Of a stretch of 64,000 nucleotides of DNA, positions 1-64,000 are shown one piece after another. Made by a program: the position numbers and the translations under genes. Source of the DNA: Macrostomum lignano (lineage: Eukaryota); NCBI GenBank assembly GCA_002269645.1, contig NIVC01002355.1, positions 93,152 through 157,151 of the forward strand, read 5' to 3'. The notes under the pieces are model-generated. The model had not been told where the DNA came from and made no database searches. It saw nothing but the letters and a program-made list of their open reading frames with translations. Within the stretch, counting starts at the first letter, position 1. Each line of letters begins with the position of its first letter.

Positions 1-75
1 CTTAGCCAACAGGGCCAAAAGCAGCAAGAGGGAAGGCACAGGCGTGGCGACAAAGTCAGCGGACGAAACGAGTCC
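1..75 (-). repeat. Split direct repeat B2
   Basis: Matches 407-481 with one mismatch (caaagtcagc vs caaaggcagc). Confidence 0.95.
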
Positions 76-170
76 TGCGATAGCGAATATATTTTAGGAT
101 TTGAGGCGATTAAAAGGGAAGTCACGAAGCAACGGAATAAAAGCATTACAAGAAAATTAATAAAAAAAAT

Positions 171-407
171 TTTACGAGCCAAAGCGCTCTCGCAGCGCGC
201 ACGAGAGAGCGTGAGCGCACAAATAAAAGGGGGCCGACGCCGCCCACCCCCAACCCAACACCCCCGCCTGCCGGCCGGCACCCAGCACCCCACCTTGCGG
301 CAGGGATGCACACGCGCGGGCCGCACGCACAGACGGGCGGAGGGGGCGGCACCGTCGGCTAAACACGATTACAGAGCCGGTTAAAACCGGCCCCTGAAAT
401 CGCAACC
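171..407 (-). repeat. Split direct repeat A2
   Basis: 237 bp matching 4257-4493 with one mismatch seen (ggcaccgtc vs ggccccgtc). Confidence 0.95.
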
Positions 408-481
408 TTAGCCAACAGGGCCAAAAGCAGCAAGAGGGAAGGCACAGGCGTGGCGACAAAGGCAGCGGACGAAACGAGTCC
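407..481 (-). repeat. Split direct repeat B1
   Basis: Copy of 1-75; directly abuts A2 at cgcaacc/ttagcc. Confidence 0.95.
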
Positions 482-505
482 AAAAATCCCAAACCAGGGA
501 GGAGG

Positions 506-1534
506 TCACGTTGAGGGGAGGAGTGAAGCCAGGCGCAGCGGCGCACCGCGCTCAACCGAAGGCGGTAGGTACCGCTCTACAGCGCTGCTTGCCCAGTCAC
601 CGACTCGCATGATTGAATCGATGGGGATGCCGGCCTCCGCCGCGGATGTAGCGCCACCTCGACGCAACGAGTGCCCAGAGAACCTGGCTGGCTCGGCGAA
701 CCCGGCCTGTCGAAGTGCCGCGGACAGGCGCCTCGCGAAGGTGCGCGCGGTGAGCGGTGCGGTGGACCGTCTGTTTCGGGTACTGAACAAGTGATGCTGG
801 GCGTCCTGCGGTCGGTTAATGCGCAGCTGCTTCTGGAGCGCGGTGACCGGGCAGAGTGGATGTCCGTCTGGGAGCTGCGGCAAGAAAACTCGGTGCTGGC
901 GCGCCCCGAACTGGTTGGTCTTTGACCTCGGAATGACGAGGATGACGCCCGCCCTTGACGGCCGGATGCAGCTCGCACTGAGGTCTCGCTGCGGATCGAA
1001 CCGGCCGGATACGCACAGGTTGGCTCGCCGCAGCATGGCCCACCAGCCCACGATGCAGGCGCACCAGAATGCGCAGTCCCTGGGCTCTTCAGGTCGCAGC
1101 ACGCCGTGCAGCCGCTGCAGGTCGGCCGGCCGCAACGCTCGTTTGCTCCTTGGGGCGGCGCCGAGGAGCCGGCGGGCGCCGCGCAGGGCCAGCTGAACCA
1201 GTGGCTGCCTCATCGGGTCAGCCACGCTGTTTGATTTGTAGAGCCAGGACACGGCGGCGAGGTGGCAGGATAGGCTGCTGACTGAGAACAGCCGGTTGTT
1301 CGCCAGCTCCGCCAGGTAGTTGCACACGTCGGCGGGCTGCGCTGACAGCGGTTGAAGTCTGTGGGCGGCGCAGAATCGCATCCAGGACGTGCACTGGCTG
1401 GCGTAGGCGGAGCGAGTTGAGCTGGCGAAGCCTTGGCTGAGCAGTCGACGTGCCGGTGCGGAGAGGCCGGGAACCGGGACCACAGGAGGCGGACCTGAAA
1501 CAGAAGGTGGGAGGCAGCGGCAGAGCTCAAGCAA
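506..1534 (-). CDS. Tyrosine recombinase (YR) of the retroelement
   Basis: 342-aa open frame with an N-terminal SAM-like segment (STRSAY...WMRFC) and the catalytic R-K-H-R-W-Y set: LRRAN, SKTNQ, HSLRRGGA, GDW, ERY. Confidence 0.95.
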   Translation of the reverse strand: MLELCRCLPPSVSGPPPVVPVPGLSAPARRLLSQGFASSTRSAYASQCTSWMRFCAAHRLQPLSAQPADVCNYLAELANNRLFSVSSLSCHLAAVSWLYKSNSVADPMRQPLVQLALRGARRLLGAAPRSKRALRPADLQRLHGVLRPEEPRDCAFWCACIVGWWAMLRRANLCVSGRFDPQRDLSASCIRPSRAGVILVIPRSKTNQFGARQHRVFLPQLPDGHPLCPVTALQKQLRINRPQDAQHHLFSTRNRRSTAPLTARTFARRLSAALRQAGFAEPARFSGHSLRRGGATSAAEAGIPIDSIMRVGDWASSAVERYLPPSVERGAPLRLASLLPST

Positions 1535-1619
1535 GCGGAGGCAAGCAAGCTGGTTGGCACATAGCAGGTGCCATAGAAGCGAAACAGAAAGTTGGCAAGC
1601 TGGCTGGGGTCATGCGCTC

Positions 1620-1986
1620 TGGACAGCGGGTCTGCGAGCAGCTGGAAGCGGCCAGGCACATGGTGCGCGCGGACGATGATGTCGCGTTGAATGCAGGTCA
1701 GGGCGACGCGCTTCTGCAGGTCGGCAATACCTTGGTGCTTGGCGGAACCCGAGTTAATGATGCCGCAGGCGGCGGTGCTGTCAGTGTAGACTGCAACCGA
1801 GCAGCCGCTGAAGGCTTCTTGGTGCTGCAGAATCGCAACCAGCGGGGCGGCGCACTCCTTGAGGTTGATGTGCAGCTCCTTGAACGCGCCATCACAGTCG
1901 GACTGCCAGTCGATGTAGAGCCAAACCGGTTCTCTGTCGACGAAATGCAGCACAGCACCGCCTCCAATGTCAGGCGTCAGACTCAA
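1620..1986 (-). CDS. RNase H domain of pol, frameshifted relative to RT in this copy
   Basis: Motifs ESDA/xxGGGA (split by an indel at about 1970), HINLKE, YTDS and HVPG...ADPLSR. Confidence 0.85.
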
Positions 1987-3211
1987 TCGCTCCAGCCGGC
2001 CGACGCGAGGGCCAGGCAGCTCTAGGCGGCAGCGTGCTCAACGCGGTCATCCACCACCTCAGCTGCAACTGGAGCTCCTCCGTGACGCCGACCCTGTCGG
2101 ACGGATGCGCCAGGCTGTTGACCAGCTCGATCAGCGGCCGCAGGAAAGTTCGCCCGTGCTGGGCGGCAGTGCACAAGTGGCTGAGGTGTCCGAGCAGCTT
2201 CTGCAGTTCCGCCTTGCACAGGCTCCTCCGCGAGAGGCAGGTGTCAAGAAGCTGAAGCTTTTCGGCTTTGTCGGCTGGGAAGGAAAGACTGGCTTGCACG
2301 GTGTCGATGTCAATGCCGAGGAATCGCAGCTTTGTCGTCGGCGGCACCGACTTTTTCTCGTTGATGGTGAAGCCAAGCCTGGTGAGCAGGTTGCGCAGCT
2401 CGTGGTAGGCCCTGTCACACTCGGCTTTCGTCCTGGCCATGACGAGGAAGTCATCGATGAAAACGACGGTTGCCAGGAACCCCTTGCGACACATCATTCG
2501 CCGGGCCGCTTGCGTGAGGCGATGGAAAATGCTGACGGAGGCTCTGCTGCCGAATGGTAACCGCGTATCCACCAGGAAGGTTGAGCAGCCATTGCCGAAG
2601 TCCCAGTGGATGCCGGTGGCTTGGTAGCACTGCGGAGAAATTGGCACGCTGCGGTAGGCTGACGCGATGTCCACCTTTGCCATAAACCAGCCGGGCTGCA
2701 TCATCCTGACGGCCTCGTCGACGGAGGTGAAGCGGAGACGCCGTTGTTGGGCATAGTGATCGTTCAGGCTGCAGCCGCGAGGGACGGAGCAATCATGGAT
2801 TAGCCGGATGCCGGAGCTGTCTTTCGGAATGGCTCCCAGCGGACAGACCATCGCAGGCTTGTCCACGACTGGGACGTACCTCCCGAGCCGGATTTCTTCT
2901 CCGATAACAGCTTGGACTTGGTCGCGATTCCGGTTGACGGACTGGTAGTTGCTGCAGAGACACGGCGTAAAGTCGAAGTCATCGACAATGGAGAAGCCGC
3001 TCTCGATGCCGTCGAGAATAAAATCAGCGTCGGGGTCGCCCACAAGCTCGGAGCGCCAGGCGTCGATGCAGAGATCGCCCACTGGCTGCGTCAGATCGGA
3101 CATCCGCACTGGAGGCTTGACGATGCAGGGCACGGGAGCGGGCTGAGCGAGGCAGTTAAAAGCAGGAGGGGTAAAATCGGTTTCGCGCGCCGTGTCGGCG
3201 CGCTTGCTCAG
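1970..3211 (-). CDS. Reverse transcriptase (pol) of the retroelement
   Basis: Motifs PLGAIPK...RLIHDCS, KVDIASAYRSVPI, LPFG, FIDD (2462-2451) and FLGIDID. The frame is open from 3244 to the TGA at 1972-1970. Confidence 0.95.
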   Translation of the reverse strand: MSKRADTARETDFTPPAFNCLAQPAPVPCIVKPPVRMSDLTQPVGDLCIDAWRSELVGDPDADFILDGIESGFSIVDDFDFTPCLCSNYQSVNRNRDQVQAVIGEEIRLGRYVPVVDKPAMVCPLGAIPKDSSGIRLIHDCSVPRGCSLNDHYAQQRRLRFTSVDEAVRMMQPGWFMAKVDIASAYRSVPISPQCYQATGIHWDFGNGCSTFLVDTRLPFGSRASVSIFHRLTQAARRMMCRKGFLATVVFIDDFLVMARTKAECDRAYHELRNLLTRLGFTINEKKSVPPTTKLRFLGIDIDTVQASLSFPADKAEKLQLLDTCLSRRSLCKAELQKLLGHLSHLCTAAQHGRTFLRPLIELVNSLAHPSDRVGVTEELQLQLRWWMTALSTLPPRAAWPSRRPAGAIESDA

Positions 3212-3217
3212 TTTTTT
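3185..3217 (-). promoter_or_regulatory. Candidate -1 programmed ribosomal frameshift signal at the gag/pol junction
   Basis: Minus strand reads gcA AAA AAC TGA GCAA GCGCGCCG ACA CGGCGCGC. Slippery heptamer in the ORF1 frame at 3217-3211, 7-nt spacer, perfect 8-bp GC stem. A -1 shift enters the RT frame with no stop. Confidence 0.75.
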
Positions 3218-4225
3218 GCGTGATTTTGCTCGGAGTGGCTGCCCTCACAGATTCGGCAGGCATGGAGGAATCGGCAGTTGCTCCTCATGCAGCCGTTGGT
3301 GCTGTTGAAGGACAAGCACAGCTCGCGGCCTGAGGATGTCCGCGGACCCATGACGCGGCTCTTGTTGCTAGGCTGGTTTCGCTTGGCTGTCTGATTGTAC
3401 TGGTCCGTCTTAATGCTGAGCAGGTGCCTGATCGACATCTGGGCGCAGTCTTTGCCCCAGCGAAGGCTGTTGGCTGCGCGGTGCTGGCGGTAGTCATGGT
3501 CGAATCTGATGAATCTGGTGCGCTGGGAATCTGTCGAATAGCTCGGCCACCTGGACATTGTACTGGGCGTAATCTTTGACTTGCTCAGTTGTGCTGTACA
3601 CTTGGCCCTTACTGGTCACCTGCGGCGCTGTGTCTTCAAGTATCTGAAGCAGGACCTTCATACTGCCGGCGAACCACTGCCCAATTGTCATGCCGTCCAG
3701 CTTGGTCGTCGACTTCTTGAGCACGAGGCCGCCAGAGCTGCCCCTGGTGAGCAGCTCGTCAGCCTGGCCTGACAGATCATTGACAAAGTCTCTGACGAGT
3801 AGACACGGCTGCCCGACCGGCCGGGGGTTGGCTCTAGCGCTGACGGGGCCTGTTGGGTTGATAAGTTCAGCGAAAAGATTCTGCTGCTCACCTGATTCTG
3901 TACGAGCAGTCACGACGGCGCGTTCACGAAGCTCTCGCTCGCGTGTTTGAAGCTCTAGGAGCTGCAGCCGTTTCTGCGCCCGCCGAATCTCGCCGTCCAG
4001 GTCCGCCTCCCGTGGGTCCCGGCCTTGGTCTTGGAGCTCCTCCTGCGCACAGGGCGATGCCGATGCCGATGTCAATGCCGATGTCCCGCCGTCTTGAAGC
4101 TGTGACTGCCCCTCGTGTTGTCTCAGTCTGGCTTGCAAGGCCGACTTATTGCCTGCGGTTGAGAGGCCTCAGCTACCCAGCTCACTCTTGAGTTGTTTGA
4201 CTGTTAGTCGGTCCACACGATGCAT
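3208..4225 (-). pseudogene. Gag-like ORF1 with N-terminal SAP motif and C-terminal Cys/His knuckle; one nonsense codon and one frameshift
   Basis: ATG at 4225 reads MHRVDRLTVKQLKSELGS*GLSTAGNKSALQARLRQHE (TGA at 4171-4169). A 1-nt frameshift near 3510 precedes RFDHDYRQHRAANSLRWG. The C-terminus is CLSFNSTNGCMRSNCRFLHACRICEGSH. Confidence 0.85.
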
Positions 4226-4493
4226 GATAGACAGAGCCAGAAAGTCGCAAAAAAAATTTACGAGCCAAAGCGCTCTCGCAGCGCGCACGAGAGAGCGTGA
4301 GCGCACAAATAAAAGGGGGCCGACGCCGCCCACCCCCAACCCAACACCCCCGCCTGCCGGCCGGCACCCAGCACCCCACCTTGCGGCAGGGATGCACACG
4401 CGCGGGCCGCACGCACAGACGGGCGGAGGGGGCGGCCCCGTCGGCTAAACACGATTACAGAGCCGGTTAAAACCGGCCCCTGAAATCGCAACC

Positions 4494-4700
4494 ATCAAGT
4501 ACGTCACCATCTACAACAGGCAGGACTGCTGCGCTTAGCGGCTCAACCACTTCTCACTGCAGGTGGACGACGTTGAGTGCAACCGAGTAAACCTGACGAA
4601 GCCGTTCTCCGTGGCCAACTTCAGCTGCAACGCCTTCGGCAGCATGGTCCGCGTGCAAAACTTGCAGGCTACATTTCTTAACGATTTGAGGGTTTGAAAT
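4494..4700 (+). pseudogene. F-type lectin (fucolectin) domain, 3' half; disrupted by the retroelement and a stop codon
   Basis: Reads IKYVTIYNRQDCCA*RLNHFSLQVDDVECNRVNLTKPFSVANFSCNAFGS, paralogous to 7069-7463. TAG at 4536-4538 where the paralog has TAC. Confidence 0.88.
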
Positions 4701-5972
4701 TTAGGACTAGAGCATGCAAATGTCGTCACCAACAATTAAACTTACTGAACAAAATAATTTGAAATACATGTAGTAATGTCCGATTTTATTATAATCCTAT
4801 GTCGTTGTCACATAGAGATTCCAATTTCTTAACGTTAACGTAAATGCGCTTTAACGAGTCACTACCTGAAGCGAACAAAAGTTACAAGAGTATGTTTTAA
4901 AAAATAAATATTTTTGGTCACTTACCTTGAAACTCGGGGGTAAGCAAACAATTTTAAATTAAGGGCCAGATACAGAATCCAGCTCATGACTGCAGACCAG
5001 AGAGAAGAGAAAAAGAAGAGAGGGTAAAGTGGGGAGATGAGAGAGGAGACGGGAGAGGAGGGAAGAGAAGAGAGAGGGGAGATGGGATATGAGAAAACAG
5101 AGGGAGAAAAGGAGACAGCTAAGAACAGACACAAGACTTGAGCGGACCCGAATCGCTATTGTGAAGTTTTAAAGTGCTGTGGCTATAAGCCAAGCCGAAC
5201 CATAAACAAAATGGTTTGCCTCCCAGCGCACCGTACGCTTTAGCAATCTACGTGTAACGAGAGCAAGCTAGGCTTGCAGAAATAAATATATAATGAGACA
5301 AGAGTCGAAGATCGGCTGGTTTTAATTTAGTCTTAAGTTCGTGACTTGTTCCTTTGACTTGTCATAAAAACAAAAGACACAACACAAAGGACCCGAGGGC
5401 CGTATAGAGAGGCTTCGTGGCCGCAGGCCGAAGCTTGCCGGCCGACCCCTGTTTTAAAACAAAGCTTCTAAAATTCTAAAGTGCAAGCATGAAACCAAGA
5501 AAAAATTTGGAAATATATAATTTACTATGTTACAACAGCCTCTGCAGAGAGTACTTGAATCGTCGGACTGATTCATAATGAGATTTATTCGGAATAGGAA
5601 GATGTTATTTTTGTTTAAATACCGTTAATAAGTTAAAAACGAAGGATTTAGAATACTGCATATAGCTTGTTTGGAAAGAAGACTATGACCATGGTAAAAA
5701 GCCAGTCGAAAAAATTTTATCATGATTAGTTACTGCAAGTAGAAAAGTAATGTATTAACATGCATTCATAGTGGCCAATCAAAATCCAAGGTCATCCAAG
5801 CAAATGTAAAGCGTTCAAACTTTATCAATTATAAAGGCAGAGATCAGAAACAGACGGAATATTCAGGCTTTTTCAGGAATCTACAACTGAAATTATTCAT
5901 AAAACCGAAGTTGACTAAGTGGTTAATCATGCGAAATAAAGTTATAATACTTCTATTCCTTTCTGCCAGTAG

Positions 5973-7463
5973 AATCACCATGGCAACCATTGCTACTATA
6001 CCTATTTAATCGTTAAATCCAGCAGCCCAGTTGCTCCCCCATCGATGGAGGAGGTGGTGCAGGACGAAAACCCGCTGTTTTGCGCTAGAAAATGCACGAA
6101 TCAAGTGTTGGGCTGCTTCGGCTTCAGCTGGATCCAGGGACTGTGTCAGTTCTTCAATCTCTCCGCGTTTTATAATTCGACTTGGGACAAGTGTGATGCT
6201 GTTGACTGCAAATTCGATGTTTACAAGAGACATTTCGGTGAGCTTTGATCAAAATAATGACACGAATATAGACAATTGGAGTAGCAACAGTAGACAAATT
6301 GGCCGCGGCCCCCAAAAAAATTGCGCTACACGAAAACCTCCAAAAACTGCATGATAAGGCCCACCACGCAAGCTCGACGAATCGCAGTGCCTACACTTTT
6401 GTTACTTTTTGGACATGGCATCAACCGGTCTAAAAGACAGGCTTGTGGCACTTACCAAGAGCCAGGGACACCCACCAAGAGACAGGGGGCTCTCACTAAG
6501 AGACAGGGGCGCTCACCAACGTTCTGCCAGAATGTCTTGTTTTTCAATAAGCGCCCATGTGTTCCATACACCTAGTGTACCAATCAGCACTATGCCTCAG
6601 TGCGGTCTTGTCAAGCTTTCAAATTTCATTAGCACGCCGATCTCTGACTTTGGCAGCCACTGCCAGCAGCCTTATCCAAATCTTCAAAAAATAGCACCAG
6701 GGTGCTATGGACACCGACCTGCTGTGGACTATGGCACAGATGAAGCCTCGACAGTGTGCAAATCTCAACTGCGAGTTGCTTTCAACAGTTTCTTAAGTAC
6801 TCAGTCATCACCCCGACGCCGTCGGCACCTTCTGCAGGTAGCCGTCTTGGCAAAATCATTGACTATCTGAACGTTCCAGATAGCTAGCGACATCAAGTTG
6901 CTCCTTTGCTCCGTTCAGGAGCAGCAAAACTTTTCTAGAGAGGGGGGGGCGAATTTTACTTTGTATAAAAAACGCGGCTTTTTTTTGTACTTTTACTGTT
7001 AAAAACTGTGTAAATAACTCCTAAATCTCATGATGGCTAAAATAATCAATCCCGCTATCAAATCTTAGAACCGCGTCGTTTGAACACTTCAAACTGCGAG
7101 CAGAGCAGCCTGATTCACGATGGCGTCTGCACTCGAGCTATAGACGGCAACACTGGCCAAGATTACACCACGGGATCCTGCTCCCACACTGAATACGGCT
7201 ACGGCCAGTGGTGGATAACACAAATTTCTGCTTCTGCTCTTGTTTCCTACGTCACCATCTACAACAGACAGGACTGTTGCGCCTACCGGCTGAGAAAATT
7301 CTCGCTGCAGGTGGACGGAGTCGAATGCAACCGAGTGAACCTGACGGAGCCGTTCTCTCTAGCCAACTTCAGCTGCAACGCCTTCGGCAGCCGAGTTCAG
7401 GTGCAGAGCCTTCTGCCATATGCTCTTACAATCTGTGAAATAGAGATTTATGGGATTGTGTGA
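5973..7463 (+). CDS. PAN/apple plus F-type lectin domain protein (two exons seen, 5' end uncertain)
   Basis: Exon about 5973-6237 (FCARKCTNQVLGCFGFSWIQGLC, PAN-like Cys spacing, donor gtgagc, phase 1) joins in frame to exon 7069-7463. That exon has the exact fucose-binding motif H-x26-R-x-D-x4-R (H...RQDCCAYR) and ends CEIEIYG. Confidence 0.8.
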
Positions 7464-9029
7464 TGTAACAATGACGGCGATGTCAAACTCCTAGATCTGG
7501 TCTGAATATCAAAGCAAGATACATGTAGACAAAAAAATCGACAAAATGACCTCATTGTTTCTAATGAATCAACACAATCAGATAAGCCTCTTCAATTGAG
7601 CATCGAGTAAAGCTATCAATGACACTTTACGAGCGTAGACAGATCCTTGTAACTGAACTTGACTGAACAAATTACTCAGTTAAACTCAAATTACTAAAAG
7701 TTTAAGCCTCAATAAACAAAAAATTCTTGATTGCATCCTCAACGAATTTGTTATTTGGCTTTGAAACTTTATTTAGACACAACAAAATTAAAAAAGAGTT
7801 TGACGAAAAGAAGATAACATAAAGAGATGTGTCACGATCTTTTACGATTTGTCTTTGCTGTGCAGCAATTCCGCAACCATCATGATGATTTTTCCAGGAA
7901 CTTAGTCTAATGTACAGGCAAAGATCTTGCAACAAGGAAAAAACCTGCTTAACGATTTCAGGAACACAGGTACATGCAATTGTCATTGACTGACATACAA
8001 AAAGCAGAAATTGAGGCAGGGTGTGGCTCCCTAGTGCAGCAAAGATAGAGTTTCTTGTCAGCTTTTAGCTTTTGTTAAAATCTTAGCGATCTTTGCTAAA
8101 AGCTTCTACAAGTACACCATGAAAGCATCTGTTAAAAGTGCTTTTAGTTCTGCTGTAAGTCCGAATCGAAAGCTTGTCTAGATGGATCACGAGCTCACAG
8201 AAGAAACTCAACATCCAGTCGAATTCACATCGGAGCACTTTGCTAGTCCAGTTGACTGCTAAACCGAGGACCGTAAAGACAATAAGCGATCCGAATCGCT
8301 TCATTATAACAGTCATTTTTTTTCCATTTTCGCCTTTGAAATTGGAACTCAAAAGTTTTATATCCAATCCAAGAGCAATAGAAAGCAGCCTTCACTTTAG
8401 GTCTAGCTGCATACAATACTTTTGTAAAATACAAGATTTAAAAAAGGACGTAAAGCGTTCTGTGACTGATTTTCCTGATACTACATGGCTTTGACTATCA
8501 TGGTGTACTCTATACGAGCTTACTTTTTCAAAAATGAAGCTTGGCAGACTGCTTAGTTCTGTGCAGTCTGCTTCGGATTCTACTGCCTGGTTGATTCGTG
8601 CCGACTGTTCAACGCGTCTGCCTTTACCAGCAATCAATGGCGAATCGTTTATCATTCTATCGACGTCCATTTTCAGTAAGTTGCGCACGTAATGTACATG
8701 TAAAGTGAAACCAGAGTTTACCCTTGGTTTTCTCAGTTTACTCATAGTTTACTCATAGTTCAGTCAAAGTTTACTTCAAGTTTATCCATCGCTTACCGTG
8801 ATAAAGCAATTGTATCAGGATACCCGCAACGAACGGTGGGTGGATTATAAAGAAAAGTAGTAAAAACTTAATTACAATATCATCCTATCTTAACCATGCT
8901 TTCACTAAACAGATCTCTTCGAAATTCGCAAGAGATGTAGCTCGCAGTAGTGTTAGAGAAAGAGAGAGAGATAGTTCTTGTGCAACTATTGCTCGGATTA
9001 TAACAATGAAGCTGGACACTGTTGAAAAC

Positions 9030-9350
9030 CTATCGACGGAAGCACATGCAAGTCAATTTTTGGGGGATCGTGCAGCCACACTCTACAAGCTGGAAATCAA
9101 TGGTGGGACGGTGAGAGGGGCAGCTGGCCGCTATATCGTTTTGTCTCTTGCGTCACCATCTCAACGGATTCTCTCTGCAGGTGGATGGCGTTGTGTTAAC
9201 CAAGAGAACCTGACGGAGCGGTTCTCTAGCTGTGTGGCCAATTTCAGCTGCACCGCTTTCTGGAGCACAGTTTAGTACAGAATCTGCTACATGTACATGC
9301 TACAGTAGTTGATGCGCTGAACATTTGCGAGGTGCAAAACTATGGACTTT
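9030..9350 (+). pseudogene. Degenerate third F-type lectin domain copy
   Basis: Broken remnants IDG, GSCSHT, QWW, FSLQVDGV, NLTERFS, ANFSC and LNICEVQNYG; the RQDCC segment is deleted. Confidence 0.75.
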
Positions 9351-9595
9351 ACGTTCGTAATAGGCCCCAGATAAAGTTAAGTTAATCTTCTAGAAGGAAA
9401 ATCCTAAATAAAACATCCTTTATGTGATGACCTGCGATACATTTTTGTGTTGCGGTGTGGTAAAAAATATTTACAGTAGGAAAAATCAAATAAAGCTAAT
9501 GAAATACGAGTATTAGCATTGCATTCGAATTTCGTGTATTTCCGTTTTTTTCTACCATTTCTCTAAATGGAATATGCTTTCATGTAAAATTATTG

Positions 9596-10041
9596 TGCAG
9601 GAAACTCAACAACAACAACAACAGAGTACGCTGTCAGTTCGCAAAAGCAGCGTCAGATGGCTCGCTTCGAAGCTTGGGCGCGAACAAAGGCCGCACCGCC
9701 GGCAGAGTCCGGGGCGCCGGCGTCAGCCAGCAGACAGTCGACGTAGCGCCGAGTCCTCGCCTGTCCCCGCCGGTAGGGTGCCTGCAACGTAAGTAGCAGC
9801 ACCTCCTGCACCAGCTCCGGACAGTAGGCCTCGGCGCGGATGACGTGGCCTGCCAGCTGGAGTCGCCGACGGCGCAGCAGATCGCTAGGACGGGCCAGGC
9901 CGGCGCGATGATAGAGCGCCGTGTTGGTGACTCGCTCGTTGCCGATCTTGAAGGCGGCGCGCAGCAGGCCAGCGTGCGCCGCGTCAACTTGAGCCTCGAG
10001 CGAGTCTGTCATCGTCCAGGTCTCGGCGTTGCAGGAAACTC
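9596..10041 (-). mobile_element. 5'-truncated RTE-like non-LTR retrotransposon (3' end of RT ORF)
   Basis: NAETWT...RRRRLQLAGHVIR, a (TTG)n tail, and a 12-bp target-site duplication tgcaggaaactc at 9596-9607 and 10030-10041. Confidence 0.88.
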
Positions 10042-12022
10042 GATATGTATTTAAATACGAGTCGCATTTAGAAGCACTTTTTTATTAATCAGGCTATACA
10101 TGTATATGTGTTTGAATCCTGAACTTTCTTGGTTTTTTAATATTTCCAATGATAAGTGAATTATTTACGAGCTACGTTGCGCCTTGTTCATTCCAGAAGA
10201 CCTTGGCTGCTTGAACCTATAAATTTTTGTTTTATCGAATAAGGTTGCCCGTTCAGAAGTACGAGTATTATCCCTGTTGTAGGCACTCAGTCAAAAGTCT
10301 GTTAATTCAGTCAGTCAGTTTTCCTCTACATTTATTTGCCTCGGAGTCCACCCGCCCCGCCTAAACCAACGTACCAGTACCAACCGATTCCCAAGGAAAG
10401 AAACTGGAGAATTCGGAATCCACCTCCGACCCAGAACTTTGCGGATGTATGACTTGGGCAATTTGAATAGCAAAAGATGAAGTCTGCTATTGTTCGACTT
10501 CCATTGTTTCTCTAGCGGAGAGGATCGCCTATGCAGGAAGATCACTTGCTATTGACATCCGCAGCGTGGCGTCGCTCAGCGGACGACCGCATCCGTCTCT
10601 CTCACAGTCTTCTGTCACAAGCTTTGGGAAAGAAATTCCAGTGTCCCCGAGGTACCGTGGTCTGGAAAAATGGATGAAAAGCCTTTATGGCAAAGGAGCA
10701 CTATTAATACTTTATTAAACGTCTTATTAAAGCTCTGGTAATAGTGAAGGATTTACCACTAGCTTTGAAACGAGACCAAGTTTAGCAAAAGTGGCTTTGA
10801 TGCTCGGAAGTCCAGAATATTGCGCAAACGCACTTAACCGCGTTTCTCCGCCTATCCTGTTGTCAAGTTTTTGAATGTCACTCCCATAGCTAATTTTGTA
10901 TCCCCAGCAGTGCATGCTTCCTTCTTTGGTTACTACGCCCGTACAAGAATCCAACATAGCTAGGACCAAAAATCCAGATTACATATGTAACACTAAGTGT
11001 TACGCAGTGCGAGATCAAACCACGAAAGCCCCCGCGGGGCAGTGATCGATATATTTATTAGCGTCACTTTACATGATATGACATGACACGACATATGGCA
11101 CTTTACATGATGTATAGTGAAAGTCATTCATTTAAAATCGACATGATGATTTAGCGATATTTGAGATATAGATGCCAATTCCTGTGTACTTAGAGGAGGA
11201 ACCCCTCAGGAATTACATGTGTATAAGATAATCATATGAGCATGCTTAGAAGTTTTATTTTTGTAACTCTTTTCGCTCAACTTTGAGCTCGAGTTTTCCT
11301 TGGACTCATACAGCATGAAGTATTCAATATATGTACATGTCTGTATGGCATACAGAAGTCAAAAAGGTATTTTCGTGTAGTCAACTTCGACGGTCTGAAT
11401 TGTACAATTCAGACGTCTGTCTTAGTCCAGCAGGGCAACCGCGCGGCAACCGCGCTAGAGGCAACCTCGCGAATAAAATTCATTGAAAGAATTAAAGAAG
11501 TGCGATTTCCTCTTTGTTTGCGGAAGAGGCGAATTATAATTACTGCAAGCATGCGGGAGTCTTTTGTTTCACTAAATTTTTACCAGGTTAGTTTACCTCC
11601 AGGCGCTCAGAATAATTACGAATTCTAAAATGGAATGTACCTCGTACATGTAGTCACGGGGGCGCAGCCAGGAAGAATGGCAAAAAGGGGCCAAGCTTGA
11701 CGAAATGACAGGAGCTCAACGTACGTCCTTGCTTATGCCACCCAAGCTCTCTTGGACTTGGCGGCGGTCTAAGAGACTGGTTAGAGGTTAGGGGTCGCAA
11801 ACTACATTTGAAAGATAGGGGCATCATCCAAAAGACAGGGGCGCCCACCAAGAGCACCCAATGAGACATCAAATATTGGGACCCCTTTAAAAGGTTGCCA
11901 ACTCGCTTAGCTTTGATTTTCTGACAATCACACATTACCTAGAATGTCAATTGGCCTCGCCATGAAGTTTATGGTGGGGGGACAAGCCAAGAATTCAACA
12001 TGTACATGTACATGAATAAATT

Positions 12023-12215
12023 TTGGCACTCATTTTGGCACCGCAGGCACTCCTTTTGGCGCCACAGGCATTCCTTTTAGCGCCGCTGGCACTCATTTTA
12101 GCGCCTCAGGCACTCATTTTAGCGCCGCAGGCATTCCTTTTAGCGCCGCAGGCATTCATTTTGGCATTCCTTTTAGCGCCGCAGGCACTCATTTTGGCGC
12201 CGAAGGCGCTATATT
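12023..12215. repeat. 21-bp minisatellite (ggcactcattttggcgccgca)
   Basis: About 9 degenerate units; source of the ALILAPQ pseudo-ORF. Confidence 0.85.
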
Positions 12216-13299
12216 TTGGCCCCTTAAAGAAAAATTGTTGATTACCACAAACGACTTGCACAAGGTGGGGTGGAGGGGACAAGCATTGGCATGGTCCTCC
12301 ACCCAAGCTTTTCCTGCTGGGGGGATATGTCCCTCCTGTCCCCTCAGTGGCGACCGCCTGCAGACAACAAATTTTTTATATAGGATTTTTTATTGACACT
12401 TTATAATTCGACGAATGCAAAAATTTACAGTTTCTTACGGTGTGTCACATTAAGCAAGTTCATCAACATATATTTTGATAGTAGTGAAGTTTCAAACTAA
12501 AACTAACAATTTAGGATACTTTTTAAGTTTATAAAAGTATTTTGTTTCAAAGTTTTATAAAAACTTTGTTATTTTTATGCATCCTATTTAAACAGCTTAC
12601 TTTTAGTTTAGTAATTCTTAAGCATTTTTCCATCATGGTTTTTAAGTGGACCGCCCGACCAAATTACATCAGCAGTGCACAAATGGAGCTTTGAGAACAT
12701 AGATGTTTGTGGCGTGACGAGTCATAACTTCTCTTCTATTTTTTCTATTGTTCGAATATCTATAAGTTCGTAAACTTTAGGAGAACTTTTTAAAAACCCA
12801 TTTTGGCATTGACATTTATTGTATTGATTATTGAATTAGGTGCCTAATTGCCTTTTGGCTTTTATTAATGCTTTAATTTCAATAAAATAAACACTGGACT
12901 TTGAAAAACTTACATTTAGCAACATGTTAAAGCTTCCACCCAAAACCTTTGTTCTAGTTGTAACTTTCCACTTTCTCCTCACAGTGTAAGGTAGTGAGTG
13001 CATTGTGGTGCAAATTTCATCACCCACCCTTTAGTTTAGAGGGGATTTATGTGAACTGCGTCACTTAGAGCTGAGATCTGAAAAAAGGTGGCCTCTTTCT
13101 TTGGGTAGAAAATTAAAAATATTGCTGAATCTATATTAAATAAAAATTCTAAAATCAAATTTGGTATTTTTTTGTCCAGAAATTTTATAACTTAGCATTT
13201 AATAGGCCTAGCTATTTAATATTTATTTAATAGTATATTTATATCTAACCTTGGCCCTAGGGCTTTTTATTTGATATCAAATTCTATCAATTCTATTAG

Positions 13300-13895
13300 G
13301 CCTAAATATCTAGATTCTAGATTCTAGGTTATAGTTTCTTGGCAATATAAACAAATTGGACTAGCTATATTTTTTATTTAAAACCTTTTATATCAATTTA
13401 TAGCTTGTAATAGGCCCATTTTTATCTTTATAATTAGAAACTTAAGACTAAAATATATTTTGTTGAAAAATTATCATTAAATATGTTTTAATTTATAAGA
13501 GATGATAGAATGTTCTTGTAGTTTTCTAAAATATAATTATACTTACACAGTAATATAAATCAAGCACTTGGTCACTAAAATAATCTCCATTACCCGCAAT
13601 TATCATGTGCCAACACTTAATAAGCTTCTCAATTTCTATCTATAGAATTCTAATATCCTGGTCAAAAATAGGCCATTATGTATTCTGCCACATCCATCTT
13701 ACAGTCCTTATATCTCTATCTAATTATCACCTATTTCTATCACTATTAAACTTTTTGCCAACAATACCTTCCATTCTGAGTCTTGACAAAGAACTATAAG
13801 ACCACTATAATGGCCTGAGTGTAATTATGCATTTTAGAGAACTGCAAGAACTTTCCATTGTAATTTATATTAATAATAATAGTAAATCATTTTAG
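13300..13895 (+). mobile_element. Highly decayed, AT-drifted mariner transposase fossil
   Basis: From 13685 it reads LPHPSYSPYIS.NYHLFLSLLNFL, matching the mariner LPHPPYSPDLAPSDYHLFRSL motif. A C-terminal NNSKSF* at about 13875-13895 resembles the mariner NNGxYF end. Many stops; no terminal inverted repeat pair found. Confidence 0.6.
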
Positions 13896-14067
13896 TTTTT
13901 ACTAAATGATTAACTGTAGCAGCAATTTATTTTTAATGCTAAAATAAATTTTTGCTCTGTCTTATCTTATAAAACTGAATATTATTTCAGCAGTGCCTTA
14001 AAAAGGACCAAATCGCTTGTGGAGACCATTAGTGGTTGAAACAAGGTGAGATCCAACCTACTTAACA

Positions 14068-17000
14068 ATGTCTCAGCATGGCTCTGACAAGACTGACGAC
14101 CTGCTAGAAGGTCTGGACCCCCTGCTGGCACAAAGTGCCCAGCTGACAGAGCGCAGTGAGGCAGCATTGAGCGACTTCAGCACTGTGTCCCGCCTGCCAG
14201 CTGTCATTGACGATGTACAACCATCCACCTCGTCGATGAGGCCCCCGCCATCCCTGTCACTGTCGGGCAAGCCTCCGCTGTACACTTCCTCGGCCTCGAC
14301 TTCCGGTTTTGTGTCGTCCAGTTCTGCCATGGCGGGTTCCCGAAGTCACACAGTCAGGGCCGGTGCTCTGTACCATGATGGAGTGCTGTCTTCCTATGGT
14401 GCTGCCAATGGGACCTCTGGCATGTAGGTCCTTGGAATCAATGCTGTTAAAATGGTAGAACGCAAATTTTTATTGAAAATTTTCAATAATAAACTTAAAA
14501 TCTTCAGAACTTCGTCCGCTGGTCCACTGACAAGTTCAACTGGTACTTCAACCACTGCTGCCGCAGCCATGGCCATGTATAGGAGTAGCAGCGCTTCTCG
14601 GCTGATGGACGGCAGAAACAGTTTGTGAGGCTCGAATTGGAATTCTGCTTAACTTTTTAATTCTTGTTTTCACTAGATTAGCAATCCACTCTGTTTCAAT
14701 TGATCTGTGATTAGCTAGATTAGCAATCCATTCTATTCCAATTGATCTGTGATTGGCTAGATTAGCAATCCATTCTATTCCAATTGATCTGTGATTGTCT
14801 AGATTAGCAGTCCATTCTATTCTAATTGATCTGTGATTGGCTAGATTAGCAATCCATTCTATTCTAATTGATCTGTGATTGGCTAGATTAGCAATCCATT
14901 CTATTCCAATTGATTTGTGATTGGCTAGATTAGCAATCCATTCTATTCCAATTGATCTGTGATTGGCTAGATTAGCAATCCATTCTATTCCAATTGATCT
15001 GTGATTGTCTAAATTAGCAGTCCATTCTATTCCAATTGATCTGTGATTGGCTAGATTAGCAATCCATTCTATTCCAATTGATCTGTGATTGGCTAGATTA
15101 GCAATCCATTCTATTCCAATTGATCTGTGATTGGCTAGATTAGCAATCCATTCTATTCCAATTGATTTGTGATTGGCTAGATTAGCAATCCATTCTATTC
15201 CAATTGATCTGTGATTGTCTAGATTAGCAATCCATTCTATTCCAATTGATCTGTGATTGTCTAGATTAGCAATCCATTCTATTCCAATTGATCTGTGATT
15301 GGCTAGATTAGCAATCCATTCTATTCCAATTGATCTGTGATTGACTAGATTAGCAATCCATTCTATTCCAATTGATGTGTGATTGGCTAGATTAGCAATC
15401 CATTCTATTCCAATTGATCTGTGACTGGCTAGATTAGCAATCCATTCTATTCCAATTGATTTGTGATTGGCTAGATTAGCAATCCATTCTATTCCAATTG
15501 ATCAGTGATTGGCTAGATTAGCAATCCATTCTATTCCAATTGATCTGTGATTAACTAGATTAGCAATCCACTCTCTTTCAATTGATTTGTGATTGGCTAG
15601 ATTAGCAATCCATTCTATTCCAATTGATTTGTGATTGGCTAGATTAGCAATCCATTCTATTCCAATTGATCTGTGATTGTCTAGATTAGCAATCCATTCT
15701 ATTCCAATTGATCTGTGATTGTCTAGATTAGCAATCCATTCTATTCCAATTGATCTGTGATTGGCTAGATTAGCAATCCATTCTATTCCAATTGATCTGT
15801 GATTGACTAGATTAGCAATCCATTCTATTCCAATTGATGTGTGATTGGCTAGATTAGCAATCCATTCTATTCCAATTGATCTGTGACTGGCTAGATTAGC
15901 AATCCATTCTATTCCAATTGATTTGTGATTGGCTAGATTAGCAATCCATTCTATTCCAATTGATCAGTGATTGGCTAGATTAGCAATCCATTCTATTCCA
16001 ATTGATCTGTGATTAACTAGATTAGCAATCCACTCTCTTTCAATTGATTTGTGATTGGCTAGATTAGCAATCCATTCTATTCCAATTGATCTGTGATTAA
16101 CTAGATTAGCAATCCATTCTATTCCAATTGATCTGTGATTGACTAGATTAGCAATCCATTCTATTCCAATTGATGTGTGATTGGCTAGATTAGCAATTCA
16201 TTCTATTCCAATTGATCTGTGATTGGCTAGATTAGCAATCCATTCTATTCCAATTGATCTGTGATTGACTAGATTAGCAATCCATTCTATTCCAATTGAT
16301 GTGTGATTGGCTAGATTAGCAATCCATTCTATTCCAATTGATCTGTGACTGGCTAGATTAGCAATCCATTCTATTCCAATTGATCTGTGATTGTCTAGAT
16401 TAGCAATGCATTCTATTCCAATTGATCTGTGATTGGCTAGATTAGCAATCCATTCTATTCCAATTGATCTGTGATTTGGCTAGATTAGCAATTCATTCTA
16501 TTCCAATTGATCTGTGATTGTCTAGATTAGCAATCCATTCTATTCCAGTTGATCCGTGATTGGCTAGATTAGCAATCCATTCTATTCCAGTTGATCTGTG
16601 ATTGGCTAGATTAGCAATCCATTCTATTCCAATTGATCTGTGATTGGCTAGATTAGCAATGCATTCTATTCCAATTGATCTGTGATTGGCTAGATTAGCA
16701 ATCCATTCTATTCCAATTGATCTGTGATTGGCTAGATTAGCAATTCATTCTATTCCAATTGATTTGTGATTGGCTAGATTAGCAACCCATTCTATTCCAA
16801 TTGATCTGTGATTGTCTAGATTAGCAGTCCATTCTATTCCAATTGATCTGTGATTGACTAGATTAGCAATCCATTCTATTCCAATTGATGTGTGATTGGC
16901 TAGATTAGCAATCCATTCTATTATAATTGATCTGTGACTGGCTAGATTAGCAATCCATTCTATTCCAATTGATCTGTGATTGTCTAGATTAGCAATGCAT

Positions 17001-20000
17001 TCTATTCCAATTGATCTGTGATTGGCTAGATTAGCAATCCATTCTATTCCAATTGATCTGTGATTTGGCTAGATTAGCAATTCATTCTATTCCAATTGAT
17101 CTGTGATTGTCTAGATTAGCAATCCATTCTATTCCAGTTGATCCGTGATTGGCTAGATTAGCAATCCATTCTATTCCAGTTGATCTGTGATTGGCTAGAT
17201 TAGCAATCCATTCTATTCCAATTGATCTGTGATTGGCTATATTAGCAATGCATTCTATTCCAATTGATCTGTGATTGGCTAGATTAGCAATCCATTCTAT
17301 TCCAATTGATCTGTGATTGGCTAGATTAGCAATTCATTCTATTCCAATTGATTTGTGATTGGCTAGATTAGCAACCCATTCTATTCCAATTGATCTGTGA
17401 TTGTCTAGATTAGCAGTCCATTCTATTCCAATTGATCTGTGATTGTCTAGATTAGAAATCCATTCTATTCCAGTTGATCCGTGATTGGCAAGATTAGCAA
17501 TCCATTCTATTCCAGTTGATTTGTGATTGGCTAGATTAGCAATCCATTCTATTCCAATTGATTTGTGATTGGCTAGATTAGCAATGCATTCTATTCCAAT
17601 TGATCTGTGATTGGCTAGATTAGCAATCCATTCTATTCCAATTGATCTGTGATTGGCTAGATTAGCAATCCATTCTATTCCAATTGATTTGTGATTGGCC
17701 AGATTAGCAATCCATTCCATTCCAATTGATCTGTGATTGGCTAGATTAGCAATCCATTCTATTCCAATTGATTTGTGATTGGCCAGATTAGCAATCCATT
17801 CCATAATACAGCTACAACGTCAATTACTATTTCACTATTCTCTCCAGCAACTCCAACGGTGTCTCCAGTCAGCTCAGCAGTCATTACACGGGCCAGTCGC
17901 AGCAGGCGGCAACATCAAAGTACCACCATCAGCAGCATCAGCAGCCTTACAGTGGGGCTTCATCACTTACTCGGCCACCAGCGATGCAAACGCAGCCTTC
18001 GTCATCATATTACCAGTCAGCTCATCATGTACAGCAGCAGCAGCAGCCTTCAATAGAAAGGTGAGCTCTGGAGGTGTGGGAGGAATTCCGTGTGGTTTAA
18101 ATATTGAAGTTCACATTTTCAAGGAGTGGTTTACCATATGCAAGCGATACAGTACTTATTAATGCGACTATTGGGGCTTGGCCGTTGGCTCGTTAAAAAT
18201 GTTACAAACAGCTTACTGATTCATCAAGTGACGCAGATGCGCTTTAGACCCTACGGCCCCTATAAAAGCGTCACTAATTCGTCTAATTGACTCATAAGAG
18301 CAATTATTTGACGACTCTAAGACATTCACCAAGGTATCGTTTTCATCTGTTCTCAGATCCGGCATCTCGTCAGTTGGCGGCAACAGCGCTGGCGGGCAGA
18401 CGGCCATCAGTGTGGAGACCATCGAGCGAGTCAGACGAAGTTTGCATCGTCGGTTGAGCGGCGGCGGTGGCGGCAGCAGCGAGGCCGGAGCTGGAGCCGC
18501 AGGCGCTGATGCAGAATTGACCAGCTCCACCCAGAACGGTCACGCAGCCGACCGAGCTGAAGGCGTTCGTCAGGCTTTCGAGTTGCAGTTGAATCGGCTG
18601 AAATCTGAGCTCGATGAAGAGCGTCGGAAGCGGCAGGAGTGCGAGACTCAGCTGCGGTCCAAGCAGCAGGAGGCCTTCAAAAAGGACCAGGAGCTGACAG
18701 GTCTCAGGGCGGCCTGCGAGAGAAAAGATCAGACTGTGAGTTGGGTGAAGGCGTGAGACTTGCATGATCTTGTATGTTGAGTTAATTGGGCTGAATCTGC
18801 TAGCTAAATCTACCAGCTAAATCTACCAGCTGAAGCTACCAGCTGAATCTACCAGCTGAAGCTACCAGCTGAATCTACCAGCTAAAGCTACCAGCTAAAG
18901 CTACCAGCTGAAGCTAACAGCTGAATCTACTGGTCAGCTAAAGCTACCAGCTAAAGCTACCAGCTGAAGCTACCAGCTGAATCTACCAGCTGAAGCTACC
19001 AGCTGAATCTACCAGCTAAAGCTACCAGCTAAAGCTACCAGCTGAAGCTAACAGCTGAATCTACTGGTCAGCTAAAGCTACCAGCTAAAGCTACCAGCTG
19101 AAGCTACCAGCTGAAGCTACCAGCTGAATCTACCAGCTGAAGCTACCAGCTGAATCTACCAGCTAAAGCTACCAGCTAAAGCTACCAGCTGAAGCTAACA
19201 GCTGAATCTACTGGTCAGCTAAAGCTACCAGCTAAAGCTACCAGCTGAAGCTAATAGCTGAAGCTACCAGCTGAATCTACCAGCTGAAGCTACCAGCTGA
19301 AGGTACCAGCTGAAGGTACCAGCTGAAGCTACCAGCTAAAGCTACCAGCTAAATCTACCAACTGAATCTACCAACTGAATCTACCAGCTGAAGCTACCAG
19401 CTGAAGCTACCAGCTGAATCTACCAACTGAATCTACCAACTGAATCTACCAGCTGAAGCTACCAGCTGAAGGTACCAGCTGAAGCTACCAGCTAAAGCTA
19501 CCAGCCTCAACTAATCCGCTGCTTTTGGGGCCGACTCCAACGGCAGTAGCTATATAGCTATATTCGCTTCTTAACTTGTAACCAAGTTTGTCTTTAGAGT
19601 TGTAGGTGAAAATCTGTCAATAATTTCGAGAATTCAAACGCACTTTTTCCTTTTTTATTATTTCTTCAATAGTCGTGCATGCAGTAATATCTTGTTTCGT
19701 AAGCTAGTAAGTAGTATATGCGAAAATTTTCTCACTTGTTAGTAATCAGTTATTATTAGTTAGAAGTTTCACTTGCTATTATGACTGAAAATTGTGTATA
19801 CAATCTCGAGTCACACTTAAGCTTCTTACGGTGTTCTTTCATTCTCATTCAATTTGAACGTCAATCATTCTAAGGATACCCCTCACTTTTTCTAAGAAAT
19901 GCCCCCCCAATAATTTTCAGAGTGGATCCTGTAGCTTTCTAAGAAATGTTTCTAGGAATAGGCTTTTGAGATGGGGCGGAGAAATGAAAATTTTTCTGGC

Positions 20001-23000
20001 GGTTGGGCGTTTTTAAACTTTGAATTTCCGCCGGCGTTCGCACGTTCGCACGAGTTAAATCCGGAGAATCGCGCAGACGAATCACAACGAAGTTTTCTCC
20101 TGTTTTACTCCGACTGCCGGGTTCGGCAGTCCGGGGGGAGGGTAGTTGCAATCGTAGGCGAGCGGTCTGTTAGCGGCACGGTAGTTCAAATGGTAGACAC
20201 CGGAGACTCTGACACCGTGAATTAATGCGTCGATATGCTGAGCTGATTACTATCAGTAGGGTAGAGCTGCCACCACCGTAATTCTCGTATTACGGAACGC
20301 AATTAGTCTCAGAGCTTCTTTGAGTTGAGAACGTTAATTGTTTTACGCCCCGTGGGCAAATGACTTAATATAAACTACCGGGGCTTCAATTACTTAATGA
20401 AGATAAATTAGTCGATAAATGTGAGCTGCTTATTATTATTAACGGCTAGTAAAAGAGTATCAAACAAAATTAATTAAAATTAAAGGTTACTTGAGACGCG
20501 ACGCTATTAGAGATTTTGGCGATCCGGCGGAAGAGAGAATGAGGAGAGGACCGAGAGGAAGCTAGATTGCGCATGGTTTCCAGCGTTAAAATAGTTATGC
20601 AAAGAAAGCAAGCAGTACATTGATTGGAGCATGCATTGGTACCACAAAAGGGGCAACTCCGGGAGCCACGAATGGCGCATCATGTGAACAAAATTAAACA
20701 AAATAATAATGAACTTAAACATATGCAAAAGTAAATGACCACGGGAAGGGGCCACAACCGGGAAAAATACAAACCACACAAGGGCGCAAGAGAGGACCAA
20801 CCAAAGGGGCAAACCCGGGAGCAGTAGATGGGCGGAAACACGTCATGGGGCATCTCAGGTTGGACAGAGGAGACCAAACCCGGAAAAAGAAAAAAACACG
20901 GTGGTAGCCCCACCTACCACACTTTGTTACAATCGCCTCACTTATTTCTTAGAATCGGTCCTATGCATTTCTAAGAATTGTTACTGTAAAATTTTTCTAA
21001 GAAGAATGAATTTCTCTGAGGCGTTCTTAAATTTTCTGCGAAGCTTTCTAAGAATTTCTCAGATGCTTTCTAAGAATTTTTTCGATGCTTTCTAAGAATT
21101 TCTCAGATGCTTTCTAAGAATTTTTTCGATGCTTTCTAAGAATTTCTCAGATGCTTTCTACGAATTTCTCAGATGCTTTCTACGAATTTCTCAGATGCTT
21201 TCTAAGAATTTTTCCGATGCTTTCTAAGAATTTCTCAGATGCTTTCTAAGAATTTCTCAGGTGCTTTCTAAGAACTTCTCAGATGCTTTCTAAGAATTTT
21301 TTCGATGCTTTCTAAGAATTTCTCAGATGCTTTCTACGAATTTTTTCGATGCTTTCTAAGAATTTCTCAGGTGCTTTCTACGAATTTTTTCGATGCTTTC
21401 TAAGAATTTCTCAGATGCTTTCTACGAATTTTTTCGATGCTTTCTAAGAATTTCTCCGATGCTTTCTAAGAATTTCTCAGATGCTTTCTACGAATTTCTC
21501 AGACGCTTTCTAAGAATTTCTCAGATGCTTTCTACGAATTTCTCAGATGCTTTCTAAGAATTTCTCAGATGCTTTCTAAGAATTTCTCAACGATCTTTTT
21601 AGAATCACCCGCACGCTATGCTAAAGTCATCCGAGTTATTTCTTAGAATCGCTCCTACGTGATTCTAAAAGCTGTCAGCAAGCTTTCAAAGAGTTTATTT
21701 AACGATTTCTAAGAATTGCGTCAAAACTTTTATTCAGATCCGGCAGCTGGAAGACTCGACCGAGAAGCTGAACGAAAACTGGCGCCGAAGAGACGCCGAA
21801 CGCGAGCAATCGGCGCGCCGCGTCACTGAACGCGCCAGCGCACTGGAACACGAGCTGGCCAACGCCAACGCGCGCGCTCGCCAATCGCAGCAGGAAATCG
21901 GCGCCGCTGCGCAGCAAACCGAGCGCCAATTGCGCGACTGGCGCGCCAGAGCCGAAGCTGCCGAGGCGAACGCGGCGCGCGCCGCGGAAACTGGCGCCAC
22001 CGAGTTGGCGCGCGTCCGGGAGGAGCTTCGACGCGAAGCTGAGGCCCGCGCCAGCCTGGCTGCCGAGCTGGAAGCGGCGCGCGCCGAGAAGCGCAACACC
22101 GAGGCGTCAGCGCGCCAACGCGAGCGCGTTCTGGAAGCGGAGGCGCGCGGCTGGTCGGAGCGCCAGGCGGAGTGGCAGGCGCGCCAGGCTGAGACGGAGC
22201 GCGCCAGGCACGCCGAACGAGAAGAGCTGGAGCGGGTGGTGGCGGATTTGAAGCGAGCCCTGGATCAGGTCGGCATTTGTAGATTTGGGAATGGATTTCT
22301 GGGATCTCGAAATTTTGGAATGGGATTTTTGAAATCTCAAAGTTTGAGAATGGGATTTTTGAAATCTCAAAGTTTGAGAATGGGATTTTTGAAATCTCAA
22401 AGTTTGAGAATGGGATTTTTGAAATCTCAAAGTTTGAGAATGGGATTTTTGAAATCTCAAAGTTTGAGAATGGGATTTTTGAAATCTCAAAGTTTGAGAA
22501 TGGGATTTTTGAAATCTCAAAGTTTGAGAATGGGATTTTTGGGATCTCAAAGTTTGAGAATGGGATTTTTGGGATCTCAAAGTTTAAGAATGGGATTTTT
22601 TGGGATCTCAAAGTTTGAAAATGGGATTTTTTGGGATCTCAAAATTTGTTATTGGGATTTTTGGGACCTCAAAGTTTGAGAATTGGATTTTTAGAGTCTT
22701 AAATCTTTTGAATGATATTTTGGGATCTAAAATATTTCAGATATGTGGATTTCTAGCTATCAAATTAATTTTCCCCACCCGCAGGCCCAAGCAGATCTTC
22801 GCCGTTCAGCCTCGGAGCAGGAGCGCCTATCCAGCGAGCTTAGTGACCTCCAGTCCGCCTGGGAGGCTCGCGAAGCCCAGCTGGAGCCCGCCAGGCGCAA
22901 GGCCGAGTCCGAGGCGCGCGCCAGAGCGGAGCGCGAAGCCGCCGAACGGCTGGAGGCGGCGCGCGCCGATTGGTCCCGGCGCGAACGAGCTGCGCGCGAC

Positions 23001-26000
23001 TCAGCGCAAGCAGAGATTCGAGGCCTGCGGGAGCGCTGGGCGAAGGAGAAGGAGACGCTGAGACGGCGGTTCGAGGAAGAGCTGGATGCCAGGTGACTAG
23101 TGATAGCGGCGCTAGATTGATCAGAGTAGGGCTAGATTGATCAGATATGCGTTAGATTGATTGGGGTGGCGCTAGATTGATATGGGTGGCGCTAGATTGA
23201 TTTGAGTGGCGCTAGAGATGATTGGAGTGGCGCTAGATTGATTAGAGTGGCGCTAGGTTGATTGGAGTTGCGCTAGGTTGATATGAGTGGCGCTAGATTG
23301 ATACGGGTGGCGCTAGGTTGATATGGGTGGCGCTAGGTTGATATGGGTGGCGCTAGGTTGATATGGGTGGCGCTAGATTGGTACGGGTGGCGCTAGGTTA
23401 ATATGGGTTGCGCTAGGTTGATATGGGTGGCGCTAGGTTGATATGGGTGGCGCTAGATTGATACGGGTGGCGCTAGATTGATATGGGTTGCGCTAGATTG
23501 ATTAGAGTGGCGCTAGGTTGATACGGGTGGCGCTAGATTGGTACGGGTGGCGCTAGATTGATACGGGTGGCGCTAGATTGGTACGGGTGGCGCTAGATTG
23601 GTACGGGTGGCGCTAGATTGGTACGGGTGGCGCTAGATTGATATGGGTTGCGCTAGGTTGATTAGAGTGGCGCTAGGTTTATATGGGTGGCGCTAGGTTG
23701 ACTAGATTAGATTAGTTAAATTAAAATGGCGCCAATTAGGCCGCATAGAATTTAGAATAGAACTCACTGACCAGCTTCAACTCTCCCCAGATGCGCCGAG
23801 ATGGAAGGGCGACTTCGGTCGGCGCGCGAAGAGAACGAAGAGCTGTCTAGGCGGTGCGAGCACTGGAAGGAGCAGAAGCGGCATGCGGACCAGCAGCGAC
23901 TCCGAATGGCCGGTCTGGTGCAGTCGGTAATGCAGGGCCAGTGCAACGACGCTCTGAGCATTCTCAGCGGTGGTGGCGGCGGCGTCGGTGGTGCCGGAAG
24001 CGATGTCGGTACGGGCCAGCAGCCCATGTCGGCGAGATCAAACGTCACCCAGGATTCGGTCGGTTCCGCTGGTGACGGCTCGGTGAGAATCGAACTTCGA
24101 CGTGGACCCCAGCTCGAGGCCGATAAACCGTACGAAGCGTCTTCTTCGGCCGTTCAAAACTATGACTCATCTGACGGTCATACTGGTCATGTGTATGACT
24201 CATCTGCCGGTCATACTGGTCATGCGTATGACTCATCTGCCGGTCGTACTGGTCATGCGTATGACTTATCTACTCGTCATACTGGTAATGCGTATGACTC
24301 ATCTGCCAGTCATACTGGTCATGTGTATGACTCATCTGCCGGTCGTACTGGTCATGCGTATGACTTATCTACTCGTCATACTGGTAATGCGTATGACTCA
24401 TCTGCCAGTCATACTGGTCATGCGTATGACTCATCTGCCGGTCATACTGGTCATGCGTTTGACTCATCTGCCGGTCATACTGGTAATGCGTATGACTCAT
24501 CTGCCGGTCATACTGGTCATGCGTATGACTCATCTGCCGGTCATACTGGTCATGCGTATGACTCATCTGCCGGTCATACTGGTCATGCGTATGACTCATC
24601 TGCCGGTCATACTGGTCATGCGTATGCCTCATCGAACCGTCATAGCAATCACGCGTATGACAACCAACTAGTTAATTATGACGGTCAGGCCAATGACTTA
24701 TTAGCTGGTCAAAGAAGCATTGCATCCGCTGGTCAAAGAGCTCATGCATATGACGCATCATCTGGTCGCGCGGCTCAGGCGTATGACTCACTAACTCGTC
24801 ATACATATGACTCATCCGTGAATCGCGCTTCCTTTGACTCGCATTCGCATGACTCACCTCGATCAGGAAAAGGTCATCAGCCAGTTTCTGACTCATTAGG
24901 GACCAGAGGGCCCTCCGCCACCGCCAGTCATGGTCACGGATCGCCCGCTAGAAAGCCGAAGTCAGATTTGGCTGCAGCCTATGACTCATCACCTCTGCAT
25001 GGAGTCTCGTCCTCTGACGTTATCGATGAGTCATTCAGGCCCGCCGCCATCGGCAGAGAAGCCACTGCTGGGTCCGTGGTTTTGTCAGCTGAAAGTCGAA
25101 CCAACAACCAACCGTTGACGCAAAACAGCAGTTCTTCCTATGACTCATCAATGAGTCACGTCGCTAATAAGTACGAATTGACGATGAAAAACTCCAGCAA
25201 ACAAGTTTATGACTCACCAGGCGCTCATGCCAGCAAGTATGACTTTCCGATGACCGCTAAAGCTAGCAATCAGACCTATGACTCATCAGGGGCTCATGCA
25301 AGCTTCCATGACCCTCAAATGACCGCTAAAGCCAGCAATCAGACCTATGACTCATCTGCAGCTCATGCCAGCAAGTATAACCCTCAGACGACCGCCAAAC
25401 CCAGCAACCAGGTCTATGACTCACCAGGGGCTCATGCCAGCAAGTATGACCTTCCGATGACCACTAAAGCCAGCAATCAGTACTATGACTCATCTGCAGC
25501 TCATGCCAGATTCAATGACACTCCGATGAGTACCATAGCTAGCAACCAGACCTATGACTCATTGCTGACTCACACCTCTAACAGTTATGACCCACCGATG
25601 ACCAAAGCCAGCAGTAGTAGCTATGCCTATGACTCATCGGTGACAGCTCACGTAGCCAGCAAGTATGACCCACCAGCGACCCGAGCGGATGACTTGTTGA
25701 TGACCCGCACAGATGCCCAGCAGGCGTATGACTCATATTTAGCCAAGACTCAGACAGCTGCTAGCAGCGGAGCAGCAGTGCCTCGTCTCGATCTGGGACT
25801 TGATCGGCAGGAGGACAACAAAACTGACCAACATCCGGGTGATGATGACCTTGACAATGCTGACGGATATGGTGTGGCGCAGCAGCAGCACCAGAGGCTG
25901 CCGCAGCTGGACCCAATTCTCGAAGCGGACACGCCCAGAACAGACACGGCCAGATCAGTCAAGCAGCTTATTGATCTTCCGTCTCCTCGTGCTGCTGCTG

Positions 26001-26128
26001 CTGCTGCTGAACCGGCACCACCTTTTCATCAGCTGATGCGCTCGGTGGCCGAAGCACTCGGCGATGGCGAAGCTCCAGACGGAGCGGGCGACGGTCTGGA
26101 AGACGCAAATTCTGATAGAAGTTTTTAA
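14068..26128 (+). CDS. CNTROB: Centrobin-like centriolar coiled-coil protein, 7 exons, 1413 aa
   Basis: Exons 14068-14423, 14508-14624, 17848-18060, 18357-18735, 21738-22268, 22785-23092 and 23791-26128; all GT-AG, phase-consistent, 4242 nt. The coiled coil ERRKRQECETQL...AACERKDQTIRQLEDSTEKLNENWRRRDAER and the segment QRLRMAGLVQSVMQGQCNDALSILS resemble vertebrate centrobin as I recall it (not searched). The gene model is more secure than the name. Confidence 0.7.
14673..17802. repeat. 42-bp satellite filling intron 2 (about 74 units)
   Basis: Unit gattagcaatccattctattccaattgatctgtgattggcta. Confidence 0.97.
18790..19503. repeat. 13-bp minisatellite (ctaccagctgaag) in intron 4
   Basis: Direct reading; gaag/gaat/aaag variants. 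Confidence 0.95.
21045..21588. repeat. 22-bp minisatellite (tttctaagaatttctcagatgc) in intron 4
   Basis: Direct reading. Confidence 0.93.
22285..22690. repeat. 30-bp minisatellite (gaatgggatttttgaaatctcaaagtttga) in intron 5
   Basis: Direct reading; 10-aa periodic pseudo-ORFs. Confidence 0.95.
23110..23705. repeat. 20-bp minisatellite (gcgctagattgatatgggtg) in intron 6
   Basis: Direct reading. Confidence 0.95.
24161..24627 (+). repeat. Coding 33-bp repeat (YDSSAGHTGHA)n in the last centrobin-like exon
   Basis: About 14 in-frame units. A diverged 23-aa YDS repeat follows at about 25200-25660. Confidence 0.92.
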
Positions 26129-26299
26129 CACTGAATTGAAATGTGTTTTTTTAAAAACATTTATCAATTAGAACAAATAAGCGTTTATTTCTACTGATAT
26201 CGAGTAGGCTAATGCAAAAGGGTGTTTGACAAAATGTGATTTTGGTTAAAATTTAGGGCACCTGTAAGACTCCCTGTAAGACTCTCTGTAAGAGTCCTG

Positions 26300-26643
26300 T
26301 CTCTAACAGGCTACGAGTCCTGTGCCTAACAGGTTAGACTTGTGTCTAACAGGTTAGACTTGTGTCTGACAGGTTAGACTTGTGTCTAACAGGTTAGACT
26401 TGTGTCTAACAGGTTAGACTTGTGTCTAACAGGTTAGACTTGTGTCTAACAGGTTAGACTTGTGTCTAACAGGTTAGACTTGTGTCTAACAGGTTAGACT
26501 TGTGTCTAACAGGTTAGACTTGTGTCTAACAGGTTAGACTTGTATCTAACAGGTTAAGAGTCATGTATCCTACAGGTTATGTGTCCTGTATCTAACAGGT
26601 TAAGAGTCCTGTGTCTAACAGGTTAAGAGTCCTGTGTCTAACA
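26300..26643. repeat. 20-bp minisatellite (tgtctaacaggttagacttg)
   Basis: Direct reading; each unit contains the dyad GTCTAAC-AG-GTTAGAC. Confidence 0.95.
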
Positions 26644-27085
26644 GAATGTTTATAATTATCTAACGCACAAAACAGGTCCAGTGCCAGTTTAAACCTGACT
26701 TTTCCGTCCCAGGCTGTGGCTTTAACTCGAATCCCCACTGCATTGCCGATTGGTTTTGCAAAGCATTCAACACCAATTTATAATTTTTACTCTGTTATAG
26801 TTTATAGATATTGCACTGGCTGTAACTAAGCAGCCCGTATTTAATAGAAAACCGGCCTTTATATTTATTGCTACTGTCAGTGATAACTTCTGTTAATTCC
26901 GTCTTGTTTTTCAGTTTATTTTTTTACCTTTCAATGCCTTTTTTACGTTATTTGCGATTTTGTACTCTGTCGGTGAAATTGCGCTTCGTCAGTAGTTGTT
27001 TTGCATCAACTGTTTCTCATTCGAAATTTGGTTGTGCAATAAGTAATAAATGCTTTTTTGTCAGCTTAACTAACTAGCTTTTTAT

Positions 27086-27467
27086 TAGGGGTGTTGCAAA
27101 AGTTTCTGGACTTTGAAATGAGGTGAAATTTTAGTAGTTTATACTCAGCAACATCGAAAAGTTGCCATCACAGAAGATTCCAGAAGTGCAGGTAAATTCT
27201 CTCAATCTTGGCGAGTGACGCAACTCAGCTACGCCGCGACAGACTTGAGTTCAGGAATGAAGTGGGGGAGCGGTGTGCGAGGGTTGGACGGATTAAAGCT
27301 ACCCCAATCAGTTTTCTCGTATCTTTTCAGACTATGAGATCAAAGGAGAACCAACGGCATCTCATTTTGGCAACAGTGACAGTGGTAACTCAGTTGCGGG
27401 TATCATTTAATCACTCCTGTCGTTCACAGAGGTAACACAGTCCAGGTACTTTTCTCAACACCCTCGT
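27086..27467. mobile_element. Mariner-type MITE
   Basis: Imperfect terminal inverted repeats taggggtgttgcaaaagtttctggac and gtccaggtacttttctcaacaccctcgt; non-coding interior. Confidence 0.6.
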
Positions 27468-28418
27468 CTCATCTATCATAGGCTGGCCTTTGCGTAGAGA
27501 CTGCCTGTCGCTTACACTTGCTATTGCCTGTAGTTGAGCCCATGTTCCCTGATCTGCTTGTGCCTTTCTGTTTTCTTCTATATTTTCAAAGCTGCATATT
27601 TTAGGTTGCCTTACATGTAGATTAGATCAACAATATTGATTTAAATTGCTGCTGATGTACAATTTTTTATGATCTACACTAATCAGGTGTCTGTTGTAAG
27701 TTTTGCGACTTTTTTGCGGGCATAATAGCAGTTCAGGTTGTACTTTTGTTGGCTTGCTGAATCATGCTGAAAATTACGGTTTTCGATAGTTAAAGTTTCT
27801 GAATATGCTTGCGGATCTTGTGGCTTTAGAAAAATGAGGCTTTGTGAATCTCCAGAAATAATGATGTTTATCTATTCTCTTTGTCTGTCTGTCTGTCTGT
27901 CTGTCTTAGTATCTGTCTATCTCTGTCTGTCTGTCTGTCTGTCTGTCTGTAATAAGTCCGATAGCTGCACACTACGTAAAAAACAATAAAACAAACTTTT
28001 ACAAAAGCATTACTAATAATCCAGCATTCCTTTGCTATCTAAACTGATTATATTTTCTGACGCGCTGCAAACTGCCTGTCGATTTGTTGTCTCACTGCAT
28101 GAGCCGGGGCAACTTCTAGCTGTAAGATCAAAAAACAAATTTCTTACTAAAATAAAAAAATAAATGTAGCGATTTCACTTGATCATTTTGAATTTTGAAA
28201 TCATCTACGCTGATAAATACTCATGCGGTTGATATTATCTCAGTGTCTTTATATGTCCAGTAGCAGTTTCTCAAGTCGAAACGCCCTGCTAGCTTCGTGT
28301 GATCGTTTCATGACAAAAAAATAAAATCGTACATTGTGTGCTTTAAAATGTAGAAATTCTGTTTTTCTGAAAAACATCGATAAGAAAAATATAGATAGAT
28401 GGATAGATAGGTAGATGG

Positions 28419-28770
28419 GGGGCGTAGCCCAGCGGTAGCGCAGGCTCTGGTGTGCCAGCGACCCAGGCTCGATTCCAAGTGCAGTCACATTAATTTGGGG
28501 CTGAATTGGAATCTCGGCTTGGCTCTACTCGTGCAATTAACGGCCTTGAGAGCCAACCCCCCAAAGCCCAGTGAAGTGTACATGCCTAACGATAATATAA
28601 AGTTAGGGCCGCTGTACACTCTGTGAGTGTGTGCCTGCGTACGTATCCGCGCGCTTGTATGCCTGCTCAGGGGAGTCGGCGGAATGGGCAGTAATGCCTC
28701 TCGCCGGTTGTGTGCCCATGTCGCTTAAAGTGCGCCAGGGTGCACACCACCCCCCGTGCATCTAAAAAAA
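28419..28770 (+). mobile_element. tRNA-derived SINE
   Basis: A box TAGCCCAGCGG (28425-28435), B box GGCTCGATTCC (28466-28476), A7 tail, and a 17-bp flanking duplication gatagataggtagatgg at 28402-28418 and 28771-28787. Confidence 0.8.
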
Positions 28771-29475
28771 GATAGATAGGTAGATGGATAGATAAATAGA
28801 TTGATTAATTGATTGATTTATTAATTGATTTATTGATGGATTGATTGATCTAGGGACTTGTGCACGAAAATTAATCTAGGGGGGGGGGGGTTGCTGAGCA
28901 CCCTGTGTGAGCGAGACCAAAGATTCCTTACGAGAACAGGACCCGCGCAAATTGTCGTGTACTAGACCTGACACAAGCAATAATGCTACTGCCCTGATGC
29001 TTCATGTTGGAGCACGAGCTAATTAGTTCGCCTCAAATAATATTTCAAAAATAGCTTTCGGGGTTTGTACTTTTAATAATAATAATTACTATTATTACGT
29101 CGTATTATTATATTTCGCTACAGAATTTTTATTGAATAAAATTCAGAGCTTTAAATAAATTTACTGTCCACAAAACGCCAGTGTTGAGTTGAGGGTCTTC
29201 AATACCTAACCAGCTGAATTTCACCTCTATAATTATTATATCTGCAAGCCCATAGACCAATTAGCGATTTCACCCGCGATCTGCCTGAGAAAGTGTTTTG
29301 AATGACTATTGGACTATAATTATCTTTATCTAGATAAGATAAAGCGTAAGCGGACTTTTGATATCACCTTACAATAATTATTTAATTAGGCAGGTAATTA
29401 GACAATCAAATTCGGTCTGCAAGATGTTTCTATTACGCTTAGCTAAGGTGGACTTCAACATGATTTTTAATCAAG

Positions 29476-31654
29476 GTTTTCGCCTACTGCTGACCGTGAC
29501 CTCCGTGACCTGCTACGCACTGCTGGTGGTCATTCACGTGTTCATGCTGAGGCCCATGTTCAAGATCTGCGGCAAGGCCTGCTTCAGCTTGATCAGTCGC
29601 TGGTTCTTCGCCGAGGACATCCAAAATCCTCTGTCAGCGATTCATAACGAAATTGCGGCCGTCTGCTATCTGACCAATGTGAGTAGTGGGAAGCTCTTAG
29701 TGAGCTGCTGTGCCTGTTGCTATTTACATTTATATGCAGCCATTTGATTGTAGGGCTAGTACGCTCGTAGCTTTATTCTGTAAACTAATCATGTAGGTAA
29801 TTTATGTCAGATGCTTCCATTGGATAATGGATCGTTGATGAAAATTGCTGTAAATAAAAGGCGTGTCAATGTCAATACAGTTCAAGGGTTGTCAGATGCT
29901 GCAATTGGGTGTCAGAGGCTGTAATTGGATGTCAGATGCTGTAATTGTATGTCAGATGCTGTAATTGGGTGTCAGATGCTGTAATTGGGTGTCAGATGCT
30001 TTAATGCGCGTGTCAAGATGCTGTAATGGGAGTGTCAGATGCTGTAATAGGGTGACAGATGCTGTAATGGGGTGTCAAATGCTGTAATGGGGTGTCAGAT
30101 GCTGTGATAGGGTGTCAAATGCTATAATGGGGTGTCAGATGCTGTAATAGGGTGTCAAATGCTATAATATTGGGTGTCAAATGATGTAATAATGGATGTC
30201 AGATGCTGTAATTAGATGCCGGATGCTGTGAAGAGGTGTCAGATGCTGTAATTGGGTGTCAGATTCTGTAACCTGGCAAGTCAGGACAAACCGCTGCACA
30301 CAGCGCACCCCGCCGAACCGCAGGTGCAGGACATGACGGTGCTGTCATTCGGCCTGCTGTTCTGCGCCATGTTCCTGGTAGAGCTGTGCCTGCTTCAGCG
30401 CAAGCGACGCCAGCTGCTCTCCCTGCTGATGCCGAAGGATTCTGACAAGAAGCAGACCAACCAGCGGAAGCAGCCCGCCACCGCCTCAGCAGCCGCCGCC
30501 GCCGCGTCGGGCGAAAATTCTGGCGACAAACCCGATGCGAAAATCATGCGACAGCGGCTGCATCGGAGGTCCTCCACGACGAGGTTCATCGGCCGACTGG
30601 CTCTGCTCATACCGTCAGCATTCTTGTCCACCGTGCACCTGATCTGCTCGCTAATCACTTACCTGCTGTTTCACCTGGTGCTGCCAACTTTGGCTGCAGA
30701 TGTTCGCAAAACTAACGAGAACTACTTGGAGGCGATCAAATGGCGATCGTTTATCTACGTGAGCTGGGGTTATCGGTAGTGTTTGTTCTGGAACTGTTAG
30801 TAGGGCTGCCCCTGCAGCTAGCTGAAGTATGGATTCGTCTTGGCTGGAGTGGAGGGTCTTAGAGCTGAAATTGAGGTTGTGAGTCAGCCCTGAAGTGAAG
30901 GACGTGAGCCTGCCCTGAAGTGTAGGTTGTGAGTCAGCCCTGAAGTGGAGGGCGTGAGCCTGCCCTGAAGTGTAGGTTGTGAGTCAGCCCTGAAGTGGAG
31001 GGCGTGAGCCTGCCCTGAAGTGTAGGTTGTGAGTCAGCCCTGAAGTGGAGGACGTGAGCCTGCCCTGAAGTGGAGGGCGTGAGCCTGCCCTGAAGAGTAG
31101 GTTATGAGTCAGCCCTGAAGTGGAGGGCGTGAGCCTGCCCTAAAGTGTAGGTTGTGAGTCAGCCCTGAAGTGGAGGATGTGAGCCTGCCCTGAAGTGTAG
31201 GTTGTGAGTCAGCCCTGAAGTGGAGGGCGTGAGCCTGCCCTGAAGTGTAGGTTGTGAGTCAGCCCTGAAGTGGAGGATGTGAGCCTGCCCTGAAGTGGAG
31301 GGCATGAGCCTGCCCTGAAGTGTAGGTTGTGAGTCAGCCCTGAAGTGGAGGACGTGAGCCTGCCCTGAAGTGGAGGACGTGAGCCTGCCCTGAAGTGGAG
31401 GACGTGAGCCTGCTCCGAATTCGCAAACGTCACTCCCTTGCCAAAGACACGCACCAGTACCAAATGACTCTCACACTGGAATCGCAACACTTGAATTCCA
31501 GCTGTTCCTGTCGTTCTTCCAGTGCGGCTTCTACTGGTCCATGGCGGGCATCAACACCAGCATGCTGAAGGCCATCTACAACCGGTCTAGGAGGCAGGAC
31601 CAGTTCAGGCGAATGAACGCCAGCGTGTTCACGGAGGGAAATACAATCATTTGA
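29476..31654 (+). CDS. Orphan multi-pass membrane protein, probably the C-terminal half (about TM4-TM7) of a 7TM receptor; 5' exons not located
   Basis: Exons 29476-29678, 30324-30758 and 31502-31654 join in frame. There are four hydrophobic segments, a Cys-containing loop, a long basic loop (QRKRR...RRSS) and a short tail ending TGA at 31654. Confidence 0.7.
29890..30265. repeat. 20-bp minisatellite (gtgtcagatgctgtaattgg)
   Basis: Direct reading; intronic. Confidence 0.9.
30880..31410. repeat. Dimeric 25+25-bp minisatellite (gtgagtcagccctgaagtggagggc / gtgagcctgccctgaagtgtaggtt)
   Basis: Direct reading; intronic. Confidence 0.92.
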
Positions 31655-32746
31655 TAAATAGCGGTGCTCAATCTCAAAAAAATATTTTTATAGAGAGTTT
31701 ATGTATAACTTTTGCAGTTTTTGCATATTTTTAACGGTAGTGCTCTATGATACAGTAAGACAAGTATAGGGCAATTGTTGCTATGTACTTTTTAACTAGG
31801 GAGACTGTAGCTAAGGCCACCGTTGCTATAGAAACCGTAGCAAATTGACACCGTTGCTATAGAAACTGTAGATAAGGTAAACGCCGCTTATGGAACTTTA
31901 TTGTCGAGGGCAATAGCTATAGTATCTAAATTGAGAGCAGCGTTTCAAAAATTTAATATTGAGATACGGATCCGAGGGTCAATTGCTGCTAATTAGTGGC
32001 TGTTAGAGCAAGGTAAATGATGCACTTTATAAAGACCTTTTTAAGGCGTCTTACTTTATATTTTGTCAGCTGAAAAAACTCACTACTTGTCTACGGCTCG
32101 AAAAAAGCAGATTTATGTAGAAAAAAAATGGAATTTTTTAGTATCATTAGAATTAGAAAAATAAAAACAGGTGAGAAAGTTAATTAAATAAGTTTATTTA
32201 CAGCGTACATGGCTGCTAAACTGCTAAAAGCACACTTTTATACTCATAGATCATTACATTCCCTAGGTGCTATGGACCTAATGTATCTCTTTAAAGATCA
32301 ACACCGTCTATTTATAGTTTAAGTCCAGCAGCATGAACGATAATTGCATGCCTTTTCGTGCCATGACGCAGTTGCCTGGGTTAAAAAACGTTAAAACCGT
32401 TAAAAAAAGTAAGCAAGAAAACAAAAACAAAAGGCAAAAAAACAAACAAGCAGCAAACTTGAAGAAAACGTTTCAACATTCCAATAAATGGCTGGAAACT
32501 GCATAGCAAATAGGAGAATCTGCCATCTATGCTTGTACTTTAGCAGTCCTTGAATCTTAACTGAAACAGATTTCTTTTGTTTTTGATAACACTGGTTTAG
32601 GAGCTGAATAAGATTTAAATTAATGTAATAAACATGTGCAGTGTAATCTGAATAAATATGGAACACACTGAGTGTGATTAAAGAAACTTCACACAGTGTT
32701 TTCTTGTCGTGAGTTTTTTTAATTTTTCATTGAATGGTTGCGTTGC

Positions 32747-35700
32747 TCAGTTGAGCCGGACCGACAGAAGCACCAGTGACGTCACGGCACCGACAGAGGC
32801 GATGATGATGGAATGCTCCCCGTGCACCGACCTGCCCACCTTGAAAACTCCTGACCACCTGTCATCGACTCTGCCATCCTCTTCATCCCCTTTGTCTGAA
32901 GCGGAGAGTTTGGGAAAATAATTTGTTCAGTTTCTCGAACATCTTGCAATCCGGTAATTTACTGAGCAGCTACTCACCCTGCGGCTCCTGGCAGTCAGAT
33001 GTCAGACAGATTTTTACTGCCTGCTCGCACTGGGGTCCCGTGAATCCCAGATCGCACTTGCACTCTTCACGGTGATAGTAAGCTGCAATGGTGGGTGAGT
33101 GAGTGAGTGAGTGAGTGAGTGAGTGAGTGAGTGAGTGAGTGAATGAGTGAGTGAGTAAGTCAGTCAGTCAGTCAGTCAGTCAGTCAGTCAGTCAGTCAGT
33201 CAGTCAGTCAGTCAGTCAGTCAGTCAGTCAGTCAGTCAGTCAGTCAGTCAGTCAGTCAGTCAGTCAGTCAGTCAGTCAGTCAGTCAGTCAGTCAGTCAGT
33301 CAGTCAGTCAGTCAGTCAGTCAGTCAGTCAGTCAGTCAGTCAGTCAGTCAGTCAGTCAGTCAGTCAGTCAGTCAGTCAGTCAGTCAGTCAGTCAGTCAGC
33401 TGCTCACCCGTGTCGTCAGCCATGCCGCAGTCAGGGCAGCAGCGGCCCCTGCTCCCGCAGTCGCACACCACAATCCTGGGAGTCCACACCGTGACGGCTC
33501 CGACCTCGTCCACCGCCACCAGCTGCAGTTTGATGTCGCCTCTCCAGTTGTCGACGGGCTGCCACACGAGCTGCCAGCTGCCGCTGGCCCCAGCCTCCAG
33601 CTTCGCGGTCCCCCCGACGGCCTCCAGCACGGTGACATTCGGTGAGGCGCCGTCGGGATCCGTCACGGAGAAGGTGACACCGACGCTGTTGCTGCCGTTC
33701 ACTCGCAGCTGGCTCGGGGCGCTCACGAACTGCGGTGGTCGGTTGGCCAGGACGACCCGGGTTCGAGTCTCGTCTCGAATGGCGACGGCCGCGTCTTGAG
33801 CGGCTGCGACCGAGCGAAGCTGAGCGGCGTCGAACATGCAGGTGAGGTCGGAGGAGCCGGAGCTGCGGCACACCTGCCAGGGCGGAGCGGAAGCAGTGGG
33901 GGTCCTTGTACAATGTTACAATTTTGTACAATGTTAGTCTGTAATGCAACAACTTTCAACTTCCTCATTAAGGAGTGTATCGAGGGTGCTTCTCGATTGG
34001 GTCACCTATTCATTTGTTCAGGAGATCCAAGAGCCATCTCACGAAGGGCGAGATTTCAGCGCTATTTTACCGAATAAAGATTTTTAGTTCTTTAAGTTCG
34101 TTAGCAAAATCGGATCATGACCGTCTCACAGGAACCTTTCCTTTCAAGGGTCAGCGGACCCTATGGATCTACACCAGGTCACATTCAATGTCATTTTATT
34201 GTCACTTCCTTCCAAGTACTCTAGTTTCCCATTGGGACTTCTTAACTTCCACCGGTCCTGTCCGCTAACCTCTTCCGAAGCGTTCTTGAGCTCCGTGTTC
34301 CCGCCAAACAGCTCCAGCAGATTGTCGTTGAAGTCCTCGGCAAAGGCCGGCACGAAGCTGAGATCGCAGAAGTCAGCTCGGCCCTTGCCAGCCGGGTAGT
34401 GCAGGTAGCTCGGCTCTGAGCTGTTGAGTCTCCAGCTGTTCCCGAACTCAAACAGCTGCCTCTCGGAGCTGCCAGCTGGCAGGACGCTGCCGTTTCTCAG
34501 TCTGAATCCGCTCGCGTCGCTGTCGCCTAGCAACCCGTCCAGTCCGCTCGGGTATTTTCCTGCCAAGTCCAGTTGAACGCCAACTCTAAGCGAGCTCGTC
34601 TCCATGGTAACGGTGACGCTGACGCCGGTAGACTCGTCGACAATGTCGATGGTGCTGTTGTCGGGGACCTCCAGTCGGTAGCTGTCCAGTCTGGTCGCGT
34701 TGCTCAGCGCCGCCAGCTCGCCCCTGACGCTGCCGATCCGACGTCCGTCGCTGCTGAAGACGTCGAGGTCGTCGGAGCTTTCGTTGCGGATCACCGACAC
34801 GGCCAGCTCGTTGAGGCCGGACTTCAGCGCGACGCCGACGAAGGCCGTGGCGGCTCCACCGCTGACTGGCGCGGTGCGCGCTTGCAACCGCAGCGTCGGT
34901 GAGTTCGGCCACCGCTCGCTGGTGAGCAGGTGGTACTCGCAGTGACCGTTGAATGTGTAGCTGCGGTTCGAGAGCGTGCTCAGGTGGGGGTCACCTCGGT
35001 TGAAGCCTGGAGATCGGAGGTTGGATGTTTGGTTTGATGCTTAGTTGGTCAGGTTTTGGTTTGATGCTTAGTTGGTCAGGTTTTGGTTGGATGCTCAGTT
35101 GCTCAGGTTTCGGTTTGATGCTTAGTTGGTCAGGCTTTGGTTTGATGCTTAGTTGCTTAGGTTTTGGTTTGATGCTTAGTTGCTCAGGCTTTGGTTTGAT
35201 GCTTGTAAGTGATCTACAGCAGTTGAGCCACCAGTAGCCGCCAAGAGTGAATTCATTATTGAAACAATTCAAAATATGGTACTCAGAGCTACAGTTACAA
35301 CAAAGCAGTTACCTCCCGCTGGTGGCAGGTAGTTCTCGCTGGTGCACACGGGTCTTACGGTAGAATAAGCGGCCATCATTCCGGCCGCTGAGCAGACTTT
35401 TAGGCCATACAATTCATTTTGATACTGTGGAGACCCGAAACCAAATTGAATGCTATCATCCGTGCTGTTCCGATAGAAGTACCTTACGTGTCCGGCGCCG
35501 TCTGAGCTTCTGCTGATGAAGTGGCCAGCTGCAAATAATGTTGTTTTTTATTTAGTGAACTAAAACTTGATAATGTTTAGAATCAGCTTCAACTTATTCT
35601 ACTCTTCAATGCTCAGGTTCTGACTCACTGGTTGACATGCTGAACAGGATCCGTCGCATTTCAGCTCTCACATTCCCCAGGGACTGACTTCTACGGCAAA

Positions 35701-38700
35701 GCTGACTGATTTCGCTACCAGCAGCTGCCGATGACATTCTGTAGCAGCACCTGGTCGACACCAGGTGACGGCAGTTCTCAAGCTCGCATCTCCAGGAATT
35801 TTGCGGCTCACAACCGCTCGCACTGCTGCCTGTGAAGCTCTGAGCGCACTGGTAGCTGGTGTTGCTGAAGCACATCCGGATGCTGTCACCGGAGCACTCA
35901 AGCTCGTACGGACTGTACCGCCTGTCAAGGACTGCCGTGCGAAAATCGAAGGGACAGTCGGAGCAGCCTGGAAAGGCAGAGCTGCTCTGATTGGCGATCC
36001 AACTGCCGCACTCAGATGTACCATTTTGCTCGATGCTGAGCTGCAGCACGTGACGTCCGGGTCTTCCCGAACTTCCGGGGCTCAGATTGGGCAGCTCGGG
36101 CCAGTCTGGGCGCAGGCTGAATTTCAGCTCTTTTTCAACGAATAAATTATCGGTGAATCCTGAGAACGCTGTGAGGTCCCACTTTTGAGAGCTCAAGTTG
36201 AAGATTCTCGGCACAGGCAGGTGGAAGTCGCCGTAGTTAAAAATGGCGTATGAGTGAGTCTCGTTGCGCGTTACAACTGCTTGGAACTCAATTCTCTGAA
36301 ATTGCATGTAGTGATCAGCTGGGTGAGAAAGAGCCGAGAAGCTTGACTTGACGTCATATTTCTAATTATGAAAAAACTGTGACTTCTTCATTTGGTGCAG
36401 CGGTAAGACTTAATATACATGTACCCGGATCGTCAGACCTTCATGGAATAAATCTAACTCAAGTATGAAAATGTGCATGCACAACGGTTGACCTTTTACA
36501 GAATAAAATAACATTCTGATGTTTTGATATTCTTTCTTTTATGAAACACCTGTTATAAAGTGAAAACTGAAAGTGAACTTTAAACTACAGCTGCTTGTTA
36601 GTAAGTACGTTATATATTTGCATCTGTGGGTCATCGCCAGCAAGAAGCGCATATTATGGTCATTGGGAAGAACTCTGTCACTTCAGAGACATTCCCCCAC
36701 TTACCGCATTCGCCTTGGCTTGAGAACACAGGCCCAGACAAAGGCTGATGTAGCCGTTCGTCTGGTTCCACGGCCTAGAATAACATTTTCTGACGCAGTT
36801 GAATCGATTCAGATAAGGCAGTGACGGCGTCAGAATGCGCCAAGTGACGATGAGTGCCGTCTGAGGGTTGAACTCGGATCGAATCTCCTGCTCAATGATC
36901 TGCTTGACCGCGCCCCAGTTCGAGCGGGATCTGTGGTTTCTCGAATTCAGCAGCTCGTAAGAAACGTTTGGAGTCCAATCACTTCGGAGTAGGCTTAACG
37001 GAGTAGGCGGAGGCGGAGTAGGCGGAGTAGGCGGAGGCGGAGGCGGAGTAGGCGAAGGCGGAGGCGGAGTAGGCGGAGTAGGCGGAGGCGGAGTAGGCGG
37101 AGTAGCGGAGTAGGGAGTAGGCTTAACAAACCAGTAAGGCGCCACGACGACTCCAGGAAAGTTGACCTTGGCCGTGATGGAGTTGTATGGTAAATACCTC
37201 AGATACCCAGAGAAACTGATGGCGCCATAGTTACTGACCTTGGTGTTAAGATTTTTAAAATATTAAATGAACAGTGAAATTCAAAGGATAATCGTAAAGT
37301 TGATTCTTATTAATTACGGCTTTTCTAACAATATTTTTTTCAGCTCTCAGAAAAACTGTCAATTCGAAGTTACAGTTCAACTCTGTACGAAAAGTAAGTT
37401 GTTTCAAAGCGGTACTCACTTGAAAAGACAAACTTTCCTGACTGCCAATCAGAAACGGAACGCCACGTGGTGCGTGCACAATGTCATGGTCCGTGATATT
37501 GGTTGCATTTACTGTCGATAGGAGCATCTGAGCTGCAAAACGCATCCGGGATTGAGACAACTGGAGCGACTTCAGTCAAGTTATAATACGAAGAGATCAT
37601 GTCAACTCACGATAACAGACAGTCCCGTTGCCATAGAAACCCGGCTTGCAAATGCAATCAAATGAGCCGATCAGGTTGATGCAGTCGGCATTGGCAACGC
37701 ATTTGGAGCTGCTGAGACACTCGTTAACATCTTTAATTAAATACAGGTTATCACCGATTTCATCTATACGTATAAACATGTGTGTGTGTCTGTTTGTCTA
37801 TCTGTGTAATTGTTTGCTGGACTCCCAAACCGCTTAACCAAATTGAATCGAAATTTTCAACCGCACTGTGACGTTGTCAGTTTAAGGTGGTCCTGAAAAG
37901 GGCCGTTGGACCGTAGCTCCTCTACAATTTCTCCAATCGTTTATTTTAACGTTTACTTGTAGTAGTGCCCAACGATTTTGTGGCAATTTCTAATTCACTG
38001 TATATTTTGCTATCCTCTCTCGCGACCGTATAAAATTGGCACGATCGATAATTTTAAGTTCTCTCGCCAGCCAATGAAAACCACTCGTGCTTCGCGCTAC
38101 CCCCTCTGCGCTCCTTTATTAAACCCCCGCCTGGCGGCGGGCACTCCTCACGTCTTGCTGCTTGCTGCCTCTTATCTGTCTTATCTGTTCTTGTCTGGCT
38201 GCCTCGAGCCTCCTTGTTTCTCGCCACGGCCCCTCTGTCTGGGCCAGTCTACTCACACACTTACTTGACTGTCTCACGCCACGACTGACGCCAATCTCGC
38301 CACTGCTATTCACTGCCTTCACTGTGCTCATCGCCACTACTCCTCACGCTACGTCGCCATTGCATCATTCGTCTACCACTGGACTTCATATCCAAATTAT
38401 ATTCAACCAATCGTTGCAGCCGCCAGTGCCCAGAAAGCTATAGTTTGTGTATTGCCAGTAACCACCAAACTTAATATTGATATTAACAATAAAGACAACT
38501 ACGGCAGTTTCCTGCCTTTATCGCCAAGTGCTCCGCTACAAAATCCGCTTACAAGAGTTGCCTTCAACTTATTTTGAGACTACGACTTACTGCAACGCGT
38601 GTTAAAACGGCCCTTTTAAGGGTCACAGCCATAGCCGCTACACCAATAATCGTGACAGCACTAAACTCACTACGGAGAATGTCTTAGGTCACCTTAATAT

Positions 38701-41364
38701 TTTTAAACACAAGTCTTTCTACCTAAAAAGCAAAAAAACTGCTAAAAATGCGGGATTTCTTCACTAAATCCTCCATGCTCATAGCGCCGCTCCAGTTTTT
38801 TCAATCCTCTTTAACTTTGACACACTCTTTAACAATTTGGACACAATAGTGTAAAATTTGGAATCTCTTAAGTTAATCCTGAACGGCGTTGTTCACTTTT
38901 AAGTTAGACTGTTTTTGTCAGGTAGCAAGCACCCCAACCTCCGCCTCTCTCTCCTTTGTCAAGCTGTGGAAAAGGGGGTTTTAAAATTGGCTAACCTTCG
39001 GCTGCAATAAGTTTGCTCCACGTGAAGCGATTGATTTCAAACTTTACGCAATCGTTCATTGACTCAATCTCTGTTAAATATGTAAAGTCTCAACTTTGTC
39101 ACTCCATCAGGACGGAAACTGTAAGCATGGTAATTTTGTCTGCTTTTTCTGGTGTTTGAGCCACTTACTTATTTCCCCAGACCAAGGGTCAGGTGATAGG
39201 GCTCAGAGTAAATAGCAAATGTACAGTGTTTTGGAATCACTTTTTTAAAGCCTTCTCTGCTAAGTTTCGGTGGGCTAACTTTAACCATAGCAGTTTAGTG
39301 AGAATTCTAACCACTGCCCTACTATCTGATTGAGTCTTCTGTCCCCACAAATTGGCTTTCCAAGCACTTGAGCTGATGCTATAGGATCGAGTGAATTCGC
39401 GCAGCATCGGTGAAGTGCATAACCGTGTCTGATGGCGCGTCCTGTGACTCGGAAAAGTCAGCTGCGGGACATCCGTGATACTGTGCACTGGCTTCTGGCC
39501 ACTAAGGCGACAGACTAGCTTACTGGATATCAACCTGCTTCTACTCTCTGGAGGCTTGAGTCTTACATTTATTTGACTCGAGGGTCCTATAGAGAATTCA
39601 GCTCATGGCTGCGGGCCAGATGAGAGAGGTGATTAAAGGTATTAGAGAAAAAATGTGATAAAACATGAGATGAGAGAGAACGCAAGAGAGAGTTAAAGGA
39701 AGATAGTAAAGAAAAGAGACAATAGAAGAGAGGAAAAAGAGAGAGAGATAAGAAGAAAGTTGATAGATAAGATTTAGTACAGACCAGAGATAAGAGTAAG
39801 AGAAAAGAGATGAGAGAGTAGAGGAAAGAGAAGATAGGAGAGGAAGGATAACAGAGCAGAGAGGAGAGTATAGAGGAAAGACGGTGGATCAGAGAGTAGA
39901 GGTGAAGAAATAAGAGAGGAGAGGAGAGATGAGAGAGAGCAGACAAGATTGAGAGGAGGAAGAAGAGGGGGAGAGAAGAGAGGAAAGATAAGAGAGAAGA
40001 GAGAACAAAGTAGACTGGAGAGAGATCAGACATAAGAGAGAAGAAAAAAGAGAAGAGAGAGAAGCTAGGAGAAACGAGATATGAGAGCAGAGAGGGGAGT
40101 ATAGTGAAGAGACGATATATAAGAGAGTAGAGGTGAGAGATGGAGAGGAGATGAGAGATATGACGAGAAAGAAGAGGAGAGAAGACAGAAGAGAGTAGAG
40201 AAAAGAGGAGAGATGTGAGAGCAGAGGAGAAGAGAGAGAGAAAAGGGAGAGAGAGAAGGGAGGGTAAAGAGGAAAAATAATAGAGCAGAGAGAAGAGAGT
40301 AGAGGTAAGATTGTAGAGATGAGAGACGAAAGATAAATAAAAAGGAGAGAGTAGAGATTAGAGATGAGAGAAAAAGGAGAGAGAGGAGAGGAGATTAGAG
40401 AGATTAGAAAAGAGGGAGGAGTGAGAAGAGAAAAGTTAGGAAAAAGAAGAGGAGGAGATTAGAGTGGAGAGATAAGATAGAAGGGGGGGGGTAGAGAAGA
40501 GAGAAGAGGAGAGAAGGGGGAGAGAGAAGATTGGGAGATAAAATAGGAAAGACGATAGATAGATAAGAGAGTAGAGAGGAAAGGAGAGAGAAGAGAGAAT
40601 AGGGAAGAGAGAAGCGAGAGGAGAAGGGAGAGGGGAGGAGGGGAAAGAGAGGAGTAGAGGAGAGAGTAGATAAAGGAGCAGAGATTAGAAAGTTAACTGT
40701 TAACAATATTTTGTTTAGGTATGACTTCAGATTTTAGAATGAATGCAAAAATAGTTCCGGGGCTTGGAATTTAGCGGGCTCAAAATCCGCGGGTTTCAAC
40801 AGCTTGCAAAAATAAATGTGTAGCTACAAGTTAACGATTTTTGTAAGTTAATGAAGTCGAAGATTTCACTTACCGGTGCAATTATCAGTTCCATTGCCTT
40901 GAAAGCCATCGAAGCAGGTGCAGTTGTAGGACCCCGGCGTGTCGGTGCAGGTAGCGTACAGACCGCATAGCGCTGAAAAACAGTCGTTGATTTTTTGCAG
41001 TTTTTAAACAAGCGGAATTTATAAGGTACAAAAATAGTCGCAGGTCAAGTCAATGACTGTATAAACATAGTGAACAATTTTTTGGTCTTGAATATTTGGG
41101 TTTAATAATTGGGTTAAAAATAAGGAACAGCCTTTCTGAGTTACATACAGTTGGAACCAAATGCTTAACATGCTTGTCATTAAAACTAGCTGCTGTGTAG
41201 CTAAAACAACGCAAATAAAGTGACAAGAGTATCAATAAGTATAATGCCAACTCACCTGTTTTGCTGTCACTGCAGACGCTGCAGCTTCCCGTACCGACAA
41301 GCAGAAACAGACACAGTAGTTGCCAGCCGAAGTCACCAGCGACTGAAGCAAAGTTCAGTCTCAT
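32747..41364 (-). CDS. EGF-EGF-NIDO-AMOP-VWD-(cadherin/Ig-like)-EGF surface protein, MUC4/SUSD2/Mesh-like; 12 exons, 1053 aa
   Basis: Exons 41364-41256 (signal peptide), 40972-40874, 37730-37611 (Ca-binding EGF, DVNEC), 37532-37420, 37238-36705, 36295-35719, 35528-35488, 35424-35313, 35006-34270 (GDPH, VWD), 33873-33408, 33082-32978 and 32895-32747 (hydrophobic C-terminus, GPI-signal-like). All GT-AG, phase-consistent, 3162 nt. Confidence 0.88.
33158..33399. repeat. (AGTC)n microsatellite, about 60 units, preceded by (GAGT)n
   Basis: Direct reading; intronic. Confidence 0.98.
35026..35205. repeat. 27-bp intronic minisatellite
   Basis: 9-aa periodic pseudo-ORF KPKPDQLSI. Confidence 0.88.
37775..38450 (+). 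mobile_element. Possible non-autonomous Helitron-like fragment in an intron
   Basis: Head with a tgtgtg/tgtc tract followed by ctcccaaaccgcttaaccaaattgaatcgaaatttt, a pattern typical of Helitron-type 5' ends. The 3' end is not clearly defined. Confidence 0.35.
39600..40690. repeat. GA-rich polypurine low-complexity tract
   Basis: About 1.1 kb that is almost entirely A/G on the + strand. Confidence 0.92.
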
Positions 41365-41850
41365 GATGCTTTGCAAGAGAAACTTCAAGTTCAACAGAAG
41401 GATTTATTCTCAATGAAAGTCTAACTGATTCAGGAAAAGGCTTTCACTCTGCGGTTTCCTAGAGCGGCACTCAGGGGTTTAAATAGAAAAATTAAGGGAA
41501 CTTTGTTAAAGAAAATCCGCGGCAATTCCATCGACTGCCAGATGAATTGAGTCTTGCACAGGTTGTTTCTAATTTTAGCATCAAGGTAGTCTGTTTCTAT
41601 TGTAGCCATTTCTTCAAGAGACTGTTTCCATTTTAAGCAACAAACTAGTAAGCTGCGCCTTCCGTTTTGCAACAAAAAGGACAAAGTATTACAATATTTT
41701 TAATAAACTACATGGAGATTTGATCTTGCATGCATAGTTGCCATGGTCAGAATCCTAAGGAAAATGATGCTAAAATGCATAAAGAAACGGCCCTGAAAAC
41801 CAGCTATCTGGCCTAAAGCAGCGTCCCCTGTGAGCTTTGGCAGCAAAGAG

Positions 41851-42425
41851 TTCCTTTACAACAACAACAACAAAAATACGCGACCCCGCATCCAAAGTCA
41901 CACTTAGAGCAGGGTGCGTCAGATGGCGCGCTGCAGAGCCTGGGAGCGAACGAAGTCCGCTCCGTTGGCAGTGTCGAGCGCCCCAGCGTCGCACAGCAGG
42001 CAGTCCACGTATCGACGGGTTCGGGCCTGACCCCACCTGAACGGGCCCTGCAAGGTGAGCAGCAGGACGTCCTGAACAGGTTGCCCTCTGCCCGAATCAC
42101 GTGGCCCGCCAGTTGAAGTGGCCGCCGGCGCAGGATGGTGGACGGGCGCTGCAGCTTGGCCCGATCGTATAGGGCTCGGTCCCGACGCTCTGGTCAACTC
42201 GAAAGGCCGTACGGAGCAGCCCTGAGTGCGCCGAGTCCATCTGCCGCTCCAGGGTAGCCGTCAGCGTCCACGTCTCGGCGTTGTATAGCAGGACGGTTTC
42301 GACCACCGCCTGCCACAGCCCAGCCCTCTGGCGGTCGGGCAGCGCTTCGGACTGGAGGACGGCTCGGATCGAGCGATAGGCCGCCCAGGCAAGTCCTCTG
42401 CGCCGCCGGAGGTCTTCTTCCTTTA
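41851..42425 (-). mobile_element. 5'-truncated RTE-like LINE, same family as 9596-10041, with frameshifts
   Basis: VLLYNAETWTLT...LQLAGHVI...QARTRRYVDCLL, a (TTG)n tail, and a candidate 8-bp target-site duplication ttccttta at 41851-41858 and 42418-42425. Confidence 0.85.
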
Positions 42426-44519
42426 AGCCATGACCTAACCCTAATTCTCCCTTTGATATACTCGTACCAACCAACAACTTCAAATTGACCCTTGGCATCT
42501 CAGCACCCCTATGAGCCTCAGCATTTCAGCGTTTCCCTCCGAGTCTTATCCACAGAATTCGGTGGTATTAGCATCTCAACAATTCCCCTAAGAGCCATAG
42601 TATTCCTGCGATCCCCCGTGAGCCTTGACGTCTACGCTATTCACCCCGTAAGACTTGACATCACAGCAATTTCTCGTATGGACCTTAAAATCTCAGCACC
42701 TCCCCCATTTTACATTTCAGAAACTCCACTTGTAAGTCTTGATGTCCCATAAATTTTCCAAATGAGCCTCGACATCTCAGCAATTCTCCCACGAGCCTTG
42801 ACACCATAGCAATATTCCCTATGAGACTTTAACAGGCCCTATTATGAGTGTGAGGCTCGCATCTTAGAGTTCTTATTAACTGTATTTTACAGTCAAGCAA
42901 GCAGGCAGGTTAGCTGACAAAATGCAGAGCAATGCATAGTTTGAGCTTGGCAGGGTAATCGCTCAAGCAGTCCCTCTCCGTGCCATTTTTAAACCACCAT
43001 ATCACCCCCAAAGCATTTGCTGCGTGTCAACTGCGTCACGCGCTCTCAGGCTGCTGGCTTGGCCAACAAACCTCAGCTTTGTTATCTGTACTTTAGCGTA
43101 GAGCTGGTCTGATCGCATAGCCCCGGTTGAGACGATTTTTAGCAACAGATGCGCAGGTGCCACTTTGCTGTAAACTTCTGAGCAGACTTTGCATTCGCAA
43201 GCAAGTTAACTATAGCTAAAATTCGAATTATAAATCCAGATTTGTAAATAAATGGTCCAAAAAAGGCTTCGAAAAAATTAGTCAATTGTTCCTGAACGCT
43301 GTCATGGGTGCCGTGGTTGAACAGGAAAACAGAGTTAATAATAAACTGATGCCATTATTTTTGAGCTCTATATCTTGTAAATTTTGATATGTCATTTACG
43401 ATTGCTTCGTTTTGTCCGATAGAAATGTCTGCGCTGCTCATTTTAAAATCTTTGCTTTTCATCTGAATTTTTCCAGTTTCCAGACATGCACTTTCTAAGC
43501 GCTCTATTTAACCAGTCTCTTTTTGGTCGTAGCCAGCTTGTAAGAGCTAGTGTCTATTCTTAAACTTTTTGATTCAGAAGAAGCTGCCAAATCAAGACTC
43601 AAAGCCGTGCTCGGAGAGCCCAGTTTCCCTAAACTTAAGCAGTCTACCTGACAGGACAGGCAGTGGAGCAAAACAGATGTAGTGGCCTGGGCGTCAGACA
43701 ATGACGAATAGTTGAGCAGCGGAAAGACAGACAAATTTCTCAAGGCTCAGCTGAATAGCTGGAACGGAGAGACAGGGAATGAGGGGACAGAGTACCAAAG
43801 CCCAAAAAGAGTTTTAACAAAAGATTTTCGCATAAAGCGTTCGCATAACCTGAATCCACCTATATAATGAGCAGCAAAATGAAACTAGATTCCTTGTACG
43901 TTTAAGAAGTAGAGCATCATTGAAACCGTTGCCTTTCTGGCAGCCCTGCCGAACCGAATACTTTTCTACCCCAGCATTGCTGTTTGATTAATTAAAGATC
44001 TTCATACAAAGAGACTCGGTATACTGCTGCAGGCCACTCTGGAGCAGTGGGTTTGTATTGACACATTTATAACCACTATGGACTATGCAGACATCTTAAG
44101 CAGTTTAGAAATAATCTGCTCTGAAAATTTATACATTTAATGTATAATATAAAGTAAAGTATAAAGAAAATGTATTCTCTCTAAGCGGGAGCTTAACAAA
44201 TGGAATGTACTAAACTTTGTGCTTGCTAAAATATTAATTTATTATAAAACTTATTATCGTTATCGTTAAACTCGCAGTAAAGCATTCAGTAAAGTACATT
44301 CAGATGCATCTGAAGCGCCTGGCCTTGAAGGCGGTTTACAAATAACAGCAAATAATTCAGGCGAAGTGGCCTGTCAGGTGAAGTGTCCACTGAGAGACAG
44401 TCCAGGCGAGTCTGTATTTTTAAAAGTGCCAATTTGTAGCCTTTTTTGCACAGTAGCACCCCAGTGTAAAAACTAGGCTCGAGCGGACATCCTACTGACC
44501 CTGACGGGTCTTCGTCAGG

Positions 44520-45560
44520 GGTGCGTCGGCTATGGGATATTCATACCGCGGCAATCCAGCGCACACTGGATCTCTTATTTGGATGTCATCAGAGCCCAGC
44601 AAGACATGCAAGCCGCAGTTTCCCGGCATGGCACTACCAGCATTGCTGCCTGCACCGTGGCTGAGGCGCTGCAAGCTGCCCACATCCAAGCTGCTGGTGA
44701 CGGAGACGGCGCACCGCTAACCGCCTCACTGGGACGTCGATTATCAATATCACTGCTATCACCAAGGCTGATTTTATCGAGCACCGCCTACAGCTGATTG
44801 CGGGCCACTTCTATCTAGTGCGCTGCTCTTTGCCCGTTCGCTGACTCCCCACCCGCCTGCTCATCCGACTACAACTGCGCTCACATCTCCATGGATGAAG
44901 TCTCCAAGGCCCTAAGAGCCATGCAGGCTGATGCAGCAGCGGGAATCGATGACATCCAACCGCGTGTTCTGAAGATGCCCGAGCTGCTGCCTGTCATCAC
45001 CGGAATGCTCAACCGCTCCTGCAGCCTGGGCGGGGACTCAATTGCTAGTGCCCCAGCAGAGCGACGGAGAACTTCCGAGATCGTTGCCATCCCAAGAAGA
45101 GCAACTCTAGCAGCCTCGAAAACTTGCGTGGCATTGACCTGGAGTGCACTCTGGCCCAATTATCAACACCATTCTTCGAAACCGCCTTCAGACCATCATC
45201 CATCAGCAGCTTCTCAACATTCAGAGCAGCTTCCGAACGACGTGGACGGTTAACAGCAGAGCAAAACCGCTGCGATCCGGTGCATCATTGACACCTGCGA
45301 GACTCACCAAAGATTCGGTCTCAATTGTCTTTATAGATTTCTGCAAAGCTTTTGACTTTGCTGCACGGCTATAAAGTAATGCCTCGCCGTAGCTCCCTCT
45401 TTCCGTGTCAAGCAGACCTTCCTCGCCTATGCTGACGACCTGGCGCGCGCTGACCTGCTGCAGCTCCAAAGCTGCGCAGAAGGCGGTTAGTCGGTTGGCA
45501 GATGAGGGGAAGCGCGTGAGGCTCCGCATCAACTACGGCAAGACAGGTGCTGCATGTTGG
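44520..45560 (+). mobile_element. Degenerate non-LTR retrotransposon RT fragment
   Basis: EVSKAL...GIDDI, IVAIPK, VFIDFCKAFD, LAYADDLA (45428-45439) and INYGKT, with frameshifts and deletions. Confidence 0.82.
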
Positions 45561-45639
45561 CATCGCCAGCTCTCCACCGCAGCAATTCTGCAGGACGGCA
45601 ACACCATCGCTTGGGCCTGCACCAGAAAGTTGCCTTCAG

Positions 45640-45921
45640 CCGCTTGTAGTAGGTCCTGAAGCACCGCACTGACACGCTCAACCTGCTCGTCTCCAGCTCT
45701 CCGGCAATCTTCTCCGCGCCCTCCAGTGTCACGCCGTCCGAGTCGAGGTACTTAAGTAGCTTGTTTCGCTGTTTAGTGAGGGCACATTTTTCGACAGCCT
45801 TTTTGCCTTTCAGTTGCACCATTCGTTGCTCCGATTCCGATCTCTCTTGATTTCGCTCTGATGCTGATTCTGTTGCTGCTGCCGCTGCTGCATCCGCAGC
45901 CTTTTCGTCTCCGAACGACAT
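45640..45921 (-). mobile_element. Possible BEL/Pao gag N-terminal fragment
   Basis: KKAVEKCALTKQRNKLLKYLDSD resembles the helical start of BEL/Pao gag; pattern recognition only. Confidence 0.35.
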
Positions 45922-46227
45922 TCGATCTCACAACCACGCTCTCCTAACAGATTTACGAGTATGTTCTCAAGGCAAAGAAACTCTTGCCCAAACACTCGGC
46001 AAGGTTTTAACTATTGCCTCAACGCGCTCTCACCAAACAAATTCAAGCCATCGATCCTCTTATATTTTAATTGCTAAATGACACACAAAAGATTGGAGTG
46101 GGGCTGAGATTGCATGTACACTAAGCGATAATGGGGGGCGGGGCCCGGGGACGTACATATACCTTCGATATACGAAAATGAGACCAAAACTAACAAAGAA
46201 ACATAAATACAAAGCCTTCGCAATAAC

Positions 46228-46620
46228 TGTTGCTATAGAAACCGTAGCTAAGGACACCGTTGCTATAGAAACCGTAGCTAAGGACACCGTTGCTATAGAA
46301 ACCGTAGCTAAGGACACCGTTGCTATAGAAACCGTAGCTAAGGACACCGTTGCTATAGAAACCGTAGCTAAGGACACCGTTGCTATAGAAACCGTAGCTA
46401 AGGACACCGTTGCTATAGAAACCGTAGCTAAGGACACCGTTGCTATAGAAACCGTATCTAAGGACACCGTTGCTATAGAAACCGTAGCTAAGGACACCGT
46501 TGCTATAGAAACCGTAGATAAGGACTAAGGCCACCGTTGCTATAGAAACCGTAGCTAAGGACTAAGGCCACCGTTGCTATAGAAACCGTAGCTAAGGTCA
46601 CCGTTGCTATAGAAACTGTA
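46228..46620. repeat. 30-bp minisatellite (ttgctatagaaaccgtagctaaggacaccg)
   Basis: About 12 units here; only about 2 units at the paralogous site 31805-31880. Confidence 0.95.
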
Positions 46621-47511
46621 GATAAGGTAAACGCCGCCTATGGAACTTTATTGTCGAGGGCAATAGCTATGGTAACCATAATGAGACCATAGATAAAAAT
46701 TAATATTGAGACACTGATCCAGGTGTCAATTTCTGCTAATTAGTGGTTGTTAAAGCAAGGTAAATGAGGCACTTTATAAAGACCTTTTTAAGGCGTCTCA
46801 CTTTATATTTTGTCAGCTGAAAAAACTCACTACTTGTCTACGGCTCGAAAAAAGCAGATTTATGTAGAAAAAAAAGGAATTTTTTTAGTATTATTGGAAT
46901 TAGAAAAATAAAAACAGGTTAAAAAATTAATTAAATAAGTTTATTTACAGCTTTCATGGCTGCTAAACTGCTAAAAACACACTTTAAACAAACATACTAA
47001 TAGATCATTACATTCCCTAGGTGCTATGGACCTAATGTATCTCTTTAAAGATCAACACCGTCTATTTATAGTTTAAGTCCAGCAGCATGAACGATAATTG
47101 CATGCCTTTTCGTGCCATGACGCAGTTGCCTGGGTTAAAAAACGTTAACACCGTTAAAAAAAGTAAGCAAGAAAACAAAAACAAAAGGCAAAAAAACAAA
47201 CAAGCAGCAAACTTGAAGAAAACGTTTCAACATTACAAAACATGGCTGGAAACTGCATAGGAAATCTAGGCCGATGTAGCTAGAGATATACGATCTATGC
47301 TTGTACTTCAGCAGTCCTTGAATCTTCACTAAAACAGATTTTTTTGTTTTTGATAACACTGAAGGAAGGTGAATAAAAAATAAATAAATGTGATAAACAA
47401 TCCGCAGTGTCATCTGAATAAATATGGAACACACTGAGTGGGATCAAAGAAATTTCACAAAGTACGAGCGTATTTTCTTTTCATTAGTTTTTCAATTTTT
47501 CATTGAATCGC

Positions 47512-50500
47512 TCAGTTGAGCCGGACCGACAGAAGCACCAGTGACGTCACGGCACCGACAGAGGCGGTGAATCCAGACCTACCGTGCACCGACCTGCCCA
47601 CTTTGAAAACTCCTGACCACCTGTCATCGACTCTGCCATCCTCTTCATCCCCTTTGTCTGAAGCGGAGAGTTCAGGAAAATAACTTTTTCAGTTTCTCGA
47701 ACATCTTGCAATCCGGTAATTTACTGAGCAGCTGCTCACCCTGCGGCTCCTGACAGTCAGATGTCAGACAGATTTGCACTGCCTGCTCGCACTGGGGTCC
47801 CGTTCTGTCTGTTAATAATTACCCCACCCCTAAAAGTTCTTACTGGCTGAAGCTTGTAGGCTTGCAGGCTGTAGTATTAGCATAGATAATCTTTTCTCGT
47901 GTTATAAATGCTAACTTCTTTCCCTTATGCCGTCGTTGCCCAGAGTAAGAAAGCACTTATACGAGCTAGATTTCTAAAGTTAATCGTGACTTTGGAATTT
48001 CCCATGCGTACAAGCTTCAGCCATTCAGAACTTAGGAGGGGGACTATTATTAAATTCAGGCAGCCAATCTAATTCATAGGCTTCTGGATATATCCGGGGG
48101 AATATAAGCTGCATATATCGGGGGGTATATCCCAATTTTTAGAAAGTTTTGGCCATAGACTTCCATGGTTCTACCTTGTAGTCGGTGAGGTGTCTGTCTG
48201 TGGTAAAAACTAATCCAAAAACCAAAGATGTCATGTCAACTCACCATAACAGACAGTCCCGTTGCCATAGTAACCCGGCTTGCAGATGCAATCAAATGAG
48301 CCGATCAGGTTGATGCAGTCGGCATTGGCATCGCATTTGGAGCTGCTGAGACACTCGTCAACGTCTTTAATTGGGTTCAGTTTATGGCCAATTAAATACA
48401 AGCATAAGTTTAGTTATAAGTAACCACACTTATTAAAAAATTATTAAAGTCGAAGGTTTTCACTTACCGGTGCAATTATCAGTTCCGTTGCGTTGAAACC
48501 CATCGAAGCAGGTGCAGTTGTAGGACCCCGGCGTGTTGGTGCAATTTGCGTAGAGACCGCAGGGCTTCGAATCGCATTTCTTCACGTCTGTAATGGTAGC
48601 AGCAGACACGCGTACGGAAATTATAACAAAATAAAGGAAAACAAGTAATCTATAGAATCTACAAAAAATTCCATCAGACCCACACGAACACATATATTTT
48701 TTAATGTATATGGAAATGCTGTATGCTAGAATGTCTATAGATGCGATATCTACTGGTGTGGTAAATATATTTTCAGCTGCTGCCTTGACAGGCCCCGCCT
48801 TGAGGCAGATTTCAGCTAAGAGCTGTAAATTATATGTATGCTGTGTGTTATCCATAACATGGTGTCAGAGATGCAGTTAGAACAGAACATGGTTCGTGTC
48901 AGACTGCTGCTGTTAGCAAATTTTACACGTAGTTGCACGGAGACAACAGCGAGGTGATGTTTGATTCGACTGGATTGCGACCTCCAGGTCCCATGGTTTT
49001 CGACGACCTTTCACTCACTTTCATACAGTGAGAGCACATGGGCATACCATACTGAAGAGTGCTAAGACCTATCGTGAATGTGATTCAAGAAAGAGTGTTA
49101 CATTCGAAGAGAAGCTGCATATCAATACTCATTTGGGTTCGCACATCCCTAGTAATGACATGCGACAGCCCTATATGACGCTCAGACGATTCATGGTCGT
49201 GTTGTTAAGCGTTAAACCGTGTTTTTGTTGTTGTTATCTGCTGCCTGAGCTGTGAGTACAACTGCATTCTCAAACTGTTGAGTATTTTACTATATGGAAA
49301 GGGGATGTTGCATGTATATGAATATGCTTTATGGAGAAGATACAGACGTAGCATAGAGTTGAGGGTGTAGTTCGGTCCTCGGAGTTTACGAAAAATACAC
49401 TCTGCAAATCCAAATATACTAAATATTTGCTAAATTTCTCTTAAATTCCTGTGTTTGTGGCGATAAAATTACAACCAACAAATTTATGCATAAAAAAGAT
49501 AGGGGGATTTCTGAGGTGTAAGTACTTACCAACCGATAATCAGCTAAAGACAAAAATAATTTAGAATATAAATATTGGGGGTGTGAGAGTGAAGATCCCA
49601 ACATTCTTCACCATATACCAGTTTTATCAAGGACAAAATCACTGCTCCATTCATTACTTCCTTCGTTTTATGTAGGGTAGGCCAAGTCAGAGCACAGGGT
49701 TTTACCTTCTGCCCCACACGGAACCTACGGAGAAGCAATGGTATGCAAATCGATCAATTGGCAAGAACAAATTGTCTGTCGCTGACATGTGCTCTGAAGT
49801 TGGAGTCCGCGCATTGGAGTCCGCATGTACAAACGGACCTCGGACATTCAAATCGGCAACTCATCGGCTTTTCTGGACTCCAAACTGCTACGCAATGTGA
49901 AAAAAAGACTCAGCAGACGAGTACGGTAGGCGTTAACTAAATTTTAACTTCCATAGCTGCTTTTTCATTATTAACAATTCATTTTAGGTACGCCACATCG
50001 TGACTCCCTTATATTGTGACTGGAAAAAACTAAAGTGTTGTTGACTATGCATTGCCCTCGAATTCGTGTTTCTTCTTCATGCGTTTTTGGCTTTGAAAGT
50101 TTGTATCCTTTAAAAGAACATCGTGGGGATTTAACCTAGGATGCCTATGCGATGTCTATCGTAAATATACCTTTTCAAGCCCGAATGTGACAAAAGAAAT
50201 CGAATGGCTATCTATCTGACCCAGACGAAAAAAGCATGCCGTACACAAGAATCTTAGAGACTGACCAATGAAGGCTCGTAAACAGCTACAGAATTTTGCG
50301 ACTTAAGAACTTACGGTTAAGCCGTTAAGACTAAGCGAATATAGCGGTGCCACATTTCGCTTACTTTACCACTTTTGGTTTTTGTATTTTGAAAGTACCA
50401 CCTTACATAACTGTTTTTAGATCTCTAAAGCTCAAATCCAAGCCATAGAAAAAATTGACATATTTGAAATTACTTTTTGTCACATTCGCGCCTGAAAAAA

Positions 50501-53500
50501 TGCATGCTGATAGCTGATGTCTTATAGAGCCCCGCCTTGTAAAAGAGATAAGCCAAGAGCTGATAAATCTATAACTCTGAGTAATAACTATAACCCACAC
50601 AAACAAAAACACTTTACACACATACAACAGGCCTACAAAAACACACACATCATACCCACAAGAACACACACATCAGACCCACAAGAAAACGAATCAGGCA
50701 CACAACAACGCGAGTAAAATTTATGAAAAAAAATTTCAGGATGCTGAAACTCCCACAATTAAATACTTTCCAGAAAAGCCGCTCACCTCGCGGCTCCTGG
50801 CAGTCAGATGTCAGACAGATTTTCACTGCCTGCTCGCACTGGGGCCCCGAGAATCCCAGATCGCACTTGCACTCTTCACGGTGATAGTAAGCTGCAATGG
50901 TGACGAGTGAGGGAGTGAGTGAGTGAGTAAGTCAGTCAGTCAGTCAGTCAGTCAGTCAGTCAGTCAGTCAGTCAGTCAGTCAGTCAGTCAGTCAGTCAGT
51001 CAGTCAGTCAGTCAGTCAGTCAGTCAGTCAGTCAGTCAGTCAGTCAGTCAGTCAGTCAGTCAGTCAGTCAGTCAGTCAGTCAGTCAGTCAGTCAGTCAGT
51101 CAGTCAGTCAGTCAGTCAGTCAGTCAGTCAGTCAGTCAGTCAGTCAGTCAGTCAGTCAGTCAGTCAGTCAGTCAGTCAGTCAGTCAGTCAGTCAGTCAGT
51201 CAGTCAGTCAGTCAGTCAGTCAGTCAGTCAGTCAGTCAGTCAGTCAGTCAGTCAGTCAGTCAGTCAGTCAGTCAGTCAGTCAGTCAGTCAGTCAGTCAGT
51301 CAGTCAGTCAGTCAGTCAGTCAGTCAGTCAGTCAGTCAGTCAGTCAGTCAGTCAGTCAGTCAGTCAGTCAGTCAGTCAGTCAGTCAGTCAGTCAGTCAGT
51401 CAGTCAGTCAGTCAGTCAGTCAGTCAGTCAGTCAGTCAGTCAGTCAGTCAGTCAGTCAGTCAGTCAGTCAGTCAGTCAGTCAGTCAGTCAGTCAGTCAGT
51501 CAGTCAGTCAGTCAGTCAGTCAGTCAGTCAGTCAGTCAGTCAGTCAGTCAGTCAGTCAGTCAGTCAGTCAGTCAGTCAGTCAGTCAGTCAGTCAGTCAGT
51601 CAGTCAGTCAGTCAGTCAGTCAGTCAGTCAGTCAGTCAGTCAGTCAGTCAGTCAGTCAGTCAGTCAGTCAGTCAGTCAGTCAGTCAGTCAGTCAGTCAGT
51701 CAGTCAGTCAGTCAGTCAGTCAGTCAGTCAGTCAGTCAGTCAGTCAGTCAGTCAGTCAGTCAGTCAGTCAGTCAGTCAGTCAGTCAGTCAGTCAGTCAGT
51801 CAGTCAGTCAGTCAGTCAGTCAGTCAGTCAGTCAGTCAGTCAGTCAGTCAGTCAGTCAGTCAGTCAGTCAGTCAGTCAGTCAGTCAGTCAGTCAGTCAGT
51901 CAGTCAGTCAGTCAGTCAGTCAGTCAGTCAGTCAGTCAGTCAGTCAGTCAGTCAGTCAGTCAGTCAGTCAGTCAGTCAGTCAGTCAGTCAGTCAGTCAGT
52001 CAGTCAGTCAGTCAGTCAGTCAGTCAGTCAGTCAGTCAGTCAGTCAGTCAGTCAGTCAGTCAGTCAGTCAGTCAGTCAGTCAGTCAGTCAGTCAGTCAGT
52101 CAGTCAGTCAGTCAGTCAGTCAGTCAGTCAGTCAGTCAGTCAGTCAGTCAGTCAGTCAGTCAGTCAGTCAGTCAGTCAGTCAGTCAGTCAGTCAGTCAGT
52201 CAGTCAGTCAGTCAGTCAGTCAGTCAGTCAGTCAGTCAGTCAGTCAGTCAGTCAGTCAGTCAGTCAGTCAGTCAGTCAGTCAGTCAGTCAGTCAGTCAGT
52301 CAGTCAGTCAGTCAGTCAGTCAGTCAGTCAGTCAGTCAGTCAGTCAGTCAGTCAGTCAGTCAGTCAGTCAGTCAGTCAGTCAGTCAGTCAGTCAGTCAGT
52401 CAGTCAGTCAGTCAGTCAGTCAGTCAGTCAGTCAGTCAGTCAGTCAGTCAGTCAGTCAGTCAGTCAGTCAGTCAGTCAGTCAGTCAGTCAGTCAGTCAGT
52501 CAGTCAGTCAGTCAGTCAGTCAGTCAGTCAGTCAGTCAGTCAGTCAGTCAGTCAGTCAGTCAGTCAGTCAGTCAGTCAGTCAGTCAGTCAGTCAGTCAGT
52601 CAGTCAGTCAGTCAGTCAGTCAGTCAGTCAGTCAGTCAGTCAGTCAGTCAGTCAGTCAGTCAGTCAGTCAGTCAGTCAGTCAGTCAGTCAGTCAGTCAGT
52701 CAGTCAGTCAGTCAGTCAGTCAGTCAGTCAGTCAGTCAGTCAGTCAGTCAGTCAGTCAGTCAGTCAGTCAGTCAGTCAGTCAGTCAGTCAGTCAGTCAGT
52801 CAGTCAGTCAGTCAGTCAGTCAGTCAGTCAGTCAGTCAGTCAGTCAGTCAGTCAGTCAGTCAGTCAGTCAGTCAGTCAGTCAGTCAGTCAGTCAGTCAGT
52901 CAGTCAGTCAGTCAGTCAGTCAGTCAGTCAGTCAGTCAGTCAGTCAGTCAGTCAGTCAGTCAGTCAGTCAGTCAGTCAGTCAGTCAGTCAGTCAGTCAGT
53001 CAGTCAGTCAGTCAGTCAGTCAGTCAGTCAGTCAGTCAGTCAGTCAGTCAGTCAGTCAGTCAGTCAGTCAGTCAGTCAGTCAGTCAGTCAGTCAGTCAGT
53101 CAGTCAGTCAGTCAGTCAGTCAGTCAGTCAGTCAGTCAGTCAGTCAGTCAGTCAGTCAGTCAGTCAGTCAGTCAGTCAGTCAGTCAGTCAGTCAGTCAGT
53201 CAGTCAGTCAGTCAGTCAGTCAGTCAGTCAGTCAGTCAGTCAGTCAGTCAGTCAGTCAGTCAGTCAGTCAGTCAGTCAGTCAGTCAGTCAGTCAGTCAGT
53301 CAGTCAGTCAGTCAGTCAGTCAGTCAGTCAGTCAGTCAGTCAGTCAGTCAGTCAGTCAGTCAGTCAGTCAGTCAGTCAGTCAGTCAGTCAGTCAGTCAGT
53401 CAGTCAGTCAGTCAGTCAGTCAGTCAGTCAGTCAGTCAGTCAGTCAGTCAGTCAGTCAGTCAGTCAGTCAGTCAGTCAGTCAGTCAGTCAGTCAGTCAGT

Positions 53501-55382
53501 CAGTCAGTCAGTCAGTCAGTCAGTCAGTCAGTCAGTCAGTCAGTCAGTCAGTCAGTCAGTCAGTCAGTCAGTCAGTCAGTCAGTCAGTCAGTCAGTCAGT
53601 CAGTCAGTCAGTCAGTCAGTCAGTCAGTCAGTCAGTCAGTCAGTCAGTCAGTCAGTCAGTCAGTCAGTCAGTCAGTCAGTCAGTCAGTCAGTCAGTCAGT
53701 CAGTCAGTCAGTCAGTCAGTCAGTCAGTCAGTCAGTCAGTCAGTCAGTCAGTCAGTCAGTCAGTCAGTCAGTCAGTCAGTCAGTCAGTCAGTCAGTCAGT
53801 CAGTCAGTCAGTCAGTCAGTCAGTCAGTCAGTCAGTCAGTCAGTCAGTCAGTCAGTCAGTCAGTCAGTCAGTCAGTCAGTCAGTCAGTCAGTCAGTCAGT
53901 CAGTCAGTCAGTCAGTCAGTCAGTCAGTCAGTCAGTCAGTCAGTCAGTCAGTCAGTCAGTCAGTCAGTCAGTCAGTCAGTCAGTCAGTCAGTCAGTCAGT
54001 CAGTCAGTCAGTCAGTCAGTCAGTCAGTCAGTCAGTCAGTCAGTCAGTCAGTCAGTCAGTCAGTCAGTCAGTCAGTCAGTCAGTCAGTCAGTCAGTCAGT
54101 CAGTCAGTCAGTCAGTCAGTCAGTCAGTCAGTCAGTCAGTCAGTCAGTCAGTCAGTCAGTCAGTCAGTCAGTCAGTCAGTCAGTCAGTCAGTCAGTCAGT
54201 CAGTCAGTCAGTCAGTCAGTCAGTCAGTCAGTCAGTCAGTCAGTCAGTCAGTCAGTCAGTCAGTCAGTCAGTCAGTCAGTCAGTCAGTCAGTCAGTCAGT
54301 CAGTCAGTCAGTCAGTCAGTCAGTCAGTCAGTCAGTCAGTCAGTCAGTCAGTCAGTCAGTCAGTCAGTCAGTCAGTCAGTCAGTCAGTCAGTCAGTCAGT
54401 CAGTCAGTCAGTCAGTCAGTCAGTCAGTCAGTCAGTCAGTCAGTCAGTCAGTCAGTCAGTCAGTCAGTCAGTCAGTCAGTCAGTCAGTCAGTCAGTCAGT
54501 CAGTCAGTCAGTCAGTCAGTCAGTCAGTCAGTCAGTCAGTCAGTCAGTCAGTCAGTCAGTCAGTCAGTCAGTCAGTCAGTCAGTCAGTCAGTCAGTCAGT
54601 CAGTCAGTCAGTCAGTCAGTCAGTCAGTCAGTCAGTCAGTCAGTCAGTCAGTCAGTCAGTCAGTCAGTCAGTCAGTCAGTCAGTCAGTCAGTCAGTCAGT
54701 CAGTCAGTCAGTCAGTCAGTCAGTCAGTCAGTCAGTCAGTCAGTCAGTCAGTCAGTCAGTCAGTCAGTCAGTCAGTCAGTCAGTCAGTCAGTCAGTCAGT
54801 CAGTCAGTCAGTCAGTCAGTCAGTCAGTCAGTCAGTCAGTCAGTCAGTCAGTCAGTCAGTCAGTCAGTCAGTCAGTCAGTCAGTCAGTCAGTCAGTCAGT
54901 CAGTCAGTCAGTCAGCAGGTGTCGTCAGCCATGCCGCAGTCAGGGCAGCAGCGGCCCCTGCTCCCGCAGTCGCACACCACAATCCTAGGAGTCCACACCG
55001 TGACGGCTCCGACCTCGTCCACCGCCGCCAGCTGCAGTTTGATGTCGCCTCGCCAGTTGTCGACGGGCTGCCACACGAGTTGCCAGCTGCCGCTGGTCCC
55101 AGCCTCCAGCTTCGCGGTCCCCCCGACGGCCTCCAGCACGGTGACATTCGGTGAGGCGCCGTCGGGATCCGTCACGGAGAAGGTGACACTGACGCTGTTG
55201 CTGCCGTTCACTCGCAGCTGCTTCGGGACGCTCTCAAACTGCGGTGGTCGGTTAGCCAGGACGACCCGGGTTCGGGTCTCGTCTCGAATGGCGACGGCGG
55301 CGTCTTGAGCGGCTGCGACCGAGCGAAGCTGAGCGGCGTCGAACATGCAGGTGAGGTAGGAGGAGCCGGAGCTGCGGCACAC
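47512..55382 (-). CDS. 3' part of a paralogous NIDO-AMOP-VWD-type gene with rearranged EGF exons; possibly a pseudogene
   Basis: Exons 55382-about 54917 (copy of 33873-33408, donor lost), 50891-50787, 48587-48468 (EGF), 48364-48245 (Ca-binding EGF), 47808-47740 (half copy of the previous EGF exon) and 47657-47512 (terminal exon). The internal exons are all phase 1-1 and in frame. Confidence 0.72.
48700..49330 (+). mobile_element. Possible internally deleted LTR-retrotransposon remnant
   Basis: ...ataaCA followed by PBS-like TGGTGTCAGA (48860-48869), then PPT-like ggaaagggga (49296-49305) followed by TG. LTR-LTR similarity is weak. Confidence 0.35.
50930..54915. repeat. (AGTC)n microsatellite, about 3.99 kb (about 996 units), apparently perfect
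   Basis: Direct reading; occupies the intron homologous to 33083-33407. Confidence 0.97.
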
Positions 55383-56581
55383 CTGCCATGGGTGAAGGCA
55401 GCCAGAGGGTCAGTACATAAATTTAGCCTGTAATGCAACAAACTCTCAACTTCTAAATGAAGGAATAGAAATTGTTATTCGTCTTCTAATCTATCTATCT
55501 CTCCTAATACTAAAACTCTAGCGATGTTTGTCTGTGTGTGTGTGTGTTGCAAGTGAACTCCTACAATTCTGCCAAGTCAGCGTCGAAACTTATATGGGAA
55601 AACTGCAAATTTTCCGGAGCAGGCTTTAGGCTATTTTAATTTTTAATTTTCACATTTTAGCATCCCTAAAAAAGCAGAAAACTTCTTTTTTCCTAATACT
55701 AAAACTCTAGCGATGTTTGTCTGTGTGTGTGTGTGTTGCAAGTGAACTCCTACAATTCTGCCAAGTCAGCGTCGAAACTTATATGGGAAAACTGCAAATT
55801 TTCCGGAGCAGGCTTTAGGCTATTTTAATTTTTAATTTTCACATTTTAGCATCCCTAAAAAAGCAGAAAACTTCTTTTTTAACCCCCAATAACCTTCTTT
55901 GGCCACTCTGACTGGGGCTGCAGCCAGTTTGTAAAAATAGCCACCCAACCTCCGCCCGCGGGCCGCTGTGTATTGAGGGGTGGTGGGTGCGCGTGTTCTG
56001 GGTTCAATGCAAATAAAACCCCCCGCGTGTTGGGGGGTTGAGTTAAATTTAACGCGTCCCCCAGAACGGGGGTAGGGCTTGGGCTGAGTGTACATAGCAG
56101 TTGTACAGTGTAAACAGATAGACTGTGTCGAGATTCAATTTGTTTTATTATTGGCGCCTTTTTTCCATAGGCAGCCCTGTGTATTAGCTTAGCAGTGAAA
56201 TTCAATGAATAAACTTGCGAGCTTCTCTAGCAAGCAGTTGGGAAATCGGTAAATTTCAAACGCTAACTGTTCCTCGAGTTTTAAACTTTGAGACGAGACA
56301 CTTATATTGCTGGAAAGAGCTTGCAACGCTGAGTTCGGGGATATAAGTTGTTTGCTTTAAATATGAAAAGAAAAAGCACAGCATTTGAAAAACTATTTCC
56401 ATACTTTAACTTTCTGCAAAAATTGTACTCAGTTTTGCGAGACGTAATAGATAAAGCTGGGGGGAGGGTTCAACTTCTCACTGCTGCTGTGTATTGGAGG
56501 GTTGATTTAGATTGCGCAATGTTTTTGTTTACTTTAACTGAGACTGATACTGACTGACTGTGAAATCGGTTGCTCAATGAA

Positions 56582-57423
56582 CAGTGTTGGGCAAGTTACT
56601 CAAAAAAAGTAACTTGCGTTACTGTAACTTAAGTTACCAATTTTTAAAGAGTAACTTACGTTAGCCTAGTAACTTTAGACAAAAACCCGGTAACTTTTAA
56701 GTTACTGTCCGTTACTCACTTCCGTTACCCATGTTATTAACAAAATTTTCTGCTTTTTTCGCATTGCACATTTTTCACATTGTTGTTACCGAAATTTGCC
56801 ATTGGGCATTGGGATTAACCGATTAATAGACAGAGACAGGAATTGGCGACACAATGTGAGGCAAGTAGAAGGACCAATGGGCAATGGCAATCAATAATTA
56901 AAATTATTAATGATAAAATAAACGAATATCAATAATTCAATAGAGTAAAATAAATAGAACTGTATAAAATGGTGTAGTGTACTGCAGTGCCAGTGGAGGG
57001 ACTTGTGCAGAAGCTACAGATGATGAATTTCTTTCTTTGATTGTTTGTTTGAATCAAACTTGAAAATTTTTAGTAACAAAAATGAAAGGCGAAAATATTT
57101 TACCGAAATTAATAAAGTAAAACATGTTTCTAGTATTTCTTCATTAATTAAGCGCAATACCATATGATACTATTCACTTAATTTTGAATTTAGGAATGAA
57201 AATGCAAAAACATGTGACAACCGGCTTACTAGCTAAGCGTTTCAGTTTTAAATTTAAATATTGCGATTGTTGCAAAGTAACTGTAACGGACTTCCGAAAT
57301 TCGAGTAACTTACCGTTACTCCGTTACTAAAATAAAAAAGTAACTTGCGTAAGGAACGCTTTACGAAAAAGTAACTTGCGTTACCATTTGCAAGTTACTC
57401 GGTAACGGAAGTGCCCAACACTG
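56582..57423. mobile_element. hAT-type MITE nested in the first Helitron-like unit
   Basis: Terminal inverted repeats CAGTGTTGGGCA / TGCCCAACACTG and an 8-bp target-site duplication TCAATGAA (56574-56581 and 57424-57431). The empty site is visible in sister units (about 62475-62500). Confidence 0.92.
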
Positions 57424-57492
57424 TCAATGAATTGATTCAATTAGTTCAATATTTTTATCAGTGCAGTGCCTTTTAACACGAAGCTGTGCGTT

Positions 57493-57522
57493 CTAACCCT
57501 AGCCCTAACCCTAACCCTAACC
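57493..57522. repeat. Interstitial (CCCTAA)n telomere-type repeat, unit 1
   Basis: ctaaccctagccctaaccctaaccctaacc. Confidence 0.9.
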
Positions 57523-60315
57523 AAAGAATCCGGAGAGTTGAGTTGTTTGACGGAAAAAATTCGATTGAGTCCAGTTTAGCGGAGACGATCTTGCTTCTGC
57601 TTCGCGGAGAGGATCTTGATGGATTTTGCATCTTCAATCAGTCAGAGAAGAGAGTAAAGAGAAGAATAAAAAGAGAAGAGAGATGAGATGATAGAAAACA
57701 GAGTAGAAATGAGTGAAGAGATTAGACATGACAGATGGGAGAGAAGAGGGGAGTAAGGCGGGAACGAAGGAGAGAGAAGATAAGAGGAGAGAGGAGATGA
57801 GAGGGGAGATATGAGATAGAGGGAGACAAGAGAGATGATAGGAGAGAGAATAGATGAGGGATAAGAGCGTACAGAGGAAATAGAAGAGAGGGGAAGTAGA
57901 GGAGAAAGAAAGAATGAGATGAGGGATGAGAAATGAGACAGGAGGGGAGAGAGGAGAGAGAAAAGATGAGAAAAGAGAGGAGAAAGGAGACAGGAGAGAG
58001 TAAAGACAAAGACCAGGGAGAAGATATAAAAAAGGTAGTAGAGATGAGAGGAGATAGAGGACATCGAGAAGCGAGAGGAGAAGAGAGAGGCGAGAGAGGA
58101 GAGAGATGAAGGATCAGAGATGAGAGAGTTAAGAGAGGAAAGTAGTGAGGAGAGGAGAGATGAGAGATGCGATGAGAAAGGAGATGAGATGTGCGATGAG
58201 AAAAGAGATGAGTGAGAACATAAGAGAGAAGACATTAGAGCTTAAAGAGGGGAGAAGATGAAAGGAGAAAGGAGAGAAGAGAAGAGAGAATGGAGAGGAT
58301 AGAAAAGAGAGAAGAGAAGAGAGAGAGAGAGAGGGTTAAGGAGAGACGATAGATAAGTGAGTAGATATGAGATATGAGAGAGGAGAGAAGAGAAGACAGG
58401 AGACAGAAGTGAAGAGGAGAGATATGAGAGAAGAGAGGAGACAAGAGAATGGAGAGGGTACAGACGAAAGACGAGGGAGAAGAGATAAATAAGGGAGTAG
58501 GGGTAGAGATGAGATGAGAGAGAGGAGAGAGAAGAGAGTCACGATAATAGCGAAGAGAGGAGAGAGGAGATATGAGAGACGTGAGAGTCTTTAAGCTATG
58601 GGCTTTGAAAGGTTTTATAAAGAATTTGGAGACGATTTGGAAGATAGGGTTCTAGACATGGAATTTCAGTTGATAGATATTTCAGGGAATGGAATTCCGC
58701 TGATGGGAGTTCTTCCCCTTTCTCCTCCGAAGGAGGAGTTCCACTCGTCTACATCTCTCTATCTATCTATATATACTAAAGTTGACGTGTTGTTTGTCTG
58801 TCTGTCTGTCTGTGTGTGTGTGTGTGTGTCATTTCGACAACTCCTCCTTGAATAGTGGCAACTCAGCGTTGAAACTTATATGGGAAGATTGGAAATTATC
58901 CGAGGTCGGCTATAAGCTTCTATCTACATATACTAAAGTTCACGCGTTGTTTGTCTGTCTGTCTGTGTGTCTGTCTGTCATTTCGACAACTCCTCCTTGA
59001 ATAGTGGCAACTCAGCGTTGAAACTTATATGGGAAGATTGGAAATTATCCGAGGTCGGCTATAGGCTATTTTAATTCTGAAATTTAAATTTCTAAGATCC
59101 TCAAAAAGCAGAAAACGGCGGTCTTGACCTTTGATAATCTTAATTGTCCCCTCTTTCTGCTTGGAGCTGAAAATTTGCATGAATTTCAAGTGATTGCGCC
59201 ACAACTTTTCCCTATCTCTGCAGTATATTTTCTCTCCAGTGGGGGGATGGGGCGTTCTAAATGGCTGCCTGTGTACAATCGGACCCTGGCTCACTGGCTG
59301 ACTGTATAGACAATTGCGCAAAGATTTGTGTTCTAATTTTCAATAGGCAGCCCTGTGATTTTGTTGAACCTTGAAATTCAATGCATAAACTTGCGGGCCT
59401 CTTTAGCAGGCAGTGAACGTACAATTGATATTTCAATGCTTTAAATCAGAAAGTTTCAAACGCAAACTGTTGCTCGAGTTTTTAACTTTGAGAGAAAAAA
59501 TTAATATTGCTGGAAAGAACTTGCAAAGCTGATTTCAGGGATATAAATTGTTTGCTTTAAATATGAAAAGAAAAAGCACAGCATTGAAAAAACTATTTCC
59601 ATACTTTTAACTTTCTGCAAAAATTGTACTCAGTTTTGCGAGACGTAATAGATAAAGTTTGGGGGAGGGTTCAACTTCTTACTGCTGCTGTGTATTGGAG
59701 GGTTGATTTAGATTGCGCAATGTTTTTCTTAACTTTAACTGAGACTGATACTGACTGACTGTGAAATCGGTTGCGCCATCAATTTGTTTTATTATCTGTG
59801 CCTTTCAATAGGCTGCCCTGTGTAATAGCCAGCCTGTGTAATGAATGAATAAATTTGCGAGCCTCTTTGGCAGGCAGTGAACGTACACGCGATATTTCAA
59901 TGCCTTAAAACGGGAACTTTCAAATGCTAACTGCTCTTCGAGTTCTAAACTTTAAGAGAAGAGACTTATACTGCTGAAAAGATCTTGCAACGCTGAGTTC
60001 GAGGATATAAATTGTTAGCTTTCAATATAAAGACTAAAAGAGCAGCATCAAAAAAACTATTTCCATACTTTTAGCTTTATGCAAAGATTGTACTCATTTT
60101 TTGGTTCAATGCCCCCAACAGTTCGGCGTTCAATTTCTAACTGCTACTGCGTATTGAAAAGAGGTCGGTCTCTGTGTACTGGAGGGTTGATTTAGATTGC
60201 GCAATCTTTTTGTTAACTTTAACTGAGACTGATACTGACTGACTGAGAAATCGGTTGCGCAATCAATTGATTCAATTGGTTCCATTTTTTTTTGAACACG
60301 CAGCTGTGTGTAGCT

Positions 60316-60338
60316 CTAACCCTAACCCTAACCCTAAC
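60316..60338. repeat. Interstitial (CCCTAA)n telomere-type repeat, unit 2
   Basis: ctaaccctaaccctaaccctaac. Confidence 0.9.
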
Positions 60339-62547
60339 AATAACCTTACCAATGAATCCTGATATTTATTTTTTTTGACGGAGAAAATTTCGATTGAGTC
60401 CAGTTTAAAAGAGAGAATTTCGATGGTTTTCAGTTTCACGGAAAGGATTTCGAAGGAGTCCAGTTTCACGGAGAGGATTTCGATGGTTTTCAGTTGCACG
60501 GACAGGATTTCTGCTTCGCGGAGAGGATCTTGATGGATTTGGCATCTTCAATCAGTCAGAGAAAAGAGTAAAGAGAAGAATGAAAGCAGAAGAGAGATGA
60601 GATGATAGAAAACAGAGTAGAAATAAGTGGAGATATTAGACATGACAGATTGGAGAGAAGAGGGGATTTAGGCGGGAACGAAGAGGGAGAGAGAAGAAAA
60701 GTGGAGAGAGGAGAGAAAATAGATTAGGGATAAGAGCGTACAGAGAAAATAGAAGAGAGGGGAGAGTAGAGGAGAAAGAAAGAGTGAGATGAGGGGATGA
60801 GGTATGAGAGAGGAGGGGAGACAGGAGAGACAAGAAAGAAGAAAAGAGGGGAGAAAGGAGAAAGGAGAGAGTAGAGACGAAGGACCAGTTAGAAGATATA
60901 AATACGGTAGTAGAGATGAGAGGAGAGAAAGGAGAGAGAAGCGAGAGAAGAAGCGAGAGGAGAAGAGAAAGAGGAGAGAGGAGAGAGATGAAATAGATAA
61001 GAGAGTTAAGAGAGGAAAGTAGTGAGGAGAGGAGAGATGAGAGATGAGAGATGCGATGATAAGAGATGAGTGAGAACATAAGAGAGAAGAGAGAAGAGAT
61101 TAGAGAAGAGAGGGGAGAAGATAAAAGGAGCAAGGGGAGGAGAAAAGAGAGAATGGAGAGGATAGAAAAGAGAGAAGAGAAGAGACAGGGAAAAGTGGAA
61201 AGGAGGAAAGAAAGATTGGAGACAAGTAAGTGGAGTGTGAGAGCGTATATGAGATATGAGAAATGAGAGCAGAGAGGAAAGAAAAGAGAAGAGAGAGAGG
61301 GTTAAGAGAGACGATAGATAAGTGAATAGGGATGACATATAAAAGAGGAGAGAAGAGGGAGAGATAAGAGAGAAGAGAGAAGACAGGAGACAGAGAGGAG
61401 AGATATGAGAGAAGAGAGGAGATAAGAGAGGAAGAGAGAGACAAGAGACAGGGAGACGGGTAGAGAGAGATGAGAGAGAAGAGAGTCACGATAATAGCAC
61501 AGAGTGGAGAGAGTAGATATGAGAGACGTGAGAGTCTTTGAGCTATGGTCTTTGAAAGGTTTTCTAAAGAATTTGGAGACGATTTGGAAGATAGGGTTCA
61601 AGACATGGAATTTCAGTTGATGGACATTTCAGGGAATGGAATTCCGGTGATGGGAGTTCTTCCCCTTTCTCCTCCGAAGGAGGAGTTCCACTCTATATAC
61701 TAAAGTTGACGCGTTGTTTGTCTGTCTGTATGTCTGTCTGTATGTCTGTCTGTCATTTCGACAACTCCTCCTTGAATAGTGCCAACTCAGCGTTGAAACT
61801 TATATGGGAAGATTGGAAATTATCCGAGGTCGGCTATAGGCTATTTTAATTCTGAAATTTTAATTTCTAAGATCCTCAAAAAAGCAGAAAACTCTAATCT
61901 TGACCTTTGATAATCTTAATTGTCCCCTCTTTCTGCTTGGAGCTGAAAAATGCATGAATTTTTAGTGATTGCGCCACAACTGCAGTGTATTTTCTCCAGT
62001 GGGGGGTGGGAGCGTTCTCAGAGATAATTGCGCAATGATATGGCTACTGATAAGTTTTCCTGCCTTTCAATGGGCAGTCCTGTGTATTTGTTGGACATTG
62101 AAATTCAATGCATCATCTTGCAAGCAGGCAGTGAACGTACACTCGATACTTCAATGCTATAAATCAGACAGTTTCAAACGCTAACTGTTCCTCGAGTTTT
62201 AAACTTTGAGAGGAGAATCTTACATTGCTGGCAAGATCTTGCAACGCTGAGTTCGGGATATAAGTTGTTTGCTTTAAATATGAAAAGAAAAAGCACAGCA
62301 TTTGAAAAACGATTTCCATACTTTTAACTTTCTGCAAAGATTGTACTTTAATCTGCAAAGATTGTTGGGGGAGGGTTCAACTTCTCACTGCTGCTGTGTA
62401 TTAGAGGGTTGATTTAGATTGCGCAATGTTTTTGTTAACTTTACCTGAGGCTGATACTGACTGACTGTGAAATCGGTTGCGCAATGAATTGATTCAATTA
62501 GTTCAATATTTTTATCTGTGCCTTTTAACACGAAGCTGTGCGTAGTT

Positions 62548-62587
62548 CTAACCCTAACCCTAACCCTAACCCTAACCCTAACCCTAA
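62548..62587. repeat. Interstitial (CCCTAA)n telomere-type repeat, unit 3
   Basis: About 6.5 perfect units. Confidence 0.92.
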
Positions 62588-64000
62588 TGAATCTGGCGAG
62601 TTGAGTTGTTTGACGGAAAAAATTCGATTAAGTCAAGTTTAGCGGAGACGATCTCAATGTTTAAATTCTGACGGAGAAGATTTCTGTTTCGTGGAGAGGA
62701 TTTCGATGGTGTTCAGTTTCACGAAAGGATTTCCATAGTGTTCAGTTTCACGGAGAGGATTTCGATCATGTTCAGCTTCACGGAGAGGCTTTCTGTTTCG
62801 CGGAGATAATTTATGATTGATTTCTGTTTTCTGGAAACAATTTTGATGGATTTAAGTTTCAAGGAGAGGATTTCGAAGGAGTCCAGTTTCACTGAGAGGA
62901 TTTCGATGGTTTTTAGTTGCACAGACAGGATTTTTGCTTCGCGGAGAGGATCTTGATGGATTTGGCATCTTCAATCAGTCAGAGAAGAGAGTAAAGAGAA
63001 GACTGAAAAGAGAAGAGAGAAGAGATGATAGAAAACAGAGTATAATTGAGTGGAAGATTAGACATGACAGATTGGAGATGATAGGAGAGAGAATAGATGA
63101 GGGATAAGAGCGTACAGAGGCAATAGAAGAGAGGGGAGAGTAGAGGAGAAAGAAAGAGTGAGATGAGGAGATGAGGGATGAGAGAGCAGGGAGAGAGGAG
63201 ACAGGAGAGAGTACAGACGAAAGACTAGGGAGAAGATATAAATAAGGTAGTAAAGATGAGAGGAGAGAGAGGAGAGAGAAGCGAAAGGAGAAGAGAGTGA
63301 GGAGAGAGGAGAGAGATGAAGGAGCAAGGAAAAGGAGAAAGAGAGAATGGAGAGAATAGAAAAGAGAGAGAGAAGAGACAGGGGATAGTGAAAAGGAGGA
63401 AGAAAGATGGGAGACAAGAAAGTAGTGTCAGAGCGTATATGAAATATGAGAAATGAGAGCAGAGAGAAGAGAAAAGAGAAGAGAGAGAGAGGGTTAAGAG
63501 AGACGATAGATGTGAGTAGAGATGACATATGAGAGAGGAGAGAAGAGGGAGAGATAAGAGTGAAGAGAGGAGACAGAAGACAGGAGAAGGTACAGACGAA
63601 AGACGAGGGAGAAGAGATAAATAAGGAGCAGGGGTAGAGATGAGATGAGAGAGAGGAGAGAGGAGATATGAGAGACTTGAGAGTCTTTGAGCTATGGTCT
63701 TTGAAAGATTTTGTAAAGAATTTGGAGACGATTTGGAAGATAGGGTTAAAGACATGGAATTTCAGTTGATGGATATTTCAGGGAATAGAATTCCGGTGAT
63801 GGGAGTTCTTCCCTTTCTCCTCCGAAGGAGGAGTTCCACTCGTATATACTAAAGTTGACGTGTTGTTTGTCTGTCTGTCTTGTGTGTGTGTCTTTCGACA
63901 ACTCCTCCTGAATAGTGCCAACTCAGCGTTGAAACTTATATGGGAAGATTGGGAAATTATCGAGGTCGGCTATAGGCTATTTTAATTCTAAATTTTAATT

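What the first reader, a model, noticed from the sequence alone, without database searches (positions are those of the whole stretch)
3185..3247. Canonical -1 ribosomal frameshift signal joining gag and pol in a Ngaro-type YR retrotransposon
Seen: on the minus strand ORF1 ends ...cac gcA AAA AAC TGA. The heptamer A_AAA_AAC (3217-3211) is in the correct X_XXY_YYZ phase directly before the ORF1 stop. It is followed by a 7-nt spacer (TGAGCAA) and a perfect all-GC hairpin GCGCGCCG-ACA-CGGCGCGC (3203-3185). The -1 frame is the RT frame, has no stop down to the RT motifs, and is closed upstream by a TGA at 3247-3245, so gag and pol overlap by only about 12 codons with no AUG in the overlap. Established: A_AAA_AAC plus a downstream structure at 5-9 nt is the retroviral gag-pro type signal (MMTV, HTLV). 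Inference: this element makes a Gag-Pol fusion by -1 frameshifting. I know this mode from retroviruses and LTR elements but not as a described feature of DIRS/Ngaro elements, where Dictyostelium DIRS-1 is reported to use splicing. Caveat: an in-frame AUG at 3103 offers an alternative start.
Basis: partly seen in the sequence, partly recalled or inferred. Interest (0 to 1): 0.92.

Follow-up and report, generated by a model that had tools for sequence, protein, structure and literature searches.

The report
Frameshift signal joining gag-pol, Ngaro retrotransposon
A dead copy of a Ngaro-type tyrosine-recombinase retrotransposon still carries, at the end of its gag gene, a textbook "slippery" sequence (A_AAA_AAC) plus a GC hairpin; the same heptamer sits at the same place in 19 very distant relatives, so this group of mobile elements most likely makes its Gag-Pol fusion by -1 ribosomal frameshifting, as retroviruses do.

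Summary

The element (1-4493, minus) has gag, RT/RNase H and a tyrosine recombinase, no methyltransferase, and split direct repeats. That is the Ngaro architecture. This copy is dead: gag has one stop and one frameshift, and pol has one frameshift.

The comparison is decisive for the heptamer:
- Of 31 loci with a -1 gag/pol overlap, the window included, 20 have exactly A_AAA_AAC in gag phase, 0-21 nt before the gag stop.
- All seven positions are invariant, although flanks are unconserved and RT identity has a median of 48%.
- Controls are clean: 0/19 in-frame-stop relatives, 0/9 "+1" relatives, 0/25 pol/YR overlaps.
- 18 of 22 -1 loci have no pol-frame AUG.

The hairpin is not conserved in relatives and cannot be tested by covariation, because no close relatives were found.

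Relatives use two other recoding-type junctions: UGA-C/UAG-G in-frame stops, and a clade with the influenza PA-X-type UUU_CGU +1 motif.

Verdict: a canonical -1 PRF signal, a known mechanism. I found no description of it for Ngaro elements in the searchable literature. Interest is moderate.

The parts
1..4493 (-). Whole Ngaro-type YR retrotransposon copy (A1 - gag - pol - YR - B1 - A2 - spacer - B2); 60-63% G+C against about 43% in the surrounding DNA. Its 3' end coincides with window base 1.
   Evidence: Composition. ORFs. Pfam. Repeats.
4243..4493 (-). 5' terminal repeat A1 (about 250 nt), 99% identical to A2
   Evidence: the repeat finder family D1. Alignment.
3208..4225 (-). gag, broken by one in-frame stop and one frameshift. 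N-terminal SAP-like motif; C-terminal CCCH plus C-C-H-H zinc knuckles; ends x-K-N-stop as in relatives.
   Evidence: SAP half-match, E 2.4e-4. The gag C-terminus matches 17 relatives' gag at E 1e-4 to 1e-12.
3245..3247 (-). TGA that closes the pol (-1) frame upstream; it defines the 37-nt gag/pol overlap (3244-3208)
3211..3217 (-). Slippery heptamer A_AAA_AAC in gag phase: the proposed -1 shift site
   Evidence: Only occurrence in the element. Invariant in 20 loci.
3208..3210 (-). gag stop codon UGA, directly 3' of the heptamer (as in 6 of the 19 relatives with this heptamer)
3204..3210 (-). 7-nt spacer UGAGCAA between heptamer and hairpin
3185..3203 (-). Perfect 8-bp all-GC hairpin with ACA loop: the proposed frameshift stimulator of this lineage
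   Evidence: unique in the window; dG -15.3, z -3.7.
3101..3103 (-). First pol-frame AUG: the alternative start considered and judged unlikely
   Evidence: 10 AUG triplets lie upstream of it in the element.
1210..3244 (-). pol (RT + RNase H), broken by one frameshift; open from 3244, no own start needed if fused to gag
   Evidence: Pfam RVT_1; relatives' single 540-610-aa pol ORFs align in two frames here.
506..1534 (-). Tyrosine recombinase ORF (intact, 342 codons); overlaps the end of pol in its -1 frame; no slippery heptamer in that overlap
   Evidence: Pfam Phage_integrase + SAM-like..
407..481 (-). Repeat B1 (75 nt), directly 5' of A2
157..407 (-). Repeat A2
1..75 (-). Repeat B2 (99% identical to B1); separated from A2 by an unmatched AT-rich 81 nt (76-156); ends at the window edge

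Best explanation
The feature is the gag/pol recoding signal of a Ngaro-type tyrosine-recombinase retrotransposon.

Proposed mechanism in intact members of the family:
- Ribosomes translating gag reach A_AAA_AAC with tRNA-Lys on AAA in the P site and tRNA-Asn on AAC in the A site.
- A fraction slip one base back, re-pairing on AAA and AAA, and continue in the pol frame instead of stopping at the UGA that follows.
- The result is a minor Gag-RT/RNase H fusion beside the major Gag product.
- In this lineage the slip is probably promoted by the 8-bp GC hairpin 7 nt downstream, which would sit at the mRNA entrance channel when the heptamer is being decoded.
- The element encodes no protease, so the fusion would probably act uncleaved, with its Gag part bringing the polymerase into the particle or RNP.

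Shown: the anatomy; the phase; the nucleotide-level conservation of the heptamer in distant relatives; the lack of a pol start codon in most of them.
Inferred: that slippage occurs, its efficiency, the role of the hairpin, and the fate of the fusion.

The copy in the window is itself inactive: gag has one stop and one frameshift, and pol has one frameshift.
For: - Anatomy at exact canonical geometry.
- The heptamer occurs once in the element. The hairpin is the only perfect one of 8 bp or more on that strand in 5.5 kb.
- Of 31 loci with a -1 gag/pol overlap, 23 have an in-phase canonical X_XXY_YYZ. Twenty have exactly A_AAA_AAC, 0-21 nt before the gag stop.
- Aligned on the heptamer, information is 2.0 bits at all 7 positions, 1.7 bits at the base before, and 0-0.7 bits in the flanks. 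RT identity among these loci has a median of 48%, minimum 40%.
- The residue before Lys-Asn varies (P/S/A/T), but its third codon base is always A. Lys is always AAA and Asn always AAC. This is selection on nucleotides, not on the protein.
- The variants in one subclade are G_GGA_AAC and G_GGU_UUU. [quoted passage not shown]
- Negative controls: 0/19 in-frame-stop loci and 0/9 '+1' loci have AAAAAAC near the gag end. Twenty-five pol/YR -1 overlaps hold one canonical heptamer and no AAAAAAC.
- 18 of 22 -1 loci have no pol-frame AUG between the heptamer and the first conserved pol motif.
- The gag terminus (zinc knuckles, then x-K-N-stop) matches the relatives, so the frame change here is the family's architecture and not a third random break.
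Against: - No measurement of any kind: no expression, profiling or protein data.
- The downstream hairpin is not conserved. In 27 relatives' -1 sites the 45-nt downstream window ranks at the median (0.53) of local windows (KS p 0.63). Only 4 loci, the window's among them, are in the top ~7%.
- In this G+C-rich element 6.6% of local windows are as stable as the hairpin window.
- Covariation cannot be tested: the nearest RT is 48% identical, and there are no close copies in the window or the collections.
- The window's element is one of the 4 of 22 that do have a pol-frame AUG (3103). Its heptamer-to-RT distance (53 codons) is longer than in relatives (14-33).
- The copy is dead.
Confidence: 0.82

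Rival explanations
1. Pol is made on its own, by initiation at the pol-frame AUG 3103-3101. This could be by leaky scanning, reinitiation, an internal entry site, or a spliced or subgenomic mRNA. The heptamer and hairpin would then be irrelevant.
For: The AUG exists, and all conserved pol motifs lie downstream of it. tblastn matches of relatives start near or after it. The expression route of the YR ORF, which overlaps pol without any slippery site, shows that these elements have some other way to express a downstream ORF.
Against: 18 of 22 relatives with a -1 overlap have no such AUG. Ten AUG triplets precede it in the element. This reading does not explain why seven nucleotides are invariant in phase at the gag end in 20 loci with a median 48% RT identity.
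Confidence: 0.07
2. The A6 run is a transcriptional (RNA polymerase II) or reverse-transcriptase slippage site. Addition of one A in a fraction of transcripts puts pol in frame with gag, as potyviruses do at GAAAAAA.
For: A run of six A is the conserved core. Insertion of one base would give the same fusion frame. Slippage at A-runs is a known route (PMC5009743 and PMC7618844, listed).
Against: Slippage by a polymerase does not depend on codon phase. Yet all 20 A6C runs are in the one phase needed for tandem tRNA re-pairing, and none of the other -1 loci has an out-of-phase A6. The 3' C is invariant, giving the shifty A-site codon AAC. Sister lineages carry G_GGA_AAC and G_GGU_UUU, which are ribosomal shift sites without a long homopolymer. 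From general knowledge, six A is short for pol II slippage.
Confidence: 0.05
3. The -1 relation of gag and pol in this copy is just one more decay mutation in a dead element. The heptamer and hairpin are a coincidence.
For: The copy has three other disabling changes. The element is G+C-rich, so stable local folds are common.
Against: The gag terminus (x-K-N-stop on A_AAA_AAC) is the same as in 19 relatives, 6 of which also have the stop directly after the heptamer. The chance of AAAAAAC in phase in a 37-nt overlap is about 6e-4 (arithmetic on uniform composition). The only perfect 8-bp hairpin in 5.5 kb lies 7 nt after it.
Confidence: 0.03

Closest known systems
Retroviral gag-pro / gag-pol -1 frameshift signals that use A_AAA_AAC (MMTV gag-pro, HTLV gag-pro; named from general knowledge). 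PMC5009743 lists A_AAA_AAC among the shiftiest heptamers.
   Same: The same heptamer in the same phase at the end of gag. A 5-9-nt spacer. A downstream G+C-rich structure. The product is a Gag-enzyme fusion made at a fixed low ratio.
   Different: The host element is a tyrosine-recombinase retrotransposon with no protease and no DDE integrase, so the fusion would not be processed by an element protease. The stimulator here is a simple 8-bp hairpin, not a pseudoknot. In relatives no conserved structure is detectable.
Hairpin-stimulated -1 PRF: HIV-1 gag-pol, human astrovirus ORF1a/1b with A_AAA_AAC plus stem-loop (general knowledge). Stem-loops can replace pseudoknots (PMC3203594, listed).
   Same: A simple G+C-rich stem-loop a few nucleotides 3' of the heptamer, rather than a pseudoknot.
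   Different: The stem is shorter (8 bp, 3-nt loop, dG about -15 to -17 kcal/mol) than the stems of 10-12 bp usually needed for high efficiency. Its efficiency is unknown.
Uncleaved Gag-Pol fusions of totiviruses such as yeast L-A virus (general knowledge)
   Same: -1 PRF yields a Gag-polymerase fusion that is not cut, because no protease is encoded. The Gag part would carry the polymerase into the particle.
   Different: That is an RNA virus with an RdRp, with no homology to this element. For Ngaro elements, particles and the fate of the fusion have not been studied in anything I could read.
Ngaro / Ngaro-like YR retrotransposons as described (PMC3783388, PMC3266345, PMC9210276, PMC8547959)
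   Same: Gene order gag - RT/RH - YR. No methyltransferase. Split direct repeats A1...B1-A2-B2. Overlapping ORFs, as reported for Xenopus Ngaro-like families.
   Different: None of these papers names a recoding signal. [quoted passage not shown] The window's RT is a long lone branch, at most 48% identical to anything found. There is no SGNH-hydrolase ORF.
UUU_CGN +1 frameshift motif of influenza A PA-X and plant amalgaviruses (PMC5052127). This concerns the relatives, not the window.
   Same: Nine relatives forming one RT clade have CGU_UUU_CGU in gag phase inside a +1 gag/pol overlap.
   Different: The window's element uses the -1 signal instead. The +1 motif has not, to my knowledge, been reported in a retroelement.

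Membership tests
Ngaro-type YR retrotransposon | Reverse transcriptase + RNase H pol | tested here: met
   RVT_1, E 9.6e-17. The RNase H part aligns to the C-terminal third of relatives' single RT/RH ORFs, some of which carry PF17917.
Ngaro-type YR retrotransposon | Tyrosine recombinase ORF downstream of pol | tested here: met
   Phage_integrase, E 7.7e-9, plus SAM-like N-terminal domain in 509-1534(-).
Ngaro-type YR retrotransposon | No methyltransferase domain (separates it from DIRS1-like and PAT-like), no protease, no DDE integrase | tested here: met
   No such Pfam hit in any ORF piece. The end of pol overlaps the YR ORF, which leaves no room for a further domain. Criteria from PMC3266345 and PMC3783388.
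Ngaro-type YR retrotransposon | Split direct repeats A1 ... B1-A2-B2 | tested here: met
   A1 4243-4493 = A2 157-407 (99%). B1 407-481 = B2 1-75 (99%). B1 abuts A2. Deviations: an unmatched 81 nt lies between A2 and B2, and B2 ends at the window edge.
Ngaro-type YR retrotransposon | RT/YR phylogeny clusters with reference Ngaro elements | not testable with these tools
   No named reference Ngaro sequence is held. Relatives found are unnamed. Their shared architecture (gag - RT/RH - YR) is the only link.
Canonical eukaryotic -1 programmed ribosomal frameshift signal | X_XXY_YYZ heptamer in the phase of the upstream frame, inside the overlap | tested here: met
   A_AAA_AAC at 3217-3211, in phase.
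Canonical eukaryotic -1 programmed ribosomal frameshift signal | Stable RNA structure starting 5-9 nt downstream | tested here: met
   8-bp GC hairpin after a 7-nt spacer, dG -15.3. Not conserved in relatives, so it is met for this element only.
Canonical eukaryotic -1 programmed ribosomal frameshift signal | Conservation of the shift site among relatives beyond what coding explains | tested here: met
   20 loci; 2.0 bits at each of 7 positions against 0-0.7 in flanks; synonymous alternatives never used; clean negative controls.
Canonical eukaryotic -1 programmed ribosomal frameshift signal | Downstream ORF lacks its own start | tested here: inconclusive
   The window has a pol-frame AUG at 3103. 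18 of 22 relatives have none.
Canonical eukaryotic -1 programmed ribosomal frameshift signal | Covariation supporting the stimulatory structure | not testable with these tools
   No sequence close enough to align at the nucleotide level.
Canonical eukaryotic -1 programmed ribosomal frameshift signal | Observed transframe product or footprint phase change | not testable with these tools
   No expression, profiling or proteomic data are available here.

The most novel reading that the evidence does not exclude
Ngaro-like tyrosine-recombinase retrotransposons as a group express Pol only as a Gag fusion by translational recoding, and different lineages have swapped the device:
- -1 frameshifting at A_AAA_AAC (or G_GGA_AAC / G_GGU_UUU), often with no detectable downstream RNA structure and in one clade with a C-rich tract instead;
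- leaky UGA-C / UAG-G in-frame stops;
- in one clade, the UUU_CGU +1 shift motif otherwise known from influenza A PA-X and amalgaviruses.
The last would be the first such site in a retroelement. None of this appears in the open literature I could search.
Probability: 0.5. Interest if true: 0.7.

Novelty: new member of a known kind. Interest (0 to 1): 0.55.

Why it matters
How YR retrotransposons express their overlapping ORFs is left open in the papers I could read. [quoted passage not shown]

A conserved A_AAA_AAC in phase at the gag end gives a concrete, testable answer for gag/pol. It puts Ngaro elements beside retroviruses, LTR elements and totiviruses in setting a Gag:Gag-Pol ratio by recoding, in this case without a protease to separate the two.

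It also helps annotation. Gene callers split these elements into separate "uncharacterized" ORFs starting at arbitrary AUGs.

The family-wide picture of three alternative recoding devices on one RT tree would be a compact natural example of recoding signals replacing one another.

For this window alone the finding is a relic signal in a dead copy, and the mechanism is textbook.

Tried and rejected
- Close copies of the family, to test hairpin covariation. None found: the best RT hit among 5.8 billion proteins is 48% identical. There was nothing in genome contigs or viral contigs and no second copy in the window by blastn or tblastn.
- Conserved downstream structure in relatives. Constrained MFE folds against shuffles gave a mean z of -0.6, with 1 of 27 below -2. 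The rank against local windows had a median of 0.53. I rejected a shared stimulatory structure.
- Rfam. No family in the window at gathering score, and only a chance miRNA hit (E 1.2) near the site.
- First whole-window repeat search. It was swamped by satellites and told nothing about the element. I redid it on 1-6500.
- Literature. Goodwin & Poulter 2004 is not held. Searches of Ngaro with frameshift, slippery, readthrough and frameshifting found nothing relevant. The 2016 recoding review does not mention DIRS or Ngaro in the part held.
It was not found in the DIRS-1 paper read, where splicing refers to an artificial marker intron.
- Host identification. It got only as far as a weak NIDO-domain hit, which suggests an animal.
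- Chance frame break, own AUG, and transcriptional slippage. I considered each and judged it unlikely (see rivals).

Disclosure: notebook entry 1, written before I applied the operators' rule on break positions, repeats ORF-piece bounds as printed by the ORF listing. Entries cannot be edited. The report does not repeat them.
Full report
**1. What is in the sequence**

On the minus strand the text reads ...cac gcA AAA AAC TGA gcaa GCGCGCCG aca CGGCGCGC.
- The heptamer AAAAAAC is at 3217-3211.
- The gag-frame stop TGA is at 3210-3208, so the heptamer is in the phase A_AAA_AAC.
- The spacer to the first paired base is 7 nt (3210-3204).
- The hairpin has eight G-C or C-G pairs (3203-3196 with 3192-3185) and a 3-nt loop.
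- The reading frame that holds the reverse transcriptase is the -1 frame. It is closed upstream by TGA 3247-3245 and open from 3244 into the RVT_1 domain.
- The overlap is 37 nt and contains no pol-frame AUG.
- The first pol-frame AUG is at 3103-3101.

**2. Is it more than chance?**

- AAAAAAC occurs once in the element.
- The hairpin is the only perfect hairpin of 8 bp or more on that strand in 5.5 kb, and the only all-GC one in the 64-kb window.
- The hairpin alone folds at -15.3 kcal/mol (z -3.7). The 86-nt context folds at -25.6 (z -3.5).
- The element is 60-63% G+C, so 6.6% of local 45-nt windows fold as stably.

What is unlikely is the placement: the only heptamer, in phase, in a 37-nt overlap, followed at 7 nt by the only perfect hairpin.

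**3. The element**

The window's first 4.5 kb, on the minus strand, is a YR retrotransposon. Its parts, in order, are:
- a 5' repeat A1 (4243-4493);
- gag (3208-4225);
- pol with RT and RNase H (1210-3244);
- a tyrosine recombinase ORF (506-1534; Phage_integrase and SAM-like domains);
- repeat B1 (407-481), abutting A2 (157-407);
- 81 unmatched AT-rich bases;
- B2 (1-75), ending at the window edge.

A1/A2 and B1/B2 are each 99% identical. There is no methyltransferase, protease or DDE integrase, and there is no room for one.

By the criteria given in PMC3266345, PMC3783388 and PMC9210276, this is the Ngaro architecture. I could not place the RT against a named reference Ngaro, because none is held.

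The copy is dead:
- gag carries one in-frame stop and one frameshift;
- pol carries one frameshift, since relatives' single 540-610-aa pol ORFs align to it in two frames;
- the YR ORF is intact.

Given the 99% identical repeats, the copy is young. Some of these breaks could even be assembly errors.

**4. Relatives**

The RT translation finds 581 proteins. The best is only 44-48% identical. The named ones come from hemichordates, a flatworm, corals and a hydrozoan, and they are typically 530-560-aa RT/RH ORFs.

I fetched DNA for 4 of them and for 80 metagenomic loci. For every locus I asked how the long ORF upstream of pol relates to the pol frame. Three classes appear:
- a -1 overlap: about 30 loci, and the window;
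- a single in-frame stop: 19 loci;
- a +1 overlap: 9 loci.

**5. The heptamer is conserved; its flanks are not**

- Of 31 -1 loci, 23 have an in-phase canonical X_XXY_YYZ inside the overlap.
- Twenty have exactly A_AAA_AAC, 0-21 nt before the gag stop. In 7 of those the stop follows directly, as in the window.
- Aligned on the heptamer, all seven columns carry 2.0 bits and the preceding base 1.7 bits (C in 19 of 20). The 18 columns before and the 24 after carry 0-0.7 bits.
- The RT of these loci has a median identity of 48%, minimum 40%.
- In the gag frame the site reads x-Lys-Asn. The residue x varies (P, S, A, T), but its third base is always A. Lys is always AAA and Asn always AAC. That is selection on the RNA.
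- One subclade has G_GGA_AAC, G_GGU_UUU, G_GGA_AAA or near-canonical G_GAA_AAC instead. [quoted passage not shown]
- On an RT tree the A_AAA_AAC loci are spread over several deep branches. The window's element is a long lone branch.

**6. Controls**

- None of the 19 in-frame-stop loci and none of the 9 '+1' loci has AAAAAAC near the end of gag, although their gag ends with the same zinc-knuckle region.
- The pol/YR junction of the same elements is also an overlap, in the -1 frame in 25 loci. It holds one canonical heptamer in all and no AAAAAAC.

The heptamer is therefore specific to -1 gag/pol junctions.

**7. Rival readings**

(a) Own start at AUG 3103.
- 18 of 22 -1 relatives have no pol-frame AUG between the heptamer and the first conserved pol motif.
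- In the window ten AUG triplets precede it.
- The window is, however, one of the four loci that do have such an AUG. For this element alone the point is not settled.

(b) Polymerase slippage on the A-run.
- That process is blind to codon phase, yet 20 of 20 runs are in the one phase that allows tandem tRNA re-pairing.
- The 3' C is invariant.
- Sister lineages use heptamers without a long homopolymer.

(c) A random break in a dead copy.
- The gag terminus is the family's own: zinc knuckles, then x-K-N-stop.

**8. The hairpin**

This is the weaker half of the claim.
- In 27 -1 sites of relatives, the region downstream is no more structured than shuffles (mean z -0.6) or than neighbouring windows (median rank 0.53, KS p 0.63).
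- Only the window, L005, L013 and L072 have a markedly stable fold starting 6-9 nt after the heptamer.
- No relative is close enough to align at the nucleotide level, so covariation cannot be tested.

I take the hairpin as the likely stimulator in this lineage, at about 0.6. The grounds are its geometry (7-nt spacer), its perfection and its uniqueness. It is inferred, not shown.

**9. How it most likely works**

- Shown: anatomy, phase, nucleotide-level conservation, and the absence of a pol start in most relatives.
- Inferred: a fraction of ribosomes slip -1 on A_AAA_AAC and bypass the adjacent UGA. They make a Gag-RT/RNase H fusion. Because no protease is encoded, that fusion probably acts uncleaved, with its Gag part bringing the polymerase to the particle or RNP, as in totivirus Gag-Pol (general knowledge).
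- How the YR ORF is expressed remains open.

**10. Comparison with what is known, and novelty**

The mechanism is the textbook retroviral one. In the open literature I could search, no paper links Ngaro or DIRS elements with frameshifting, slippery sites or readthrough. The large 2016 recoding review does not mention them in the part held. The original Ngaro papers are not held, so a prior remark there cannot be excluded.

I rate it a new member of a known kind, with interest 0.55.

**11. Seen in the relatives**

- In-frame-stop class. The stop is UGA-C in 14 of 19 loci (UGA CUA in 5 of those), UAG-G in 4, and UGA-A in 1. From general knowledge, these are the classical leaky contexts.
- '+1' class. 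All nine loci form one RT clade. All have CGU_UUU_CGU in gag phase inside the overlap, 6-45 nt before the gag stop. TTTCGT is absent from the last 120 nt of gag in 45 loci of the other classes. UUU_CGN is the +1 shift motif of influenza A PA-X and plant amalgaviruses (PMC5052127).

If these readings hold, one retroelement group uses three interchangeable recoding devices at the same junction.

Noticed in passing
Relatives L010, L016, L017, L024, L030, L035, L036, L038, L053 (gag/pol overlaps): All nine loci whose pol is in the +1 frame form one RT clade. All carry CC(N)_CGU_UUU_CGU in gag phase inside the overlap, 6-45 nt before the gag stop. This is the UUU_CGN +1 frameshift motif of influenza A PA-X and amalgaviruses. 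It is absent from 45 loci of the other classes.
   Followed up: partly
Relatives L002, L003, L004, L006, L007, L011, L019, L020, L021, L026, L028, L031, L034, L039, L041, L046, L054, L059, L079: In these loci gag and pol are in the same frame, separated by one stop. The stop is UGA-C in 14 (UGA CUA in 5), UAG-G in 4 and UGA-A in 1. These are the contexts known for stop-codon readthrough.
   Followed up: partly
Relatives L001, L037, L043, L044, L051, L061, L065, L074, L075, L078 (4-30 nt after the -1 site): A C-rich tract (at least 7 C in 9 nt) follows the shift site in 10 of 27 loci, against 0.67 expected. Eight of the ten are one clade. It may simply encode Pro-Pro in the pol frame, or it may be a structure-independent (protein-binding) stimulator. 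Unexplained.
   Followed up: partly
Window 506-1534(-) against the end of pol; relatives: The YR ORF overlaps the end of pol. It is in the -1 frame in 25 loci, +1 in 20, and in-frame in 3. There is practically no slippery heptamer, and often no early AUG. How the recombinase is expressed is not explained by the gag/pol signal.
   Followed up: partly
Window 4225-4110(-), N-terminus of gag: The gag N-terminus looks like a SAP (DNA-binding) motif. Pfam SAP matches its second half at E 2.4e-4. It is interrupted in this copy. The relatives' gag proteins scanned did not show it.
   Followed up: partly
20 loci aligned on the heptamer: The base before the heptamer is C in 19 of 20 loci (1.7 bits), so the conserved unit is really C-A_AAA_AAC. 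This could be an E-site or upstream-context effect, or a preference for small NCA-coded residues.
   Followed up: no
Window 1-156: Repeat B2 ends exactly at window base 1, so the element's 3' junction with host DNA is not visible. An unmatched AT-rich 81 nt (76-156) separates A2 from B2, which the textbook B1-A2-B2 layout does not have.
   Followed up: no
Window 50914-54915 and 33098-33399: A 4-kb pure (AGTC)n microsatellite (about 1000 units, 99% matches) and a 300-bp one of the same unit. The long one creates a spurious 1461-codon ORF.
   Followed up: no
Window 14673-17801 and many others (12-63 kb): A 42-nt satellite of 74.5 copies (94% matches), plus more than fifteen other minisatellite arrays with periods of 13-231 nt. 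The region is very repeat-rich.
   Followed up: no
Window 23801-26128(+): A 775-codon ATG ORF with internal 33-nt and 69-nt tandem repeats and no Pfam match. It could be a repetitive host protein or a chance frame through a minisatellite.
   Followed up: no
Window 35609-36307(-): An ORF with a weak NIDO (nidogen-like) domain match (E 3e-4, below the curated cut-off). This is the only hint that the host is an animal.
   Followed up: no
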